A DNA stretch of 64,000 nucleotides, from positions 43,524,001-43,588,000 of the forward strand of contig OZ024740.1 in NCBI GenBank assembly GCA_964016885.1, written 5' to 3'. Below are positions 1-64,000 of the stretch, piece after piece; position 1 is the stretch's first letter; every line of letters starts with the position of its first letter. Source of the DNA: Eledone cirrhosa. Its lineage: Eukaryota. Position numbers and translations under genes: made by a program. The notes beneath the pieces are model-generated. The model did not search any database and was not told where the DNA came from. It was given only the letters and a program-made list of their open reading frames with translations.

Positions 1-137
1 ACCACTACTACTGCTGCTGCTACTGCTACTACTACTACTACTACTACTACTACTGCTGCTACTACTACTACTAATAATAATAATAATACTACTACTACCA
101 CTACTACTGCTGCTGCTACTGCTACTACTACTACTAG
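1..137. repeat. (CTA)n/(CTG)n trinucleotide microsatellite
   Basis: Directly visible ctactacta/ctgctg repeats. Confidence 0.95.
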
Positions 138-1355
138 TAATTGTTTCAACAGTTGGCACAAGGCCAGCAAATACCCAGTACATTACTGGTACTTTATTTT
201 ATCGACCCCGTAAGGATGAAAGGCAAAGTAAACCTCAGCAGAATTGGAACTCGTTCTGTAAAGGGACGTAACTGTGCTGGAAAGCATGGCGTCCGACTCT
301 TTACCGATACTGCCATTCCACCGCCCAATACTACTACTAATAACGGTTTCTACTTTTGGCACAAGGCCAGCAAACACCCAGTGCATTACTGGTACTTTAT
401 TTTATCGACCCCGTAAGGATGAAAGGATGATTTGAATTCAGAATGGCAAGGGCCGTAACTCTATGCGTCAAAGCATGGCGTACGACCCTCTACCGATACT
501 GCCAATCCAGCGCCCTACTACTAATAATAATGCTTTCTTATATAGGCACAAGGTCAGCAATTTTGGGGGAGGGGAAAGTTGATTAAATTGACCCCAGTGC
601 GTTACTGGTACTTTATTTTATCGTCCTCGAAAGGATGAAAGGCAAAATTAACCTCGACGGGATTTGAACTCAAATCATAAAGGGCACTACTACTACTAAT
701 ACTAATAATATCTGATATAGGCACAGGGCCAACAATCTTGTGGGAGGGGAAAGTAGATTACGTCGCCACCAGTGCATGACAGGTATTTTATTTATCGACC
801 TCGTAAAGATGAAAGGCAAAGCAAACCTCGACAGGATTCGAAATCAGAACGCAGGGGGGCGTAACTCTATGCCACGAAACATGTTAGACGACGCTCTACT
901 GATATTGCCAATCGACAGCCCTTATTAATAATGGTTTCTTATATAGGCACAAAGACAACAATTTGGGAGGTGGGAAAATCGATTAATTCGATTCCAGTGC
1001 ATGTCTGGCATTTTATTTTATCGACCTCGTATAGATAAAAGTCAAAGCTGACCTCAGCGAGATTTGAACTCAAGGCATAAAGAAACGTAACTAAATGCTA
1101 TAAAGCATTTTGTGCGACGCCCTACCGATTCAGCCAACCTACCACCTTTGTAAAGGCTTCTAATTTAGACACAAAGGCAGTAATTCGTAGGATCGAAAAA
1201 GTCGATTATATCGACCCCTGTACATAATTGGCACATTATTTAATTGATCCCGGAAGTATCGAGGATAAAATAGTACTCGGCACTATTTGAACCCAGAATG
1301 TAAGAAATCAGAACAAATTCCCAGTGGGCTAACAATTCTGCCAACCCACCGCCCC
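138..1355 (-). mobile_element. Cluster of about six tRNA-derived SINE copies in the same orientation (approx. 138-328, 338-514, 528-690, 710-921, 925-1147, 1155-1355)
   Basis: Repeated reverse complement of the SINE consensus: A-box-like TGGCAGTATCGG, B-box-like GAGTTCAAATCC, core ctttgcctttcatccttacggggtcgataaaataaagtaccag, tail ggccttgtgccaaaagtagaaacaatt. From recollection, the core resembles the Meta domain found in octopus SINEs. Confidence 0.88.
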
Positions 1356-1372
1356 AAAATAATAATGACAAT

Positions 1373-1566
1373 AATTATTGTTTCTACTTTTGGGACAAGG
1401 TCAGCAATTATCCCAGTGCATTACTGGTACTTTATTTTATCGACCCCATAAGGATGAAAGGCAAAGTTAACCTCGGCCTTTCATCCTTACGAGGTCGATA
1501 AAATAAAGTACCAGTAATGCACTGGGATAATTGCTGGCCTTGTGCTAAAAGTAGAAACAATTATTA
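1373..1566. mobile_element. Fold-back palindrome made of the SINE 3' half
   Basis: 1376-1463 is the near-perfect reverse complement of 1475-1566, with spacer aaagttaacctcg. Confidence 0.9.
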
Positions 1567-3039
1567 GTTTGTGATAAACAGGAAGTGACTTAGGTCACAC
1601 CTGTCCGAGGAAAACATCGAATAATGTTCCGCTGTAGCACTACTAGATACTCTCCAGGCTGAATTGTCTCTGGAATAGAATGTTCACTTGATCGTAGTGG
1701 AAGACTAAATTTTTCACCTAACCGGTAGTTGTTTTTGCTTGTCGGTAATTGTCTTTAGAAACGTCAACCGCATTGTCTGACTGGTAGAGAATTATGTCTA
1801 CCTGACATCATTCCCGATATCAGGCGCCAAATCTTGACCCCTGAGCTTCCATCAAAAGGATAAGTTGCAGGACAGCTTCCTAAAAAATGGTGACATCTTC
1901 CTACAGTCCAGGATTCTCTTCAAATGGTACAGCCACGGCACACCTCTGTGTTTCACAGATCGAGATATAAGGATTTATACTCTATGCAGACCAATATTCT
2001 TTGTAGATACTGCAAATCCTGCGCATCCATATGATTCGTAAACAACGAGCCCTCCACATAGAACATGCTTTAAGGGAATTGAACGTCTGAATAGTGAACA
2101 GGTATTTACCACATTATACCAAAGAACAGACAATCTAATCTCATCCGACAAAAACCTGAGTTAAGGTACATTTGTTAAGTTGAAATATATAAGGATACAA
2201 TCCATGCGTTTGCCACCCACGCCCAACATTTAGAGATGAGATTCACCTCAGTCCCTTTCTGGGTGAGATTGGGCACTCTGCTTGTAACAACACAGTTTCT
2301 ATACATTTGGAGGTCAGGCCCCAAGACATTAACAGTAATATCGGCCAATGACTCTTAGCACCATCCGGCGTGGACTGGTATTTCCAGTTGCCTAAGTAAC
2401 TGAGTAAGTAAGAAGAAGAAGAAGAAGAAGAAAAATAAAAAGAAAAAGAAAAAGAAGAAGAAGAAGATATATAAATGGTGGGTGGTATACGTGCAATAAT
2501 ACATTGTAATGTATTATTGTAATGTAAAATGTATAGCTCTCTGCCCGATAAAATTAATGTATTACCAATGTTCATATAAATTGTCGATTAATCAGATGAA
2601 GAGAACACAAGATAATTTCACAATGATAATTTCACTTAAAAATAACAATAGAAAATACAAAACGAAATAGTTTTATTCATCCAAAAGTTAAGAAAGAAAG
2701 TGAACATTGTATTTAGTACACTAAAAGTACATCTTCTACAGCCAAATTACTTTCTCGACACAATTCAATAATCTAATACGAGACCCATTAGTGATTAGGA
2801 ATTAAATAAGATCCAGTTTTCACTTCTCAATTTCAGAAAAGAAGAAAAAAAATGGAATATATAAAAGGAAAAAGTGATAGGAAAGGTATACATGTCTATA
2901 GTGCAGGCTTATTTCATGGTGATTAGTGTGGCTCCCACATCATCTATTTTCTAAGGCAGCATCTATAACCTCGATATTATATTGGGACACCTACAACATC
3001 TTTCTTTTATTGTGGCACCCACAACATCTTTATTTTATT

Positions 3040-4400
3040 GTGAATCCACATCTTTATTCAATTGTGACACTCACAACATCTTTATTCTATTATGGCACCC
3101 ACAACATCTTTATTCAATTGTGTCACCCACATCTTTATTTTATTGTGACATCCACAACCTCTCCATTTCATTGTGACACCCACAGTGTCTATATTCTATT
3201 GTGACACCCACAAAAGTCTATATTTCATTGTGACACCCACAACATCTATATCTTATTGTGACACCCACAACATCTATATCTTATTGTGACTCCCACAACA
3301 TCTATATCTTATTGTGACTCCCACAACATCTATATCTTATTGTGACTCCCACAACATCTATATCTTATTGTGACACCCACAACATCTATATCTTATTGTG
3401 ACACCCACAACATCTATATCTTATTGTGACACCCACAACATCTATATCTTATTGTGACTCCCACAACATCTATATCTTATTGTGACTCCCACAACATCTA
3501 TATCTTATTGTGACTCCCACAACATCTATATCTTATTGTGACTCCCACAACATCTATATCTTATTGTGACACCCACAACATCTATATCTTATTGTGACAC
3601 CCACAACATCTATATCTTATTGTGACACCCACAACATCTATATCTTATTGTGACACCCACAACATCTATATCTTATTGTGACTCCCACAACATCTATATC
3701 TTATTGTGACTCCCACAACATCTATATCTTATTGTGACACCCACAACATCTATATCTTATTGTGACACCCACAGCATCTATATCTTATTGTGAGTCCCAC
3801 AACATCTATATCTTATTGTGACACCCACAACATCTATATCTTATTGTGACTCCCACAACATCTATATCTTATTGTGACTCCCACAACATCTATATCTTAT
3901 TGTGACTCCCACAACATCTTAATCTTATTGTGACACCCACAACATCTATATCTTATTGTGACACCCACAACATCTATATCTTATTGTGACACCCACAACA
4001 TCTATATCTTATTGTGACATCCACAACCTCTCCATTTCATTGTGACACCCACAACATCTATATCTTATTGTGACTCCCACAACATCTATATCTTATTGTG
4101 ACTCCCACAACATCTATATCTTATTGTGACTCCCACAACATCTATATCTTATATAGACACCCACAACATCTATATTCTATTGCGTCTCCCACATCTATAT
4201 TTTATCGTGTCACCCACATCTATATTTTATTGTGTCACCCACAACATCTATATCTTATTGTGTCACCCACAACATCTATATCTTATTGTGACTCCCACAT
4301 CTATAGTTTATTGTGTCTCCCAAAACATCTATATTTTATTGCGTCACCCACAACATCTATATTTTATTGCGTCACCCACATCTATATTTCATTGTGACTC
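3040..4400. repeat. 28-bp minisatellite (tgtgac[a/t]cccacaacatctatatcttat)n with degenerate flanks
   Basis: Unit starts at 3231 and 3259 (period 28). Contiguous copies have no spacers and show two alternating variants. Confidence 0.95.
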
Positions 4401-4811
4401 CAGCAATGGCTATATTCTATTCAAAACAGCTGACACTCACAACGGTGAGATTTTGTCCCCGGCACGTGACTCCTACAACGATCATATTCCGATTACGTCA
4501 TATAACACTTTAAAGAGCGATACACTGTTTACATCACGTGACTCCCATAACGGTTATACTCTTCTCACAACACATGACTCCTTAATGTACACATATAATG
4601 TTGTTGTCCGACCTCCGTCGGTTACGACAACGAATGAACCAATTGTTTGAAGGAAGATATAGTCTGCACAGCAAGTGACTGAGCATTACATAGATATGTG
4701 CATCATTAATGTAGTTCTCAGGGAGCTTACGACAAAGCTGGCCATTGAAATTACTGATACAACTCATATTTTCAACTAGGTGAAGTGAAGCGACATTATT
4801 GGCAGTATCGT

Positions 4812-5450
4812 GGATTGGCAGTATTGGTAGACTGTCGGATGCCATGCTTTGACGCATAGAGTTACGGTCCTTGCCATTCTGAGTTCAAATCCCGCCGAGG
4901 TTAACTTTGCCTTTCATCCTTACGGGGTCGATAAAATAAAGTACCAGTAATACACTGGGTAATTGCTGGCCTTGTGCCTAACGTAGAAACAATTATTGGC
5001 AGTATCGTTAGAGGGTCAGACGCCATGCTTTGACGCATAAAGTTACGGCCCTTACCATTCTGAGTTCAAATCCTGCCGAAGTTAACTTTGCCTTTCATCC
5101 TTACGGGGTCGATAAAATAAAGTACCAGTAATGCACTGGCTAATTGCTGGCTTTGTGCCAAAAGTAGAAACAATTAAATTAAGTGTCTTACTGAAGGATG
5201 CACCGGTCTGCCGGGAATAACACATAATCAAACGATTGTGTGCCGAAACCCAAACCGCTACATCACATCCCTTCAGACACGTATACAATCTTGGTATTAT
5301 TTATCACAGAGTTACGTCCCTTTACGGTATGGGATCAAATCCCGCCGAGGTTAACTTTGCCTTTCATCCCTACGGGGTCGATAAAATAAAATACCAATAA
5401 TGCACTGGGATAATTGCTGGCCTTGTGCCAAAAGTAGTAACAATTAATTA
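4812..5450 (+). mobile_element. Three SINE copies (approx. 4812-4997, 4995-5177, 5307-5450)
   Basis: Same SINE head, core and tail motifs on the + strand. Confidence 0.88.
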
Positions 5451-5749
5451 TCATGTCTAACAAAGAAAGTTTAATATAATTAATGCATTGTGATAATTTA
5501 AAAGGTAGCAAAAACGAAGGACAACAAACATAAAGAATAAACATACAAGAAATGCAAATAAAAACATGCGGAGTTATGTAGAAAATGGCATCAAAATCGG
5601 CAGATGTAGGACGAGTCGGGTTAATTTCCAGACGATTTGGTACAGCTTAACTTGTTGGAAGGTGACCTCCGATATACAATATATAGATTTGCTGTCGAGG
5701 GTCTCACGAATCCAAACCAGTGCTGAGACGTAACCAAGAAAGAAGCCGG

Positions 5750-6128
5750 CACATTACACTCTACGTGTGAGTGGAGTCATATTGAAGCCGGTGGAGAAGT
5801 ACAAGTATCTCGGGGCTGTTTTCATGAGTAATAGTACATTAATTAAATTAAAAGGATGCAGGAACTGGTGTAACAATGTGCTAGTTTCAAAATTCGGTTA
5901 TCAGAAGAAGGGAGGTAGGTGGGAAAAAAAACTCACCCTCGTCAATTCGGCGTTCGTGTCTACCTTTACCATTGGTTAGGAATCTTGTTTAACGAGCGAA
6001 AGAAGGTGATCGCAAATAGGAGTCGCCGAAATCGGGTTCCTTCAAAGAGTTTTGGAAGTAACGTTAGTTGGTAGGATGCGTAGTTTAGAGATAAAGCAGT
6101 CGCTCCAGTGTGAGCCGCTACTTACTGC
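5750..6128 (+). pseudogene. Degenerate RTE-clade LINE fragment (C-terminal to the RT core)
   Basis: Translation VEKYKYLG...KLTLVNSAFVSTFTIG*ESCLTSERR...AEIGFLQRV...RMRSLEIKQSLQCEPLL resembles the RTE-clade ORF C-terminal region. Stops are present. Confidence 0.6.
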
Positions 6129-8829
6129 CGCCAACAACAACAAAAACAACAAGACACCGCATAACGATAACAAATAAAACACCGATGAGACTGATACCGT
6201 TCGTTTATATATGCACCCATATCAATTGATTGAGTTGTCGTGGAACCGTAGTGACATAAGATTTGGCTTGACCATTTGCACATGGGGTGCCCATTCCATC
6301 TCTGTGTCTGTACACAGCCGATTTCATCCAGAGAATAGTGATAGTGCGTATGTAAGAAAAAGACATAGAGGAAGAATCAACCCCAGTACTTGAATGGTAC
6401 TTTTTATCGACTTCAAAACGATGCAAGACCAATATGACGTCAATGGGTTTTGAACTCAGTGCGCAGAGAGCCGCAACTCTTACTGCAAAGCATTCTATCA
6501 GATTTTCTAATCAATCTTCCAATTCACTGCCTGCTACTGTTAAATTGTTATAGCTGAATTGTTGTGTTTTGAATGATAGGATATGTGTGCCTGTGTGCGT
6601 ATGTGTGCTCATGTGTTGTGTTATCAGTAATGTAGGATATTATTCCATCTGGTGGGTCATTTTACCTGTTGTCCGGAGTTCTGTTTTGCATAGTGAAACT
6701 GATCGGTAATCTATTACATCACCTCTAGTAACTTGACTTGTACTTTATTCTATAAATATCAGTGACAAAAAGCAAATATGACCTTGGATGCGGGATTTGA
6801 ACTTATAACGTTAAAGGTTTTGGGCAAATACGGTGACAGCCTGAACAAATATCCGACGTTCTAACGAGCCAGCCTATCAAAAGTCCTAGATATAACGAGA
6901 GGGTTATTTAAAAGCTAAAATCGATAAATCATATTATAGATTAACACAAAGATATCTCTATACTGAAATAGCAATATGTACGCACACAGACAAGCAGACA
7001 TATACACATGCAAATACACACACACAGACACATACAAACGCACACATTATACACTCACATAAACACAAACACACGCAAACCGAAACGCACACAGACACAA
7101 AAGTACACATGCAAACACATCCAGGCACACACACATGCACACATTCACGCAAGCGCAAACGCACACACACGCAAACTGTAACACTCCTACACAAACAAGT
7201 AAACGAAAACACACAAACTTATGCACATATAAGTCCATAGTTTCCATACTGAAAAGCGATGTCAACATCACTATCAGCAGGATATGGTCACAGAAAGTGT
7301 AAAACAATGATGCTATCTGCCTCATAATTTCTACTTTAAAAACAGTGAAATCCTAACAAAACAAAAAAAAACAATAAAAACGATTTGTAAAAACATGCAG
7401 ATGAATAAAATAATAAATCACAATCCTAATGTAAACAATACGTTCAGATGCCAACGAAAATAATTTTGAGAGATACAAATACCACAGAAATATAACAATA
7501 CATAAAAAGATGGATGCGAAATGAAAGGCGTCTAAAGCAAGATACTCTTGCTAAATTGCAATGAATCCCTCCTTATGAAATGCAAATAGCATTTCTTTGA
7601 AAATACACAATATGTTTCCGACTGTAAACATTCTCCAGGAACAAATACTTTGCCAACTGAAAGAACATAGTAAAGTTGGGGTGGCATTTGGTGAACTCAT
7701 AAATTTATGGATACTGCTACATTAGTCATGAGAAAAATGGCGACAATAAACAATACGTTCACTGAACTTACCACTAATAAATAGAAAACAGTTTTAAGGA
7801 TTCAAATAAAAGGGTCCGTTATGAGAAACAACGTACTACATTTGCTCCAACTCTTTTCTATTTTGCGCTAATAGCTAAATCAATAAGCTTAACTGGACCA
7901 TACACAAACATGTAACTTGAAACATTCTTTCGATTTAGTTGGGGGGCTAGCAGGAAAGTATGTTTAGAAAGAGGCGCAAAAGCAATCTCGAAGAGCAAGA
8001 ATCAATTTAAACCTCTACGATCATGTTACATATAGAAATAAAGAGCAAACAGAGAATTGCGAATACATAGGAATTAATGAAGTATATGGCGTGAAATACG
8101 TAGATGGATGGAAGAAAATACTAGAGGAGACAATTATATAGATATAAAACTTAAGACCAGGATGAATATTCTAGTGGATCTTGTAACAGCGTATTATGAT
8201 AATCACAACTAGGAGTTAAGAGAATTTACGACACTAAACATGAAAGCAAGAAAACTTAATCACTGCAAAAACCGTAACGAAAATATATGTAAAGTATCTG
8301 ATGTACTGCTAGAAATATACCTCATACAGAATAAAGATGAAAAATGCATGAACAAAACAAACCAAGCATTAGGAACAAACAATGGCTTCAATATACCGAA
8401 GCTTCTATGTACCCTCCGTAATGTCCCCCAGTTATACCCACATACTTACCCTCGCAAATCACAGAACCTGTATCCGGCCCTGAGATATACTACGTCCAGT
8501 TTGAAGACACTGGATGACCACAGGCCACTATACATTATTAGATACACTAGCCTTGGTCTTCAGTCTCTAGTTTCACTGCGCTTTGATAGTATTTCTTTCC
8601 CCGGTTATCGTCTCTTTTGATCTCACAAACAAGGTTGTCCACAACACAACAGTCCCTACTGTGATCGGGGAACGCGAGGCGGTCAACCTAAGGTAGCAAT
8701 GCGACCTGGAATGTGATTGGTGTCAGTTCTGCCGAAATTCAAAACCCCTACATTTTATAGACTTCCAGTCCTCCCAAAGCATATGAGACTCCATTCAGTG
8801 TAACATAGCCTCGGACAGGCTAGTGCACC

Positions 8830-9110
8830 GGCTTGAGCAGCATCATTTGGCATATTTTCGCTCAGCCTTCTAACCCCACACCTGTGCCTGGCTTAACGAT
8901 GTATCTATGCTTTCAACCACTACCCGGCCGGACATCGAATATTTGTGCATCGGTGATTCCCTGAGGCTCGGCCTCAGGATCTGTGATTCACACAAATGCG
9001 GCAGTAGTTCCACTGTTGACGCTTTTGACACTCACCCACAATCATTTGCTGTGGTGCCCGATACCCCCCCCCCTCCGACACGCCGCTCTCAATGTGATAC
9101 CAAAGGATAA
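8830..9110 (+). pseudogene. Degenerate CRE-like non-LTR retrotransposon fragment
   Basis: PHTCAWLN...IGDSLRLGLRICDSHKC...TVD...RHAALNVI resembles the CRE-clade region before the restriction-like endonuclease (RLE). Confidence 0.5.
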
Positions 9111-10097
9111 CTTGCACACCTCAGACTTCCTCGTCGGAAGTTGGTTGGATAACATCTATACGCTCCGCTGATCTCGCTTGGGGATTCAGCTGGATCAATT
9201 GTATTGTATACAAATATAGATTCAGCGAGAATCGCATTTCGGCGGGTAGGAAAGGCGAAACGAAACGCAAAAATCAGAGATGATACTGGCAAAGTGCTCA
9301 ATAGTTAATAACCAGAACTAAACAATGTATTAAGAAGCCATACAAAATTGAAAAGGTGGTCAAGAAAGCATTAACCACCTAAGCCAAAAAGCAAATCAAG
9401 CTAAACAGGTAAAAAGAAAATGAATGATAAAATCAGACCTGGGCCCTCGGAATTGCTGTTAAAATCCAATGCAGAGTTTCTATGACACCTAAATCAAAAT
9501 ACTGTCTGCTTAAAAATATAAGCTTTGGGTATAATGATCGAACAAATAATATCACGTTATCAACAAGTATGTTGCTCCGTACCAAATATGTGAGTGACAC
9601 AGAGGTAAGTTAAACCACGTGTGGAAATCACAAGGGGAAATAACTCCAGATATATATTTATATATATATATATATATATATATAAATATTTACACATACA
9701 CCAATTAAACAAAGTCACAGATATATATGTGTTTTGGCAACCATTCACGATGTGGCTCAATGAAGAATTAATAAATTAAATACTCAGAGCAAAATACTAT
9801 AAAGTAAAGCAAGTCCATAGAATTATTTGATAATATATATACATCATTTCTTCTCCCAATTAGCATAATTAACCACACAAAAAATCAATTAGACCAGAAT
9901 ATAAGATTAAAAGGCACCTATGCAGAAACAGTAAATAAATATACCATTGCAACGTCTTCGCGGCCAATCGCTATCAAATATCTACCCAACATTTCAACAG
10001 CACGTGGAAATTAATTAAATATACGGTCAACCATACACAATTAGGTATAAAATTAAAGTTAGAAATGCTTATATACATACCAGGATTAAATCACTAA

Positions 10098-10174
10098 ATC
10101 CCTACCATGGTTACGTTCGTATTTTGAGATATCCTATTAAGGATAAATCTCGAGTATCGAACTCGTCAGAGGAC
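10098..10174 (-). ncRNA. Inverted copy of the same hammerhead-like motif
   Basis: Reverse complement of 10512-10588 with the same GTAAC variant. Confidence 0.65.
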
Positions 10175-10511
10175 AAACTCGCTAGGACTGATTTTGCTCT
10201 GAGTATTTAATTATTAATTCTTCATTGAGCCACATCGTGAATGGTTGCTAAAACATATATATCTGTGACTTTGTTTAATTGGTGTATGTGTAAATATTTA
10301 TATTTAATAATCTCCCGTAACGTTGAGACACAATTTGGGCGATATTGGGCTGCGCTTTCTAGCAAACAACCCACTCGCCGTACAACCCACTCGCCGTAAG
10401 CAACCAATCACACTCTTTCTGACTTGACCACTGCCACGTCACAGTTCTCAGCCATTTTGAATTCGTGTTTGGCGGGGGCCACTTCGGAAAAAGATCTGTC
10501 CTAGAGAGTTT

Positions 10512-10588
10512 GTCCCCTGACGAGTTCGATACTCGAGATTTATCCTTAATAGGATATCTCAAAATACGAACGTAACCATGGTAGGGAT
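10512..10588 (+). ncRNA. Type I hammerhead-like motif with variant core (GUAA instead of GAAA)
   Basis: gtccc-CTGACGA-gttcg...cgaac-GTAAC-catg-GTA-gggat. Stem III is palindromic (ACCATGGT). Confidence 0.7.
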
Positions 10589-10888
10589 TTAGTGATTTAA
10601 TTCTGATATGTATATAAGCATTTCTAACTTTAATTTTATACCTAATTGTGTATGGTTGACCGTATATTTAATTAATTTCCACGTTCTGTTGAAATGTTGG
10701 GTAAATATTTTATAGCGGTTGGCCGCGAAGACGCTGCTATGGTATATTTATTACTGTTTCTTCATAGGTGCCTTTTAATCTTATAATCTGGTCCAATTGA
10801 TTTTTTGTGTGGTTAATTATGCTAATTGGGAGAAGAAATGATGTATATATATTATCAAATAATTCTATGGACTTACTTTACTTTATAG

Positions 10889-10972
<84 letters not shown>

Positions 10973-11289
10973 GTGTGTGTATGTATATATATGTGTATAT
11001 ATGTGTGTGTGTGTCTTGGTGTGTGAGTATGTGTGTGCGTGTGTATATATTCTCCACATTACTGATATTAAATCAAATAACATAATTAACATTACCCACA
11101 CTGTACACAACAGAAGAATCACTAAAATAGCACAAGAACCAACAAGCTGAGCACCATAACAGTTTACTAGCAGGAGGGGTTTATACTCTACGATTCCCAC
11201 AGAAATAAGAACACTCAATGCTGCACTTGACTGGGAACTCGGAGGTACATAAGTTGATTCACTTGAGACTCATGAAACTGTCGAAGAAA

Positions 11290-11510
11290 TAATAATGGTT
11301 TCTTGTTTAGACACACGACCAAATCTCTTTAGGGGTCGGAAGTCGATTAAATCGACCTCCGTACGTTACTGGTGCTTTATTTTACCGACCAAATAGGGAT
11401 AAAAGCTAAAGTTAATATCAACTAGATTTGAACTCAGCATGTATAGGGTCATAACTATGTGCCGCAGAGCATGTTGTCCGATGTTCTACCGATACAGCCA
11501 ATCCACCGCT
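11290..11510 (-). mobile_element. Degenerate SINE copy
   Basis: Recognisable SINE core and head (atttgaactc, taccgatacagccaatccaccgc). Confidence 0.7.
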
Positions 11511-11514
11511 CTAA

Positions 11515-11602
11515 TGATAATAATTTTAATAATTATAACAATTATAATAACATTGATGATGATGGTGATGATGGTGATGATGATGATGATGATGATGATG
11601 AC

Positions 11603-11675
<73 letters not shown>

Positions 11676-11695
11676 GTGGTGGTGCTGGTGATGAC
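11515..11695. repeat. (GAT)n microsatellite
   Basis: Directly visible. It explains the spurious poly-M/D/I ORFs. Confidence 0.95.
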
Positions 11696-14600
11696 TTCAA
11701 AACTAGTCAAATATCCAGCGGTACTTGATTGGCATTTCATTTTATCCACCAGTGTGAGAATGAAAAGCAATCTTGATCTTGGTGGTATTTGAAATCAGAT
11801 TATGAAATATTCTAACTACATACCACACGATATTGTGTATGATGCTTTAACAATTTATCAGTCTAAACATTGCTTCTATGCGATCAAAGTTGATTGCGCT
11901 AAATTTGGAAGCTATTGTCCTCAGACACACATTAATAATGATAATATATTTTATTGAAAGTACTTTTTAAATATATTTACTCTCTGCTTGCTGCATAATC
12001 TGATAAATATTACTATTTCTAGATAATGCATCAATCATTCTTGACTACTGAGTGCATCTAATGACACAACATTATGTAACTCAAATATTCAGTAATATAA
12101 ACGAGACTATTCTATGAGTCAATATATGCGTATTTGCTTAAAATGACATTCATCCTCTTCAACATGAGTTATTACGTATGCTATCATTTAAAGGCAAATA
12201 TAAATAATATGTCTGTATATATCGAGTGTAATTATACCTTTAATTTAATATGTTTGCAGGAGGCTTACACACTTCGTATTTGCTATTTCAAGTAATTAAA
12301 GTTAATATTCAGTAACTTTAAACTGGTGTAGTATAATTGAATAAAACAAAACCAGCTGATAATATTTTTGTTTCATTTGTTTGAAAACAATCTATTCAAA
12401 TTAGATTCTATTTTATTCGAAAGGCAAATAAAAATGTCCAGTAATCTATTGCATCATAACACACACTGGACAACATATTCTCTTAGTGTAATTCCTGTAT
12501 CGTGTAGAACCAATCAACATATAATCTCTCGTAGTTTTTGAACTAACGGAAACCACGAAAAACTTGACCATTAGATAAACCTACCACTGACTTTAGTCCA
12601 AAGCTATTACAGCATATACTCTTGTATTAGTGTTATACTGAATAATCCCTTACAAGGATGTAACTTGAAGGTGTTGACTGGAAGGTTTTATTAAAATGAT
12701 GGTAACTACTTACCCTTGAGTTCAATAACACATTGATTAAATCATATCAAGAGTTGTCTAACTCAATACATCACACGTTTAGATATTTACTTGCATATAT
12801 TACAATGCTATAGTGATTATAAGCTCCACGGCATTCTTTTCTGATAATTAGAATACATGTGAACTTATATAAATATTGACGCATAGCATATCATTAGGAT
12901 ATATGCTCTCAATTCTAAGGTTATAAGACCTGGTACTTATTTTATCGATACTCATAATAAACAACATTCGATTAATTCAAACAGACAACTTAAAGGGGCG
13001 TTACTAAATCATCCAATATAGTTCATTCGGTACAATATCAATTCTGTCACTCCACATAAAGAAGAGCAGTTAAATGATTAAATGACATTAAATTCCGTAT
13101 AATATGTTTGCATCATTTTATACATATATACTTTTAGAAATATTGCATATAACTTGTACTTGTTATTGAATGTAGTATTCGATATTAAATATAGTATTCC
13201 CATTAGAGTGATAATCTTTAAACGTTTCTTTCTTTTGACCTTTGCTGTATAAATAAGTACACTGCCATCTAAAGAAGAGCAATGATTTTAGCAATGACCA
13301 GGACCTTTAATGGCACAGTATCAATTCACGGTTATGTGAACCGAACCACTGAGACGTAAGGTTGTAGGATAACATAAGTACATAGCCGGTGACGTCATAC
13401 AAACCGTAAACCTTTCATATAGCTGTTCGACACTGTATCTACTACTCAGTTTATTGCAATTCTCCCTTCTCTATTTGAATTACATTATATATTATTCTAG
13501 CGTCATAAGTTCAAGAGGTTTTACTTTTCATGTTCTCATTCATGATAACACACCACTTCAAATTTGAAGCTGTAGATTGAACGTACATTCTGTAATAGAA
13601 GTATATATCAGAAAATAAACATTTACACAAATCACTACTTCAATTGTCTAAATTTCTTTCGTCATATAAATAGAAGAAATCAGGTGGCCATGGAGTCGGC
13701 ATTTAATGCAGGATCCAAGAAAATAATCAATGCTCTAAGCATAAACGCACTGCTTAAATTCTGAAATGGAAAAGAGAAGTGACATTTTCATCAAACTTCT
13801 TGAAAATATTGATTTAGTCCGTAACATATGTCACTTAGCTTGATATAGAGAAATAAAATGAAATTCAGTTATTTTAGTGATATTTCAAATTATTTCATAA
13901 GTGATTATTGACAATATGTTGAAATCATTTGCATCTTGTTTAACAAATACTTAAAAGTATTAAGTAGAATTAACCCGAAGATTTTATTTTCATTTGTATA
14001 GCTTCCATCCTTTTAGAAATACCAGTTGTCAAGAAAATTGAGAGTTAGAAAAACAAACAAATAAATAAACATTGTTAAGAAATATGATTGGAAGACAATC
14101 GCGTCATACTTGATTACCACCCTTATTTATTTAAACTAGAATTAAATTGCGTGATTGTCGTTGAAATAAAATGGTGGCAGTGGGTGGTAGAATCAGGAGA
14201 GTCTCAGACGAGAAGCAGAACATGACGCCCCCCGCAACTCTGAGTTCAAATCCCACTATGAATCATTTTGAGCTTGATTCTATTTATTATATTTCCGTTG
14301 ACATTGGGTGGTCTGGTGTCTAAGTCAAAAGTTAATATGAAAAATACTGGTATAAACAATTAAAAATAAACATTTATTTCTATTTATATCGATATCAAGG
14401 TATTTGTTTCTATTTGTTATATACCTATCGATCTATTTGTAAACCACCTTATGGTCATACTGCATTGATTTCTTTCTCACGTTGCTCTGATAAACAAACC
14501 ACCTCATTGGCAGATCAATACGAAAGGTTATGTTTCTTCTGGAACGAAATAATTTAATGTAGCAAACTAACGACTATTGCGGTATATTTAGAATGTACCT

Positions 14601-14784
14601 GGTGTGTACAGCTTCGTATTACAAAGGCATTGGTAGTTTATTGAGGTATTCATGCATAGAAGATGATAGCATAATGTAGCTAAGGTATCAAGTCGTTGTT
14701 ATGACTAATATCCACTCGCCTCTCTACGCTATACATCTATTTTCTGCGGATTTTACACACAGGGACACAGACGCACACACACTA

Positions 14785-14924
<140 letters not shown>

Positions 14925-15153
14925 AATATTCAGTAAGTCCGAAGAAAACTGGTGAGAGTACCAATGTCAGCACCCGATGCAGATCATAGTGGATATAATT
15001 AGAACAAAGTGGAAGTGTTATATATGAGATGTATTGCTCAATCCGGTTACAAATGTTTCCCAGGCGGCCGGTCGTAATCTGGGGTCATCCCAGACCAGAC
15101 ATCAATTCTGCCTGATCCTCAGACCAGTGTTAACACAACAAAAATCACATCAA

Positions 15154-15188
<35 letters not shown>

Positions 15189-15453
15189 GCACACACACAT
15201 ACGCACATACACACACACACATATATATATATGTATCTGTCTATCTATCTACCTATCTATCTACCAGACGTGTGTAACTTCGCGGAGAAGTTTCCGTTAA
15301 TTTATGTAAGAAAAAAACGTGAGTTTTCAGTTAAATTTTATATTATTGTGTAACTTGACCCCCCGTCTGGACCTTCAGGGGCGAAATATTCGTATGAAAA
15401 ATTTTTTCTCCATCGAATTTTGGAAAAAATATCGTAAGAAGTTTAATTACGTT

Positions 15454-17364
15454 ATGAACGCTGCGTTCGACGATAATGGTGGTGGAGAGTCGGTAAGACT
15501 ACATAGCTCGCAGTCAACATCGTCTTCTTCCCTAGATACTATGGAGATGGAAAACGAAATGAAATTGTAAAAACAAAATCATATCCAAACAACACAAATG
15601 ACACCAAACAGTACAATGACAACAAAAATAACAACAACAACACCAATAATGATGATAAAAACAACAATGACAACAACAACAAAGAAAAAAATAAAGACAA
15701 CACCAATGATACCAGCATCAAAGACAACAACAACACCAAGGACAATACGAATAATATCAACATCAGTGACAACAAGAATACCAACAACAATAACAACAAT
15801 AATGACAACACCAGCAACACGGATAATTCCACAAAGAAACCAAAATCTCCTTTGCACAGACAGTACAGAAAAAGGACGAACTGACATATCTTGACATAAC
15901 AAGTGGCGAACAACTTTTAAAGGACGCTAGGAGATATGACACTTTCGAAAAGAATGGTGCTTTCCGCATCAATTCTCCGGTAGAAATTCGCAAGGAAACT
16001 GCTTTCAAAACGATAGTTTTTAGGACAGTTCCAATTCTATCCGAAAACCAGACCAATTGTCACAGAAAGAAATTGAGGGTTTTCAAAAATTCAATGAATG
16101 ATATTTCATTCATTCAAAGAAGCAAACACTTTGGGAGTATTTCGGTACTCATGAAGGATCAATTGACGGCGCAAAATTACTCTGTGTCGCCAATTGTATC
16201 CAACCTGTATACCTTTTTCCCTACATACATGGGAAAAACAACACAAAAGATTAAAATCACGAGTGTCACACCAAAGGTGAACATATGGTGGATACTGTGC
16301 GGCTTCATCGATTTTGATGAAGACAAAATACTTTCAGTAGGAAAGTCCCCCAGAGATGTATTCAATGGGACTAGCATTGAAGTTCTGGATCAAATGAGCC
16401 CAGAGCGAATAGCTATAGTCCCACAACGTGTACTCCTGGACGGACTCACCTACATAAACTTTTCGGTTGAGGGCAGGCCGCCTTCATGTTACCACTGCTT
16501 TAGCAGGGGCCACCTGAGGGCTTCCTGTCCTAAATTAATGAGTCAAAAAAAGACTCTTCTGCCGACAACCATCAAAACAACACAACCACCAACACCACCA
16601 CAACAACAACAACACACAGAAATAACCACAACAAACACAGTCCCACCTAACCCCACTCCACCTAAAACCACTGCAAAATCACATACAGACACAACACCTA
16701 CCCAAGACATATCCCTCCCCAATCACACAGATGATACAACAGATGAGGCTATCTCGCCATCACCTAGTGAAGAGGAGGGAGAACCCCATCGCTCGAAAAA
16801 AAAGAAAAGACATCACAAAAGCAAAAAACCAGCAAACACGACCACAAACATACAACCACCAACACAAACAACAAAAACATCACAAACAAAACCCCCACCT
16901 CCTGAAAACAAAATAACTACAACAAAACGAAAGCACACACAAGAACTACAGACAAAAATAAACACAACACAAGAAAATTACACTTACACTTACATAAACA
17001 TTGAAAACAAAACACTAATGGAGACCATCACGAACAACCCTTCGGTGAAAACCGAAGGGAAAACTTTCGCCCACTCTATTAAAAACAACAAAAAACTGAA
17101 CCTAAAACTGATTAGGTTCCTATACAAACTTATAAGTCCCTAAAAGAAACATTTGAAAAGGATGTGGGGAATTCCTGCGTGAAACCACTTAACCGCGTCC
17201 TTCTCAAATGTCTCCCCACCCCAGACAGCCCCATCCCACCACACCCCACACCCCCAAACATCTCCGGCCCCACCCCACTTGAAACCACCACCCACCCAGA
17301 AAACCCCTCCAACACCACCATGGAAATCGCGCAGCCTTGTCCACAGGAGACGAAGGGTGAGTGA
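15454..17364 (+). pseudogene. Tx1-type ORF1 (gag-like zinc knuckle), disrupted
   Basis: CYHCFSRGHLRASC (CX2CX4HX4C) lies in ORF 16073-17143, with low-complexity T/P/Q tracts. It is broken into several frames. Confidence 0.7.
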
Positions 17365-17397
17365 TTTCTTTTCCTCTTTTAACTTTTCAGCACCAAC

Positions 17398-20300
17398 ATG
17401 GCCAATATAAGAGTTGGATGTGTGAACGTAAGCGGCCTGGGGATACCCTGGAAACAGGGCAAAATCTTAAACGACCCCGAGTCGCACAGTATGGATGTAG
17501 TAGCCATTTGCGAGTCCAGGAACCACAGCGAGCGACAGCTAGCCCCCATCTTCGATGACTTTGAGATCTACGCATCTCTCTGTCGGCCGGGGGGTGAGGG
17601 CGGGGTTGCCGTTTTGCTGCGAAAACATCTGGGCCTCGTAACACAGACAGTACATCTGGACCCGGAGGGTCGACTGGTGGTCCTAGACTTTGACGGTAGT
17701 GAAGGTGGAGCCTTCAGGCTGGTGGCTGTATATGCCTCATGCGGGACACCGCGGCCAGACTTCTTCAAACGTCTAGAGACTTTTCTGGGAACGTCCCGCT
17801 CTTTGCTTTTAGTGGGGGACTGGAATGGAATCCTAGATGCACGTTGGGACTATGTGGGAGCATGTCCCGATAAAGGGGGGTGTAACAGCCTCAAACAGTT
17901 AATCGACCGATTTGACCTGGCCGATAGATATCGACTAGATTTTCCGACTGTGCCACTGTGGACGTGGACTAATCTCAGCGGCACATCTAGATCGTACCTA
18001 GATAGGGTTCTAGTTAGAAATAAGGATAGGGACATGTTAAGCTGTCCACAAATGTTCATAGTTGGACTATTCAGATCACAAACTAGTGACCTGCATGGCC
18101 AACCTTGATAGAACCCATAGACAAGGACCCGGCAACTGGAAGCTGAACTTGCCGTTACCGACAAGCAAAGCCTACAGTAGACATATTAGCACTTTAGTTA
18201 AACAGCACTTGACAGGGGCCATTGTCAACAACAGATGGTGGTACTCTCTCAAGAGGGCAGTTAGATTAGACTCGTTAGTTTTTAGTAAGGAATTAGCGTT
18301 AGATAGAAATAGAACCAAGAAGAAACTGGTAGATAAAGTAGAAGAGGCAATTAGAAGTGGCAACGTAGCCAGCGTGCTAGCAACGAGAACGGCCTTGGAC
18401 CAGTTCTTCGACGCAAAGCACGAGGGCTGCGTTGTCAGAAGCAAAATAGTGCTCTGGGAAACGAGGGAGCCAAAGCTGTTAACTCGCCCCGAGTGACGGA
18501 GGCAAAAAGTGGCAACAAGTCCACGATTCGGTCTTTGAAGGACCAAAGCGGACGCGTGGTACGTGAGCCGAAGCAGATGTGTGCGGGCTTTCAGCGGCAC
18601 ATTGCTCAACTCTTCGGGCGGGGCGGCACGCCCGGAGGGGCTATGGATTTCGGTCCATACCTCGACGGCCTACCGCGACTCTCGGACAGCGAAGCAAAAT
18701 TCTGCGAAAAGCCTATTTCAGCTGCTGAGATAGGGGACGCGCTGAGCCAATGCGGCAAACGCAAATCTCCAGGTCTCGACGGTCTACCCTACGAATTTTA
18801 CGTAGCAATGCCGGACTTGTTCTCTGTTCTCCGGGAAGCGGTCTACTGCAACTGGCAGCAGAACGGGAGAATTCCCAGTTCTGTGACCGGGGGCGCAGTC
18901 ACACTAGTCAGGAAGGACGAGAATAAGGGGGATGACATAGGCAACTTCCGGCCCATAACTCTGTTAAACACAGAGTTACAGATTTTGGCCAAGGTGTTGG
19001 CAAATAGGCTGGCGCTTGTCGTCGGGAACCTGGTGGGAGAAGCGCAGACATGCGCAATCCCGACCAGATCCATACACGACAACCTCCGCTTCATGCGATA
19101 CATCATAGAGAGGGTAGGGTGTAAACCCGGCTTCGGTGGAGCCCTGATCAACTTGGATCAATCTATGGGTTTCGATAGGGTTGACCATCGTTAAATGGAT
19201 GCGGTGCTCGAGGCGGCAGGCTTCGGACCCGTGTTCAGGGCTGGATTGCTGCAATGCACAACAGCAACATCTGCTCAAGGGTCAAGGTGAACGGCTACCT
19301 ATCGGAGCCGTTCCATATTACGCGATCCATTCGACAGGGATTCTCTGTCTCCTCCCTTATGTACGTACTGACTCTCGAGCCACTACTGCGGAAGTTAGAG
19401 CTATTGCAGGGCATCCCTCTGTAACAGGCACTGCGGAAAGCGGCGTCGGCCTACGCCGACAACGTGACAGTAATGACGTCGACCGCCTCGCAAATCGACG
19501 AAGTCGGCACCTTACTGAAGGAATACGAAAGTTTCACAGGAGCGAAGCTGAAGCGGGACAAGTCCATCGGTTTTCAACTCGGATCGTGGAGAGGCAAACC
19601 GATGCCTTCCGAAGGCGTCGTCGGACGCTGGACGGAAGGACCGGTAAAGCTGCTCGGGTTATGGTTTGGTCCGGACCTCCAGGTGGAGAAGAACTGGAAC
19701 GAAGTGACGGCCAAGGTGTTTGCACTCACCCAGAAGTGGGCCGAGTGCAAACTATCCTTGAAAGGTCGAGCGGAGGTGGCGAACACTTTTATAGCGTCCG
19801 CCATCTACTACCGCTTGACCGTCGTGCCTTGTCCAGCCAAAACGCTCACCTAAATAGAGCGCGCGCTCTTCCAATTCTTTTGGAAGAGGCTGGCTCCTTT
19901 GGTGAGAAGATCCATCTGCTGCCAACACCCTTCTAACGGAGGGCTGGGGATGCCGTGGCTGACGATGCGCAAACACGCGCTCAGGCTGAGGCATCTCTAC
20001 GTATTCCTCACCGGACAACCGGTGTGGGCCCCGTTCTTGAGGTGAGCCTTCCCACGACTCGGTTCGCTGACCAAGCTGCAGTCCTGGGTCAAGCAAAGAC
20101 CGAGGAAAATGGGCGACTGGCACATCGAGTGGGCTCAGGCGCTCACAGCCCTCTGGCAGGCGGACCCGGCGATCAGTGGGGACTCCACTTCGTCATTCTA
20201 TAGAGGGGTGATCCGCAGCAAGTGCGACGACGCGCTCGGTGAAACTCTAGGCGTAGAGGAAGATGAACTGGCCAGTCTGTTCGGTAGGACCTTCCGCCCG

Positions 20301-20833
20301 GGACCGATGGACAACTTCCAAAAGTCCCTGGCCTGGCAGTGCTACCCAGGAGCTCTACCAGTTCGAGACAAGCTCTACAGACATGGGCTCCCGGGCAAGG
20401 ACCCTGCAAAAAAGATCTGTCCGACGTGCGTGCGAGACGAAGAAACCGTCGAGTACGCATTCATACACCGCCCGGGCGTCACTGACCTGTGGGGCTATGT
20501 AGAACGACTATGGTTGCGGGTGGGACCAATCGGGTTGACCACCGAGTCCATTGTCATGATCAAACCGCCACCCTCCTTCAAAAACGAAGGAGAGGCGGTT
20601 TTCCTTTGTGTGATAGCTATGGCGAAAGAGGTTGTATGGTGGACAAGGTTGAAAGGGCTGAGGTAAGACACCTTTCTTCCGGCCAACAACTGATTTTTTT
20701 TTTGAAATACCACTTTGGAAGAAGAATCAGGATGGAGAGATAGGTGCTGTACCTCAGCAAGTTTTATGAAAGGTGGGTGAAAGTGGCGAGAATGGCCCGA
20801 GTGAATGGGCCTTCTCTCTATATCAGCCTGTAG
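17398..20833 (+). pseudogene. Tx1/L1 ORF2: APE endonuclease, reverse transcriptase and C-terminal Cys motif, frameshifted
   Basis: APE motifs GCVNVSGL, LVGDWNG, SYLDRVLV and DYSDHK. RT motifs KSPGLDG, FRPITLLN and GFDRVDH. C-terminal LAWQCY..LPVRDKL..CPTC..ETVE. Confidence 0.9.
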
Positions 20834-21085
20834 GTTGAGGAAAAAGAAGTAGAGAGGAAAGGGGTACAAACTCTTCATACTCCTGGAGATGAGGGTTGCA
20901 CATTTTTTCGGGGTTATGTGTTACCCATATCAACTGTCTCCCCTATTGGGGAAAATCGACTAATTTTTTAAATTGCATTTGTGATAATATTTTACACGTT
21001 TTTATTGTATGTAAACCTTTGTATTTGTCCCCTTCTTTTGTGCCCTTGTGGCTAATAAAGAAACATATCTATATCTATTTACCTA

Positions 21086-21190
<105 letters not shown>

Positions 21191-21235
21191 TGTATATATA
21201 TAACATGGTCAACAGTACAAATAGGGGGTTTATTT

Positions 21236-21351
21236 ACAGTATTAACAATTGTTTCACTGATTAAGTTGTCTAAATATTGCTGAACACTTGAAGCTGTGCC
21301 ACTCAATTTTAAATACAATATTAGCTTAACCAGATCATCAGAAAGGACTGT
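21236..21351 (-). ncRNA. Type I hammerhead-like motif with a long stem II insertion in the inverted pLTR
   Basis: acagtccttt-CTGATGA-tctggttaag..~70 nt..cttaatcagt-GAAAC-aatt-GTT-aatactgt. Confidence 0.6.
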
Positions 21352-22293
21352 TAACAATATGCAAGCGTTTACGAATTCAAATTACAACATTAATAAAGAG
21401 AGAGAAAAAAAATAAAGAGGGAGAAAAAAAAGAAAAAGAAAAAAAAAGATATAGAGAATAAAGACAGAGAGAAAAAAGAAAGAAGAGAAAAGTATGAAGA
21501 AAAAAGATAAAATATAAAGAAAAAGAACAACAGAGAAAAAATAATAAAGATAATAATAATAAATGAATAAATGTAAATAAATAAGTTATAACGTGGATGA
21601 TAAAAAATAATACAAAATATGATAAAAAATAAATAAAAAATGTTTATATGTGTGCGAAGAAAAGTAAACATAGTATGATTGTTTAGAGCAGTTGCGGTGT
21701 TGGTGGTTAAAATATAGAGATATGATAGTATAAACATTAAAATCTTAAATATATTCATGTATGTATTAGTTACATTGATAAATTAATTAAATAATTAATT
21801 AATTAATTAATTGTAAGTTATATTAGAAGTGAAAATATTACGATAAGATATAATGTAAGACATGAAATAAATTTAGGGAAAGAAATAGAAAGATAGAAAA
21901 TGAAAGATAGAAAATATAAAAAGTTATTATGTTGGTTCATTGACAGTTGATGACAATATTAATAAACTTATGAACACAATGACGCTCGCCAATAAAATCT
22001 GGCAGCTCAAAGATACAAACCAGGAATACAGAATTAGCTGGGTGAAGTTGTCAACGGCAATGGCCTATAGAATTGGCATGTCCCATTGTAGACTTTGCAA
22101 TATGGAATTATCCCATATTTTAAAATATAATTAAATGCTGCTTAACAGCAAAATAGAACGAACAATTTTCTGTAGACATAAAACGGCGAGCCAATTCGAT
22201 AATTTTAGACCAACTTAATTCATCCCATCTATTCCGTAATTCAAATTGTACCACCTGAATCTATTATAATAACCTATTGTCATTATTATTATT

Positions 22294-22470
22294 GTGGATT
22301 GGCAGTATCGGTAGCGAGTCGGACGCCATGCTTTGCAGCAAAGACTTACGGCCGTTTATGGTCTGAGTTCAAATCCCGCCGAGGTTAACTTTGCGGGGTC
22401 GATGAAATAGAGTACCAGTAATGCACTGAGATAATTCCTGGTCTTGTGCCAAAAGTAGAAACAATTATTA
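22294..22470 (+). mobile_element. SINE copy inside the Penelope remnant
   Basis: Head, B-box and tail motifs present, with a small internal deletion. Confidence 0.85.
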
Positions 22471-23411
22471 TTATTATTGTCATCAACTGTCAATGAACCA
22501 ACATCATAACCTTTTATATTTTCTATCTTTCTATTTCTTTCCCTAAATTTATTTCATCTCTTACATTATATCTTATCGTAATATTTTCACTTCTAATATA
22601 ACTTACAATTAATTAATTAATTAATTATTTAATTAATTTATCAATGTAACTAATACATACATGAATATATTTAAGATTTTAATGTTTATACTATCATATC
22701 TCTATATTTTAACCACCAACACCGCAACTGCTCTAAACAATCATACTATGTTTACTTTTCTTCGCACACATATAAACATTTTTTATTTATTTTTTATCAT
22801 ATTTTGTATTATTTTTATCATCCACGTTATAACTTATTTATTAACATTTATTGATTTATTATTATTATCTTGATTATTTTTTTTCTCTGTTGTTCTTTTT
22901 CTTTATATTTTATTTTTTTTCTTCACCCTTTTCTCTTCTTTATTTTTTCTCTCTATCTTTTTCTCTATATCTTTTTTCTCTATATATTTTTCTTTTTTTT
23001 TTTCTCTTTATCTCTCTCTCTTTCTTTTATTTTCTCTTTCTTTCTTTATTAATGATGTTGTAATTTGAATTCGTAAACGCTGTGCATATTTTTAACAGTC
23101 CTTTCTGATGATCTGGTTAAGCTAACATTGTATTTAAAATTGAGTGGCACAGCTTCAAGTGTTCAGCAATTTTTAGACAACTTAATACGGTAAATAAAAC
23201 CCCTTTTTTGTACTGTTGACCATGTTATTCTTCACTCTTTCAATATTATTACTCCAAGATAAACTTACATAGGAATTCAAGAGAACTCACAAACTCGCCA
23301 CCTACAGAAACCTCTTGTTGAGTCAAACAACGCCGTACGCTAAAGCTATCTACAATACGGAGTATTCACAACCTCTAACTGGATTACCTATAACGATATC
23401 GCTTGTTATCG

Positions 23412-23521
<110 letters not shown>

Positions 23522-24768
23522 TATAACCCAGTTATATACTGCTACAGTATTTCATCGAAACAAGAAGGGTGATAAATAAAGTCGACATCGTCGCAATATC
23601 AATCCAGTTGGTCAAGATCTGATAAATACAAAGAATAACTTCCTCCGAAGATATAGTTGACTATTATAATCAGACTGCACCAACATATCACTGCACATTT
23701 TTCTGTTTTGCTACATGGTTGCTCACCTAGTATGATCCCTTTTATCACTGAAATAATATTCATGAAAGAGGTTGATTCCTTAAGTTATATGATAGCTGAA
23801 TGTATTGTAGACTACATTACAACTAACATGCATATACCTTTAGCTGCGTGGGTTTCAAATTCATTTCTTGCATGTTGTCATGAAAGTGTCTTTTTGAAGT
23901 ATATAGTTATTGTTTTCAAATGATTTGGTATGGGATTTGCTGCTAGAATGGGAAGGTTAAAGGAATACGAGAAATATACCTCGCATGATTTCAAGCAAAA
24001 TCCTAGGACCAATGAGGATTTGAGATATCACAGACATATTTTATTGATTATTTTATTTGATGCAGTTTTATAATATGTAGCTTCAAAGAAATGAATTATT
24101 CCCATAAAATGAAGCATTAAAAGGATTACACTTGTACTACAAAATATCATATCAGAGTGACGTTGCAGACTTCTACTTTGTTACGACTTTTGTATTAATA
24201 TACGTAAAACCAAATAAATAAAAAGTGTAATAGTCTTTAATATATTAAACTAAAATATTTAAAATACCAAACATATTTTTTAAGGAGAAATGCATTCATT
24301 AATTACATTCTTCTCTTAAAGTGCCGCTTTACGATTGTTGATGACTTTACATGTTATCTCCTAAATAATGACTTCTATGATTTTCTGGAAACATTCGTCG
24401 ATATTTTACATGATTGACAAATACTTACACTTTCTAAACACTAATTAACATGATTGTAAAACCCTTGACTCTGTACACATACACCTGTTGCAATGCTGAG
24501 CTATACAAACCTTAGTGATTTACTTCTGCAATACGATTGCAAAGAATATACTTTTTACATATTCTAATTGATTATGTGTCACTATTCTACTAGTACGTAT
24601 AATATATTCCCATCGTCTCATTTGTCCTCGCTTTAACAGTATAGTTTTCTTATCGACAAGATAATTGTATAGTCTCAAATCAACAAATGAATGATAAGAT
24701 TTACACTTGTATTCTAAATACAAGTCTTCTAATGATATACCTTTGATCCAACATATATATAATGTTTA

Positions 24769-24868
24769 CATATATATATGCGAGAGTGTGTGTGTGTTTG
24801 TGTTTTGATCGTATATATATATATATGATCAAAACACTAACACACACACACTCTCGCATATATATATA
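24769..24868. repeat. Short palindrome centred on (TA)n
   Basis: tatgcgagagtgtgtg...tgttttgatc (TA)n gatcaaaaca...cacactctcgcata. Confidence 0.8.
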
Positions 24869-25831
24869 CTCTTTTTATAGTAAGAAATTGTTCTCGCTCC
24901 ACATAATGACGTAAATATAGTTTAAACATTATTATTTTTAGTTTTATTTTCAATAAAAATAACTTTATTAATATTTAAAAACGGAAAGGTAGGGAAAGGC
25001 AAGCGCTCCAGTATCACAGAAGATGGAAGGAGAAAGGGGAAAAGTGATAGGCTCTGGGCCTAGAGTGCCGCAGTGTTGGGGCAGCGCCCAGCGGACAAGA
25101 CCGCTAAATCATTTCCACGGACAATGGCTAGATAGACCCGCTGTAACAGGAACTCCAACTCGCGAGGCTCCTTCCTCAGACGGATGCCGACGTTCTGATC
25201 TTGCAGAAGAGGTCGGGAATACGGGGTCTGAGGTCTCAGTGGCGATCGGTGCGAACAATCATCGGTATTAGTCTTCCTTTCCTCTGCATTGCGGGCCGCT
25301 GTGCCGGGATTTGTGTCCTAAGTAACTAATTTGGAGGCGGCGGAGAACGTATCGTAACATGTAATTATCGTTGCATATTTTTCGCCCATCGCCAGAGAAT
25401 GTCTTCGCGAACCACCGTTATGTCTTCCTGTTTTCTTTTAGTTGAAACGATTTTTGAAATAATTACTTCTGTGTCTACAGATTGTTTTTTGTCAGTTTTA
25501 GAAGATCCCGTAATAGAGTGAAAACAGAAATTATTTGCTTGAATTTTAATCTGTACTATTAATAAATATTTACACTACGGGTTTATATATACTTATATAT
25601 ATATATATATATATATTTCGTTTCTGAATTTGTTTAGCAAGATTCGTTATCTGAAATCGTGTGTTGAAACCGATATTGTTATACTTTGGGAGGGTCATGT
25701 TGCCAATAAGAAACACACGCACCAGTTGCTTTCACTTCAATTTAATTTATTAAATATTTATAAATTTACAAATTTATAAATTTCTGGTTGGTTGGTTGGT
25801 TCCACAACCAGATAGTTGTTTATATATATAT

Positions 25832-25876
25832 AGTCATAGTTCTTTCGTCACACACTATGTGACCTCTTCAGTGACT
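25832..25876 (-). ncRNA. Minimal type I hammerhead ribozyme in the Penelope 3' pLTR
   Basis: agtca-CTGAAGA-g-gtcaca-tagtg-tgtgac-GAAA-gaac-TA-tgact. Stems I and II pair perfectly. Confidence 0.8.
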
Positions 25877-26182
25877 GGGATTTCTTTCTTCGTTTCTGTG
25901 CCTTTCCTTTCTTCTATCCTACGCCATTTTGTTTGTGTGTGGGTTGCGTGCTCAGTTTGCGCATGCGCCACATCCGGGTGTCTGTGTGTGTTTGTGTTCA
26001 TTTTTCTATTTTTCTATTTATATTTTTCTATTTGTTTGTTTATTTATTTATTTATTGTTGGTTGGTTGTTTGTTCTATGTGTGTGTGTGTGTTTTCATTT
26101 TGTCTTGTGTGTGTTTTCATTTTGTGTGTGTTTTCAATTGTAAGTTGTTTGTTCTATGTGTGTGTGTGTTTTCATTTTGTCC

Positions 26183-28897
26183 TTAATTGTAAGTTGTGAT
26201 GTTGCTGTTCCACTCATATTTTCTATTTAATTTTGGTTTTAATTCTTTTATGCTTACTGCCTCTGTAATTTGCCTAAACATTGCGTCTTTCTTGTGTGTG
26301 GATTCTATTTTTATTTCTATGCTCTCTAATTTACCCCTGTGTTCTATCTTAGCATGTTGGTAGAGCACAGATGATTCTTTACTATCTTGGAGGTCTCGCC
26401 AGTGTTCATTTATTCGTTCCCCTATACTACGAGCTGTCTCACCTATGTACACTATATTTTTGTTTCTACATTGTCCTTCAGTACATCTTATGCTATATAC
26501 TACATTTCTAGTTTTACAGTTAATATGGGGGCTTATTTTACAGGTTATACATTTCTTATCTATACATGAGGGTCTTTGGAACGGGTATGTCTTGCTAATA
26601 AGTGTTTTTACGGAGGTACCAGGTCTTTCTACTATCTTAATATTGAGATTATGTTTCTTTAGGGCCCTTCTAAATTTGTAGGCTAGTTCGCCTCTAGGGG
26701 TTGTATTGATGAACATTACACTCTGGTATTTATTGCTATCATACCATGAGTTTATTCTATTGGCCTTGTTCTTAGTTCTTTCTATTCTATTCCAAAATTT
26801 GCTCCTATACAAGGGGCAGGTCCCATTTATGTCATTATTTACCATTTTTTCCCATTTGGTTCTGGCTCCTTTATACACTCTGATTCTATCTCTCTGATTG
26901 TAGCCAGAGAACTGCATACGGTGGATGAAGTGTTGTATGTGTCTCTCTAGTTCTTCGGGGTTGCACATGCGGGACACATTTTTCATCACCCGTACCAAAT
27001 CCGCAATCAGTATGTTGATTTTGGTATGGTCCGAAATGGCCGAGTTTCGGTGGATCAGATGTTTGGAAGTCATGGGTTTGGCATAATGGGAATGGAGGAT
27101 TTGTTTTTGGTTGTTAATAGTATCTAACCAGAGCTCTGTGTCTAGTACAGGTAATCGATGGTTGGGGTGTCTACTTGGGTAGTCTATAGTAACTCTAATG
27201 CTCTGGTGGATGGAGTTTGCTATTTGCTGGATGCTTTCCATTGTGTTTTTCTCTAGTTCCTGACTGTTCTTTAGTGGGGGTGTCTTAACTACGATGTTTA
27301 TATCATCTACGTAGCGGGAGTACATTATCAGGGTTAAGCTGTCTTCTAATTGTTCATTAAGTTTTTGTTTAAGTCTACTGTCCCACCATACCATGAATAA
27401 GTTAGCTATGTCGCCTGCAATGCTAACACCAATGGCTGCTCCTTCCTCTTGGGCATATGTTTTACCATTAAATTTGAACATATGTTCCTTAAGGGTTAAT
27501 TTTATGCTGGCCCCTACCGCATGTGCAATCATTTTCTTCAGTTCATCGTGGTTTTCGGGTGTCCGTATGGCTCTGGTCCACCCGTTCCATCTATCTGTGT
27601 GGGTTTTCTTGGCCATTGAGGTAATGGTAGGTGGTCTGCCTCTTGCTGGTCTTGTAGGGCACAGGTTGCTAAGGTCATAAGTGTCTAGGTAACTATTACT
27701 ATGGGTAAGCTTAAGTAGAAGTCCCAGCTCACTGGTATCAATCCCACGGAACTCAACCTTGCTCTCGCCGATCATTTCGACGCATTTCTCCACAGCAAAA
27801 TCCACGTCAATAGATGGATACAGGGACACAACATCCATACTGCCTATTATGCAGTTTGTTAGGTCCCCAGATCGGTTACCCGCGCCGATTCTGCCGAGGA
27901 GGTCCTCCGTGCTGTCACACACATCTGGGGACATCTCGATGATGGGGCGTATGATCAGGGAGAGGAAGTAGGACAGTCTGTAGTTACTAGCAATGTTAGC
28001 CCCACAGACTGGCCGTGTTGGTGGTCCCGCGACAGGGTCCCAGCCCGTTTTATGGTCTTTTCGAAGCCCATACAACGCCGGCACGTCATTGTTCCAGGCC
28101 TGGAAGTTGTTGGCAGTCCTTTTGTTGGGCTGCATTATATTTGTCCACATCACCATATGGGCATTGAGGGTTTTTTCTCTATCCTCATGCTCCTGTGGTG
28201 TTACCTCTCTTGTGTTAGTGATGTGGGGTTGCATTGCCTGGATGTAGTTTGGCAGGCTGTCAACCGACATTCTGCCAGACTTGTCTGTTGGAAAGCATGC
28301 TATCTCTCCATTACACGAGCGCTGCATGAGCTTACGCAAGCCATTTGCAGATTCTTCTCCCAGTTGCTGGGCCTCTATTCTATTATGCTTCTTGCTATAC
28401 TGTTCTATAATATTTCTAAGTTCGGATTTAGCTATACTAAATTGTGCTTCTGTTTGTTCATCGACCTGCGACGGCAACTGCGTGCGTTTGTTAAATGGCA
28501 AAGTCGTGGCGTGGACTCGTCGCAGGTCGAATGATTTATCGGAGGGGTTATAAAACGGAGAGTTCCAGGCTGCTGCTTTATGTGTACTAGTGCTATTGTT
28601 ATTGTTAGTTGTGTTGTTTCTATTTCCACCAACAGCAGCAGCCTCAGCTTCATGGTTGTTTCTATGTCTCTCATAATTACTCCTGTCTCTTTCCACTGGC
28701 TCAATGTTGTTATCTACCCTATTTTGTGTGTCTGTGTGTTCGTCTTGGTTATTCTCTTTGTCCTTAGTCTCCCATCTCCTTTTCCTTTTCCTTTTAATCC
28801 TATTACTTTCTCTTATTTCTCTGATTTCTGTGCTACTGTCATTACTTGTTTTCTGTGTCTGTGTGTTTGTTAAGATTGTGGTGGTGGTGAGAGGCAT
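26183..28897 (-). CDS. Penelope-like reverse transcriptase plus GIY-YIG endonuclease (904 aa open)
   Basis: PTDKSG, LYGLRKDHK, PTRPV, SMDVVSLYPSI, QEEGAAIG, RYVDDI, LPVLD, then NVVYSIRC...YIGETARSIGERINEH...EAVSI...LN. Confidence 0.93.
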   Translation of the reverse strand: MPLTTTTILTNTQTQKTSNDSSTEIREIRESNRIKRKRKRRWETKDKENNQDEHTDTQNRVDNNIEPVERDRSNYERHRNNHEAEAAAVGGNRNNTTNNNNSTSTHKAAAWNSPFYNPSDKSFDLRRVHATTLPFNKRTQLPSQVDEQTEAQFSIAKSELRNIIEQYSKKHNRIEAQQLGEESANGLRKLMQRSCNGEIACFPTDKSGRMSVDSLPNYIQAMQPHITNTREVTPQEHEDREKTLNAHMVMWTNIMQPNKRTANNFQAWNNDVPALYGLRKDHKTGWDPVAGPPTRPVCGANIASNYRLSYFLSLIIRPIIEMSPDVCDSTEDLLGRIGAGNRSGDLTNCIIGSMDVVSLYPSIDVDFAVEKCVEMIGESKVEFRGIDTSELGLLLKLTHSNSYLDTYDLSNLCPTRPARGRPPTITSMAKKTHTDRWNGWTRAIRTPENHDELKKMIAHAVGASIKLTLKEHMFKFNGKTYAQEEGAAIGVSIAGDIANLFMVWWDSRLKQKLNEQLEDSLTLIMYSRYVDDINIVVKTPPLKNSQELEKNTMESIQQIANSIHQSIRVTIDYPSRHPNHRLPVLDTELWLDTINNQKQILHSHYAKPMTSKHLIHRNSAISDHTKINILIADLVRVMKNVSRMCNPEELERHIQHFIHRMQFSGYNQRDRIRVYKGARTKWEKMVNNDINGTCPLYRSKFWNRIERTKNKANRINSWYDSNKYQSVMFINTTPRGELAYKFRRALKKHNLNIKIVERPGTSVKTLISKTYPFQRPSCIDKKCITCKISPHINCKTRNVVYSIRCTEGQCRNKNIVYIGETARSIGERINEHWRDLQDSKESSVLYQHAKIEHRGKLESIEIKIESTHKKDAMFRQITEAVSIKELKPKLNRKYEWNSNITTYN

Positions 28898-30032
28898 TGA
28901 AGGCGTGTGTGTTGTTGTTGTTGATGTGTGTTGTTGTTGATGTGTGTTGTTGTTGTCTCCGTGTGTGTGTGTTATCGTTGTTGTGTGTGTTGTTATTGTT
29001 GTTTGTGTTTGCGTGTCTGTTGTTGTTGTATCTGGGTATGTTGCTATTGTTGTTGTTGTTGATGTGTGTGTTGTTGTTATTATTGTCTCCGTGTGTGTTG
29101 TTATTGTTGTTTGTGTCTGCGTGTCTGTTGTATCTGGGTATGTTGCTATTGTTGTTGTTGTATCTGGGTATGTTGCTATTGTTGTTGTTATTGTTGTTTG
29201 TGTCTGTGTGTCTGTTGTTGTTGGGATGTGTGTTGTATATGTGTGTGCGTATATTGTTGCTTTTGTTTTTGTTTTTGATGCTCCAGCGTAGTTTCGTAAA
29301 TGATTTTTCTATTTCTGACAGACAACTAATCATATTTACCTTCTGGAATGTCGCAAATTTGGGTGGCAGACGTAACACAGACATTTCATTATTATCTATT
29401 TCCGTGTTTCCATAAATGTTGGTATTTTCATTGTTGAACTCTTCAGATAATGAGGTGTCGGCCATGTTGATACCGTCAATTTTGTCGGGATATCTATTGG
29501 TATACTCTATAGTATCCCGATTTAGCTTTGCCTGTTTAAGCCACTTTAATTTTCTGTTAAAGTGCTTATTACATTCTTGAGTAATGTACTGTTCTTCGGG
29601 GCGTATAAGGCTTATAAATGTTAGTTTTTCTGCTGGTGTGGTGATTTTAGATATTTCATCTATTAGGTTACGCTTTAGTTTTTCTTGATGACTTAATTCT
29701 CTATAGATCTTCTTTTTTATGTTTAGAATTAAAGTTCGTTTTAGCCTATCTGCTTGTTTTTTGGTGAGTTGTAATCTTCTAACGTCGGTATTGATGGTGT
29801 TGGTGTAGATTCTAGAAGTGGTGCACAGTTTTATGAAGTGTAGTTGTCGAGATGTTATGGTTTTTCGTAGACAACAGAACATGGTGGTTTTCAGTATCTT
29901 GTTAGCCTGGCTAAGGTTTACGATATTTCGTTTCTGAATTTGTTTAGCAAGATTCTTTATCTGAAATCGTGTGTTGAAACCGATATTGTTATACTTTGGG
30001 AGGGTCATGTTGCCAATAAGAAACACACGCAC
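28842..30032 (-). CDS. Penelope N-terminal portion (396 aa), probably the same ORF split by a frameshift within an N/T/H-rich repeat
   Basis: PLE-type N-terminus (LHFIKLC, E.SVLRLPPKFA, EIEKSFTKLRW). It overlaps the downstream ORF inside a (AAC/AC)-rich tandem tract. Confidence 0.75.
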   Translation of the reverse strand: MRVFLIGNMTLPKYNNIGFNTRFQIKNLAKQIQKRNIVNLSQANKILKTTMFCCLRKTITSRQLHFIKLCTTSRIYTNTINTDVRRLQLTKKQADRLKRTLILNIKKKIYRELSHQEKLKRNLIDEISKITTPAEKLTFISLIRPEEQYITQECNKHFNRKLKWLKQAKLNRDTIEYTNRYPDKIDGINMADTSLSEEFNNENTNIYGNTEIDNNEMSVLRLPPKFATFQKVNMISCLSEIEKSFTKLRWSIKNKNKSNNIRTHIYNTHPNNNRHTDTNNNNNNNSNIPRYNNNNSNIPRYNRHADTNNNNNTHGDNNNNNTHINNNNNSNIPRYNNNRHANTNNNNNTHNNDNTHTRRQQQHTSTTTHINNNNTHAFNASHHHHNLNKHTDTENK

Positions 30033-30239
30033 CAGTTGCTTTCACTTCAATTAATAACAAATTATTGTGTGACGAAAGAACTATGACTATATATATATAA
30101 ACAACTATCTGGTTGTGGAACCAACCAACCAACCAGAAATTTATAAATTTGTAAATTTATAAATATTTAATAAATTAAATTGAAGTGAAAGCAACTGGTG
30201 CGTGTGTTTCTTATTGGCAACATGACCCTCCCAAAGTAT

Positions 30240-30611
<372 letters not shown>

Positions 30612-30833
30612 GGGATAACAAATTATTGTTATAGGTAGTCCACTTAGATGTAGTCCAGTTAGGGTACTCCGAGTAATGGATAGTATTAACGCTTGGCTAA
30701 CTTTGACTCAACAAGACGTTTCCATAGTGATGCTGCGAGTACGCGGTGATCTCTATGTAGTTTACACTTGGAGTAATAATAAATCAAGAAAGAAGGGTGA
30801 CATGGTATTCTATACAATAAGGGCTTTATTCAT

Positions 30834-30945
30834 ATTGCTGATAATTGTTTCTCTGAACTGGTAGGTCTAGAGATCGCTACCCGCCTGTTTTTGCGTCAAT
30901 CGATCACCAATACATTGTTATAACCAGTTAATTCATCAGAGCATG
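30834..30945 (-). ncRNA. Second copy of the same hammerhead (CTGATGA core, AUC triplet)
   Basis: Reverse complement of 33307-33419 with substitutions. Confidence 0.65.
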
Positions 30946-31332
30946 CGAGAATGAAGGAAATACACAGGCATGGCTTCTATATATAGTAGTTACATTAAAT
31001 CAGAACAATAATAACAATACTCAAATAAATTAGCTAGACTGTAAATAGTTAAAATAATCACAACATCAATCTAAGTAAGACATAGAGTATACTGATGACA
31101 TTAGCGTGTAAAACGAGCTGATACGAAGCAGATGTATGAAATTGACATGTAAAAGCTGTCATTGGGTATATTATATATAGTGTAGAGATAACCTGGGGCT
31201 TGAAACAATGGACCATCTACTTTACTGTAGGTTTGCTGACCGTAAGATTTATTTATTATCTGACAGATAAAATATTTTCATTGTAGTGAGGATGGTAATT
31301 TTTATGTGGTGTAAAGCGGATTCATTATTTAA

Positions 31333-31520
31333 GGGCGGTTGATTGGCAGTATCGGTGGAGGGTCGGACGCCATGCTTTCCAGCATAGTTACGTCCCTTTA
31401 CGATCTGAGTTCAAATCCCGCCGAGGTTGACTTTGCCTTTCATCCTTACGTGGTCGATAAAATAAAGTACCAGTAATGCACTGGGTAATTGCTGGCCTTG
31501 TGCCTAAAGTAGAAACAATT
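31333..31520 (+). mobile_element. SINE inserted into one pLTR arm, with a ~10-bp target-site duplication (attatttaag)
   Basis: The duplicated motif flanks the SINE. The other arm (near 32925) shows the empty site attatgtaag. Confidence 0.9.
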
Positions 31521-31989
31521 ATTTAAGTGGTCTATATTAGATGAAGGGATTGTTAGTTCGAATCATGGGGTTGTTTAGCTTTCACGGAGTCAATAACAAA
31601 TCAGGCATGGATAAGACAACAATAACAGCGATATAGGTGGTAAGTTAATACAGAGGTTAAGGAAGCAAGGTGTATATAGAGAGAACATGATGAATACTAT
31701 TACGGATACATTGGGGTGTTCATTATAACAACAGGAGGAAGGTGATATCTCAAGGTCTGTGGTAGTAGTCAAATATTGTGCTTAGAATTAAGTTCATCTT
31801 TTGAAAATCAAGAGTGAGGTGGTTGTGTTGACAGCAGCCGAGAAGAGATATATTTATGGGTTGATAAGATATTTGCAGAGATTACTGTGGTATAGAATTA
31901 AGGAGGCTAGAAGCTGCTTAAAGAATATTATAGTTCTGTGGTGGTCTGTGTGAGAGTGCGGATTTCATATGTTGAATGCTAAGTTATGT

Positions 31990-32700
31990 TGGTTCGAATC
32001 ACGGTAGCTTAAATCTTGTGAATTTAGTAGCGATCCTGTGTCTGCAGAAAATTCACCTTTCCATCTTGTTGTTGAGTAGCCTTTTATCGTTTCTAAGGAT
32101 ATACAGTAATTCAAGATCGTAGAGCCTACAATAGGACATACCGGTACTATATGCCCTTGCGGCCGATAACCTCGACAAGTTGATATTGTAGTCGATATTT
32201 TTGTCCTTTAGTTTCCAGATTTTTTTGGCGAGGGTTGTAGAACCTATTAGTGCACGGTTCTTCATCGAATGTCTGTGCACATACCATCTTTTTTTAAACG
32301 TACCCGCGGTGGATCCAATGTAATGCCAAGTGGAATTGCCCGAGTTCACCGTACACATGTACACTAGGCTCGAATCAAGGCACCTGTTCGCCAATGGACA
32401 CCTATCTGGTAGGTGACAATTGCAGTTTGAGGTGTTATTCCGTGCAGCTTCCACACTGCTGTTTCATACACTGCTATAAGTGGGTTGTGATTCATGCCCG
32501 TTGAGGTTTTGATGCGGCGCGCTCGTATGCGTTTGCGGTTGTGATACTGTGATGTGTTTATGTTTAGAATTTGGTGCTATTTTGCGCATTGGTGGGGTGG
32601 TTTCCCTAGAGGTATTTCTGTGGTTGATCTTGCGTATGTGGGATTCTATATTTGCAGCCGTAGAGTATGAGAATTTTATAGTTTTATAGTTTTTCTATTG
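31990..32700 (-). pseudogene. Penelope GIY-YIG endonuclease C-terminal fragment
   Basis: IKFSYS...CNC...CPLANRCL..SLVYMC...YIGSTAGTFKKRWYVH...TTLAKKIWKLKD...CRL..LEL...LLNNK (ORF 32053-32454). Confidence 0.85.
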
Positions 32701-33306
32701 AGGATTTTATGATATCTATGTTGTTATAATGAACACCCCCATGTATCCGTAATAGTATTCATCCTGTTCTCTCTATATATACCTTGCTTCCTTAACCTCT
32801 GTATTAACTTACCGCCTATATTGCTGTTATTGTTGTCTTATCCATGCATGATTTGTTATTGATGCTGTGAAAGCTAAACAACCCATGATTCGAACTAACA
32901 ATACCTTCATCTAATATAGACCACTTACATAATGAATCCGCTTTACACCACATAAAAATTACCATCCTCACTACAATGAAAATATTTTCTGTCAGATAAT
33001 AAATAAATCTTTCGGTCAGCAAACCTATAGTAAAGTAAATGGTCCATTGTTTCAAGCCCCAGGTTATCTCTACACTATATATAATATACCCAATGACAGC
33101 TTTTACATGTCAATTTCATACATCTGCTTCGTATCAGCTCGTTTTACACGCTAAAGCCATCAGTATACTCTATGTCTTACTTAGATTGATGTGATTATTT
33201 TAACTATTTACAGTCTAGCTAATTTATTTGAGTATTGTTATTATTGTTATGATTTAATGCCACTACTATATATAGAAGCCATGCCTGTGTATCTCCTTCA
33301 TTCTCG

Positions 33307-33419
33307 CATGCTCTGACGAATTGACTGGTTATAACAAAGTATTGCTGTTCGATTGACGCAAAAACAGGCGGGTAGCGAACTCTAGACCTACCAGTTCAGA
33401 GAAACAATTGTCAGCAATG
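33307..33419 (+). ncRNA. Type I hammerhead ribozyme with a long stem II insertion
   Basis: catgct-CTGACGA-..actggt..accagt..-GAAAC-aatt-GTC-agcaatg, with a canonical core and GUC triplet. Confidence 0.75.
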
Positions 33420-36400
33420 TGAATAAAGCCCTTATTGTATAGCAAACCATGTCACTCTTCTTTCTTGATTTATATATATAACTCAGTAATACTGTGAAAA
33501 TGTTACTAATGTCGATGATTACAATGATGATAATCATAGTGATGGTGATGATTATAATAATGGTGATGATGATGATGATGATTTTTAGTTTTACCAGAAG
33601 AGCATTATTTTTTTGTAAATGGATGAGCAAAGTGTATCGAAGCCAGTACTTGACTGGTAATCATTTTATTGACTTCGGAGGAAGAAGCACGATGAATAAT
33701 AATGATAATTTAGTATAATTTGTAACTTGAATACACCACCGAAATATTGTATGAATGTGCTGTAAATAATTAAAGGATATTTTATAAAATGAAGCTGACG
33801 TCCTATGACTCCGGAGAGAGACAAATCTAAACGTGTGTAGCAAATGTTTATAATTATAATTAGTATTTTTATGCAGTATATATTTTGGCAGACACACCAG
33901 TCGGTGGATGCAGAAGTTCGTTGGATAATAATTACAAGGAATCTGGCCTTTACTGCGGAAATGACGCACTTGTAAGCGATTCCTATTTTTAATTTTTATA
34001 TATTTTTCTGTAAGTTAAGTTTCTTGTTTTTGAGCGATTGATTTTATTTTTATTTCTAATTTTATTTGGTATTTATTTCTGCCTTCATGGCAGGCATTCT
34101 TTTCAATATCAGTGAACAAGAGGAGCGGATTCCAAAAAAAAAGTGAAAAGAAAAAACTACAAATATGTTGCGTATTGGAAACTTTGCTCAAATGGCAGTA
34201 ATAACTCCAACACTGAAAAAAATTCAACATGTTAAAATATAAAACATTAGTCGTAATACGGATATACATGAAAATATGAAAACACGTTAGGTTATCCTAT
34301 AACTCTCTTCTGACTACTTGTCTGTCAACAATACAATATATTCACACATCAATGAATGAGAGAAACAAAAATAATAAAAAAAAAAAACAAATGACCATTT
34401 CACAACTAGAAAGAAATGTAATTTGCTGATTTCAACACTTGCACGCTCAACAACAAGAATATTCAGTGTAATAATCGTTCCTGCTTCTAAACCATGCTGT
34501 CTACAAGGCAACATGGAAATATGTAACCCAAATTACACAACTGGAAATTCAATTTTAGAGAGTGCAGTGACAACCTCCGGCATACCTAACGAACAGCATA
34601 TGTAAGAGAATAGAACTATGTCTCTCAAAGCTAAATAACAACCAAAGACAAGTTGTTAAATATAAAGAAACTGTCTAACAGTAGAACTAATAAACTACTA
34701 TATATAGAATTACTAGAATTAACAACTCTAACAATGACTACAGTAAATTACATGTTACAAGCACTAAATATAACACCTTATACAACAACATCAACTGAAC
34801 TCACTCATCAAGCATAATTTCCAAATCAATCAATAATAGCTACACAGTCTAGTCATTTATTTCTATTGTTTTACTAGTTTCACTCATTGAACGGTGTCGA
34901 TGCCAGGGTACCATCTTGCAATATAAATAAATATCTTAATAAAACATTCAACCTATCCTTAAGCTACGTAATTAGATACTAGATACTTGAATAATATAAT
35001 AGGCACTAATTTAGAAATAAGGACAACAATTTAGGGGATAGAGAAAAGTCGATTATATCAACCCTAGTACTTGCTTGATGCTTTATTTTCTCGATAGCTC
35101 CAACAGACGCAAAACACAGTGAGGGGAAAAGAGTGGAATGAAGGAGAAAACGGCGAAAGAGGGGGTAGGGGTGATAAAGTGAGGTAAAGAGGATGACAGC
35201 GGGGTTACGAAGAATAAAATAGTAAAAAATACCAAAAATTTCGAAATAAATGTGAGATGGGAAAGGCGGGTCGGGAATAATTTAATAAAGAGATATAAGG
35301 AGGAGAAAAGAGTGGTTAAGCAGAATAAGAGGGCACGCAAGACCGAGAGAAGTCAAATAGTAATCTCGTCTTCAGTTAGTATCTTTGCAATCTAGACTAA
35401 TTTAAAGCGGGTTCCCTAAGCTCAGTCCGCCGTGATTCCATTTGTAGAAACTAGATCGCCTTTATGTACCATAACATCTTACTGGTGGTCAGAGAGAAAT
35501 AGGCATCTACGATAACCATCTGGGACCCCACGCTCTATCCCTCATTGTAACTCTCTCACATTACACCTCTACCTGTTGGATTTGCGGAAGTTATATACGT
35601 ATAGAGGCGGTTCGCTGGTAATGGAAGTCAAGAGGGGTATGTGTGTATTCCACAAGGATATCACAGGTATGGTATGGCACATCTTGGAATTGAAGATGGT
35701 CGTATCAGCAATGTGGGAACACGAGGTGGTACATAGATCAGGCGTTAATATAAATTGGTTGGCAAGGACTTCAGCAAATAGCCAGGCATGTCTACGTCTT
35801 TCAGGTTTGTTTAAGGTTCCTAAAATACAAAGATGTCTGCAGACATAATAGAATACGAAATATTCTGATCACCTAAAGCTCTATCAATTATAATCCCCAT
35901 AGTACCATTATTCATAATAGAATTATCTGCTGTGCCAGTACTTTTTAAAACTGATTGGAGTGATGTGAGGTAAACAGCAATATTAAGGTAACGAAAAAAA
36001 GCATTTCATGTATAGAATTGTTGTTAGTTTATGAGTGCATCATGTAATCCATGCATTCCTTGAAAAATTACTCCAGACACCCATATATTCTACTGTATCT
36101 CAGAACACACTTGGCGCTATATCATGCCAACTCTGTCTACACTAATAAAACGTCATACACAAAACCAGCACCTGTATCATTACGCCGTCCACTCATTAAC
36201 CTTAATAACAATGTTATGATATACACACCTGAGGGGAACAGCAACTGTTATTTTCCGAATCGGTCTACATCTCTCAATGTACGTTGTTCACTATCCGCTG
36301 TTGCTATATACAGTACTTAACTGGACAGTGAAGAAAATATGACTTTCCCCAGGCTGCTTCTGTACTCTATTTTATGTGATTAACAGAAGATGAACTATAG

Positions 36401-37138
36401 TTCTCAATTATATTTGGAAGAGTAGGTCTATGAATTGCATCTTGTCATTCAACTGACTACGTTCAGTCCATATATCTGCTCACCTAGGGATGATCTGGGG
36501 CTTCAAAGCAACAGTGATAACAGAAATATGGGAGACAAATATATAAAGAATTTATTTGTTTATAAGAAAATCTGATATGTTTTGCATTAATGTAACTCAA
36601 AAGAAGTTTTAAAAAAGAAGTTAAAAGAAGACTGTATAATTCAAAATAAAGGATTATTAAAGATGATTGTAATGCAATTATCAATTACAATTTAAGGCAA
36701 ACAGAAATAACACAAGCTATTTATTAGTATACTATTTGGAAATTCAATTGAAAAGATGAGAAATAATCGAGGCATCTTAAAACAGCTCTGTATAATTAAG
36801 GAATATTCCAATTTAATTAATGTAGCTTCTGACGCTGGTGTATTTAATTTGGCATAGTTTACAAATAATTATATTTGAGCATAAAAGATACTATAGGAGA
36901 ACAAATGCATTTGCCCTATGTCTTTCGAGCATAGCTAGCCTTGAGAAATATGTTTGTCTCTTGGTATATAGTGCGGTAGAGTAACCGTTAAGCACTTGAT
37001 TGTTTTTAGCCGAGGTTAAATTTTAGGTTGAACACTTTCATCACGGGTACTATACTCTTTAAAATACCTTCTCCTTCAAAAGAGGATATGTATCATATCA
37101 ATATAAATATAGATTCGCAGTATATAACCTAATTGAAT

Positions 37139-37171
<33 letters not shown>

Positions 37172-37174
<3 letters not shown>

Positions 37175-37364
37175 CGAAGGAAATGTGGTAAGGAACCAGG
37201 TGGACCATAACGCACCAAAGTACTCAATACTTGAGGTAGTAGAGTGGGTAATAGGAACCAGTAAGACCCCGACAGCTGAGCTCAAGCCGTTTCGACGGCT
37301 AATTCTGGACGCCAGAATTAGCCGTCGAAACGGCTTGAGCTCAGCTGTCGGGGTCTTACTGGTT

Positions 37365-37369
<5 letters not shown>
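37172..37369. mobile_element. (TA)n-flanked insertion ending in a perfect palindrome (37251-37369) that contains the 3' half of a hammerhead
   Basis: Arms of about 58 bp with loop acg. The right arm reads ccagaattagccgtc-GAA-ACGGC-ttgagctca-GCTGT-C-ggggtc. Confidence 0.8.
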
Positions 37370-37441
<72 letters not shown>

Positions 37442-37819
37442 TTAAGGATACTATTTATGGTTATGTATATACTAAAACTATTTATAGTTATATATATTTT
37501 AAACCCAAAACAGTGAAAGACAGTAATTTATTACTACCTTATTACCAGTAAGATAAATAGCTCAATGTAACAACATCAGTTGTTCTACAGAGCAGTTATA
37601 TAGAATTTACAGGAACCAAAGCTATGTTCAAAGCATTTATTAGCTTACAATTGTTTCATCCAAACCGAGGCTTGGTGTCTTCGGACCATTTTTCAATGTT
37701 TGTACACATACATGAACTCCTTTCCAACGCAAGAGACATACAGATACATATGTATATATTGATGTACAGTGGGGTGACATATATTATATTATTTCTGAAT
37801 GGCAATTTAAATTCAATGT

Positions 37820-38128
<309 letters not shown>

Positions 38129-38250
38129 GAGCAAACATCACGGGCGCTCTTCTCAAAATTATTTTTGAAAACCATTAGAAATGCGCAACCGGTAAAAACT
38201 TAAAACTAAAACTGAATACTAACCAATACTTATTACTAATTTATACTTAT

Positions 38251-38424
38251 AGGGCGGTAGATTGGCAGTATCAGTAGAGAGTCGGACGCCATGCTTTCCA
38301 GCATAGTTACGTCCCTTTACGGTCTGGGTTCAAATCCCGCCGAGGTTAACTTTGCCTTTCATCCTTACGGGGTCGATAAAATAAAGTACCAGTAATTACT
38401 GGCCTTGTGCCAAAAGTAGAAACA
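38251..38424 (+). mobile_element. Young SINE copy with a 19-bp target-site duplication
   Basis: attactaatttatacttat occurs at 38232-38250 and 38425-38443. Confidence 0.92.
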
Positions 38425-38539
38425 ATTACTAATTTATACTTATTCCTTATTAAACTATTTTTGACTGGGAAAAATTTGTCAGCATTTTCTTTTCCTTTTA
38501 CTAATATATCACAACTCCTGTGTTACACCGCTATTCTTT

Positions 38540-38579
<40 letters not shown>

Positions 38580-38582
<3 letters not shown>

Positions 38583-38897
38583 GGAGTGTACTTGGAGTTA
38601 CTGTGAGTTCACTCGGGTGAGCACTCGATGTTTAGGTTCACTTCTGTGTCGAGGTGTAGAGCTAGACGGAGAGTATTATAGTAAAATAAAACAAGGACGA
38701 TTGGTTACTCTTTCATTACCGGTATTGGTTAGTGACGCGCGTTTCGCCACTGATCAGCTCAAGGTACGATCTGTATCGATCTAGCCCGACTCTATAATCC
38801 GCGGTCGAACCTTGAGCTGATCAGTGGCGAAACGCGCGTCACCAACCAATAAATGTAATGAAGGAGTAACCAATCGTACTTGTTTTATTTTACTATG
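38580..38897. mobile_element. Microsatellite-flanked insertion with an inverted repeat (approx. 38678-38765 / 38808-38897) containing the 3' half of a hammerhead
   Basis: The right arm reads ccttgagctgatcagtggc-GAAAC-gcgc-GTC-accaaccaataaa. The left arm is its reverse complement. Confidence 0.8.
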
Positions 38898-39631
38898 TAT
38901 ATATGTTTGTGTGAGTGTGTGTGTGTACATGTGTGTGTGTGTGTGTTTATATATATATGTATGGAAGCGTAAGCGTAACACTTGGTGGTGACGTAGCGAC
39001 ACCATGGGTACATTCGGTGATTCTTGTGCATTGGAAATCTAGTCAAGGACTTTCATTCACCAGATCAATCACAACCGATGTGTTAGTTTAAACGTGATTG
39101 AGGGGTAAGAAAGAGATATACAGGGGAGAACGACCAGTACAAACTGGTATTTTTTATCGACCTCACAATGATGAAAGGCAAAATCGACCGCTCTGGGATT
39201 TGAACTCAGGGCGCTGTGTACTGGAACACCTTGCGAAACGCATTCTATCTAATGTTTTAACGAAACTGCAACTTCACCGCCTTGAAATAACATAGTTACA
39301 TCCGAAACCAATTCAAGAGCCAGCCATAATTCTCAGTTAAATGTATATTATATCAAGTTTGTCTCTATATCTTTGAAAATGAATGAACGTAGCATCACTT
39401 CCCATCTTAACGTACTTTAACACCTCGTATAATGTAATTAAAACAATGTCGTACACAAATGTGGTTTACTCAATACCTATAATGAAAAAGGTTTTCTCGA
39501 TTTCAGAAAGAATAAATGGAACTTGTATCTGAGATATACTGGTAATTAGTTTGTGTAATGAACTAGTAATTAATTTACAAGAAAATATATTGATTAACTC
39601 TTGTTTTTAATTCATCATTTAAATATCCACA

Positions 39632-39825
39632 GGCCGGTGGATTGGCAGTATCGGTAGGTGGTCTGACGCCATGCTTTGCAGCATAGAGTTACGACCCTTT
39701 GCGGTCTGAGTTCAAATCCCGCCGCGGTTAACTTTGCCTTTCATCCTTACGGGGTCGATAAAATAAAGTACCAGTAATACACTGGGATAATTGCTGGCCT
39801 TGTGCCAAAAGTAGAAACAATTATT
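39632..39825 (+). mobile_element. SINE copy
   Basis: Full head, core and tail. Confidence 0.9.
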
Positions 39826-40819
39826 TAAACCTCCATAATATAGAACTAAAAATCCAATTTTTAAAAACCCCTTAGCAGGAATAGTGGTGAGCATATGAAT
39901 TAGTATTCAAAACAATGACTTTAAATCTGCAAATCAGCTATAAGTAGCAGTGTTTGGTATACCTGAAGATTGTTTAATGCATATAAGACCACTCAGTTAT
40001 GTAGAGTCTTGATTATTCATTAACACCTATTTTAGAATTGAATACTGGGACATCTGTGAAATATAAATATATAATTTCGTCGTTCATGGTTACGTGGAGA
40101 TCTATGTCGCTTGGTCAATTTTCAGGGCTTGTGCTATATATTCTACTCATAGTTTGATATTATATACATTCAATCCTATTCAACATCTACAAATAGTATT
40201 ATTCTCTACAATCTTTAAATGATTAGAGAGTACTTTTCGATCACTTTTTTCCAACTTTACCGATTATATTTTGATGACAATATGTAGAGGAAAAAGACGA
40301 AATAGTTCTCTATTTTCACATCAATTTTAGGAGCAGATTAATCGTTGATCGAAATTACCAATATAATAACGGAATATATATTGATGGAAGCGAAATCTAG
40401 CAATTTAATACGAGTGTATTAGTTGGACGAAACGAAATCCAACAATTTAATAGCAGCATATCACTTACGCGAATCCAAATCAAGACCGATAAGTAACCCA
40501 CCAAGGTATCAGTTGGTCGAAACGAAACCGGGGCAAAAGAAAATCTACCAATTTAAGAGCTAGTAATCAGTTGGTCGAAATGAAACATTATCAGTCTACT
40601 AGTAGATTATCAGTAGCTCATATCTACTGTCTGGAGCTGAGTACAATCTTTTTACCAGACGTTTAATGTTTATAAAGTCCAATCCATCGACAATGCTCAG
40701 GTGAAACAGGTGGAATATATTATAGCTTAAAATAACTGATCATTTTCAAATTTCGTAATACACACACACACATGTGCGCGCGCATGCACACATACACACA
40801 CACACACACAAACACACAC

Positions 40820-40888
<69 letters not shown>

Positions 40889-41385
40889 TGCTACTTCTAG
40901 TTGTCGATAACCTTATTCAAGCCAATGGGACGAAGCTGGTACGATGTGTGTATTTTTAGTAAATACACCATGTGTTACAGGCCAGTCGCTGATTTGAATT
41001 TGATGCGTAAACACAGATGGTTAGTCCTCTTACTTGTTGAAAATCCAGGATCTGGCTACTGTCGTTTACCAATCGATTAATTGGTGAAATATATTTCTTT
41101 AATGGAATATATACAAGGAAGATTAATCAATTTATAAGGTAACAATTTTTGAAGTTCTGGTTAAACTTTATTTAGTTACCTACATAGCTATGTGTGCTTA
41201 GACACTTTTACAAATTATCCCCTGTGATTGTTTCATATGTTTATTTTAGATATATTTATATGTCAATCAATTTCTAGATGATATAAAATGCTCGGATCTA
41301 TTCATTGGAATCTTGGATCATATTTTACGGGTGATGTGGCGCATGTCTATATGACACCCTTAATTTAACATAATTTTGTATATAT

Positions 41386-41447
<62 letters not shown>

Positions 41448-41579
41448 TTCCTGTCAATTTAACTGTTTGGGTATTGGCCGTGTAAGGATTTCTCTGCCCA
41501 TCTTTTTAACATGGCATTCTGGATGTCAGTTTTCAATTTAAATTTTGTCTTTCACAATTTCTATTGTTGTGTTTTCTTT

Positions 41580-41674
41580 CTTTACGGGGTCGATAAAATA
41601 AAGCACATGTAAGGCACTAGGGTAATTCCTGGCCTTGTGTTAATTGTAGAAACATTATTATTATTATTATTATT
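41580..41674 (+). mobile_element. SINE 3' fragment ending in (ATT)n
   Basis: tttacggggtcgataaaataaag...ggccttgtg...gtagaaac-attattatt. Confidence 0.75.
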
Positions 41675-44600
41675 GTTCTTTGAGTCTCAGTCATTGATGT
41701 TAGTTAACTGGAAAGTTTGTTGAAATGAATATCAATTCACTACCTGCAGCCTCAGATATTCAGGACGTATCGGAGGGTTCTTGCTGTTCCCAGCAAGCAT
41801 GCCTTTTGAAGTGTTCCAAAAAGCGGGGCGGGGCCAATTTTCTTTAACCATCCCTGAAAACCTTTTGAGATAGTACCTAGTGCGCCTATGACAATCGGGA
41901 TCACTTTGACTTCATGGCAGTTCCAAATCCTTTTTGCCTCCCACTTTAAGTCCTGGTATCGGTTAATTTTCCCCCTCTCCTTCTCTTGCACTCTCGTGTC
42001 GAATGGGCAGGCCACATCCACAATCAGGCACGATCTTTTTTCCTTGTTCAAAACCACCAGGTCAGGTCTATTGTGTGCCAGTTTCTTGTCCGACTGTATA
42101 CTAACATCCCATAGAACCTTCACCTGATCGTTTTCTATCACCGACTCTGGCTTATGCTCATACCACTTCTCAGAATGTGGTAAATTGTCTACTTTGCATA
42201 GGTGCCAGTTGATCACCCTGCCTATCACATCATGTCTCCAGCCTTTATAGTGAGTCTGGGCTAGGTGTTTACACTGGGATACAATGTGAGCCACAGTCTC
42301 CTCTCTCTCTCCACAGATCCTGCACAGTGGGCTAGCATCCTCCTTGTAAATATGGTGTTTCAGCCACTTCGTTTTGAGAGCCTGCTCTTGCGCAGCCATT
42401 AGCATTCCTTTTGTAGCCTTTTTAAGGTCTCCTCTTCTCAACCAGTTCCATGTCTGTGGATCTCTGAATTGCGTTTTCCCAAAGCAGGTACTATGAAGGG
42501 ATTTTTCATGAAGTTTGATCTTTCTCCTCGTTGTTATTTCCTCCTTGGACATCCCCTGGTCTATTGTCTTCTCCTTCAGTACAATTCTGAGCATTGGCTC
42601 CTTACTATCGGTCACGTATTTGTGTAGGTTGTTTTTCTCCATCTGAACACAGTCCTCTATGCTGATAAGACCTCTTCCACCTTCAGATCTACTTAAGTAG
42701 AGTCTATCGACATCACTCCTCTTGTGGAACATGTTGTAGTTAGTAAATAGCTTCCTAGTCTTCCTATCCATTTCTTTTTGTTCAGCAACATTCCATCTCA
42801 GAATTCCCGCACTGTACCTAATAATAGACACAGCTCGGGAATTTACTGCACTTATGGCATTCCTACTGTTCACATGTGACTTTAATACGCTCCTTACTCT
42901 CCGAATGTATTCAGATCTTATCAATTCCTTCATTTTTTTGTTCTTGATGTCATCAGCCATCAGAATACCCAAATACTTGTATCTTTCTTCAGTGTCAATT
43001 TCCTTTATCATCTCACCTGTTGGTACCTGGATACCGTTGCTTCTGCTCAATTTCCTCCTCTTCATCACAAGGACTCCACACTTACTAATACCAAATTGCA
43101 TACATATATCATTGCTGAAAATACGGACAGTGTCAACAAGCACATCAAACTCCTTCTCACTCTTCCCGAAGAGCTTAAGATCGTCCATGAAGAGGAGGTG
43201 ATTGATGGTAAGCTCTCCCTTTCCCAACTTGTATCCTGCTCTCACTTTTCGCAGTATAATGGTCAAAGGCATCAGGGCAAGGACAAACAACAGAGGGGAC
43301 AGACTATCTCCCTGGAAGATACCTCTCTTGATCTTCACGCCTCCCAAGGATTTTCCAGCTGATGTTAACTCTGTTTTCCAGGACTTCATACTTTTGCTCA
43401 ACAACTGTCTGATGTTATCTGCCACCTTGAAGATCTCTAGGCTTTTGGTGATCCAAGAATGAGGCACCATGTCAAATGCCTTTTTGTAGTCTATCCATCC
43501 CATGGCAAGACCAGTGTGTCTCCTCTTGCAAATCCTCATTACCATCTTATCAATAAGTAACTGGTCCTTTGTACCATGGGACTTCTTTCGGCATCCTTTC
43601 TGTTCGTCCGGTAACAAGTTGTTTGTGTGTAGGTGATGGTAGATTTCCTCAGACACAATGCTTATCAACAGTTTCCACATTACGGACAGACATGTAATAG
43701 GTCTATAGTTGGTAACATCATTACCCTTGATTAGGTCTTTCATTACCAGAACTGTGGTACCTTTGTCAACCACTCTGGTACCTCACCTGACATCAAGCAG
43801 CCATTGAACATGGTTGTCAGTTTCGTGGGGAGGGATGTTACATTTTTAATCCAATACCCCTGCACACCATCTGGGCCTGGTGATTTCCAGTTGGTGAGCT
43901 TTTGGGCCTGCCCCTTGAGAGTTTCAACAGTGATACTCAAATCAGTTTGTTGGTGTGCCTGTTCACTAATCTCTTTTTGTACTGTCTCAATCCACACTGC
44001 CTGATCATTATGTTTAACATCCTGCTCCCATATTCCTCTCCAGAATGTCTTAGTTTGTTCCGCATCAGGGATCAAGTCGTTGCCTCTTTCTTTCCCTTCA
44101 AGCTGTCCAAACAACATCTTCTGGTTGTTGTCAAACATGCGGTTCTGTCTATACTGACTGACTCTGCTCTCGTATCGCCTAATTTTTGCACTCTTTGCTA
44201 CAATGCATTGCTTCAGTTCCTCTATGATAATATTTAGCTTTTTCCTCCTAGTTTTGTACTTTATTTCCAGTCTATTTTTAGTGTCTATGTTTTTTAGTGT
44301 CCCATTCAGTAGGGACTCAAGCTTTTCAATGTCATTTCTCATTTTCCTGATTTGACCATTCAGTCGTTTCTTCCACCAAGGTTCTGATCTTTCTTGTTTG
44401 TTGTTTCCTCTCGCTTTTATGCCAAGTAATTTCTTCACCGCATTTGCTGTTGCTTTGAGGATATTGTTGCACTGGTGAAGGCTCCTCGCCTCAAGGTATG
44501 GGATGACTTTGTTTACCTTAGCTGTTGTTTCTTTTAACCTTTTCCTGTCTTCAAATCTTAGGTTCATAGGTTTCCCACTATCATTGTTCATTTCATCTAT

Positions 44601-46000
44601 CACTAAGTTTAGGATATCAACCAAATCTTGTCCTAGCCCGTCAGCATTCATTTCCTCAATTGTCGTATCTTTGTTCGAGGTATTATTTATTTCAGCATTC
44701 AGATCATTGTCTGCTTCGAATGGTTCCTCCGTTCTCTCAACCTCTTCACCTTCATTTCCCACTGGCTCATTTTTCTGGCATACTCCACTCTCCATTTCCA
44801 ACCTAATCTCTCTGCTCAGTTCCTCCAGTTCCAGCTCGCTTATCCACCCATTAGTTCTTATTACCCGAGCCTGCCCGGCCAATTTTTGTTCATCTAATTT
44901 AAATAGGCCAATCTCGTTCCAGATGTTATGCATCCGTTTCCTATAGCCTTTTTCCTTGGGGTTACTCTTCAGGTAACATTGCATAACAGTTCTATTCAAT
45001 TCTTTCGTCCAGTTGGTTCTGATCCCTTTCCTTTTTCTTCTTCCTCCGACACCAGCAGTATTTGGTTGACAGCCAGGTCCCTGCTGCTGTGCCAGGGAGC
45101 ACCTGCTGGGTGAGAGTCTGTCACATGACATTCCAGTCTCCACTTCACTGTTATTCGAACTGTTTAGGTTCAATATTGAAATACTCTTATCGAGGATTGG
45201 TGAATGTATGGTTACATAACCACCGGTGAATTTATCATCTCCGGTGATTTGATCACCCTCGGTGATTTTAGCGTGGCACTATCACGCTGTAGACGAACAT
45301 AAATAAACAAACAAACAAATAGGTAAAAACCCAAAAAAATAAGCATAAGTTTCATTGTAATGTAATGTTTGAATGTCTGACTTAGTTTTTTTTTTTGCTT
45401 GTCTGTCTGTCTGTTTGTTTTTTTTTTTCTTTTTTCTTTTCTTTACGTTTTTGTTGCTGCTGTGCTGTTTTGATTTTGATTTTTGATTTTTTGATTTTTT
45501 GACCAGGTCATCAAATCAGTCTATTTATATCTTTTGATGCCTTCCTCATTTAGTCGGAGTACTATGATGCCTGTCTTAGCAGGAGGTAGTGGGAGAGAAT
45601 AGCGGCGGTAGCGATAATGAGGCAGTGGTGGTGGTGATGTGATCGTAGTACTGTAGTGATGGTGTTGAAGTTGAAGTAGAAATAGAAGTTGAGGTAACTT
45701 GACTAGAGTTTTTGGCGTGGTAGTGGTGATCGTGGCGGTGGTGGTGTTGAAATCATTTGCCTGTCTGTCCACTTAGCCATTTTCTCTTTTTCGACTATAA
45801 CATTTCTGATCCAAAATTAAATATTAAATATTAGGGCCCTATGCCGTAATGTGATGCGTTGTTGCCTGCTGAGGGTGAAAACTGTAATCTTATATTTCAC
45901 TTGTAATAAGAATTATTCTATCACAGTTGTTTTAAATAAGTAAAAATCAAAAACTTACGGGAGCGATTCCATAACGATATATATCCACCATGTGCCTTTT
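41675..46000 (-). mobile_element. R4/Dong-clade RLE LINE copy A, full length, one frameshift
   Basis: RT, CCHC and PD-(D/E)xK domains. The 3' end abuts (TTA)n, and the 5' UTR is homologous to that of copy C. Confidence 0.88.
41752..45173 (-). pseudogene. Dong/R4 ORF (ORFs 43743-45173 and 41752-43773) split by a 1-bp deletion
   Basis: [70 protein letters not shown]. Copy A reads gtacctttgtc where copy C reads gtaccttttgtc. Confidence 0.9.
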
Positions 46001-46028
46001 ATATTATATTATTATTATTATTATTATT

Positions 46029-49000
46029 TGCATTTATCTTGCTTTATGTTTATACGAGTTATCACCAAGTCACAACCAGTGACCTCAAGAGACAACAAGG
46101 TCCGCCATGTTCAAGAAAGAACATACATATTCACACATGCATCCTTAGTGTTTAGACTTGTGATGTACTTATATTGACAGGATCTTCCTTAGTATATGGG
46201 CAGTTCCCATTAGTACTATCTTTTGTATTTCTCCTATACGCGGGTTTCCTGGGGTTTGCGATAAGTAGTCGTTAGACCCCTTAGGTATCATTCCCAGAGC
46301 GCCTACAACCACTGGTATTGTTTTAGTTCTCAATTTCCACATTTTTCCAATTTCTATCTCCAGGTCCTTATACTTGCTCAATATTTCAAATGTTTTTATA
46401 GATACATTCTTGTCTATTGGAACAGACATATCAATTAGCAGGCATACCCTCCTTTGAAAGTCCTTCAATATTATATCAGGTCTATTTGCATCTATTTTTC
46501 GGTCTGTTTGGATGCTAAAGTTCCACAAGATTGAGATGTGATCTTTTTCAAGTATGGGAGGTGGTTGATGTTCCCACCAATTCTTTTGATGGGGCAGGTC
46601 AAAATGCTTACACATTATCCAATGTATGTATTGTGCAGCTCTGTCATGCCTGTTTAGGTATTCGGTTGGAGCTATAGGACTGCACATTGAAATTATATGG
46701 TCAATGGTCTCTGGTTGTTTTTTGCATACACGGCATAATGGGCTGCACCCATTTTTTATTATGTTGGCTTGGTAATTTTTTGTTGGCAGACACTGATCTT
46801 GTGCGGATATAATCAGTCCTTCAGTCTCCGATTTCAGTCCAGTGGATGCCAACCACTGATGGGTTAAAGTTTTGTCAACATCAGGATTGTTAGCTCGCTC
46901 TGGGTATTTTCCATACAGAGGCTTTTCTTGCCATTTCTTAGCCAGTTTCTGTAGCAGTTCTTTCTTTGCAGTTACTTTTACCTGCTTTGCTTTTTCTGTG
47001 TTTTCCATTTCAGCAGTAAATGGGACTTCTGAAATTTGTAGTCCATTACTGTATCTTTGTGCATCTTTTGTAATGGAATATGATCTTTTGGTGCTTTCGT
47101 GTTTCAAAACGAGTTTGATCATCCAATCATGTGATTCCCTTAGATATGTGGATAATCCAATTGTTGCAGTTTTCAACGCAATGTCTAACTGGATTAACCC
47201 ACGTCCTCCTTCTTTCCTAGGGAGATATATTCTATCTATGTCTGCCTTAGGGTGATGCATTCTGTGCATGGTTAAGAATTTTCGGATTTTTGTATCGAGC
47301 CTACGGATCTCTGTGCTTGACCAGTTGATGACATTGTAACTGTAGGTTACTACTGGTATGGCAAGCGTGTTTATGGCATCGATCCTATTCCTTGCATTCA
47401 ATTCCGTTCTTAAGATTGCTCTGACTCTGCGGTAACATTCCTTCCTTATCCTTTCCCTCATTGTCGAGTGCTTGATTCCGTCTCCTTCACAAACACCTAG
47501 ATATTTGTAAGTTTGCTCTTGATCAAGCTCTCTTATCACGTTCCCCCGATCAAGATTAATGTCTGAACTCTTCAGCAGCTTTCCTCTGGTGAACGTGGCT
47601 TTGGTGCATTTATCCAGTCCAAACTCCATTTTAATGTCATCACTGAACTGCTTCACAGTGGATAATAGCCCTTGCAATTGTTCATCATTTTTTGCAAATA
47701 GTTTCAGGTCATCCATGTAGAACAGGTGATTAATGGTTTTGTCATACACTCTATATCCATGTTTTGTTTCATTGAGCATTTTACTTAATGGTATAAGTGC
47801 GATGCAGAATAAAAGCGGTGATAAAGAGTCACCCTGAAAAATTCCACAATTAATGTTAACTTCTCCAGCTTCCAGTGATTTTGTTTCACTATTCAAAAGG
47901 AGTGTCGTTCTCCATGTCCTCATACTGAATGACAAAAACCTCCTGACAACGGGGGATATTTTGAAAATCTCTAAACATTTTTCAATCCAACTGTGTGGCA
48001 AACTATCAAATGCTTTTTTATAATCTATCCAAGCAATCGATAGATTTTTGTGTCTATTATGACAATCTTCCAGTATCATTTTGTTAACCAGAAGCTGATC
48101 CTTACAGCCATATGAGCCTCGTTTACACCCTTTCTGCTCAATGGGAAATAGGTCATTTGTTATCAGGTGGTCATATGTGTATTCAGTTAGGACTGATGTT
48201 AAAATTTTATACATTGTGGTCAAGCAGGTTATCGGTCTGTAATTTTTGGGATTGTTTGTCTCATCATTCTTCGGTAGCAGGAATGTAATGCCGTTAACTA
48301 GCCATGATGGTATCTTTTCTGGCTCCTTAACTATTTCATTGTAAAGTTGGGCTAACAGCTCATGAGACTCTGTGAAGGCATTTATCCAAAAGTTTTGTAT
48401 TTTGTCTTTTCCTGGGGATTTCCATTTGCTGGTTTTTCTTAGAGCCAAGCGCAGCTGTTCAACTGTTATATTTTCCCATGTTTGTTCTTCAAGGTGAGCT
48501 GTTTCTTTCATTTGTCCGTCTATCCATGGGGCATGTATGTTATGAACTTTTTCTTCGGCCCAGATCTTTTCCCAGAATTCTTGCACTTCCTCCTTGGGTG
48601 GTATTGATTTAGCAGTTATTGTTGACTTACCAATTTTTCTCTAGAAGTTTCTTTGGTTGTTTTTGAACATATTATTGTCCGTATAGAATCTAGATCGTTT
48701 TTCAAAGCGCCTTATACGAGCAGCTTTGGCCGACACTTTTTGCTTGATTGTTTCTATCAGCATGTCTATGTCACATGTTGATCTTATACTGTACTTTTTT
48801 TTCAATTTTCTAAGTTTAGTTTGTTTAACATGTTCACCTACTTTATAGTTTGTTAAAATTTCTATGTCAGATCGGAGAAGGTTTATTTGGCGATTGATGT
48901 TATCTTGCCAAGTAGATTTCTTGTGGGAATTCCTTTGTTTTTTCATCTTCACTCCACATAAGTGAGTGGTGACTTTAGCCGATGCATAATAGAGATGATT

Positions 49001-50000
49001 TAAGTCAGTAATGTTTAGTTTGTTTGTGATGATAATGTTTTTGAGAATTATGTTAGTCTTGTGTATTATCTTTTGGTTCTGTTTGGAGTTCTGGATCTTA
49101 GGGAGGGTGTCTCGTTCCCCCATGTCAGATTCTTTCATTTTCATCCATTCGATCATAATTTCATCCTTCAAGTTGGCAAGTTCATTCTCATTCATTTCTT
49201 TATCATTTACGATCTCATTATTTCCATTTGGAGTTTCATCCTGAGCATGCACTCCCTCCACTTTTTCGCTCCTTTCTTTAATTTGTTCTGTTGCCAGTGA
49301 TTCCGCCCCAACCCTGGGATTCGAAGTGTTACAGTTTACCTCGTTTTCACTGACACATGCTTCATTTTCCCTTCGCTGACTTTGTGCTACTAGCTTGATC
49401 TGATCAATTTCTATATCAGTTAGTAACTTTTTTCTTACAATATTTCTTCGTATATTGGCTAGTTTGTTACTATCAATATAGCCTCTGTTTTCGGGATGTT
49501 TCTTTTTCCAGTTGATATATGTTTGTTCTGTATTCGATGTATTTGATGGGTAGTACATGGCAGTGTAGAAAGCCTCAAGGACTTCTTTATTATCTTCCCT
49601 TGACCATTTTTCTCTCTTTTTCTTTGGATTTCTTGGTGGTGAGCATGGAGGGCCAACAGTAGGAGTATTCCGGTTATGGGAGGTCTCCAGCTCCGAAGTG
49701 ATGGGAAGGTTTGAACCATTAGCTGATTTTTCGACCCCAGTCTGGTTCCTCTCTGAGGGACGCGGCCCTTTTTTACCCGGGTGACGGCCGATCCGGTATG
49801 AGATTTCATCATTAGACATCTACTTTATTTTGTCGCGTTTTATCCTTATCCGCCAAGGGGTAATCATTTCGTGTTACCACTTCTAGAACGAGTGTCAACC
49901 AAGACTAGAGGGGTCGTTCTCCCCTAGAGACATGGCTATTCCCCGCCGGCCGCCATCCCGGTATTTCTTGGTCACGGGGTTTTCTTTTTGTTGTTTTTTT
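46029..50000 (-). mobile_element. R4/Dong-clade LINE copy B (divergent family)
   Basis: Same domain set with a different sequence. The 3' end abuts (TTA)n at 46007-46028. The 5' boundary is uncertain and may extend to about 50925. Confidence 0.85.
46169..49819 (-). pseudogene. Dong/R4 ORF (about 1216 codons) with a single in-frame TAG at 48641
   Basis: ORFs 48641-49819 and 46169-48586 are in the same frame. Motifs include YMDD, CRVC..ETIDHIISMC, RHD and RPDI..LIDMSVP. Confidence 0.9.
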
Positions 50001-50119
50001 TAAATTGTTATTATCATGAGTGGTTCCTTAATGTGAGCATTGCGTGGCTTAAGAATGAAATTATTAATAATTGTCTCCACTCCAGGCACAAGGCCAGCAA
50101 TCACCCAGTGCATTACAAT

Positions 50120-50925
50120 AATATAATATACTTTTTGTTGTAGTTGGCTGTTATTGCTGCTGGCTATGTCGGTGGTGGTGCCGGGGCTTTTTATATTGTT
50201 GGTGAGAAAGGGGTGAGCCAGCAGTCCCATAATTGTTGATGTAGACGTTTGTCCGTGGCAAGGTCACCAAGTCAATCTATTTATATCTTTTGCTAGCCTC
50301 TCTCTTGTCTAGTGCTACCGCCACCTTCCCTTTTCTCTCTCAAGTTAACAGGGGAATAGTGTCAGTAGCATTGAATGAGTGGTGGCGGCGATGATGGATG
50401 TGGTGGGGGGGTGGCAGCGGTGGTGTTGTGGTTACTGATATAGTATCTATGATTTTGTGTTCGTATGTTTAATATATATTTTCATTATATTTTGTGTTGA
50501 CATATTCCCGTAAAATTTGAATTAAACATTTTTTTAAATTTGAGACAATAATAATAGTAATTATTATTATGATGCCGGTGAAGTTGCCGTTATATTTAGT
50601 GTGATGGGATAGGTAGTGTATCAAGTTTCTGGTGTTGGTGAAATTGAAATTGCCGCTGTTCTATATAGTGTAGACAGAGGGTGTTTTGTTCCATTTATAA
50701 CCATTTTCTTTTTTTGAATACAAAATATATAATACAAAATTGAATATTTGAGCGATACAACAATATAATATGGATCCGAAACTTTATGGGACCTCATTCG
50801 GTGCCTTTATGCAACATTTGTGCTAAGAATTGTTCTTTCACAATTGATTTAAATATGTTAAAAATCAAAAAACTTATGGGAGCAATTTCGTGACGTTCTA
50901 CCACCTCGTGCGTCTTCTTCCCTTA
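50120..50925 (-). mobile_element. Dong-type 5' UTR homologous to the 5' ends of copies A and C
   Basis: aaaactta[c/t]gggagc...cacctcgtgcgtcttcttccc is shared with 57024-57075 and, more weakly, with 45951-45997. Confidence 0.7.
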
Positions 50926-50937
50926 TTCTTATTATTA

Positions 50938-51793
50938 GTGGAGGGGAAGAGCGACGACGTACTTGGAGAAACTCTAGGCGTCGACGAAAATCAACTAGCC
51001 AATCTCTTCGGAAGGACTTTCGGGCCGGGGCCTATGGACAACTTCCAGAAATCCCTGGCCTGGCAGTGCTACCGAGGAGCTTTGCCAGTTCGGGATAAAC
51101 TCTACAGGCATGGAGGTGCCGTCAGCCGGGCATGTCCGAGATGCGCGCAGGGCGACGAAACCGTCCTGCACGCACTCGTCCAGTGTCCGAGCATTGCTGA
51201 CTTGTGGGTTTATGTCGAACACCTGCTGTCACGTGTAGGACGGATCCAGCTATCAGCTGAGTCCATCGTGAGGATTGCCCCGCCCCCTTCCTTTAGCCTG
51301 GAAGGGCAGGCAGTTTTTATCTGTCTGGTGGCCATGGCGAAAGAGATAGTATGGTGGACACGTTTGAAAGGGCTGAAGACGAGCACTTACCTCTTCGGTG
51401 ATGCCCTGATTAACTTTTTCAAATTTCATTTGAAAAGGAAAATCAGGGTAGAGAGGGAAGTGCTCTCTTCCCAGCATTTTGTTGAAAGATGGGTGAGAGA
51501 AGCAAGTATGGCCCGAATGAATGGGCCTTCTCTGAGTATGTGTCTGTAAATTAAAGGTGGAAAACTGGGAGAGGGCACTTGCCCTGGTGGTCAGGGCCAC
51601 TGTGGTCTTTTAATGGGCTTTCTCCACAAATGTCCCTTGGAAGTCTCCCCCCTATTGGGGAATTTTTCTTTGTTATTTTATTTCAACCTCTGTTTTTTTT
51701 TTACACGCAGAAATGCCCATTTGTACCGTCCTGTATTGTCCTGTACTGTCCTTAATGTCTACTTTATGTGAACCCTTGTGGTTAATAAAGAAA
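50938..51793 (+). mobile_element. 5'-truncated Tx1/L1 3' fragment related to the 15-21 kb LINE, inserted in (TTA)n
   Basis: KSDDVLGETLGVDE...PMDNFQKSLAWQCYRGALPVRDKL...CPRC matches ORF 20109-20666. It ends in AATAAAgaaaac. Confidence 0.9.
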
Positions 51794-51905
51794 ACATTAT
51801 TATTATTATTATTATTATTATTGTTGTTATTCCTTGAATCTCAGTCATTGATGTTGGTTAACTGGAAAGTCCGTTGGAATGAATATCAAGCCACTACCTG
51901 CAGCC

Positions 51906-54900
51906 TCAGATATTCAGGACGTATCGGAGGGTTCTTGCTGTTCCAAGCAAGCATGCCTTTTGAAGCGTTCCAAAAAGCGTGAAGGGGCCGATTTTCTTTA
52001 ACCATCCCTGGAAACTTTTGGAGATAGTCCCCAGTGCGCCTATGACAATCGGGATCACTTTGACTTCATGGCAGTTCCAAATCCTTTTCACCTCCCACTT
52101 TAGGTCCTGGTATCGGTTAATTTTCTCCCTCTCCTTCTCTTGCACTCTCGTGTCGAACGGGCAGGCCACATCCACAATCAGACACGATCTTTTTTCTTTG
52201 TCCACAACCACCAGGTCAGGTCTATTGTGTTCCAGTTTTTTGTCCGTCTGTATCCTAAAATCCCACAGCACCTTCACCTGATTGTTCTCCATCACCGCCT
52301 CCGGCCTATGCTCATACCATTTCTCAGAATGTGGTAAATTGTTTATTTTGCACAGGTGCCAGTGGATCACCCTGCCCATCACATCGTGTCTCCAGCCCTT
52401 ATAGTGGGTCTGGGCTAGGTGTTTACACTCGGACACAATGTGAGCCACAGTCTCCTCTCTCTCTCCACAGATCCTGCACAGTGGGCTAGCCTCCTCCTTG
52501 TAAATATGGTGCTTCAACCACTTCGTTTTGAGGGCCTGCTGCTGCGCAGCCATTATTATTCCTTCTGTAGCCTTTTTGAGGTCTCCTCTTCTCAACCAGT
52601 TCCATGTCTGTGGATCTCTAAATTCAGTTTTCTCAAAGAAGGTACTATGAAGGGATTTTCCCTTAAGGCTGCTCTTCCTCCTTGATGTTATTTCCTCCTT
52701 GGACATCCCCTGGCCTACTGTCCCCTCCTTCAGTACAGTTTTGAGCATTGGCTCCTTACTATAGGTCACGTATCTGTATAGGTTGTTTTTCTCCATCTGA
52801 ACACAGTCCTCTATGCTGATAAGACCTCTTCCACCCTCAGATCTCCTTAGGTAGAGTCTATCGACATCACTCCTCTTGTGGAACATGTTGTAGATAGTCA
52901 ATAGCTTCCTAGTCTTCCTATCCATTTATTTTTGTTCAGCAACATTCCATCTCAGAATTCCCGCACTGTACCTAATAATAGACACAGCTCGGGAATTTAC
53001 TGCGCTTATGGCATTTCTGCTGTTCAGATGTGACTTCAATACGCTCCTTACTCTCCGAATGTATTCAGTTCTTAACAATTCCTTCATTTTTTTGTTCTTT
53101 ATGTCATCAGCCTCCAGAACGCCCAAATACTTGTATCCTTCCTCAGAGTCAATTTCCTTTATCATCTCACCTGTTGGTATCTGGATCCCGTTACTTCTGC
53201 TCAACCTACCCCTCTTCATCACAATGACTCCACATTTACCAATACCAAACTGCATACATATATCACTGCTGAAAATACGGACAGTGTCAACAAGTACATC
53301 CAACTCCTTCTCACTTTTCCCGAAGAGCTTAAGATCGTCCATGAAGAGGAGGTGATTGATCGTAAGCTCTCCCCTTCCCAACTTGTATCCTGCTCTCACT
53401 TTTCGCAGCATAATGGTCAAGGGCATCAGGGCAAGGACAAACAACAGAGGGGACAGGCTATCTCCCTGGAAGATACCTCTCTTGATCTTCACGCTTCCCA
53501 AGGATACTCCAGTTGATGTCAACTCTGTCTCCCAGGACCCCATACTTCTGCCTAGCAACTGTCTGATGTTATCCGCCACCCTGAAGATCTCCAGGCTTTT
53601 GGTGATCCAGGAATGAGGCACCATGTCAAATGCCTTTCTGTAGTCTATCCATCCCATGGCAAGATCAGTGTGTCTCCTCCTGCAATTCCCCATTACCATC
53701 TTATCAATAAGCAACTGGTCCTTTGTACCACGTGACTTCTTTCGGCATCCTTTCTGTTCGTCCGGTAACAAGTTGTTTGTGTGGAGGTGATGGTAGATTT
53801 CCTCAGACACAATGCTCGTCAACAGTTTCCACATTACGGGCAGACATGTGATAGGTCTATAGTTGGTAGCATCATTACCCTTGATTCGGTCTTTCATTAT
53901 CAGAACTGTGGTACCTTTTGTCAACCACTCTGGCACCTCACCCGACACCAAGCAGTCATTGAACATGGCCGTCAGCTTCGGGTGGAGGGATGTTAGATGT
54001 TTAATCCAATACCCCTGCACACCATCTGGGCCTGGCGATTTCCAGTTGGTTAGTTTTTTGGCTTGTCCCTTAACAGTTTCAACTGTGATACTCAAATCAG
54101 TCTGTTGCTGTGCCTGCTCACCGATCTCCCTCTGTACTGTCTCAATCCACCCTGCCTGGGCATTGTGTCTAACATCCTGCTCCCATATTCCTCTCCAGAA
54201 TGTTTTAGTTTGCTCCGCCCCAGGGATCAAGTCGTTGCCTCTTTATTTGCCCTCAAGCTGTCCAAACAGCATCTTCTGGTTGTTGTCGAACATGCGGTTC
54301 TGTTTATACTGACTGACTCTGTTCTCGTATCGCCTGATTTTTGCACTCTTTGCTACAATGCGTTGCTTCAATTCCTCTATGATAATATTTAGCTTTTTAC
54401 TCCTAGTTTTGTATTTTATTTCCAGTCTATTTTCAGTGCCTATGTTTTTTAGTGTCCCATTCAGTAGTGACTCAAGCTTTCCTATGTCATTTCTCATTTC
54501 CCCGATTTGCCCACTCAGTCGCTTCTTCCACCACGGCTCTGCTCTTTCTTGTCTGTTGTTTCCTCTCGCTTTTATACCAAGTAGTTTCCTCACCGTATTT
54601 GCTGTTGCTCTGAGGATATTGTTGCACTGGTGAAGGCTCCTCGCCTCAAGGTATGGGATGACTTTGTTTACCTTAGCTGTTGTTTCTTTTAACTTTTTCC
54701 TGTCTACAAATCTTGGGTTCATAGGTCTCCCACTATCATTGTTCAATTCATCTACCACTAAATTTAGGATGTCAACCGAATCTTGTCCTAGCCCGTCAGC
54801 ATTCATCTCCTCAGTGGCCGTATCTCTGTTCCAGGTATTATTTATCTCAGTACTCAGATCATTGTCTGCTTCGGGTGGTTCCTCCGTTCTCAGGACCTCC

Positions 54901-55298
54901 TCACCTTCATTTCCCACCGGCTCGCTTGTCTGGCATACTACACCCGCCATCTCCAAGCCATTCTCTCTGCTCAGTTCCTCCAGTTCCAGCTCGCTTATCC
55001 ACCCATTAGTTCTTATTACCCGAGCCTGCCCGGCCAATTTTTGTTCATCTAATTTAAATAAACCAATCTCGTTCCAGATGTTATGCATCCGTCTCCTGTT
55101 GCCCCTCTCCTTGGGGTTACTTTTCAGGTAGCATTGCATAACAGTTCTATTCAATTCTTTCGTCCAGTTGGTTCTGGCCCCTTTCCTTCTTCTCCTCCCT
55201 CCAACATCAGCAGTATTTGGTTGACAGTCAGGTTCCTGCTGCTGAGCCAGGGGGCACCTGTTGGGTGAGAGTCTGTCACATGACGTTCTAGTCTCCAT
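51906..55298 (-). pseudogene. Dong/R4 ORF (about 1130 codons) with two in-frame TAA stops (54243 and 52926)
   Basis: The three ORF pieces are in one frame. Both stops correspond to GAA in copy A. Confidence 0.9.
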
Positions 55299-55599
55299 TT
55301 CACCGTTATTCGAACTGTTTATGTTCGATATTTAAACACTCTTATCGAGGATTGGCGAATGTATGTTTACATAGCCATCTGTGGATCCGCCATCCCACTT
55401 GGCCCTTGTGTGGAATTATCACCACGCTGTATACGAACACACATAAACAAACAAACACACAGGCAGAAAGGGCCCCAGAAATGAATAAGCATAAGTTTCA
55501 TTGTAATGTAGTGTTCGAATGTCTGACTTAGTTTTAGTTTTTTAAGTTTTACTTTTTCCCCCCTCTTCTCTGCCCGTCCGCCTGCTTCTCTCTTCATTA

Positions 55600-56930
55600 T
55601 TATTTTCTTTACGTTTTTGGGGTTTCTTTTTTTTGTTTTTGTTTTTCTCTGTTTGTTTTTCTCGTTTTTTGCTGTTGTTGCTGTGCTGCTTTGGTTTTGT
55701 TTTTTGTTTTTTCTTTTTTCTTTTGGGTCTATCTATATATTTTGATGCCTTCCTCTTTGTTAGTAGTAGGAATTCTATAATGTGGAAGTAGCAGCCAGCA
55801 GGGAAGTGGGAGACTGGCGGCGTTAGCGATACTGAGACAGTGGTGGTGGTGATGTCGATACCGAGGCAGTGGTGGCGGTGATGTGACCGTATTACTGTAG
55901 TGATGGTGCTGTAGCGGAGTCAAGGGGTGGTGGCGGCGGTGCTGGGATAGTGGTAGTAATGATGGCCGTAGTGAGCGGTGGCGGTGAAGGTGAAAATGTG
56001 TCGTTATCTGGCTGTTGTGTTTAGTGTACACAGATGATGGGGTGGGTGGTGAATCTAGTTTCTGGTGTTGGTGAGTTTAGCTGTCCTATATAGTGTAGCC
56101 AGAGGAGAGGAGGGGAGGGGTTCTTCTTCCATTTATAGCCATTTTTTTTTTTTTTTTTTTTTTTCGGGATATACAGTTGAATATTTGAATATTTGAATAT
56201 TTGAATATACAGTTGAATATTTGAATATTTGAGCCTTATAACAATATATTTTCTTTACGTTTTGAGCCTTATAACAATATATTTTCTTTACGTTTTGAGC
56301 CTTATAACAATATATTTTCTTTACGTTTTTGGGGTTTCTTTTTTTTGTTTTTGTTTTTCTCTGTTTGTTTTTCTCGTTTTTTGCTGTTGTTGCTGTGCTG
56401 CTTTGGTTTTGTTGTTTGTTTTTTCTTTTTTCTTTTGGGTCTATCTATATATTTTGATGCCTTCCTCTTTGTTAGTAGTAGGAATTCTATAATGTGGGAG
56501 TAGCAGCCAGCAGGGAAGTGGGAGACTGGCGGCGTTAGCGATACTGAGACAGTGGTGGTGGTGATGTCGATACCGAGGCAGTGGTGGCGGTGATGTGACC
56601 GTATTACTGTAGTGATGGTGCTGTAGCGGAGTCAAGTGGTGGTGGCGGCGGTGATGGGATAGTGGTGGTAATGATGGCCGTAGTGAGCGGTGGCGGTGAA
56701 GGTGAAAATGTGTCGTTATCTGGCTGTTGTGTTTAGTGTACACATATGATGGGGTGGGTGGTGTATCTAGTTTCTGGTGTTGGTGAGTTTAGCTGTCCTA
56801 TATAGTGTAGCCAGAGGAGAGGAGGGGAGGGGTTCTTCTTCCATTTATAGCCATTTTTTTTTTGGATATACAGTGTACAATACAAAGTTGAATATTTGAA
56901 TATTTGAGCCTTATAACAATATATTTTGGG
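55600..56930. repeat. Tandem duplication with ~712-bp offset in the 5' UTR of copy C, with short 34-bp and 8-bp repeats at the junction
   Basis: ORFs 55729-56031 and 56441-56743 are near-identical. tttgagccttataacaatatattttctttacgtt is repeated at 56228-56330. Confidence 0.9.
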
Positions 56931-57095
56931 TCCGAATTTTTTGGGGCTCAAGCCGGGTGCTTTACGTAGCATTTGTGCTAAGAGTTGTTATTTCACAAAT
57001 GGTTTAAATATGTTAAAAATTCAAAACTTACGGGAGCGATTTCATGACCTCCGTCACCTCGTGCGTCTTCTTCCCTTATTATTCTTATTATTCCC

Positions 57096-57153
<58 letters not shown>

Positions 57154-57176
57154 CATTATTATTATTATTATTATTA

Positions 57177-58455
57177 GAGTCCCAGTCAATGATGTTATTT
57201 AACTGGAAAGTGTATCCAAATGAACATCAAGCCATTACCTGCAGCCTCAGATATTCAGGAGATATCGGAGTGTTATTGCTGTTCCCAGCAAGCATGCCTT
57301 TTGAAGTGTTCTAAAAAAGGGAGCTGGACTAATGTTATTTAACTATCCTTGAAACTCTTCGAGATAGTACCTAGTGCTCCTATGAAAAGCGGGACGACCT
57401 TGATCTCTTAACAGTTGCAAATTCCCCCTTCAAATCAGTTAATTTTCTCCTTCTCCTTTTTTGTACTCTTGTGTGACAGGGGCAGGCTACATCTACAATC
57501 ATGCTCGCTCTTGTCGAAACCCACCAGGTCAGTCCTATTGTGTTCTAATTTCTTGTCTGTCTGTATCCGGAAATCCCATAGCACCTTCACTTGATCGTGT
57601 TCTATCACCGACTACGGTTTATGCTCATACCACTTCTCAGATGTGGTGAACTATTTAGTTTGCATAAATGCCAGTGAATCATCTTTCCCATTATATCGTG
57701 GCTCCAGCCTTTATATTGTGTCTAGGCTAGGTTTTTACACTTGAATACGGTATGAGCTACAGTCTCCTCTCTATATTTACAGATCCTCCAGAGTGAGCTA
57801 GCCCCCTCTTTGTCAATATGGTATTTCACACACGTCGTTCTGAGGGCTTGCTCTTGTGCAGCCATTAGCATTCCTTCTGTAGCAGTTTAAAGGCCTCCTC
57901 TTTTTAACCAGATCCATGTCTGTGGATCTCTGAATTTCGTTTTCTTAAAAAAGGTGTTATGAAGTGATCTTTCAGGAAGGTTGCTCTTCCTCTTTGTTGT
58001 TACTTCCTCCTTGGACATCCCCTGGTTTATTATCTTCTATTTCAGTACAACTTTGAGCATCGGCTCCCTATTCTCAGACATATTTGTGCAGACTATTTTC
58101 CTCCATCTGAAAACAGTCCTCTATGATGATAAGACAAATTCCACCTTCAGATCTCTTTAAGTAAAGTCTATCAACATCACTCCTCTTGTGGAACATGCTG
58201 TAGGCAGTCAGTAGCTTCGTAGTCTTTCTATACCTTTTTCTTTTTGTTTTGTTCAGTTACATTCCATTTGAGAATTCCCGCACTGTACCTAATAATAAAC
58301 ACAGTTAGGGAATTTACTGCACTTATGACATTCCTACAGTTTAGATGTGATTTTAGTATGTTCTTTACTCTCCTTATGTATCCAGATCGTATCAATTCCT
58401 TCATTTTATTCTTCTTGATATCATCTGCCTCCGGAACACCCAAATATCTATTTTC
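57177..58455 (-). mobile_element. Older 5'-truncated Dong copy D
   Basis: Degenerate homologue of the 3' 1.3 kb of copies A and C. The 3' end abuts (TTA)n at 57095-57176. Confidence 0.85.
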
Positions 58456-58615
58456 TTGAAAAATATTTTTGTAAAGCAAATCATGTGGTCGGAAATCAGC
58501 ATGCAGGATTTTTAATGAAGAAACATTTTAACTTAATAGTAAATGTTTCGATGATCCAAATGGGAGAAAGCAGGCTTTGCTAACAACAATTTTTTTATAC
58601 ATTTTATAAAGATCC

Positions 58616-58647
<32 letters not shown>

Positions 58648-59085
58648 CCAAGTGCATTTTCCGAACCCTTTTTAAAATATATTTTTTCATCAATTTTATT
58701 ATATAACGTAATCTATATAGAACATTTTCTATTTTCTAACACCCGCACTTTTTTCTACTATATATATATATATATATATATATGAAAATATGGGTGAGAA
58801 GAATACTGCTGGTTGCACATGGATAACATGTTATAAAATGAGTCCCTCATCAGTGATTTACCAAACGATCATGGGTATTTCATCGCATTAAAAATCATAT
58901 ACCTCACGTTGGAGCGATAATAACTAAAATAAGTTATTAGGACAATAGAAACGCGTAAAGCGAGTGAGACAAGTAAACAACACAGGGGGAAGCTAACCGA
59001 AGATGGAAATAAACACAAGCAACATAGTTATTCTTTCAGCATAAGCTGTGTGAATATATGAGCGAGTCGGAAAACAAACATTTCG

Positions 59086-59150
<65 letters not shown>

Positions 59151-59226
59151 TAATTTTCAGAAGATTGAAAGCAGCGATTCTTTTCTTAAGCTTTAATCTG
59201 TTATTTTAATAAATATTAGCTCTACG

Positions 59227-59259
<33 letters not shown>

Positions 59260-59264
<5 letters not shown>

Positions 59265-61391
59265 TATAGACATAGAATATTCGAAAATATTCTGTATGTT
59301 TATAATAAACATTTTGAAGACCTAATCGCTATAGAATAGAATACGTCACGTATTACAATTAGATTCTCGATAAAAGCAAGGAGAGTAATCTACGCGTTTC
59401 ATTCTTGTTAGAAATCATCAGGACTACATATCCAGTGCTTTTATCGAGAATGACACAGCTAGAGACTTATAGAATACTTAGCTGTGTACAGGAACTGGTT
59501 TGAAAGAGCGGTTGCCGGTCCGGCAGAAATTAGAAATTGGAATAAATGCTCTGAAATAGCGATATATATGTGAATATAGACATAGAATATTCGAAAATAT
59601 TCTGTATGTTTATAATAAACATTTTGAAGACCTAATCGCTATAGAATAGAATACGTCACGTATTACAATTAGATTCTCGATAAAAGCAAGGGAAGTAATC
59701 TACGCGTTTCATTCTTGTTAGAAATCATCAGGACTACATATCCAGTGCTTTTATCGAGAATGACACAGCTAGAGACTTATAGAATACTTAGCTGTGTACA
59801 GGAACTGGTTTGAAAGAGCGGTTGCCGGTCCGGCAGAAATTAGAAATTGGAATAAATGCTCTGAAATAGCAATATATATGTGAATATAGACATAGAATAT
59901 TCGAAAATATTCTGTATGTTTATAATAAACATTTTGAAGACCTAATCGCTATAGAATAGAATACGTCACGTATTACAATTAGATTCTCGATAAAAGCAAG
60001 GGAAGTAATCTACGCGTTTCATTCTTGTTAGAAATCATCAGGACTACATATCCAGTGCTTTTATCGAGAATGACACAGCTAGAGACTTATAGAATACTTA
60101 GCTGTGTACAGGAACTGGTTTGAAAGAGCGGTTGCCGGTCCGGCAGAAATTAGAAATTGGAATAAATGCTCTGAAATAGCGATATATATGTGAATATAGA
60201 CATAGAATATTCGAAAATATTCTGTATGTTTATAATAAACATTTTGAAGACCTAATCGCTATAGAATAGAATACGTCACGTATTACAATTAGATTCTCGA
60301 TAAAAGCAAGGGAAGTAATCTACGCGTTTCATTCTTGTTAGAAATCATCAGGACTACATATCCAGTGCTTTTATCGAGAATGACACAGCTAGAGACTTAT
60401 AGAATACTTAGCTGTGTACAGGAACTGGTTTGAAAGAGCGGTTGCCGGTCCGGCAGAAATTAGAAATTGGAATAAATGCTCTGAAATAGCGATATATATG
60501 TGAATATAGACATAGAATATTCGAAAATATTCTGTATGTTTATAATAAACATTTTGAAGACCTAATCGCTATAGAATAGAATACGTCACGTATTACAATT
60601 AGATTCTCGATAAAAGCAAGGGAAGTAATCTACGCGTTTCATTCTTGTTAGAAATCATCAGGACTACATATCCAGTGCTTTTATCGAGAATGACACAGCT
60701 AGAGACTTATAGAATACTTAGCTGTGTACAGGAACTGGTTTGAAAGAGCGGTTGCCGGTCCGGCAGAAATTAGAAATTGGAATAAATGCTCTGAAATAGC
60801 GATATATATGTGAATATAGACATAGAATATTCGAAAATATTCTGTATGTTTATAATAAACATTTTGAAGACCTAATCGCTATAGAATAGAATACGTCACG
60901 TATTACAATTAGATTCTCGATAAAAGCAAGGGAAGTAATCTACGCGTTTCATTCTTGTTAGAAATCATCAGGACTACATATCCAGTGCTTTTATCGAGAA
61001 TGACACAGCTAGAGACTTATAGAATACTTAGCTGTGTACAGGAACTGGTTTGAAAGAGCGGTTGCCGGTCCGGCAGAAATTAGAAATTGGAATAAATGCT
61101 CTGAAATAGCGATATATATGTGAATATAGACATAGAATATTCGAAAATATTCTGTATGTTTATAATAAACATTTTGAAGACCTAATCGCTATAGAATAGA
61201 ATACGTCACGTATTACAATTAGATTCTCGATAAAAGCAAGGGAAGTAATCTACGCGTTTCATTCTTGTTAGAAATCATCAGGACTACATATCCAGTGCTT
61301 TTATCGAGAATGACACAGCTAGAGACTTATAGAATACTTAGCTGTGTACAGGAACTGGTTTGAAAGAGCGGTTGCCGGTCCGGCAGAAATT
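59260..61391 (-). mobile_element. Tandem array of about 6.9 near-identical 310-bp monomers, each with a hammerhead (candidate non-LTR retrozyme)
   Basis: Units start at 59261, 59571, 59881, 60191, 60501, 60811 and 61121. There is no ORF, and (TA)n lies at the left end. Confidence 0.9.
59385..59427 (-). ncRNA. Minimal type I hammerhead ribozyme (also at 59695, 60005, 60315, 60625, 60935, 61245, 63065, 63373 and 63681)
   Basis: gtagtc-CTGATGA-tttct-aaca-agaat-GAAAC-gc-GTA^gattac. Stem I is gtagtc/gattac and stem III is the palindrome ACGCGT. Confidence 0.88.
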
Positions 61392-61403
61392 ATATATATT
61401 CAC

Positions 61404-61759
61404 ATATATTCACATATATATCGCTATTTCAGAGCATTTATTCCAATTTCTAATTTCTGCCGGACCGGCAACCGCTCTTTCAAACCAGTTCCTGTACACA
61501 GCTAAGTATTCTATAAGTCTCTAGCTGTGTCATTCTCGATAAAAGCACTGGATATGTAGTCCTGATGATTTCTAACAAGAATGAAACGCGTAGATTACTT
61601 CCCTTGCTTTTATCGAGAATCTAATTGTAATACGTGACGTATTCTATTCTATAGCGATTAGGTCTTCAAAATGTTTATTATAAACATACAGAATATTTTC
61701 GAATATTCTATGTCTATATTCACATATATATCGCTATTTCAGAGCATTTATTCCAATTT
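61404..61759 (+). mobile_element. Inverted ~1.1 monomer at the 5' (sense) end of array 1, with an HHR at 61556-61598
   Basis: Reverse complement of the 310-bp type unit, ending in (TA)n. Confidence 0.9.
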
Positions 61760-61779
61760 ATATATATATATATTATTAT

Positions 61780-61838
<59 letters not shown>

Positions 61839-61878
61839 AGTTTTGCAATATTACACAAATATGACCCTCCCCAAGTAT

Positions 61879-61914
<36 letters not shown>

Positions 61915-61917
<3 letters not shown>

Positions 61918-62666
61918 CGTTTGGTTTCGCTTTTTCTACCAGCCAAAATAAGATTCTCGCTGAATTTATATTTATTTATTTAAATATATCATACACCTAC
62001 GGTAGTAGGTGTAAAATATTCTTAAGGTCCCATTTCGGTCACTCGCGACACCTTCAAATCTTTGTCACTAATTCAATTTTTGATAGAATTGGATGCGGCT
62101 TTTTGCACTTTATAGGACCACAGATAAGCTACTTTTTTACATAAAAATATTGAAATTTTGTTCAGTAGAAAAAAAGTTACATGAAAATAAGTAACGCTTA
62201 GTTTGTTTCTAATTTCTAATACATTAAAATAGTGATAGATTGTGCAATAGTGTATTGTGGTCAGGTAGCTCAGTCGGTAGAGCAGCGGACCGGCAATCCG
62301 AAGGTCGTGGGTTTGATTCCCACCCTGATTACTTTTCCTATCTGCACTTCTTCCTATTCATTATTATTTATTTAACTTATTTGTTGATAGATATTTTTAA
62401 TATTAATCCTAAACCGACGGTAGTCGGTTTAGTAATATTGTTGTCTTAGTGATTTCGTTGGCAATCGTCTCTTTACAGCATTATTAGAATGTCTTCCGAT
62501 TATCAAAATCACAAGAAAGTTATATGAGCATGGAGAGTAAATCATTGCACATCTCTTAAGCTAAAAATCTCGAAATTTCGTTCAGCACAAAAAAAGTTAT
62601 GATCAAAGTTTGCTGAAAAAAACTGTGTTCAAGTGAGTAAGTGAGTGAGTAAGGGTGACGCTCTGT
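61915..62666. mobile_element. Probable non-autonomous DNA element (Helentron-associated or DINE-1-like) between (TA)n tracts
   Basis: Stem-loops acacctac-ggta-gtaggtgt (about 61993-62012) and taaaccgac-ggta-gtcggttta (62411-62432), and a (GAGT)-type microsatellite near the end. Its first ~65 bp match 9213-9270 in reverse. Confidence 0.4.
62259..62331 (+). pseudogene. tRNA-like sequence (pseudo-tRNA or SINE head; nominal anticodon GGC)
   Basis: Cloverleaf GGTCAGG/CCTGATT, D arm GCTC-AGTCGGTA-GAGC, T arm GTGGG-TTTGATT-CCCAC, followed by TTTT. It has C at position 33 and a non-canonical T loop. Confidence 0.65.
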
Positions 62667-62682
62667 TATATATATTTATATT

Positions 62683-62715
<33 letters not shown>

Positions 62716-62784
62716 ATATTTATATATTTATATTTATATATATATATATTTATATTTATATATATATATATTTATCTATATATT

Positions 62785-62820
<36 letters not shown>

Positions 62821-62854
62821 TATATATATTTATATATATATTTATATATATATT

Positions 62855-62885
<31 letters not shown>

Positions 62886-62907
62886 TTATATATATATATA
62901 TATATAT

Positions 62908-63899
62908 ATTGGAATAAATGCTCTGAAATAGCGATATATATGTGAATATAGACATAGAATATTCGAAAATATTCTGTATGTTTATAATAAACATTTTGAA
63001 GACCTAATCGCTATAGAATAATACGTCACGTATTACAATTAGATTCTCGATAAAAGCAAGGGAAGTAATCTACGCGTTTCATTCTTGTTAGAAATCATCA
63101 GGACTACATATCCAGTGCTTTTATCGAGAATGACACAGCTAGAGACTTATAGAATACTTAGCTGTGTACAGGAACTGGTTTGAAAGAGCGGTTGCCGGTC
63201 CGGCAGAAATTAGAAATTGGAATAAATGCTCTGAAATAGCGATATATATGTGAATATAGACATAGAATATTCGAAAATATTCTGTATGTTTATAATAAAC
63301 ATTTTGAAGACCTAATCGCTATAGAATAATACGTCACGTATTACAATTAGATTCTCGATAAAAGCAAGGGAAGTAATCTACGCGTTTCATTCTTGTTAGA
63401 AATCATCAGGACTACATATCCAGTGCTTTTATCGAGAATGACACAGCTAGAGACTTATAGAATACTTAGCTGTGTACAGGAACTGGTTTGAAAGAGCGGT
63501 TGCCGGTCCGGCAGAAATTAGAAATTGGAATAAATGCTCTGAAATAGCGATATATATGTGAATATAGACATAGAATATTCGAAAATATTCTGTATGTTTA
63601 TAATAAACATTTTGAAGACCTAATCGCTATAGAATAATACGTCACGTATTACAATTAGATTCTCGATAAAAGCGAGGGAAGTAATCTACGCGTTTCATTC
63701 TTGTTAGAAATCATCAGGACTACATATCCAGTGCTTTTATCGAGAATGACACAGCTAGAGACTTATAGAATACTTAGCTGTGTACAGGAACTGGTTTGAA
63801 AGAGCGGTTGCCGGTCCGGCAGAAATTAGAAATTGGAATAAATGCTCTGAAATAGCGATATATATGTGAATATAGACATAGAATATTCGAAAATATTCT
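62908..63899 (-). mobile_element. Second retrozyme-like array, about 3.2 monomers of 308 bp
   Basis: Same unit with a shared 2-bp deletion (agaataatac versus agaatagaatac), preceded by (TA)-rich microsatellite. Confidence 0.9.
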
Positions 63900-64000
63900 A
63901 TGTCTATATTCTATGTCTATATTCACATATATATCGCTATTTCAGAGCATTTATTCCAATTTCTAATTTCTGCCGGACCGGCAACCGCTCTTTCAAACCA
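63900..64000 (+). mobile_element. Inverted (fold-back) arm of array 2, running off the window end
   Basis: Reverse complement of the immediately preceding sequence, with its apex in the native hairpin agaatatt-cgaa-aatattct. Confidence 0.9.

What the first reader, a model, noticed from the sequence alone, without database searches (positions are those of the whole stretch)
59230..61900. The retrozyme arrays show Penelope-type insertion architecture: (TA)n target plus 5' inversion
Seen: both arrays begin in (TA)n and carry an inverted segment at their sense-strand 5' end. The same arrangement occurs in the autonomous Penelope at 25617-30247 and in the truncated PLEs at 21.2-23.2 kb and 30.6-33.5 kb. 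Established: PLE insertions often have inverted 5' pLTR segments and carry HHRs. Inference: a Penelope RT/GIY-YIG mobilises this RNA by target-primed, rolling-circle reverse transcription, so the helper and parasite types occur in one window.
Basis: partly seen in the sequence, partly recalled or inferred. Interest (0 to 1): 0.78.

Follow-up and report, generated by a model that had tools for sequence, protein, structure and literature searches.

The report
Two-armed retrozyme insertions with Penelope footprint
A 310-base non-coding repeat carrying a predicted self-cutting RNA motif sits at well over a thousand places in this animal genome as two back-to-back arms that end at two fixed sites in (TA)n DNA, the same footprint that Penelope-like jumping genes leave here, so their enzyme likely copied it from both sides of a DNA break, probably round an RNA circle.

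Summary
Largely real, and sharper than described. The arrays are not a sense array with a short 5' inversion. Each has two multimeric arms joined 5' to 5', with both 3' ends in (TA)n; in array 2 the 'inverted segment' is the 19-unit main arm. One arm stops about 130-139 nt after the hammerhead cut site, the other about 165 nt. On the first 184 Mb of contig 1, 109 of 128 loci are two-armed, and 107 of 107 with both ends seen pair one short and one long end. That is the Penelope-like element (PLE) 'tail' rule; this genome's PLE families obey it too (24 of 26 pairs for the window's family). Both arms share one haplotype (29 of 30) and their junction offsets are random, which argues against fold-back. 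PLE-driven double target priming is well supported; a circular template is likely but not shown. The 'helper in this window' is not supported: that PLE is frame-broken, has about 13,000 tails genome-wide, no homology to the retrozyme and a 59-nt rather than 35-nt tail. The retrozyme-PLE link is in print (2020; 2026 preprint), and this scan already reported this family on other DNA.

The parts
59231..59261 (.). (TA)n target tract at the 3' end of the minus arm of array 1
59252..61392 (-). Array 1, untailed arm: 6.9 units of the 310-bp retrozyme; 3' end at unit position 130-139 counted from the predicted hammerhead cut
61393..61404 (.). 5'-to-5' junction of array 1, 12-nt insert (short local duplication)
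61405..61762 (+). Array 1, tailed arm: 1.2 units; 3' end at unit position 165-167, 35 nt beyond the untailed end
61547..61612 (+). Type I hammerhead motif (one per unit): U-U at the base of stem II, palindromic minimal stem III, predicted cut after 61592
   Evidence: cleavage not tested
61651..61739 (+). Predicted stem-loop domain just upstream of the two 3' end sites; inner hairpin keeps its pairing through two compensatory changes in a sister family; candidate RT-recognition element
   Evidence: role inferred
61759..61834 (.). (TA)n target tract at the 3' end of the plus arm of array 1
61858..61883 (+). Stub of the untailed 3' end of a relative of the 25.6-30.2 kb PLE, a separate insertion in the same TA-rich nest
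   Evidence: 96% to 30219-30270, TA run included
62667..62907 (.). Impure (TA)n tract at the left end of array 2
62908..63908 (-). Array 2, tailed arm: 3.2 units of the 308-bp haplotype
63906..64000 (+). Start of the untailed arm of array 2; continues for 19 units to G000:C1:43593786 and ends in (TA)n
25617..30060 (-). PLE family A, tailed arm: direct pLTR, RT plus C-terminal GIY-YIG ORF split over two frames, 3' pLTR with hammerhead motif (25823-25871)
30063..30247 (+). PLE family A, inverted untailed pLTR arm, about 57-59 nt shorter at its 3' end
21200..23413 (+). Truncated PLE (family B): inverted untailed arm 21200-21965, endonuclease C-terminal remnant 21967-22161, tailed end at 23413 (185 nt longer); SINE-like repeat inserted at 22281-22469
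30611..33473 (-). Truncated PLE (family C): tailed minus arm with GIY-YIG stretch 32056-32463, inverted untailed arm 32719-33473 (168 nt shorter), hammerhead-like motif with long stem II

Best explanation
This is a young non-coding retrozyme family whose insertions consist of two multimeric arms joined 5' to 5' inside (TA)n, one arm ending at a short and the other at a long fixed site 35 nt apart; a Penelope-like RT-endonuclease, likely acting as a pair, is inferred to nick both strands and prime two cDNAs on one RNA, probably a circle. Steps: (1) arrays would be transcribed, cut by the hammerheads and ligated to 310-nt circles (inferred from PMC7229834; no RNA data here); (2) the GIY-YIG domain nicks (TA)n on both strands (target shown; enzyme inferred from PMC11167929); (3) each nick primes at its own internal site, unit position ~130-139 or ~165, where the RNA reads AT-rich (ends shown; priming inferred); (4) both RTs run through successive hammerhead sites and stop independently (shown as arm lengths of 0.1-27 units and dispersed 5' ends); (5) the two cDNAs are joined by microhomology end joining (junctions shown). 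If only one cDNA survives, a single-armed copy results (17 of 128 loci). Which PLE family supplies the protein is not known.
For: Genome-wide: 4,177 exact hammerhead matches, 1,393 long-end and 1,441 short-end pattern matches. Census of contig 1 up to 184.4 Mb: 189 ends give 61 divergent pairs, 61 of 61 short+long, none short+short or long+long; all 67 unpaired ends were then read as sequence. Total 128 loci: 109 two-armed, 17 single-armed (13 short, 4 long), 2 cut by gaps; 107 of 107 two-armed loci with both ends seen are short+long. 153 of 165 3' ends abut TA runs; SINE-like control 5 of 72, with 3 of 72 head-to-head. Window PLE family A: 24 of 26 divergent pairs short+long; a young family C relative has a 176-nt offset in 4 loci. 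Both arms carry the same haplotype in 29 of 30 loci, chance about 0.10. Offsets between the two 5' ends are uniform (n=56, KS p=0.76); microhomology of 2 nt or more in 26 of 38 joins without insert or long overlap, against 18% expected; only 3 of 112 5' ends lie at the hammerhead cut. Unit junctions across the cut site are as clean as elsewhere. 25 haplotypes in 56 loci, each fixed along its array; 9 of 25 arrays of 8 or more units have no private variant, as expected if one monomer was copied repeatedly. Two older sister families keep the upstream module and equivalent end sites. In vitro, a PLE protein cuts and extends both strands of AT-rich DNA, starts RT at two internal sites that define the tail, and is predicted to dimerise (PMC11167929). 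2 of 22 sister-family loci are fused to PLE sequence without (TA)n between (L114 family A, L110 family D).
Against: No PLE pLTR homologous to the retrozyme was found in about 0.8-1.1 Mb of fetched DNA, unlike 24 of 57 Xenopus families (preprint 10.64898/2026.07.22.740005). No RZ-PLE fusion was seen at the 5' flanks of 17 single-armed loci of the 310-bp family, checked against the three window PLE families only. The two fusions involve different PLE families, one breaks the one-tail rule (L114 is long+long), and both could be deletions between neighbouring insertions. Some private variants recur within or across arms (array 2 with period 7 and one variant in both arms; L036; L073; L089), which fits a multimeric template or later conversion better than a monomer circle; L097 has arms that differ at one site. 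Family A itself has 2 of 26 read-through+read-through pairs. The inversion junctions were not checked against independent reads.
Confidence: 0.82

Rival explanations
1. Same PLE double priming, but the template is an uncut linear multimeric transcript of an existing array (or a multimer circle); hammerhead cleavage and monomer circles are side products.
For: Recurring non-fixed variants at the same unit position within and across arms (array 2, L036, L073, L089). Hammerhead mutants did not change insertion by PAc in vitro and unprocessed RNA was the dominant substrate (PMC11167929). Eight of nine Xenopus retrozyme dimers did not cleave in vitro (preprint). Palindromic stem III suggests weak monomer cleavage (PMC4209133).
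Against: Locus-specific haplotypes fixed along up to 26 units, 19 of 56 loci with a haplotype seen once, need a one-unit bottleneck; read-through of arrays would pass on ordered private variants.
Confidence: 0.3
2. The inverted arm arises by self-priming or fold-back of one cDNA (or on an antisense template), as proposed for PLE head-to-head repeats in PMC3846280.
For: Explains the shared haplotype of both arms; a few junctions have overlaps of 11-48 nt (5 of 56).
Against: Fold-back predicts near-zero offsets between the arms' 5' ends; they are uniform (9 of 56 within 20 nt, 7.4 expected). It does not by itself explain why the second arm stops at the other fixed site in 107 of 107 loci.
Confidence: 0.08
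3. LINE (RTE-type) machinery with twin priming inserted the RNA, or arrays grew in place as satellites by unequal crossing over.
For: RTE-like LINE ORFs are abundant in the window (family name recalled, not tested); in-place growth is proposed in the 2026 preprint.
Against: The window's LINE copies end in (ATT)n/(TTA)n and show no inverted arms (only 3 LINE 3' ends sampled); the SINE-like control lacks (TA)n and head-to-head partners. Twin priming (recalled model) gives one defined 3' end, not two. Satellite growth would not reset both outer ends to fixed sites at over a thousand loci.
Confidence: 0.04
4. The inversions are assembly artefacts (fold-back reads).
For: Junctions were not checked against raw reads; Craig et al. 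note that such structures trouble assemblies; one locus next to a gap is duplicated (L057).
Against: Flanks differ on the two sides, arms are asymmetric in a fixed biological register, older families with 85-95% arm identity show the same layout, and contigs of an independent run show the short end running into (TA)n (X2, place 61731).
Confidence: 0.02

Closest known systems
Metazoan non-LTR retrozymes (Cervera and de la Pena 2020, PMC7229834; passages read)
   Same: Tandem units of 170-400 bp with a type I hammerhead, low GC, thousands of copies, no ORF of note, co-existence with PLEs; U-U at the base of helix II as in axolotl HHR_Amex2; circle-templated tandem cDNA and PLE helpers proposed.
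   Different: In the passages found, no head-to-head arms, fixed 3' ends or microsatellite targets are reported ('orientation' and 'microsatellite' 0 hits); helper left open between LINEs and PLEs. Here circles and cleavage are untested. Supplementary Figure S9 (their model) was not seen.
[quoted passage not shown]
   Same: Concludes that retrozymes are non-autonomous PLE derivatives that use PLE enzymes.
   Different: Rests on co-occurrence and pLTR homology; no analysis of ends, tails, targets or inversions ('tail' and 'head-to' 0 hits). Here the evidence is insertion anatomy, and pLTR homology was not found.
EN+ Penelope-like elements: inverted pLTR and tail (PMC3846280, PMC8557442; passages read) and PAc in vitro (PMC11167929; parts 1-2 of 4 read)
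   Same: Head-to-head inverted 5'-truncated copy, 30-40 bp tail on one end, (TA)n bias in Neptune/Naiad, two internal RT start sites, both strands cut and extended.
   Different: The tail is described as optional or often on one end and the inversion as self-priming or EN-mediated resolution; here the one-tail pairing is 107 of 107, tail length is family-specific (35 to about 185 nt), and both arms are long multimers of a non-coding unit.
MRC1 and other non-autonomous Chlamys PLEs (PMC8557442, passage)
   Same: Non-autonomous elements with multicopy head-to-tail insertions moved by PLEs.
   Different: They share 3' sequence with their autonomous partners; no such partner was found here.

Membership tests
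Metazoan non-LTR retrozyme | Tandem units of about 170-400 bp, no LTR/PBS/PPT, non-coding | tested here: met
   310/308-bp units; no ORF of 150 aa or more in the arrays
Metazoan non-LTR retrozyme | Type I hammerhead motif in each unit | tested here: met
   Core and stems in every full unit; Rfam HH9 E=0.029, below gathering
Metazoan non-LTR retrozyme | Dispersed, multi-locus family | tested here: met
   4,177 exact motif matches; about 1,400 ends of each kind
Metazoan non-LTR retrozyme | Self-cleavage in vitro | not testable with these tools
   needs transcription assays of monomer and dimer
Metazoan non-LTR retrozyme | Expressed as linear and circular monomer RNA | not testable with these tools
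   no run on record as RNA was listed
PLE-type insertion (works like) | Head-to-head inverted 5'-truncated copy | tested here: met
   109 of 128 loci
PLE-type insertion (works like) | 30-40 bp tail on one end only | tested here: met
   35 nt, 107 of 107 loci
PLE-type insertion (works like) | (TA)n or AT-rich target | tested here: met
   153 of 165 3' ends
PLE-type insertion (works like) | Short TSD where the target allows it to be seen | tested here: inconclusive
   clear 14-bp TSD at L048; 16 of 49 loci gave a candidate repeat, mostly inside impure microsatellite
Derivative of a PLE pLTR (origin) | Sequence homology to the pLTR of an autonomous PLE | tested here: inconclusive
   none in the window or in about 0.8-1.1 Mb fetched; most PLE families of the 3-Gb genome were not sampled
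Autonomous EN+ PLE (element at 25617-30247) | RT plus C-terminal GIY-YIG, pLTRs with hammerhead | tested here: met
   weak Pfam RVT_1 (E=4e-4, under cut-off); Atlas clusters with RT/GIY-YIG/HTH_animal at 0.97; pLTRs and motif
Autonomous EN+ PLE (element at 25617-30247) | Single intact ORF | tested here: not met
   two overlapping frames in a low-complexity insert; may be real or an assembly error
Penelope/Poseidon clade in the strict sense | No CX2-5CxxC linker before GIY-YIG (linker marks Neptune/Nematis/Naiad, PMC8557442) | tested here: not met
   family A has CX4CX2C before the EN; no tree was built, so clade is provisional

The most novel reading that the evidence does not exclude
The arrays are genomic snapshots of the whole PLE integration reaction: a PLE protein dimer nicks both strands of (TA)n, its two RTs start 35 nt apart on one 310-nt RNA circle, roll round it up to 27 times, and the two cDNAs are end-joined. 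The obligatory one-tail pairing would then replace the self-priming explanation for head-to-head PLE repeats in general, tail length would be a family barcode that pairs helpers with parasites, and the conserved stem-loop upstream of the two ends would be the portable signal that makes any circular RNA a PLE substrate.
Probability: 0.45. Interest if true: 0.8.

Novelty: new variant of a known kind. Interest (0 to 1): 0.6.

Why it matters
How PLEs integrate, and which enzyme moves animal retrozymes, are both open: the 2020 paper names PLEs only as candidates, the 2026 preprint argues from co-occurrence and homology, and the single in vitro PLE study leaves the later steps unexplained. Here more than a thousand near-identical insertions record the reaction: two fixed start sites used once each, one template haplotype, independent stops and end joining. 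That links the in vitro both-strand, two-site result to genome anatomy and gives a small RNA with exact predicted product ends for a direct test. It is evidence for a proposed link, not a new system, and the helper is still unidentified.

Tried and rejected
DNA search of the genome with the unit returned nothing because common words are skipped; patterns were used instead. Helper hunt: BLAST and a profile from both sister families against the window and fetched loci gave only retrozyme hits; local alignment of the conserved module to the 3' regions of other EN-coding lineages gave no standout score; the third homologous family is tandem and non-coding, not a pLTR. Co-location with the 25.6-30.2 kb PLE as evidence: rejected, 12,947 tail-motif matches genome-wide. 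One search's pattern did not exclude read-through copies as intended, so its 27,179 is not a count of ends; its list was used to class pairs. Expression: no RNA holder listed. Three runs of other labelled organisms hold one closed 310-nt contig at depth 10-15; run type is unknown, so not used as evidence of circles. TSD scan: mostly uninformative inside (TA)n. Arm lengths correlate only weakly (rho 0.27, p=0.04, n=58) and neither arm type is longer. The 272-bp insert at the L036 junction matched nothing fetched and no Rfam family. Zero-length 'tails' are alignment run-on into (TA)n and were ignored. Rows dropped before the census: 3 long-end and 2 short-end hits that were array-internal variants, and 6 long-end rows beyond 184.4 Mb. 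Two ends were classed leniently: L057 (next to a gap) and L199 (unit position 159). Literature searches found no paper on retrozyme insertion ends or on an obligatory one-tail pairing; subscription papers such as Arkhipova 2006 and Pyatkov 2004 were not available.

Full report
What is there. Two arrays of a 310-bp (array 2: 308-bp) unit lie at 59252-61762 and from 62908 onward. Each full unit has a type I hammerhead core with a U-U pair at the base of stem II and a palindromic minimal stem III; Rfam gives only a sub-threshold HH9 match. A 358-nt stretch holding one unit folds better than all 100 shuffles (z = -4.3). With unit position 1 set at the predicted cut, array 1 is a 6.9-unit minus arm ending at position 130-139 and a 1.2-unit plus arm ending at 165-167. 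Array 2 is a 3.2-unit minus arm ending at 165 and a 19-unit plus arm, mostly outside the window, ending at 130-139. All four 3' ends run into (TA)n.

Genome census. The genome (3.0 Gb, 1,796 contigs) has 4,177 exact matches to the hammerhead, 1,393 matches to a long-end pattern and 1,441 to a short-end pattern that exclude only the array-internal continuation. For contig 1 up to 184.4 Mb I paired 91 long and 98 short ends by position: 61 divergent pairs, all short+long; 30 of these were also read as sequence. All 67 unpaired ends were fetched: 48 are two-armed (46 short+long, 2 with the far end unseen), 17 single-armed, 2 cut by gaps. So 109 of 128 loci are two-armed and 107 of 107 follow the one-tail rule. 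153 of 165 3' ends have a TA run of 8 nt or more, against 3.5% background and 5 of 72 for a SINE-like repeat in the same DNA, which has a head-to-head partner in 3 of 72. The census covers one contig only.

Is this the PLE footprint? Published PLE insertions often have an inverted 5'-truncated copy and a 30-40 bp tail on one end (PMC8557442, PMC3846280; passages). For the anole element PAc the tail is the stretch between two internal RT start sites; the protein cuts and extends both strands of AT-rich DNA and is predicted to dimerise (PMC11167929). The three window PLEs show the same layout, with tails of about 59, 185 and 168 nt. Family A follows the rule in 24 of 26 divergent pairs, a young family C relative in 4 loci with a 176-nt offset, and many further two-armed, one-tailed families with their own tail lengths appear in the fetched DNA. 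The retrozyme behaves as one of them.

How the two arms arise. Both arms carry the same haplotype in 29 of 30 loci with two or more full units per arm; random pairing would match about 10% of the time. The offsets between the two 5' ends are uniform round the unit (n=56, KS p=0.76), joins are rich in microhomology (26 of 38 with 2 nt or more, 18% expected), and 5' ends do not cluster at the hammerhead cut (3 of 112). This fits two independently stopped cDNAs from one RNA, joined end to end, and does not fit the self-priming model offered in PMC3846280. The pairing of the two enzymes as a dimer is inference.

Circle or multimer. For a circle: 25 haplotypes in 56 loci, each fixed along arrays of up to 26 units, 9 of 25 long arrays without any private variant, and clean unit junctions at the cut site. 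Against a simple monomer circle: private variants that recur at fixed spacing or in both arms at array 2, L036, L073 and L089, and PAc's preference for uncut RNA in vitro. No RNA data were available. I put about 60:40 on circles as the main template.

The helper. The window's PLE is not shown to be it. Its ORF is split over two frames, it has a Neptune/Nematis-type cysteine linker, 12,947 tail motifs genome-wide, no homology to the retrozyme and a 59-nt tail. At least eight other EN-coding lineages occur in the fetched loci; none shows homology. An older 322-bp sister family (3,072 motif matches) has a different hammerhead but about 75% identity over unit positions 59-212, compensatory changes in the upstream hairpins and the same two ends; a third, older family keeps the module as well. 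Two of 22 sister loci are fused to PLE sequence, one to family A and one to family D: suggestive of template switching, but deletions between neighbours in shared (TA)n tracts would look alike.

TSDs. They are masked by (TA)n; L048, in a non-(TA)n site, has a 14-bp duplication. TSDs therefore do not separate PLE from LINE routes.

Comparison and verdict. The element meets the sequence criteria of metazoan non-LTR retrozymes (PMC7229834); cleavage and circles are untested. That PLEs move retrozymes was proposed in 2020 and argued from homology in a 2026 preprint; neither text, as far as read and term-searched, analyses ends, tails or inversions, and seven searches found no such paper in the open library. 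Supplements of these papers were not seen and may bear on this. The same family and reading were reached by earlier follow-ups on other DNA of this genome, which are not independent support. Verdict: observation partly confirmed, PLE-driven double priming well supported, circle likely, helper unknown; a new variant of a known kind that makes an open mechanism testable.

Noticed in passing
window 9685-10892, 37174-37367, 38580-38896: Three more head-to-head insertions next to TA-rich tracts, each with one arm longer than the other (about 78 and 98 nt extra for the latter two) and hammerhead-like ends; further PLE-type non-coding families.
   Followed up: partly
window 59150-59230 and 25515-25593: Both array 1 and the 25.6-kb PLE sit in the (TA)n end of the same older repeat family (82% match): nested insertion into TA tracts left by earlier elements.
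   Followed up: partly
fetched loci: Dozens of two-armed, one-tailed families with family-specific tails of about 40-200 nt; several tails begin with a shared short GCTCTG-like word, hinting at a common helper.
   Followed up: no
L114 344-1843 (G000:C1 22.61 Mb) and L110 1198-1862 (G000:C1 16.99 Mb): Sister retrozyme fused directly to PLE family A and to PLE family D sequence without (TA)n at the join.
   Followed up: partly
L036 2599-2870 (G000:C1 45.28 Mb): 272-bp GC-rich insert of unknown origin at a retrozyme arm junction; no match in fetched DNA or Rfam; possible captured RNA.
   Followed up: partly
L031 2906-8786 (array 2 beyond the window): Two private variants repeat with a period of 7 units: multimeric template, local duplication or assembly effect.
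   Followed up: partly
runs X1, X3, X6: Three runs labelled as other organisms hold the unit as one closed 310-nt contig at depth 10-15; contamination, diet or true circles cannot be told apart.
   Followed up: no
window 28910-29277: Low-complexity Asn/Thr-rich insert in the PLE ORF where the frame changes, reminiscent of the N-rich inserts of rotifer Penelopes (PMC3846280).
   Followed up: no
window 62259-62331: tRNA-like sequence (Rfam RF00005, 64 bits) between the two arrays; gene or SINE head not resolved.
   Followed up: no
window 41654-58457: Cluster of LINE copies with (ATT)n ends and no inversions; served as a small contrast set.
   Followed up: partly

Follow-up and report, generated by a model that had tools for sequence, protein, structure and literature searches.

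The window (the whole 64,000-nt stretch of Eledone cirrhosa DNA that was analysed) ends in two arrays of a young, dispersed, non-coding family of 310-nt hammerhead units, whose mirror-image arrays likely arose when a borrowed Penelope-type enzyme twin-primed reverse transcription on one RNA, probably a monomer circle. The repeat unit is non-coding, with no reading frame of at least 150 aa between 59260 and 64000; both insertions are flanked by (TA)n, and the strand flips inside each array, giving plus-strand ribozymes at 61405–61759 and from 63906 onwards. The second array extends past the window edge to window-equivalent position 69777. The features are as follows.

59231..59260, no strand: (TA)n target, left flank of insertion 1.
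59261..61392, minus strand: left arm of insertion 1 (locus L034), 6.9 units, each 310 nt long; its outer end, at monomer position 130, is an A end without tail.
59385..59427, minus strand: first predicted type I hammerhead, in which a U-U pair closes stem II and stem III is minimal and palindromic, stem I and the core completing it; repeats every 310 nt.
61393..61404, no strand: inner junction of insertion 1, holding a short monomer-like patch.
61405..61759, plus strand: right arm of insertion 1, inverted, 1.15 units; outer end at position 167, a B end with tail; hammerhead core at 61562–61592.
61760..61834, no strand: (TA)n target, right flank of insertion 1.
62667..62907, no strand: (TA)n target, left flank of insertion 2.
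62908..63899, minus strand: left arm of insertion 2, 3.2 units of a 308-nt variant; outer end at position 165, a B end.
63906..64000, plus strand: start of the right arm of insertion 2 (locus L035), same 308-nt variant, 18.9 units, extending past the window edge as far as its A end (position 130).

Eleven type I hammerhead cores (CUGAUGA...GAAAC-GC-GUA) were found in the window, ten on the minus strand and one on the plus strand, with the consensus used for scoring present (C3 U4 G5 A6 N7 G8 A9 / G12 A13 A14, A15-U16 pair, H17; PMC7151607). Together with 4,177 exact genome copies, these confirm the 310-nt hammerhead units reported in the first-pass annotation. Its placing of a core on the minus strand of each monomer holds for ten cores but not for the eleventh, as the arrays flip strand. 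The first cleavage site is predicted, as it was there, between 59391 and 59390; the spacing is 310 nt six times in array 1 and 308 nt in array 2. Stem I is predicted to form 6 bp (pair probabilities 0.85–1.0) and does continue into the 16-bp helix that had been described, by way of an internal loop and 3 bp. Stem II, with its U-U closing pair, has a probability of only ~0.15 in the predicted monomer circle. Folding the monomer as a circle, a check proposed at that stage, gave z = −4.1 against 100 dinucleotide shuffles, although the opposite strand folded equally well (−4.2), so folding alone does not identify the strand. Another proposed check, against Rfam Hammerhead_1, was negative: the Rfam search returned no hammerhead at gathering score, its best match being HH9 rather than Hammerhead_1 (18 bits against 52 needed, E 0.065).

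Comparison with sister subfamilies supports selection on the predicted ribozyme, in that stems I and II and the 3-8 core pair covary and the core is without fixed variants. In 65 distinct sequences the 3-8 pair was C-G in 29, U-A in 34 and otherwise in 2; stem II was paired in 87% (65% when shuffled) and stem I in 79% (69%), counts which are not independent events, as the sequences are related. Stem III, minimal in the 310-nt family and longer in the sister subfamilies, was left out of this count. Among 27 variants fixed across units, 11 fell inside the ribozyme and none inside its core. As a monomer, the predicted ribozyme looks weak; in a related setting, 8/9 predicted Xenopus retrozyme dimers failed to cleave (Li et al. 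2026, bioRxiv 10.64898/2026.07.22.740005).

Sequence-pattern matching recovered the 43-nt ribozyme exactly 4,177 times genome-wide and its reversed control not once, so the motif is not a chance occurrence. Rather than the one or few long loci of a classical satellite, the genome search proposed in the first-pass annotation revealed short, scattered arrays, with roughly a thousand junctions for either kind of end (A and B) and a mean arm of 4.4 units. The family has the marks of a non-LTR retrozyme (non-coding tandem unit of ~170–400 nt, a hammerhead in each unit, dispersed multicopy arrays, no LTRs), and that first-pass reading is supported by the dispersed short arrays, the covarying ribozyme and the retrotransposon-type ends. 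In three sequencing runs of unspecified kind a single closed contig of 340 nt was assembled per run (310+30, depth 10–15), and one run gave 642 contigs at very high depth; low-coverage tandem DNA yields the same closed contig, so these say nothing on RNA or circles.

Insertion structure was examined in 71 loci from the first 130 Mb of contig C1, 59 of which had been chosen by one (TA)n-joined end. Left out were L220, which duplicates L059, two small pieces from the inside of L043, and one of the arrays in L034, the second, which is the array counted as L035. Two divergent arms were present in 58/71 loci and convergent arms in none, while ten loci appear single-armed. All 55 complete two-armed loci lay in (TA)n and had one A end (130/139) and one B end (165–172), with the inverted arm and one-sided tail of PLE type (26–33 nt if counted from position 139). 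These ends support an insertion of retrotransposon type. Either arm may be longer (the A arm in 25/55), which rules out simple fold-back copying. Arm lengths fit an exponential with a mean of 4.4 units (107 arms, 4 cut; KS p 0.30), and the mean stays at 3.5–5.5 units in each of four haplotype classes. Arm length differed weakly with ribozyme haplotype (Kruskal p 0.035, arms not independent), a difference to which we give no weight. At the 56 inner junctions, 32 had extra bases and 16 of the other 24 overlapped by at least 2 nt (null 18%), overlaps being blurred by variants.

The two arms of an insertion carried the same haplotype in 43/44 cases (shuffled mean 7.5, maximum 15 of 2000 shuffles), including 28/29 non-reference insertions, with 17 haplotypes overall. 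Shared haplotypes could also derive from two RNAs of one dominant source locus. Units within an arm were also alike: 6/27 insertions of at least 8 units had no within-arm variant, arms of up to ~20 units were nearly uniform, and non-fixed variants comprised 89 singletons against 9 multi-unit variants. Many of the 27 fixed variants were private to a single insertion and only four were ever mosaic. Inner ends fell within 5 nt of the predicted cleavage site in 2/116 cases (3.7 expected if uniform, p 0.44), and 575 passes across that site showed 5 changes (3.0 expected). In 4/48 in-register tests, variants common to both arms were confined to the first round (L067 position 204 and L231 position 173), a pattern not obtainable from a monomer circle. 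The arms of L061 were discordant and mosaic, and periodic variant patterns occurred in the longest arms (L035, L036, L052 and L070), indicating some later turnover. The two in-register variants, together with the single insertion whose arms disagree, suggest that some templates were multimeric or that arms underwent conversion.

A coding Penelope-like element (PLE) lies elsewhere in the window.

25615..30260, minus strand: coding PLE, given as context; two-armed in (TA)n, with a ~56-nt tail on one arm.
26183–29308, minus strand: stop-free frame of this PLE, with RT plus a GIY-YIG-like motif at the C terminus.
25832–25876: minimal hammerhead of this PLE.

The GIY-YIG motif was identified by eye, Pfam matching RVT_1 only and below its cut-off. 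Among named relatives of the protein the best, at 68%, comes from Octopus vulgaris, and a ‘cephalopod’ label for the retrozyme family is plausible. Coding PLE pairs in the same genome, taken as a control, had A and B ends in 19/20 cases, the twentieth continuing into a tandem copy. A purified PLE cuts and extends both strands, with two RT start sites bounding the tail (PMC11167929). A search for a partner covered PLE-A, PLE-C, 20 variant loci and 30 GIY-YIG loci, with only part of the PLE-B pLTR available. The monomer had no significant similarity to the pLTRs of the window PLE/PLE-A and PLE-C (empirical p 0.35–0.58); the 20 variant loci contained separate nearby fragments and no PLE coding stretch joined to monomer modules, and the 30 GIY-YIG loci no PLE with a monomer-homologous pLTR. 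The sole match among the latter, L254, was a sister copy inserted beside a PLE end, and a PLE fragment beside L033 was not counted as a chimera, an N gap lying between them. What is most informative here, namely the two-armed structure, the fixed ends and the link to PLEs, was absent from the first-pass annotation.

The reading we favour is a non-LTR retrozyme that depends on a PLE and is copied when a single monomer circle serves two primers for rolling reverse transcription. An array would be transcribed and its hammerheads would excise monomers, probably as dimers via the palindromic stem III, with a host ligase closing the circles. A PLE protein dimer would dock on the circle beside a conserved hairpin cluster (positions ~78–118); the borrowed enzyme would cut both (TA)n strands and prime two reverse transcriptions on one RNA, one DNA end priming at the AU tract (130/139) through microhomology and the other 26–42 nt further 3′ (165–172) with little homology. 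Both enzymes would circle round the RNA until drop-off, and end-joining would connect the two cDNA ends. The putative circular-RNA step has only indirect support, from the uniform haplotypes and from copying that does not stop at the cleavage site. More tentatively, the arrays might be a genomic record of the PLE cycle itself, in which the dimer always primes both cut (TA)n ends on one RNA at two fixed sites, the retrozyme circle makes this a double rolling circle, and the family goes on retuning its ribozyme, with a stem III that works only in dimers and an enrichment of variants in the hammerhead, to keep the circle closed during copying; two fixed priming sites on one RNA would then yield both the inverted arms and the one-sided tail.

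The template might instead be a long uncleaved linear multimer from a parent array, twin-primed by a PLE, with circles a by-product or rare. We consider this unlikely, even though it would explain the first-round variants shared in register in L067 and L231, suits a ribozyme that looks weak as a monomer, and predicts equally well the absence of a pile-up at the cleavage site; PAc, moreover, mainly uses unprocessed RNA in vitro, hammerhead cleavage not being needed (PMC11167929). No copy of a linear template can be longer than the parent array, and arms would be expected to become shorter from one generation to the next; mean length is nevertheless kept at 3.5–5.5 units in all four haplotype classes. 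Nor can such a template fix a new mutation in every unit, whereas 27 variants are fixed across units, many of them private to a single insertion and only four ever mosaic; just two non-fixed variants are shared in register.

It is less probable still that short two-armed PLE-type insertions of 1–2 units grew by unequal crossing-over, their arms homogenised by gene conversion, although a satellite-growth model is discussed by Li et al. 2026. The periodic variants in L035, L036, L052 and L070 and the nine multi-unit variants speak for such growth, and conversion between arms would account for L067 and L231; but singletons number 89, several arrays of 8–18 units are without internal variant, and in the older sister family the 3-kb loci (a biased view) contain arms that are mostly short, the opposite of growth with age. 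A DNA-level origin that leaves the ribozyme a passenger, by rolling-circle copying of a small circular DNA or by fold-back repair where (TA)n is fragile, seems very improbable. The (TA)n sequence is prone to breakage and a DNA circle would also give uniform units, but the polarity is fixed (58 to 0), the two fixed ends match the PLE rule, the ribozyme covaries, and the longer A arm in 25/55 loci excludes simple fold-back copying.

The retrozyme class is already known, and we did not find this insertion evidence in print. How animal retrozymes return to the genome is posed as an open question in the Discussion of PMC7229834, and why PLEs form inverted repeats with a one-sided tail is posed as open in section 15 of PMC8557442. 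The two start sites, polarity, template sharing between arms and the presence of a template end can be read from about a thousand young insertions, every unit standing for a single enzyme pass. The 310-nt unit also offers a defined substrate for an in vitro PLE assay, and makes natural covariation of the hammerhead 3-8 pair visible within one lineage.

With the metazoan non-LTR retrozymes of coral, mussel and axolotl (Cervera and de la Pena 2020, PMC7229834), as presented in the available text, the family shares a non-coding tandem unit of 170–400 nt with one type I hammerhead each, low GC, thousands of copies, a self-paired monomer and PLEs in the same genome. Its stem III, a single pair with a palindromic tetraloop, resembles that of axolotl Amex1, and the basal U-U of its stem II that of Amex2. 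Those repeats are described there as head-to-tail, and it is hypothesised that a LINE or PLE reverse-transcribes the circles; a word search of the main text gave no description of two-armed arrays, fixed ends or (TA)n targeting. RNA circles have been demonstrated for metazoan retrozymes (PMC7229834), whereas those of the Eledone family are putative. Li et al. 2026 (bioRxiv 10.64898/2026.07.22.740005) propose the same partner class, treating vertebrate retrozymes as non-autonomous PLE derivatives because the two co-occur and have homologous pLTRs, and letting arrays grow by unequal crossover; in the 310-nt family no pLTR homology was detected with the PLEs searched, but a direct PLE insertion signature is present, and their text includes neither molluscs nor inverted arrays. 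Non-autonomous Chlamys elements such as MRC1 are likewise PLE passengers with multicopy head-to-tail insertions, but occur in green algae, have 3′ sequence in common with their partner and mostly lack a canonical hammerhead (Craig 2021, PMC8557442).

Penelope-like elements, in the available text of Craig 2021 (PMC8557442) and Frangieh 2024 (PMC11167929), have an inverted 5′ copy and a 30–40 bp tail on one end only; inverted arms and a one-sided tail are thus shared, as are a microsatellite or AT-rich target, two RT start sites and extension of both strands. In that text we found neither a strict rule of one A end plus one B end nor arms of the same haplotype. Here the A site shows microhomology with the target, whereas the sites at which PAc starts are non-homologous (PMC11167929). 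Unlike coding PLEs, the family has no ORF, and its arms run to multiple rounds. In L1 twin priming, too, both ends of the cut target prime on one RNA to produce an inversion, as a minority outcome with a variable second site; in the 310-nt family the proposed twin priming is the rule, the second site is fixed and the arms are multi-round.

Judged by their sequence, the hammerhead repeats of the window are a real non-LTR retrozyme family that has been mobile recently. The two tandem arrays have units of 310 nt (array 1) and 308 nt (array 2) with 98–100% identity, and each unit carries the type I hammerhead read by the first-pass annotation, with its CUGAUGA...GAAA core and a predicted cleavage site, reproduced here, between 59391 and 59390. 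Stem I comprises 6 bp, an internal loop and then the 16-bp helix noted previously; stem II has 4 bp with a U-U closing pair, and stem III is, as described, palindromic, with six bases. In an Rfam search HH9 was the best model (18 bits), and no hammerhead was called at gathering score. Folding of the monomer on the ribozyme strand gave z = −4.1, but the opposite strand was equally folded.

In the 3.0-Gb genome, 4,177 exact matches were counted for the 43-nt ribozyme sequence of one haplotype, against 0 for the reversed control. Genome pattern searches recovered 980 junctions joining (AT)6 exactly to the position-165 end (numbered on the ribozyme strand, from the base following the cleavage site). 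For the 130/139 end, one strand gave 602 junctions; the opposite-strand count of 958 is too high owing to double listing. We infer somewhat more than a thousand insertions of this young family. Seventy-two loci were sampled from contig C1 (12 via the ribozyme, 40 via the 165 end and 20, new loci only, via the 130/139 end), leaving 71 after removal of one duplicate. Loci L059 and L220 (C1, 56.26 Mb) are one insertion, probably duplicated in assembly, that is present twice next to an N gap.

Two arms, the left with its ribozyme on the − strand and the right on the +, were found in 58/71 loci, and the convergent arrangement in 0/71; of the remaining 13, two leave the fetched stretch, one hits an N gap and ten appear single-armed. 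All 55 complete two-armed insertions had one tail-less outer end at position 130/139 (A end) and one tailed outer end at 165–172 (B end). Outer ends lay within (TA)n in 111/113 cases, roughly half of these guaranteed by locus selection. An AU tract at the A end could base-pair with the target, to which the B end has no more than about 2 nt of homology; either arm may be the longer (A in 25/55). The divergent arm polarity seen here would be predicted if a cut target primed cDNA inward from its two 3′ ends. In one locus (L036:3099–3370) a 272-nt foreign piece lies between the arms, possibly a template-switch capture. A family of coding Penelope-like elements (PLEs) from the same genome served as control: in 19/20 of its two-armed pairs a tail-less end is matched with a tailed one; the twentieth runs into a tandem copy. 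The coding PLE of the window, listed here with the other features, is likewise two-armed.

Other features of the window
2980–4398: 28-bp minisatellite, 51 copies
4814–5176: 181-bp repeat, two copies
17383–19194 (+) and 41752–55331 (−): several broken LINE-type frames (RVT_1, zf-RVT, Exo_endo_phos)
25615–30260: young coding PLE, at least 59 matches, about 99% over 760 aa
61857–61885: end sequence akin to the tail-less end of the window PLE, joined to (TA)n and adjoining insertion 1
61915–62660: stretch of about 750 bp with a (TA)n tract on either side
62259–62332: tRNA-Ala(GGC) gene or tRNA-like sequence, Rfam 64 bits

The (TA)n tracts near insertion 1 gather many PLE-type insertions, and the stretch at 61915–62660 may be a further (TA)n-targeted passenger. 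Unrelated type I hammerhead motifs occur close to (TA)n in L047 (one motif six times, on both strands), L057, L081, L061, L066 and L076, making additional retrozyme families likely.

Both arms of an insertion seem to derive from the same template. Where coverage of the two arms was good, 43/44 insertions had a haplotype common to both (mean after shuffling 7.5, maximum 15). These haplotypes numbered 17, and some carry private variants that are fixed in all units. Arms could also match if they came from two RNAs of a single dominant locus. A new mutation fixed in all units would require a one-unit bottleneck followed by re-expansion. Were the template a linear RNA, arms could only get shorter, whereas a monomer circle would provide both bottleneck and re-expansion within one step. 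Inner arm ends were uniform around the unit, with 2/116 close to the cleavage site. In 575 passes across the cleavage junction 5 changes were seen, and arm length fitted an exponential with a mean of 4.4 units. Non-fixed variants comprised 89 singletons versus 9 in multiple units, and 6/27 insertions of at least 8 units had no internal variant. However, L067 and L231 each have one variant that the two arms share in their first round but not beyond, L061 is a mosaic, and the longest arms have periodic variants, which argues for some multimeric templates or later conversion between arms. On balance, we consider PLE-type twin priming on one RNA, probably rolling on a monomer circle, the likelier origin of the young repeats.

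An older sister lineage, reached with patterns built to exclude the young family, has units of 315–322 nt (1,713 and 2,138 marker matches by pattern search); it too is two-armed, with identical end sites. The hammerhead comes in several versions in its loci L113–L192 (contigs C1 and C2), among them one with a U3-A8 swap. As general background, a U3-A8 pair is compatible with hammerhead activity. Across 65 distinct ribozymes, which as kin sequences represent few independent events, the 3-8 pair was C-G in 29 and U-A in 34, with 2 mismatches, and pairing in stems I and II exceeded all 2,000 shuffles. The hairpin directly 5′ of the A site exchanges a UUCG loop for GCAA, and its stem covaries. In the young family, 11/27 fixed variants were located within the 43 nt of the ribozyme (binomial p = 0.0006), at N7, loop II, the stem II closing pair and stem I, with none in the core. 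Its stem II is largely unformed in the predicted monomer circle, and stem III, longer in the sisters, is a minimal palindrome. If such a ribozyme were to cut multimers yet leave the circle intact, long rolling products would be favoured.

The genome holds several PLE families, at least three with near-identical copies; no homology to the monomer was found in those examined, and their tails, at about 56 and 43 nt, are unlike that of the retrozyme (26–33 nt from position 139). The window PLE protein has its best named relative in Octopus vulgaris (68%), in keeping with, though no proof of, a cephalopod host. The element has a minimal hammerhead of its own, and the 5′ part of its frame contains an AC-rich stretch. 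A second coding, (TA)n-targeting family (L233–L252; tail about 43 nt) follows the A+B rule, and in its pLTR a motif resembling a hammerhead, but with C at core position 4, can be seen by eye.

In published work, giant squid has 235 uncharacterised Rfam hammerhead hits (PMC6962438), minimal palindromic stem III is dimer-active in amphibians (PMC7229834), and positions 3 and 8 need to match in the hammerhead of the PLE PAc, as C3G/G8C rescue indicates (PMC11167929). A search of mainly open-access literature found no paper on a cephalopod retrozyme, a two-armed retrozyme array or PLE twin priming. Earlier reports (Li et al. 2026, bioRxiv 10.64898/2026.07.22.740005; PMC7229834; PMC8557442; PMC11167929) already described the retrozyme class and tailed inverted PLE arms and put forward the PLE link as a hypothesis; as far as the literature was searched, three things appear new: the strict A+B rule, arms from the same template, and genomic indications of rolling reverse transcription on a circle.

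What the first reader, a model, noticed from the sequence alone, without database searches (positions are those of the whole stretch)
63870..63930. Inversion apex falls exactly on a native hairpin: footprint of cDNA fold-back self-priming
Seen: the native unit reads gacatagaatatt-cgaa-aatattct-gtatg. At the end of array 2 it reads gacatagaatatt-cgaa-aatattct-atgtctatattc, so synthesis switches to copying itself right after the hairpin closes, with one short stutter repeat. The + strand is the cDNA strand for an HHR-sense RNA. Inference: the nascent cDNA 3' end folded back and primed second-strand synthesis.
Basis: partly seen in the sequence, partly recalled or inferred. Interest (0 to 1): 0.72.

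Follow-up and report, generated by a model that had tools for sequence, protein, structure and literature searches.

The report
Inverted end of a retrozyme insertion
A small ribozyme-carrying mobile repeat in an animal genome flips direction exactly at one of its own hairpins; such flipped ends are a known mark of Penelope-type retrotransposition, and related copies suggest that priming from both ends of the target site, not hairpin fold-back, is the usual cause.

Summary
The sequence is as described. A 3.2-copy array of a 308-nt hammerhead repeat (non-LTR retrozyme) turns round at 63892-63899, the 8-bp stem of a native hairpin, followed by a 13-nt stutter. The + strand is antisense to the ribozyme.

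Fold-back is possible but not shown, because the same 8 bp would serve equally as microhomology between two cDNAs. Array 1 (59252-61759) has the same inversion plus stutter without a hairpin apex. Its inverted arm starts at a (TA)n flank, at a recurrent start site 28-37 nt from the other start site, which is the Penelope 'tail' signature. Six further inversion junctions were seen in public contigs. None uses this hairpin, and 5 of 6 have an end at unit 183-199, the main priming site.

Best reading: a Penelope-type inverted 5' end, with two target-primed cDNAs joined at the stem (0.50). Full snap-back: 0.35. Inverted 5' copies and self-priming at junction palindromes are already in print for Penelope elements (PMC8557442, PMC3846280). 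The deciding sequence lies about 120-270 bases beyond the window's end.

The parts
62908..63899 (+). Array 2: 3.2 head-to-tail copies of a 308-nt retrozyme unit, in cDNA sense; starts at unit position 157 behind a (TA)-rich tract
63880..63899 (+). Native hairpin (8-bp stem, 4-nt loop; unit 205-224) at the inversion apex; its 3' arm 63892-63899 is the 8-nt microhomology shared by the forward and inverted arms
63893..63924 (+). 13-nt stutter duplication, explained by slippage between two native 6-nt direct repeats 13 nt apart (unit 193-198 and 206-211); found once in the window
63906..64000 (-). Inverted arm 2 (unit 211 down to 117), cut off by the window end
63677..63729 (-). Type I hammerhead motif of the last forward unit (stem I, CUGAUGA, stem II with a U-U pair at its base, GAAA, short palindromic stem III); predicted cut between 63687 and 63686
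   Evidence: core layout from established knowledge; self-cleavage not tested
63674..63674 (+). Private A>G variant of the last forward unit; a marker that a long fold-back arm should copy at about 64118 if the variant predates the inversion
62667..62909 (.). (TA)-rich microsatellite, target of array 2
59252..61392 (+). Array 1: 6.9 copies of the 310-nt variant; starts at unit 183-192 behind (TA)n, ends at unit 153
61393..61404 (+). Junction of array 1: 2 nt plus a 10-nt stutter; no hairpin apex
61405..61759 (-). Inverted arm 1 (355 nt; in cDNA sense unit 155 round to 199), outer end abutting (TA)n
25613..30247 (-). Comparator in the same window: Penelope-like element (RT plus C-terminal GIY-YIG, ORF 26183-29308) with a hammerhead motif near 25871, partial pLTR 29923-30052, inverted pLTR 30063-30247, 60-nt tail and (TA)n flanks

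Best explanation
This is the inverted 5' end of a non-LTR retrozyme insertion made by a Penelope-like RT/GIY-YIG protein in a (TA)n tract. Both target strands are cut and each primes a cDNA on retrozyme RNA, at one of two preferred start zones about 30-40 nt apart (unit 150-157 and 183-192). The two cDNA 3' ends meet head to head and are joined by microhomology-mediated repair with repeated priming, which leaves the stutter. In array 2 the forward cDNA ended at unit 217-224, and the native inverted repeat gave the best local microhomology (8 nt). A short snap-back of 12-20 nt before joining in trans is allowed within this model. Shown: anatomy, polarity, start zones, junction clustering, and the full geometry of array 1. 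Inferred: the enzyme, two-end priming for array 2, and the repair pathway.
For: (1) In array 1 both outer ends abut (TA)n, at unit 183-192 and unit 155, 28-37 nt apart. This matches the 30-40 bp PLE tail, shown in vitro to lie between two RT start sites, with both target strands cut and extended (PMC11167929). (2) Unit 150-157 is a recurrent start: array 2 (157), contig loose ends with (TA)n at 150, 152 and 155 (X1, X2) and at 157 in another organism (X5). It has only 0-2 nt of TA microhomology, so it is not just a sticky spot. Unit 183 is the start in 9 (X1) and 6 (X2) contigs. (3) Array 1 stops at unit 153 and its inverted arm starts at 155, the contiguity expected of twin priming (chance 0.016). 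(4) 5 of 6 contig junctions have one end at unit 183-199 (P 7.5e-5; 0.0066 under a conservative correction for the stretch laid), so cDNAs stop at the main priming zone rather than at the strongest cDNA hairpins (unit 105-111, 146, 229-235). (5) The autonomous PLE in the window has the same layout, and its inverted junction is not at a hairpin apex. (6) Templated, iterative insertions are a hallmark of Pol theta joining (PMC12426944).
Against: The outer end of inverted arm 2 is outside the window, so two-end priming is not seen for this insertion. Array 2 stops 18-25 nt past the 183-199 zone where most junction ends lie, and both of its ends fall within 20 nt, which one fold-back event explains more simply. 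Two other junctions (unit 196|187 and 190|189) also have short-loop apexes at a TA palindrome. Twin priming itself is called a model awaiting experimental validation (PMC10760644). The junction sample is small and was decoded from short contigs, and some tables were truncated.
Confidence: 0.5

Rival explanations
1. One reading: the nascent cDNA 3' end stopped at unit 217-224, folded back on the 8-bp stem and primed synthesis of the whole inverted arm on itself (snap-back), slipping once; the far end was then joined to the target.
For: The apex is exactly in register with a 4-nt-loop hairpin (-4.1 kcal/mol; 14 of 310 ends do as well). One event explains both junction ends. Snap-back junctions are documented for R2-protein insertions (PMC11371274), and self-priming was proposed for PLEs from palindromes at inverted junctions (PMC3846280). 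3 of 8 junctions have short loops.
Against: It does not explain array 1 without extra coincidences (a 264-nt loop, and an arm that ends on a start site). 5 of 8 junctions have distant ends, and 0 of 6 contig junctions use this or the stronger hairpins. The private 63674 G has depth 17.8 and 16.0, like the junction seen in both runs (14.7, 14.2), not double that. This last point is weak, because single-copy depth is uncertain and the variant may postdate insertion.
Confidence: 0.35
2. The inversion arose after insertion, by a replication template switch or break repair at the quasi-palindrome inside an already integrated array.
For: The junction converts an imperfect native palindrome into a longer perfect one (-21 kcal/mol). 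Self-annealing of resected ends is a described source of inverted duplications (10.1101/2024.12.14.628481).
Against: The inversions seen in full (array 1 and the PLE) stop exactly at the element/(TA)n border on start sites and copy no flank. Inverted 5' copies are a regular feature of PLE insertions (PMC8557442).
Confidence: 0.08
3. Long-read fold-back chimera or assembly artefact.
For: The window ends 100 bases after the apex, so a full mirror image cannot be excluded. X1 shows depth 0 at 63900-63904, and no listed piece is shown to span the junction.
Against: X2 contigs carry the post-apex letters at summed depth 46, and the private variant of the same unit is present in both runs. Four of the six other junctions were also seen in only one of the two runs. 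A clean microhomology stutter of the same kind sits at array 1, whose arm ends in unique flank.
Confidence: 0.07

Closest known systems
Metazoan non-LTR retrozymes (PMC7229834; bioRxiv 10.64898/2026.07.22.740005)
   Same: Tandem 308-310-nt units, GC about 30-32% over the array regions, a type I hammerhead in every unit, no ORF, strongly self-paired monomer (z -5.2).
   Different: In the passages read, neither paper describes inverted arms, tails or junction structure ('inverted' 0 hits in PMC7229834; 'tail' 0 hits in the preprint). Expression and cleavage were not tested here.
Endonuclease-bearing Penelope-like elements: inverted 5'-truncated copy, 30-40 bp tail, (TA)n targets (PMC8557442, PMC3846280, PMC11167929)
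   Same: Head-to-head inverted copy at the 5' end, a tail on one end only (28-37 nt in array 1), microsatellite target, hammerhead; some junctions at palindromes.
   Different: Non-coding and multimeric; no nucleotide similarity to the pLTR of the PLE in this window. The 2013 self-priming proposal invoked an antisense RNA template rather than cDNA fold-back.
L1 5' inversion by twin priming (described in PMC10760644 and PMC4245944; the original 2001 paper was not read)
   Same: Second primer from the other target strand, contiguity of the two segments on the template (array 1), microhomology at the inner junction.
   Different: No poly(A) tail; fixed internal start zones; repeated template.
Snap-back 5' junctions of R2-protein insertions (PMC11371274)
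   Same: A cDNA 3' end priming synthesis on itself gives the same local sequence as seen at 63892-63930.
   Different: Those were engineered insertions in human cells. Here the only fully visible inverted arm of the family ends on a priming site, which snap-back does not predict.

Membership tests
Non-LTR retrozyme | Tandem repeats of 150-450 bp, low GC, dimers to multimers | tested here: met
   310 nt x 6.9 and 308 nt x 3.2; GC about 30-32% in the 2-kb bins holding the arrays; definition from PMC7229834 passages
Non-LTR retrozyme | Type I hammerhead motif in every unit | tested here: met
   Core motif in 11 places, one per complete unit. Rfam Hammerhead_HH9 matches only below its gathering score (19.2 vs 52 bits, E 0.03) and not at all at the gathering threshold. 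Stem I forms in the fold.
Non-LTR retrozyme | Self-cleavage and accumulation as linear or circular monomer RNA | not testable with these tools
   No RNA holder was listed; no assay is possible
Non-LTR retrozyme | No protein coding, no LTR/PBS/PPT; dispersed copies | tested here: met
   No ORF of 150 aa or more in the arrays; many (TA)n-flanked ends in contigs of two organisms. PBS and PPT were not searched for explicitly.
PLE-type insertion | Inverted 5'-truncated copy next to the 5' end | tested here: met
   Both arrays and the autonomous PLE
PLE-type insertion | 30-40 bp tail on one end (two RT start sites) | tested here: met
   Array 1: 28-37 nt; two start zones in contigs. Not visible for array 2.
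PLE-type insertion | AT-rich or microsatellite target | tested here: met
   All three visible retrozyme ends abut (TA)n
PLE-type insertion | A cognate autonomous PLE sharing the pLTR sequence | tested here: inconclusive
   The PLE in the window shares the layout but no sequence; no genome was held to search
Snap-back (fold-back) junction | Apex at a short-loop inverted repeat | tested here: met
   8-bp stem, 4-nt loop
Snap-back (fold-back) junction | Inverted arm copies private variants of the forward arm, is no longer than it, and does not end on a priming site | not testable with these tools
   Needs positions 64118-64270, beyond the window; the depth of the 63674 variant is inconclusive
Twin-primed inversion | Outer end of the inverted arm is target-primed and contiguous on the template with the end of the first cDNA | tested here: inconclusive
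   Met for array 1 (unit 153 | 155); not visible for array 2

The most novel reading that the evidence does not exclude
Retrozyme arrays carry the complete Penelope integration signature (two start sites, tail, inverted 5' arm). Their junctions show that the unexplained inverted ends of PLEs arise mainly by priming from both target strands at the two start sites, each cDNA stopping near the other's priming site, with hairpin snap-back as a minority route. A high-copy retrozyme family would then be a natural reporter that settles how PLE tandem/inverted structures form, and direct structural evidence that PLE proteins mobilise retrozymes. Searches listed no paper making this link, but the library lacks most subscription papers.
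Probability: 0.45. Interest if true: 0.52.

Novelty: new member of a known kind. Interest (0 to 1): 0.32.

Why it matters
How Penelope-like elements make their tandem and inverted ends is described as still undefined (PMC8557442), and the link between retrozymes and PLEs has rested on shared ribozymes and phylogeny in the papers read. One junction at a hairpin adds little, since the self-priming idea is over ten years old and the junction fits two models. The family, however, with many (TA)n-flanked ends in the contigs and fixed start zones, offers a cheap genome-wide test between snap-back and two-end priming.

Tried and rejected
No whole genome is held, so the sequence past 64000 and a full apex table could not be obtained. 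Two metagenome scans with unit motifs found 0 matches. Earlier findings: nothing by place or by words. Rfam at the gathering threshold found only a tRNA-like element. No RNA holder was listed; this says nothing about expression.

Rows dropped before counting:
- The large end peaks of run X21 at 63653/56 and 63827/31 coincide with AATT sites, so they were taken as restriction ends of the library.
- The single X21 opposite-strand joint (unit 117 and 194; 98 reads, 1 start) has an ambiguous orientation.
- Six 'goes back' rows are native tandem continuation.
- Two of the 7 skip rows are one junction read on opposite strands and were merged, giving 6.
- Two of those 6 have low depth (3.7-5.8) and may be library artefacts; counts are given with and without them.

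The array 1 junction was not listed in X1 or X2; the tool warns that holes prove nothing. Rejected: priming at the ribozyme cut site (unit 11/12), because none of the ends listed maps there. Rejected: the stutter as proof of fold-back, because it also occurs without a hairpin.

Full report
SETTING. The window is animal-like DNA rich in microsatellites and retroelements; no genome is held for it. Its right end holds two arrays of one repeat: array 1 (59252-61392; 6.9 copies of 310 nt) and array 2 (62908-63899; 3.2 copies of a 308-nt variant lacking 2 nt). Unit coordinates below count from window 60000 = u1. Each complete unit carries a type I hammerhead motif on the - strand, with the cut predicted between u12 and u11. 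Rfam sees it only weakly (Hammerhead_HH9, 19.2 bits against a gathering score of 52). The monomer folds far better than shuffles (z -5.2; 0 of 100). This fits the definition of metazoan non-LTR retrozymes (PMC7229834, passages).

THE OBSERVATION. Array 2 runs to u224, the end of a native hairpin (8-bp stem, 4-nt loop, 63880-63899), and continues as the reverse complement from u204. The 8 nt at 63892-63899 belong to both readings. After 12 nt the arm slips back 13 nt by way of two native 6-nt direct repeats, then runs without mismatch to the window end. Only 14 of 310 possible 3' ends close a comparable hairpin, so pairing in this stem guided the junction. I laid 4 of the 23 listed runs on 63592-64000 only. 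X2 contigs carry the window's letters at 63900, 63902 and 63904 (summed depth 46); X1, the same sample, shows 0; in X21 about 2-3 of 9 reads counted at 63900 carry the window's letter. The private variant at 63674 is present in X1 and X2 at depth 17.8 and 16.0. This makes an artefact unlikely but does not show a record spanning the junction; 1314 rows of pieces were not displayed.

WHY THE APEX DOES NOT DECIDE THE MECHANISM. An inverted repeat lets one cDNA end pair with itself (snap-back) or with a second cDNA of the same sense coming from the other target end (twin priming). The local sequence is the same either way. The models differ at the far end of the inverted arm, which for array 2 lies outside the window.

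ARRAY 1 IS FULLY VISIBLE. It starts behind (TA)n at u183-192 and stops at u153. After 2 nt and a 10-nt stutter, an inverted arm of 355 nt follows, whose outer end abuts (TA)n at u155. There is no hairpin apex. The outer end is contiguous with the stop of the array (chance 0.016) and lies in a start zone used again by array 2 (u157), by contig ends flanked by (TA)n at u150, 152 and 155, and by another organism at u157. One or two of these contig ends may be the window's own, and 107 loose-end rows were not shown. That zone has 0-2 nt of TA microhomology, against 8 nt at u183, where 9 and 6 contigs start. The two zones are 28-37 nt apart. In vitro, a Penelope protein cuts and extends both target strands and starts at two internal sites whose spacing is the 30-40 bp genomic tail (PMC11167929, parts 1-2 of 4). 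Array 1 is therefore best read as two target-primed cDNAs joined head to head, and it shows that stutter occurs without a hairpin. Iterative templated insertions are typical of Pol theta end joining (PMC12426944, passages).

FAMILY-WIDE JUNCTIONS. The joint table has 14 rows: 7 skips into the inverted arm, 1 opposite-strand row (left out as ambiguous) and 6 native continuations. The 7 skips decode to 6 distinct inversion junctions: u262|194, 307|191, 62|185, 64|165, 196|187 (seen in both runs, on opposite strands) and 190|189. None uses the u205-224 hairpin or the stronger cDNA hairpins ending at u105-111, 146 or 229-235. Five of 6 have one end at u183-199 (P 7.5e-5; 0.0066 if one end is assumed forced into the mirrored part of the stretch laid). 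With the two window junctions, 7 of 8 have an end at u183-212. Three of 8 have both ends within 20 nt (P 0.077; 2 of 6 without the low-depth rows, P 0.18). So cDNA ends cluster at the main priming zone, and a minority of junctions, this one among them, look like short-loop folds. The cluster could reflect collision with the second primer or, on a circular template, with the cDNA's own start; these data do not separate the two. The sample is small and comes from short contigs.

A COMPARATOR. A Penelope-like element at 25613-30247 (- strand; RT E 4e-4, below Pfam's cut-off; GIY-YIG above cut-off; hammerhead motif near 25871) has the same layout: direct partial pLTR, inverted pLTR, a 60-nt tail and (TA)n on both sides. 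Its junction has a short insert and is not at a hairpin apex. It shares no detectable sequence with the retrozyme, so it is not shown to be the partner.

WHAT IS KNOWN. An inverted 5'-truncated copy, a tail and (TA)n bias are standard PLE features whose origin is called undefined (PMC8557442, passages). Self-priming was proposed for PLEs in 2013 from palindromes at inverted junctions, though on an antisense template (PMC3846280, passages, outline and Discussion). cDNA snap-back junctions are described for R2-protein insertions (PMC11371274, passages). Twin priming is the standing model for L1 5' inversions (PMC10760644, PMC10191854, PMC4245944, passages; the 2001 original was not read). Self-annealing of resected ends is described in 10.1101/2024.12.14.628481 (passages). 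A 2026 preprint derives non-LTR retrozymes from PLE pLTRs (10.64898/2026.07.22.740005, parts 1-2 of 5 and passages). No supplements were read; the supplementary figures of PMC11167929 and PMC7229834 may bear on tails and on retrozyme integration. Searches listed no paper that ties retrozyme inversions or PLE inverted ends to two-end priming; the library omits most subscription papers.

VERDICT. The junction is most likely real and is a retrozyme example of the known PLE inverted end. For this junction I put two-end priming with microhomology joining at the stem at 0.50, full fold-back at 0.35, a later template switch at 0.08 and artefact at 0.07. The more useful lead is the tail and start-site signature across the family. 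Interest 0.32.

Noticed in passing
window 25613-30247 (-): Penelope-like element with a C-terminal GIY-YIG preceded by a CX4CXXC motif (Neptune/Nematis-like by the description in PMC8557442; no tree made), a hammerhead in the 3' pLTR, an inverted pLTR and a 60-nt tail, longer than the usual 30-40. A second ORF (28842-30041) overlaps the main one across a Thr/Asn-rich repeat.
   Followed up: partly
window 61393-61404 and 63893-63924: Both retrozyme junctions carry a short duplication (10 and 13 nt) within unit 190-211, next to the main priming zone.
   Followed up: yes
laid stretch, 63896 (unit 221), runs X1 and X2: Another copy ends inside the 3' arm of the same hairpin and joins (TA)n directly, so a cDNA can stop there without folding back.
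   Followed up: partly
unit 183-190 and 150-157: On the ribozyme-sense strand a TATA-like run lies about 30 nt upstream of the second start zone. If it were a promoter, the RNA 5' end would fall near unit 153, where array 1 stops. Speculation only.
   Followed up: no
window 63020, 63328, 63636: All units of array 2 share a 2-nt deletion that is rare in the family (3842 of 3994 X21 reads carry the 2 nt), consistent with repeated copying of one template molecule.
   Followed up: partly
window 62259-62331: tRNA-like sequence (64 bits) between the two arrays, probably the head of a SINE.
   Followed up: no
run X5 (another organism): A 340-nt contig closes on itself as a 310-nt unit nearly identical to the window's, so the family is shared by at least two labelled organisms.
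   Followed up: partly
window 55638-56596: Short repeats recur 712 nt apart (55638/56350, 55827/56539), suggesting a local duplication around a 33-nt tandem repeat.
   Followed up: no
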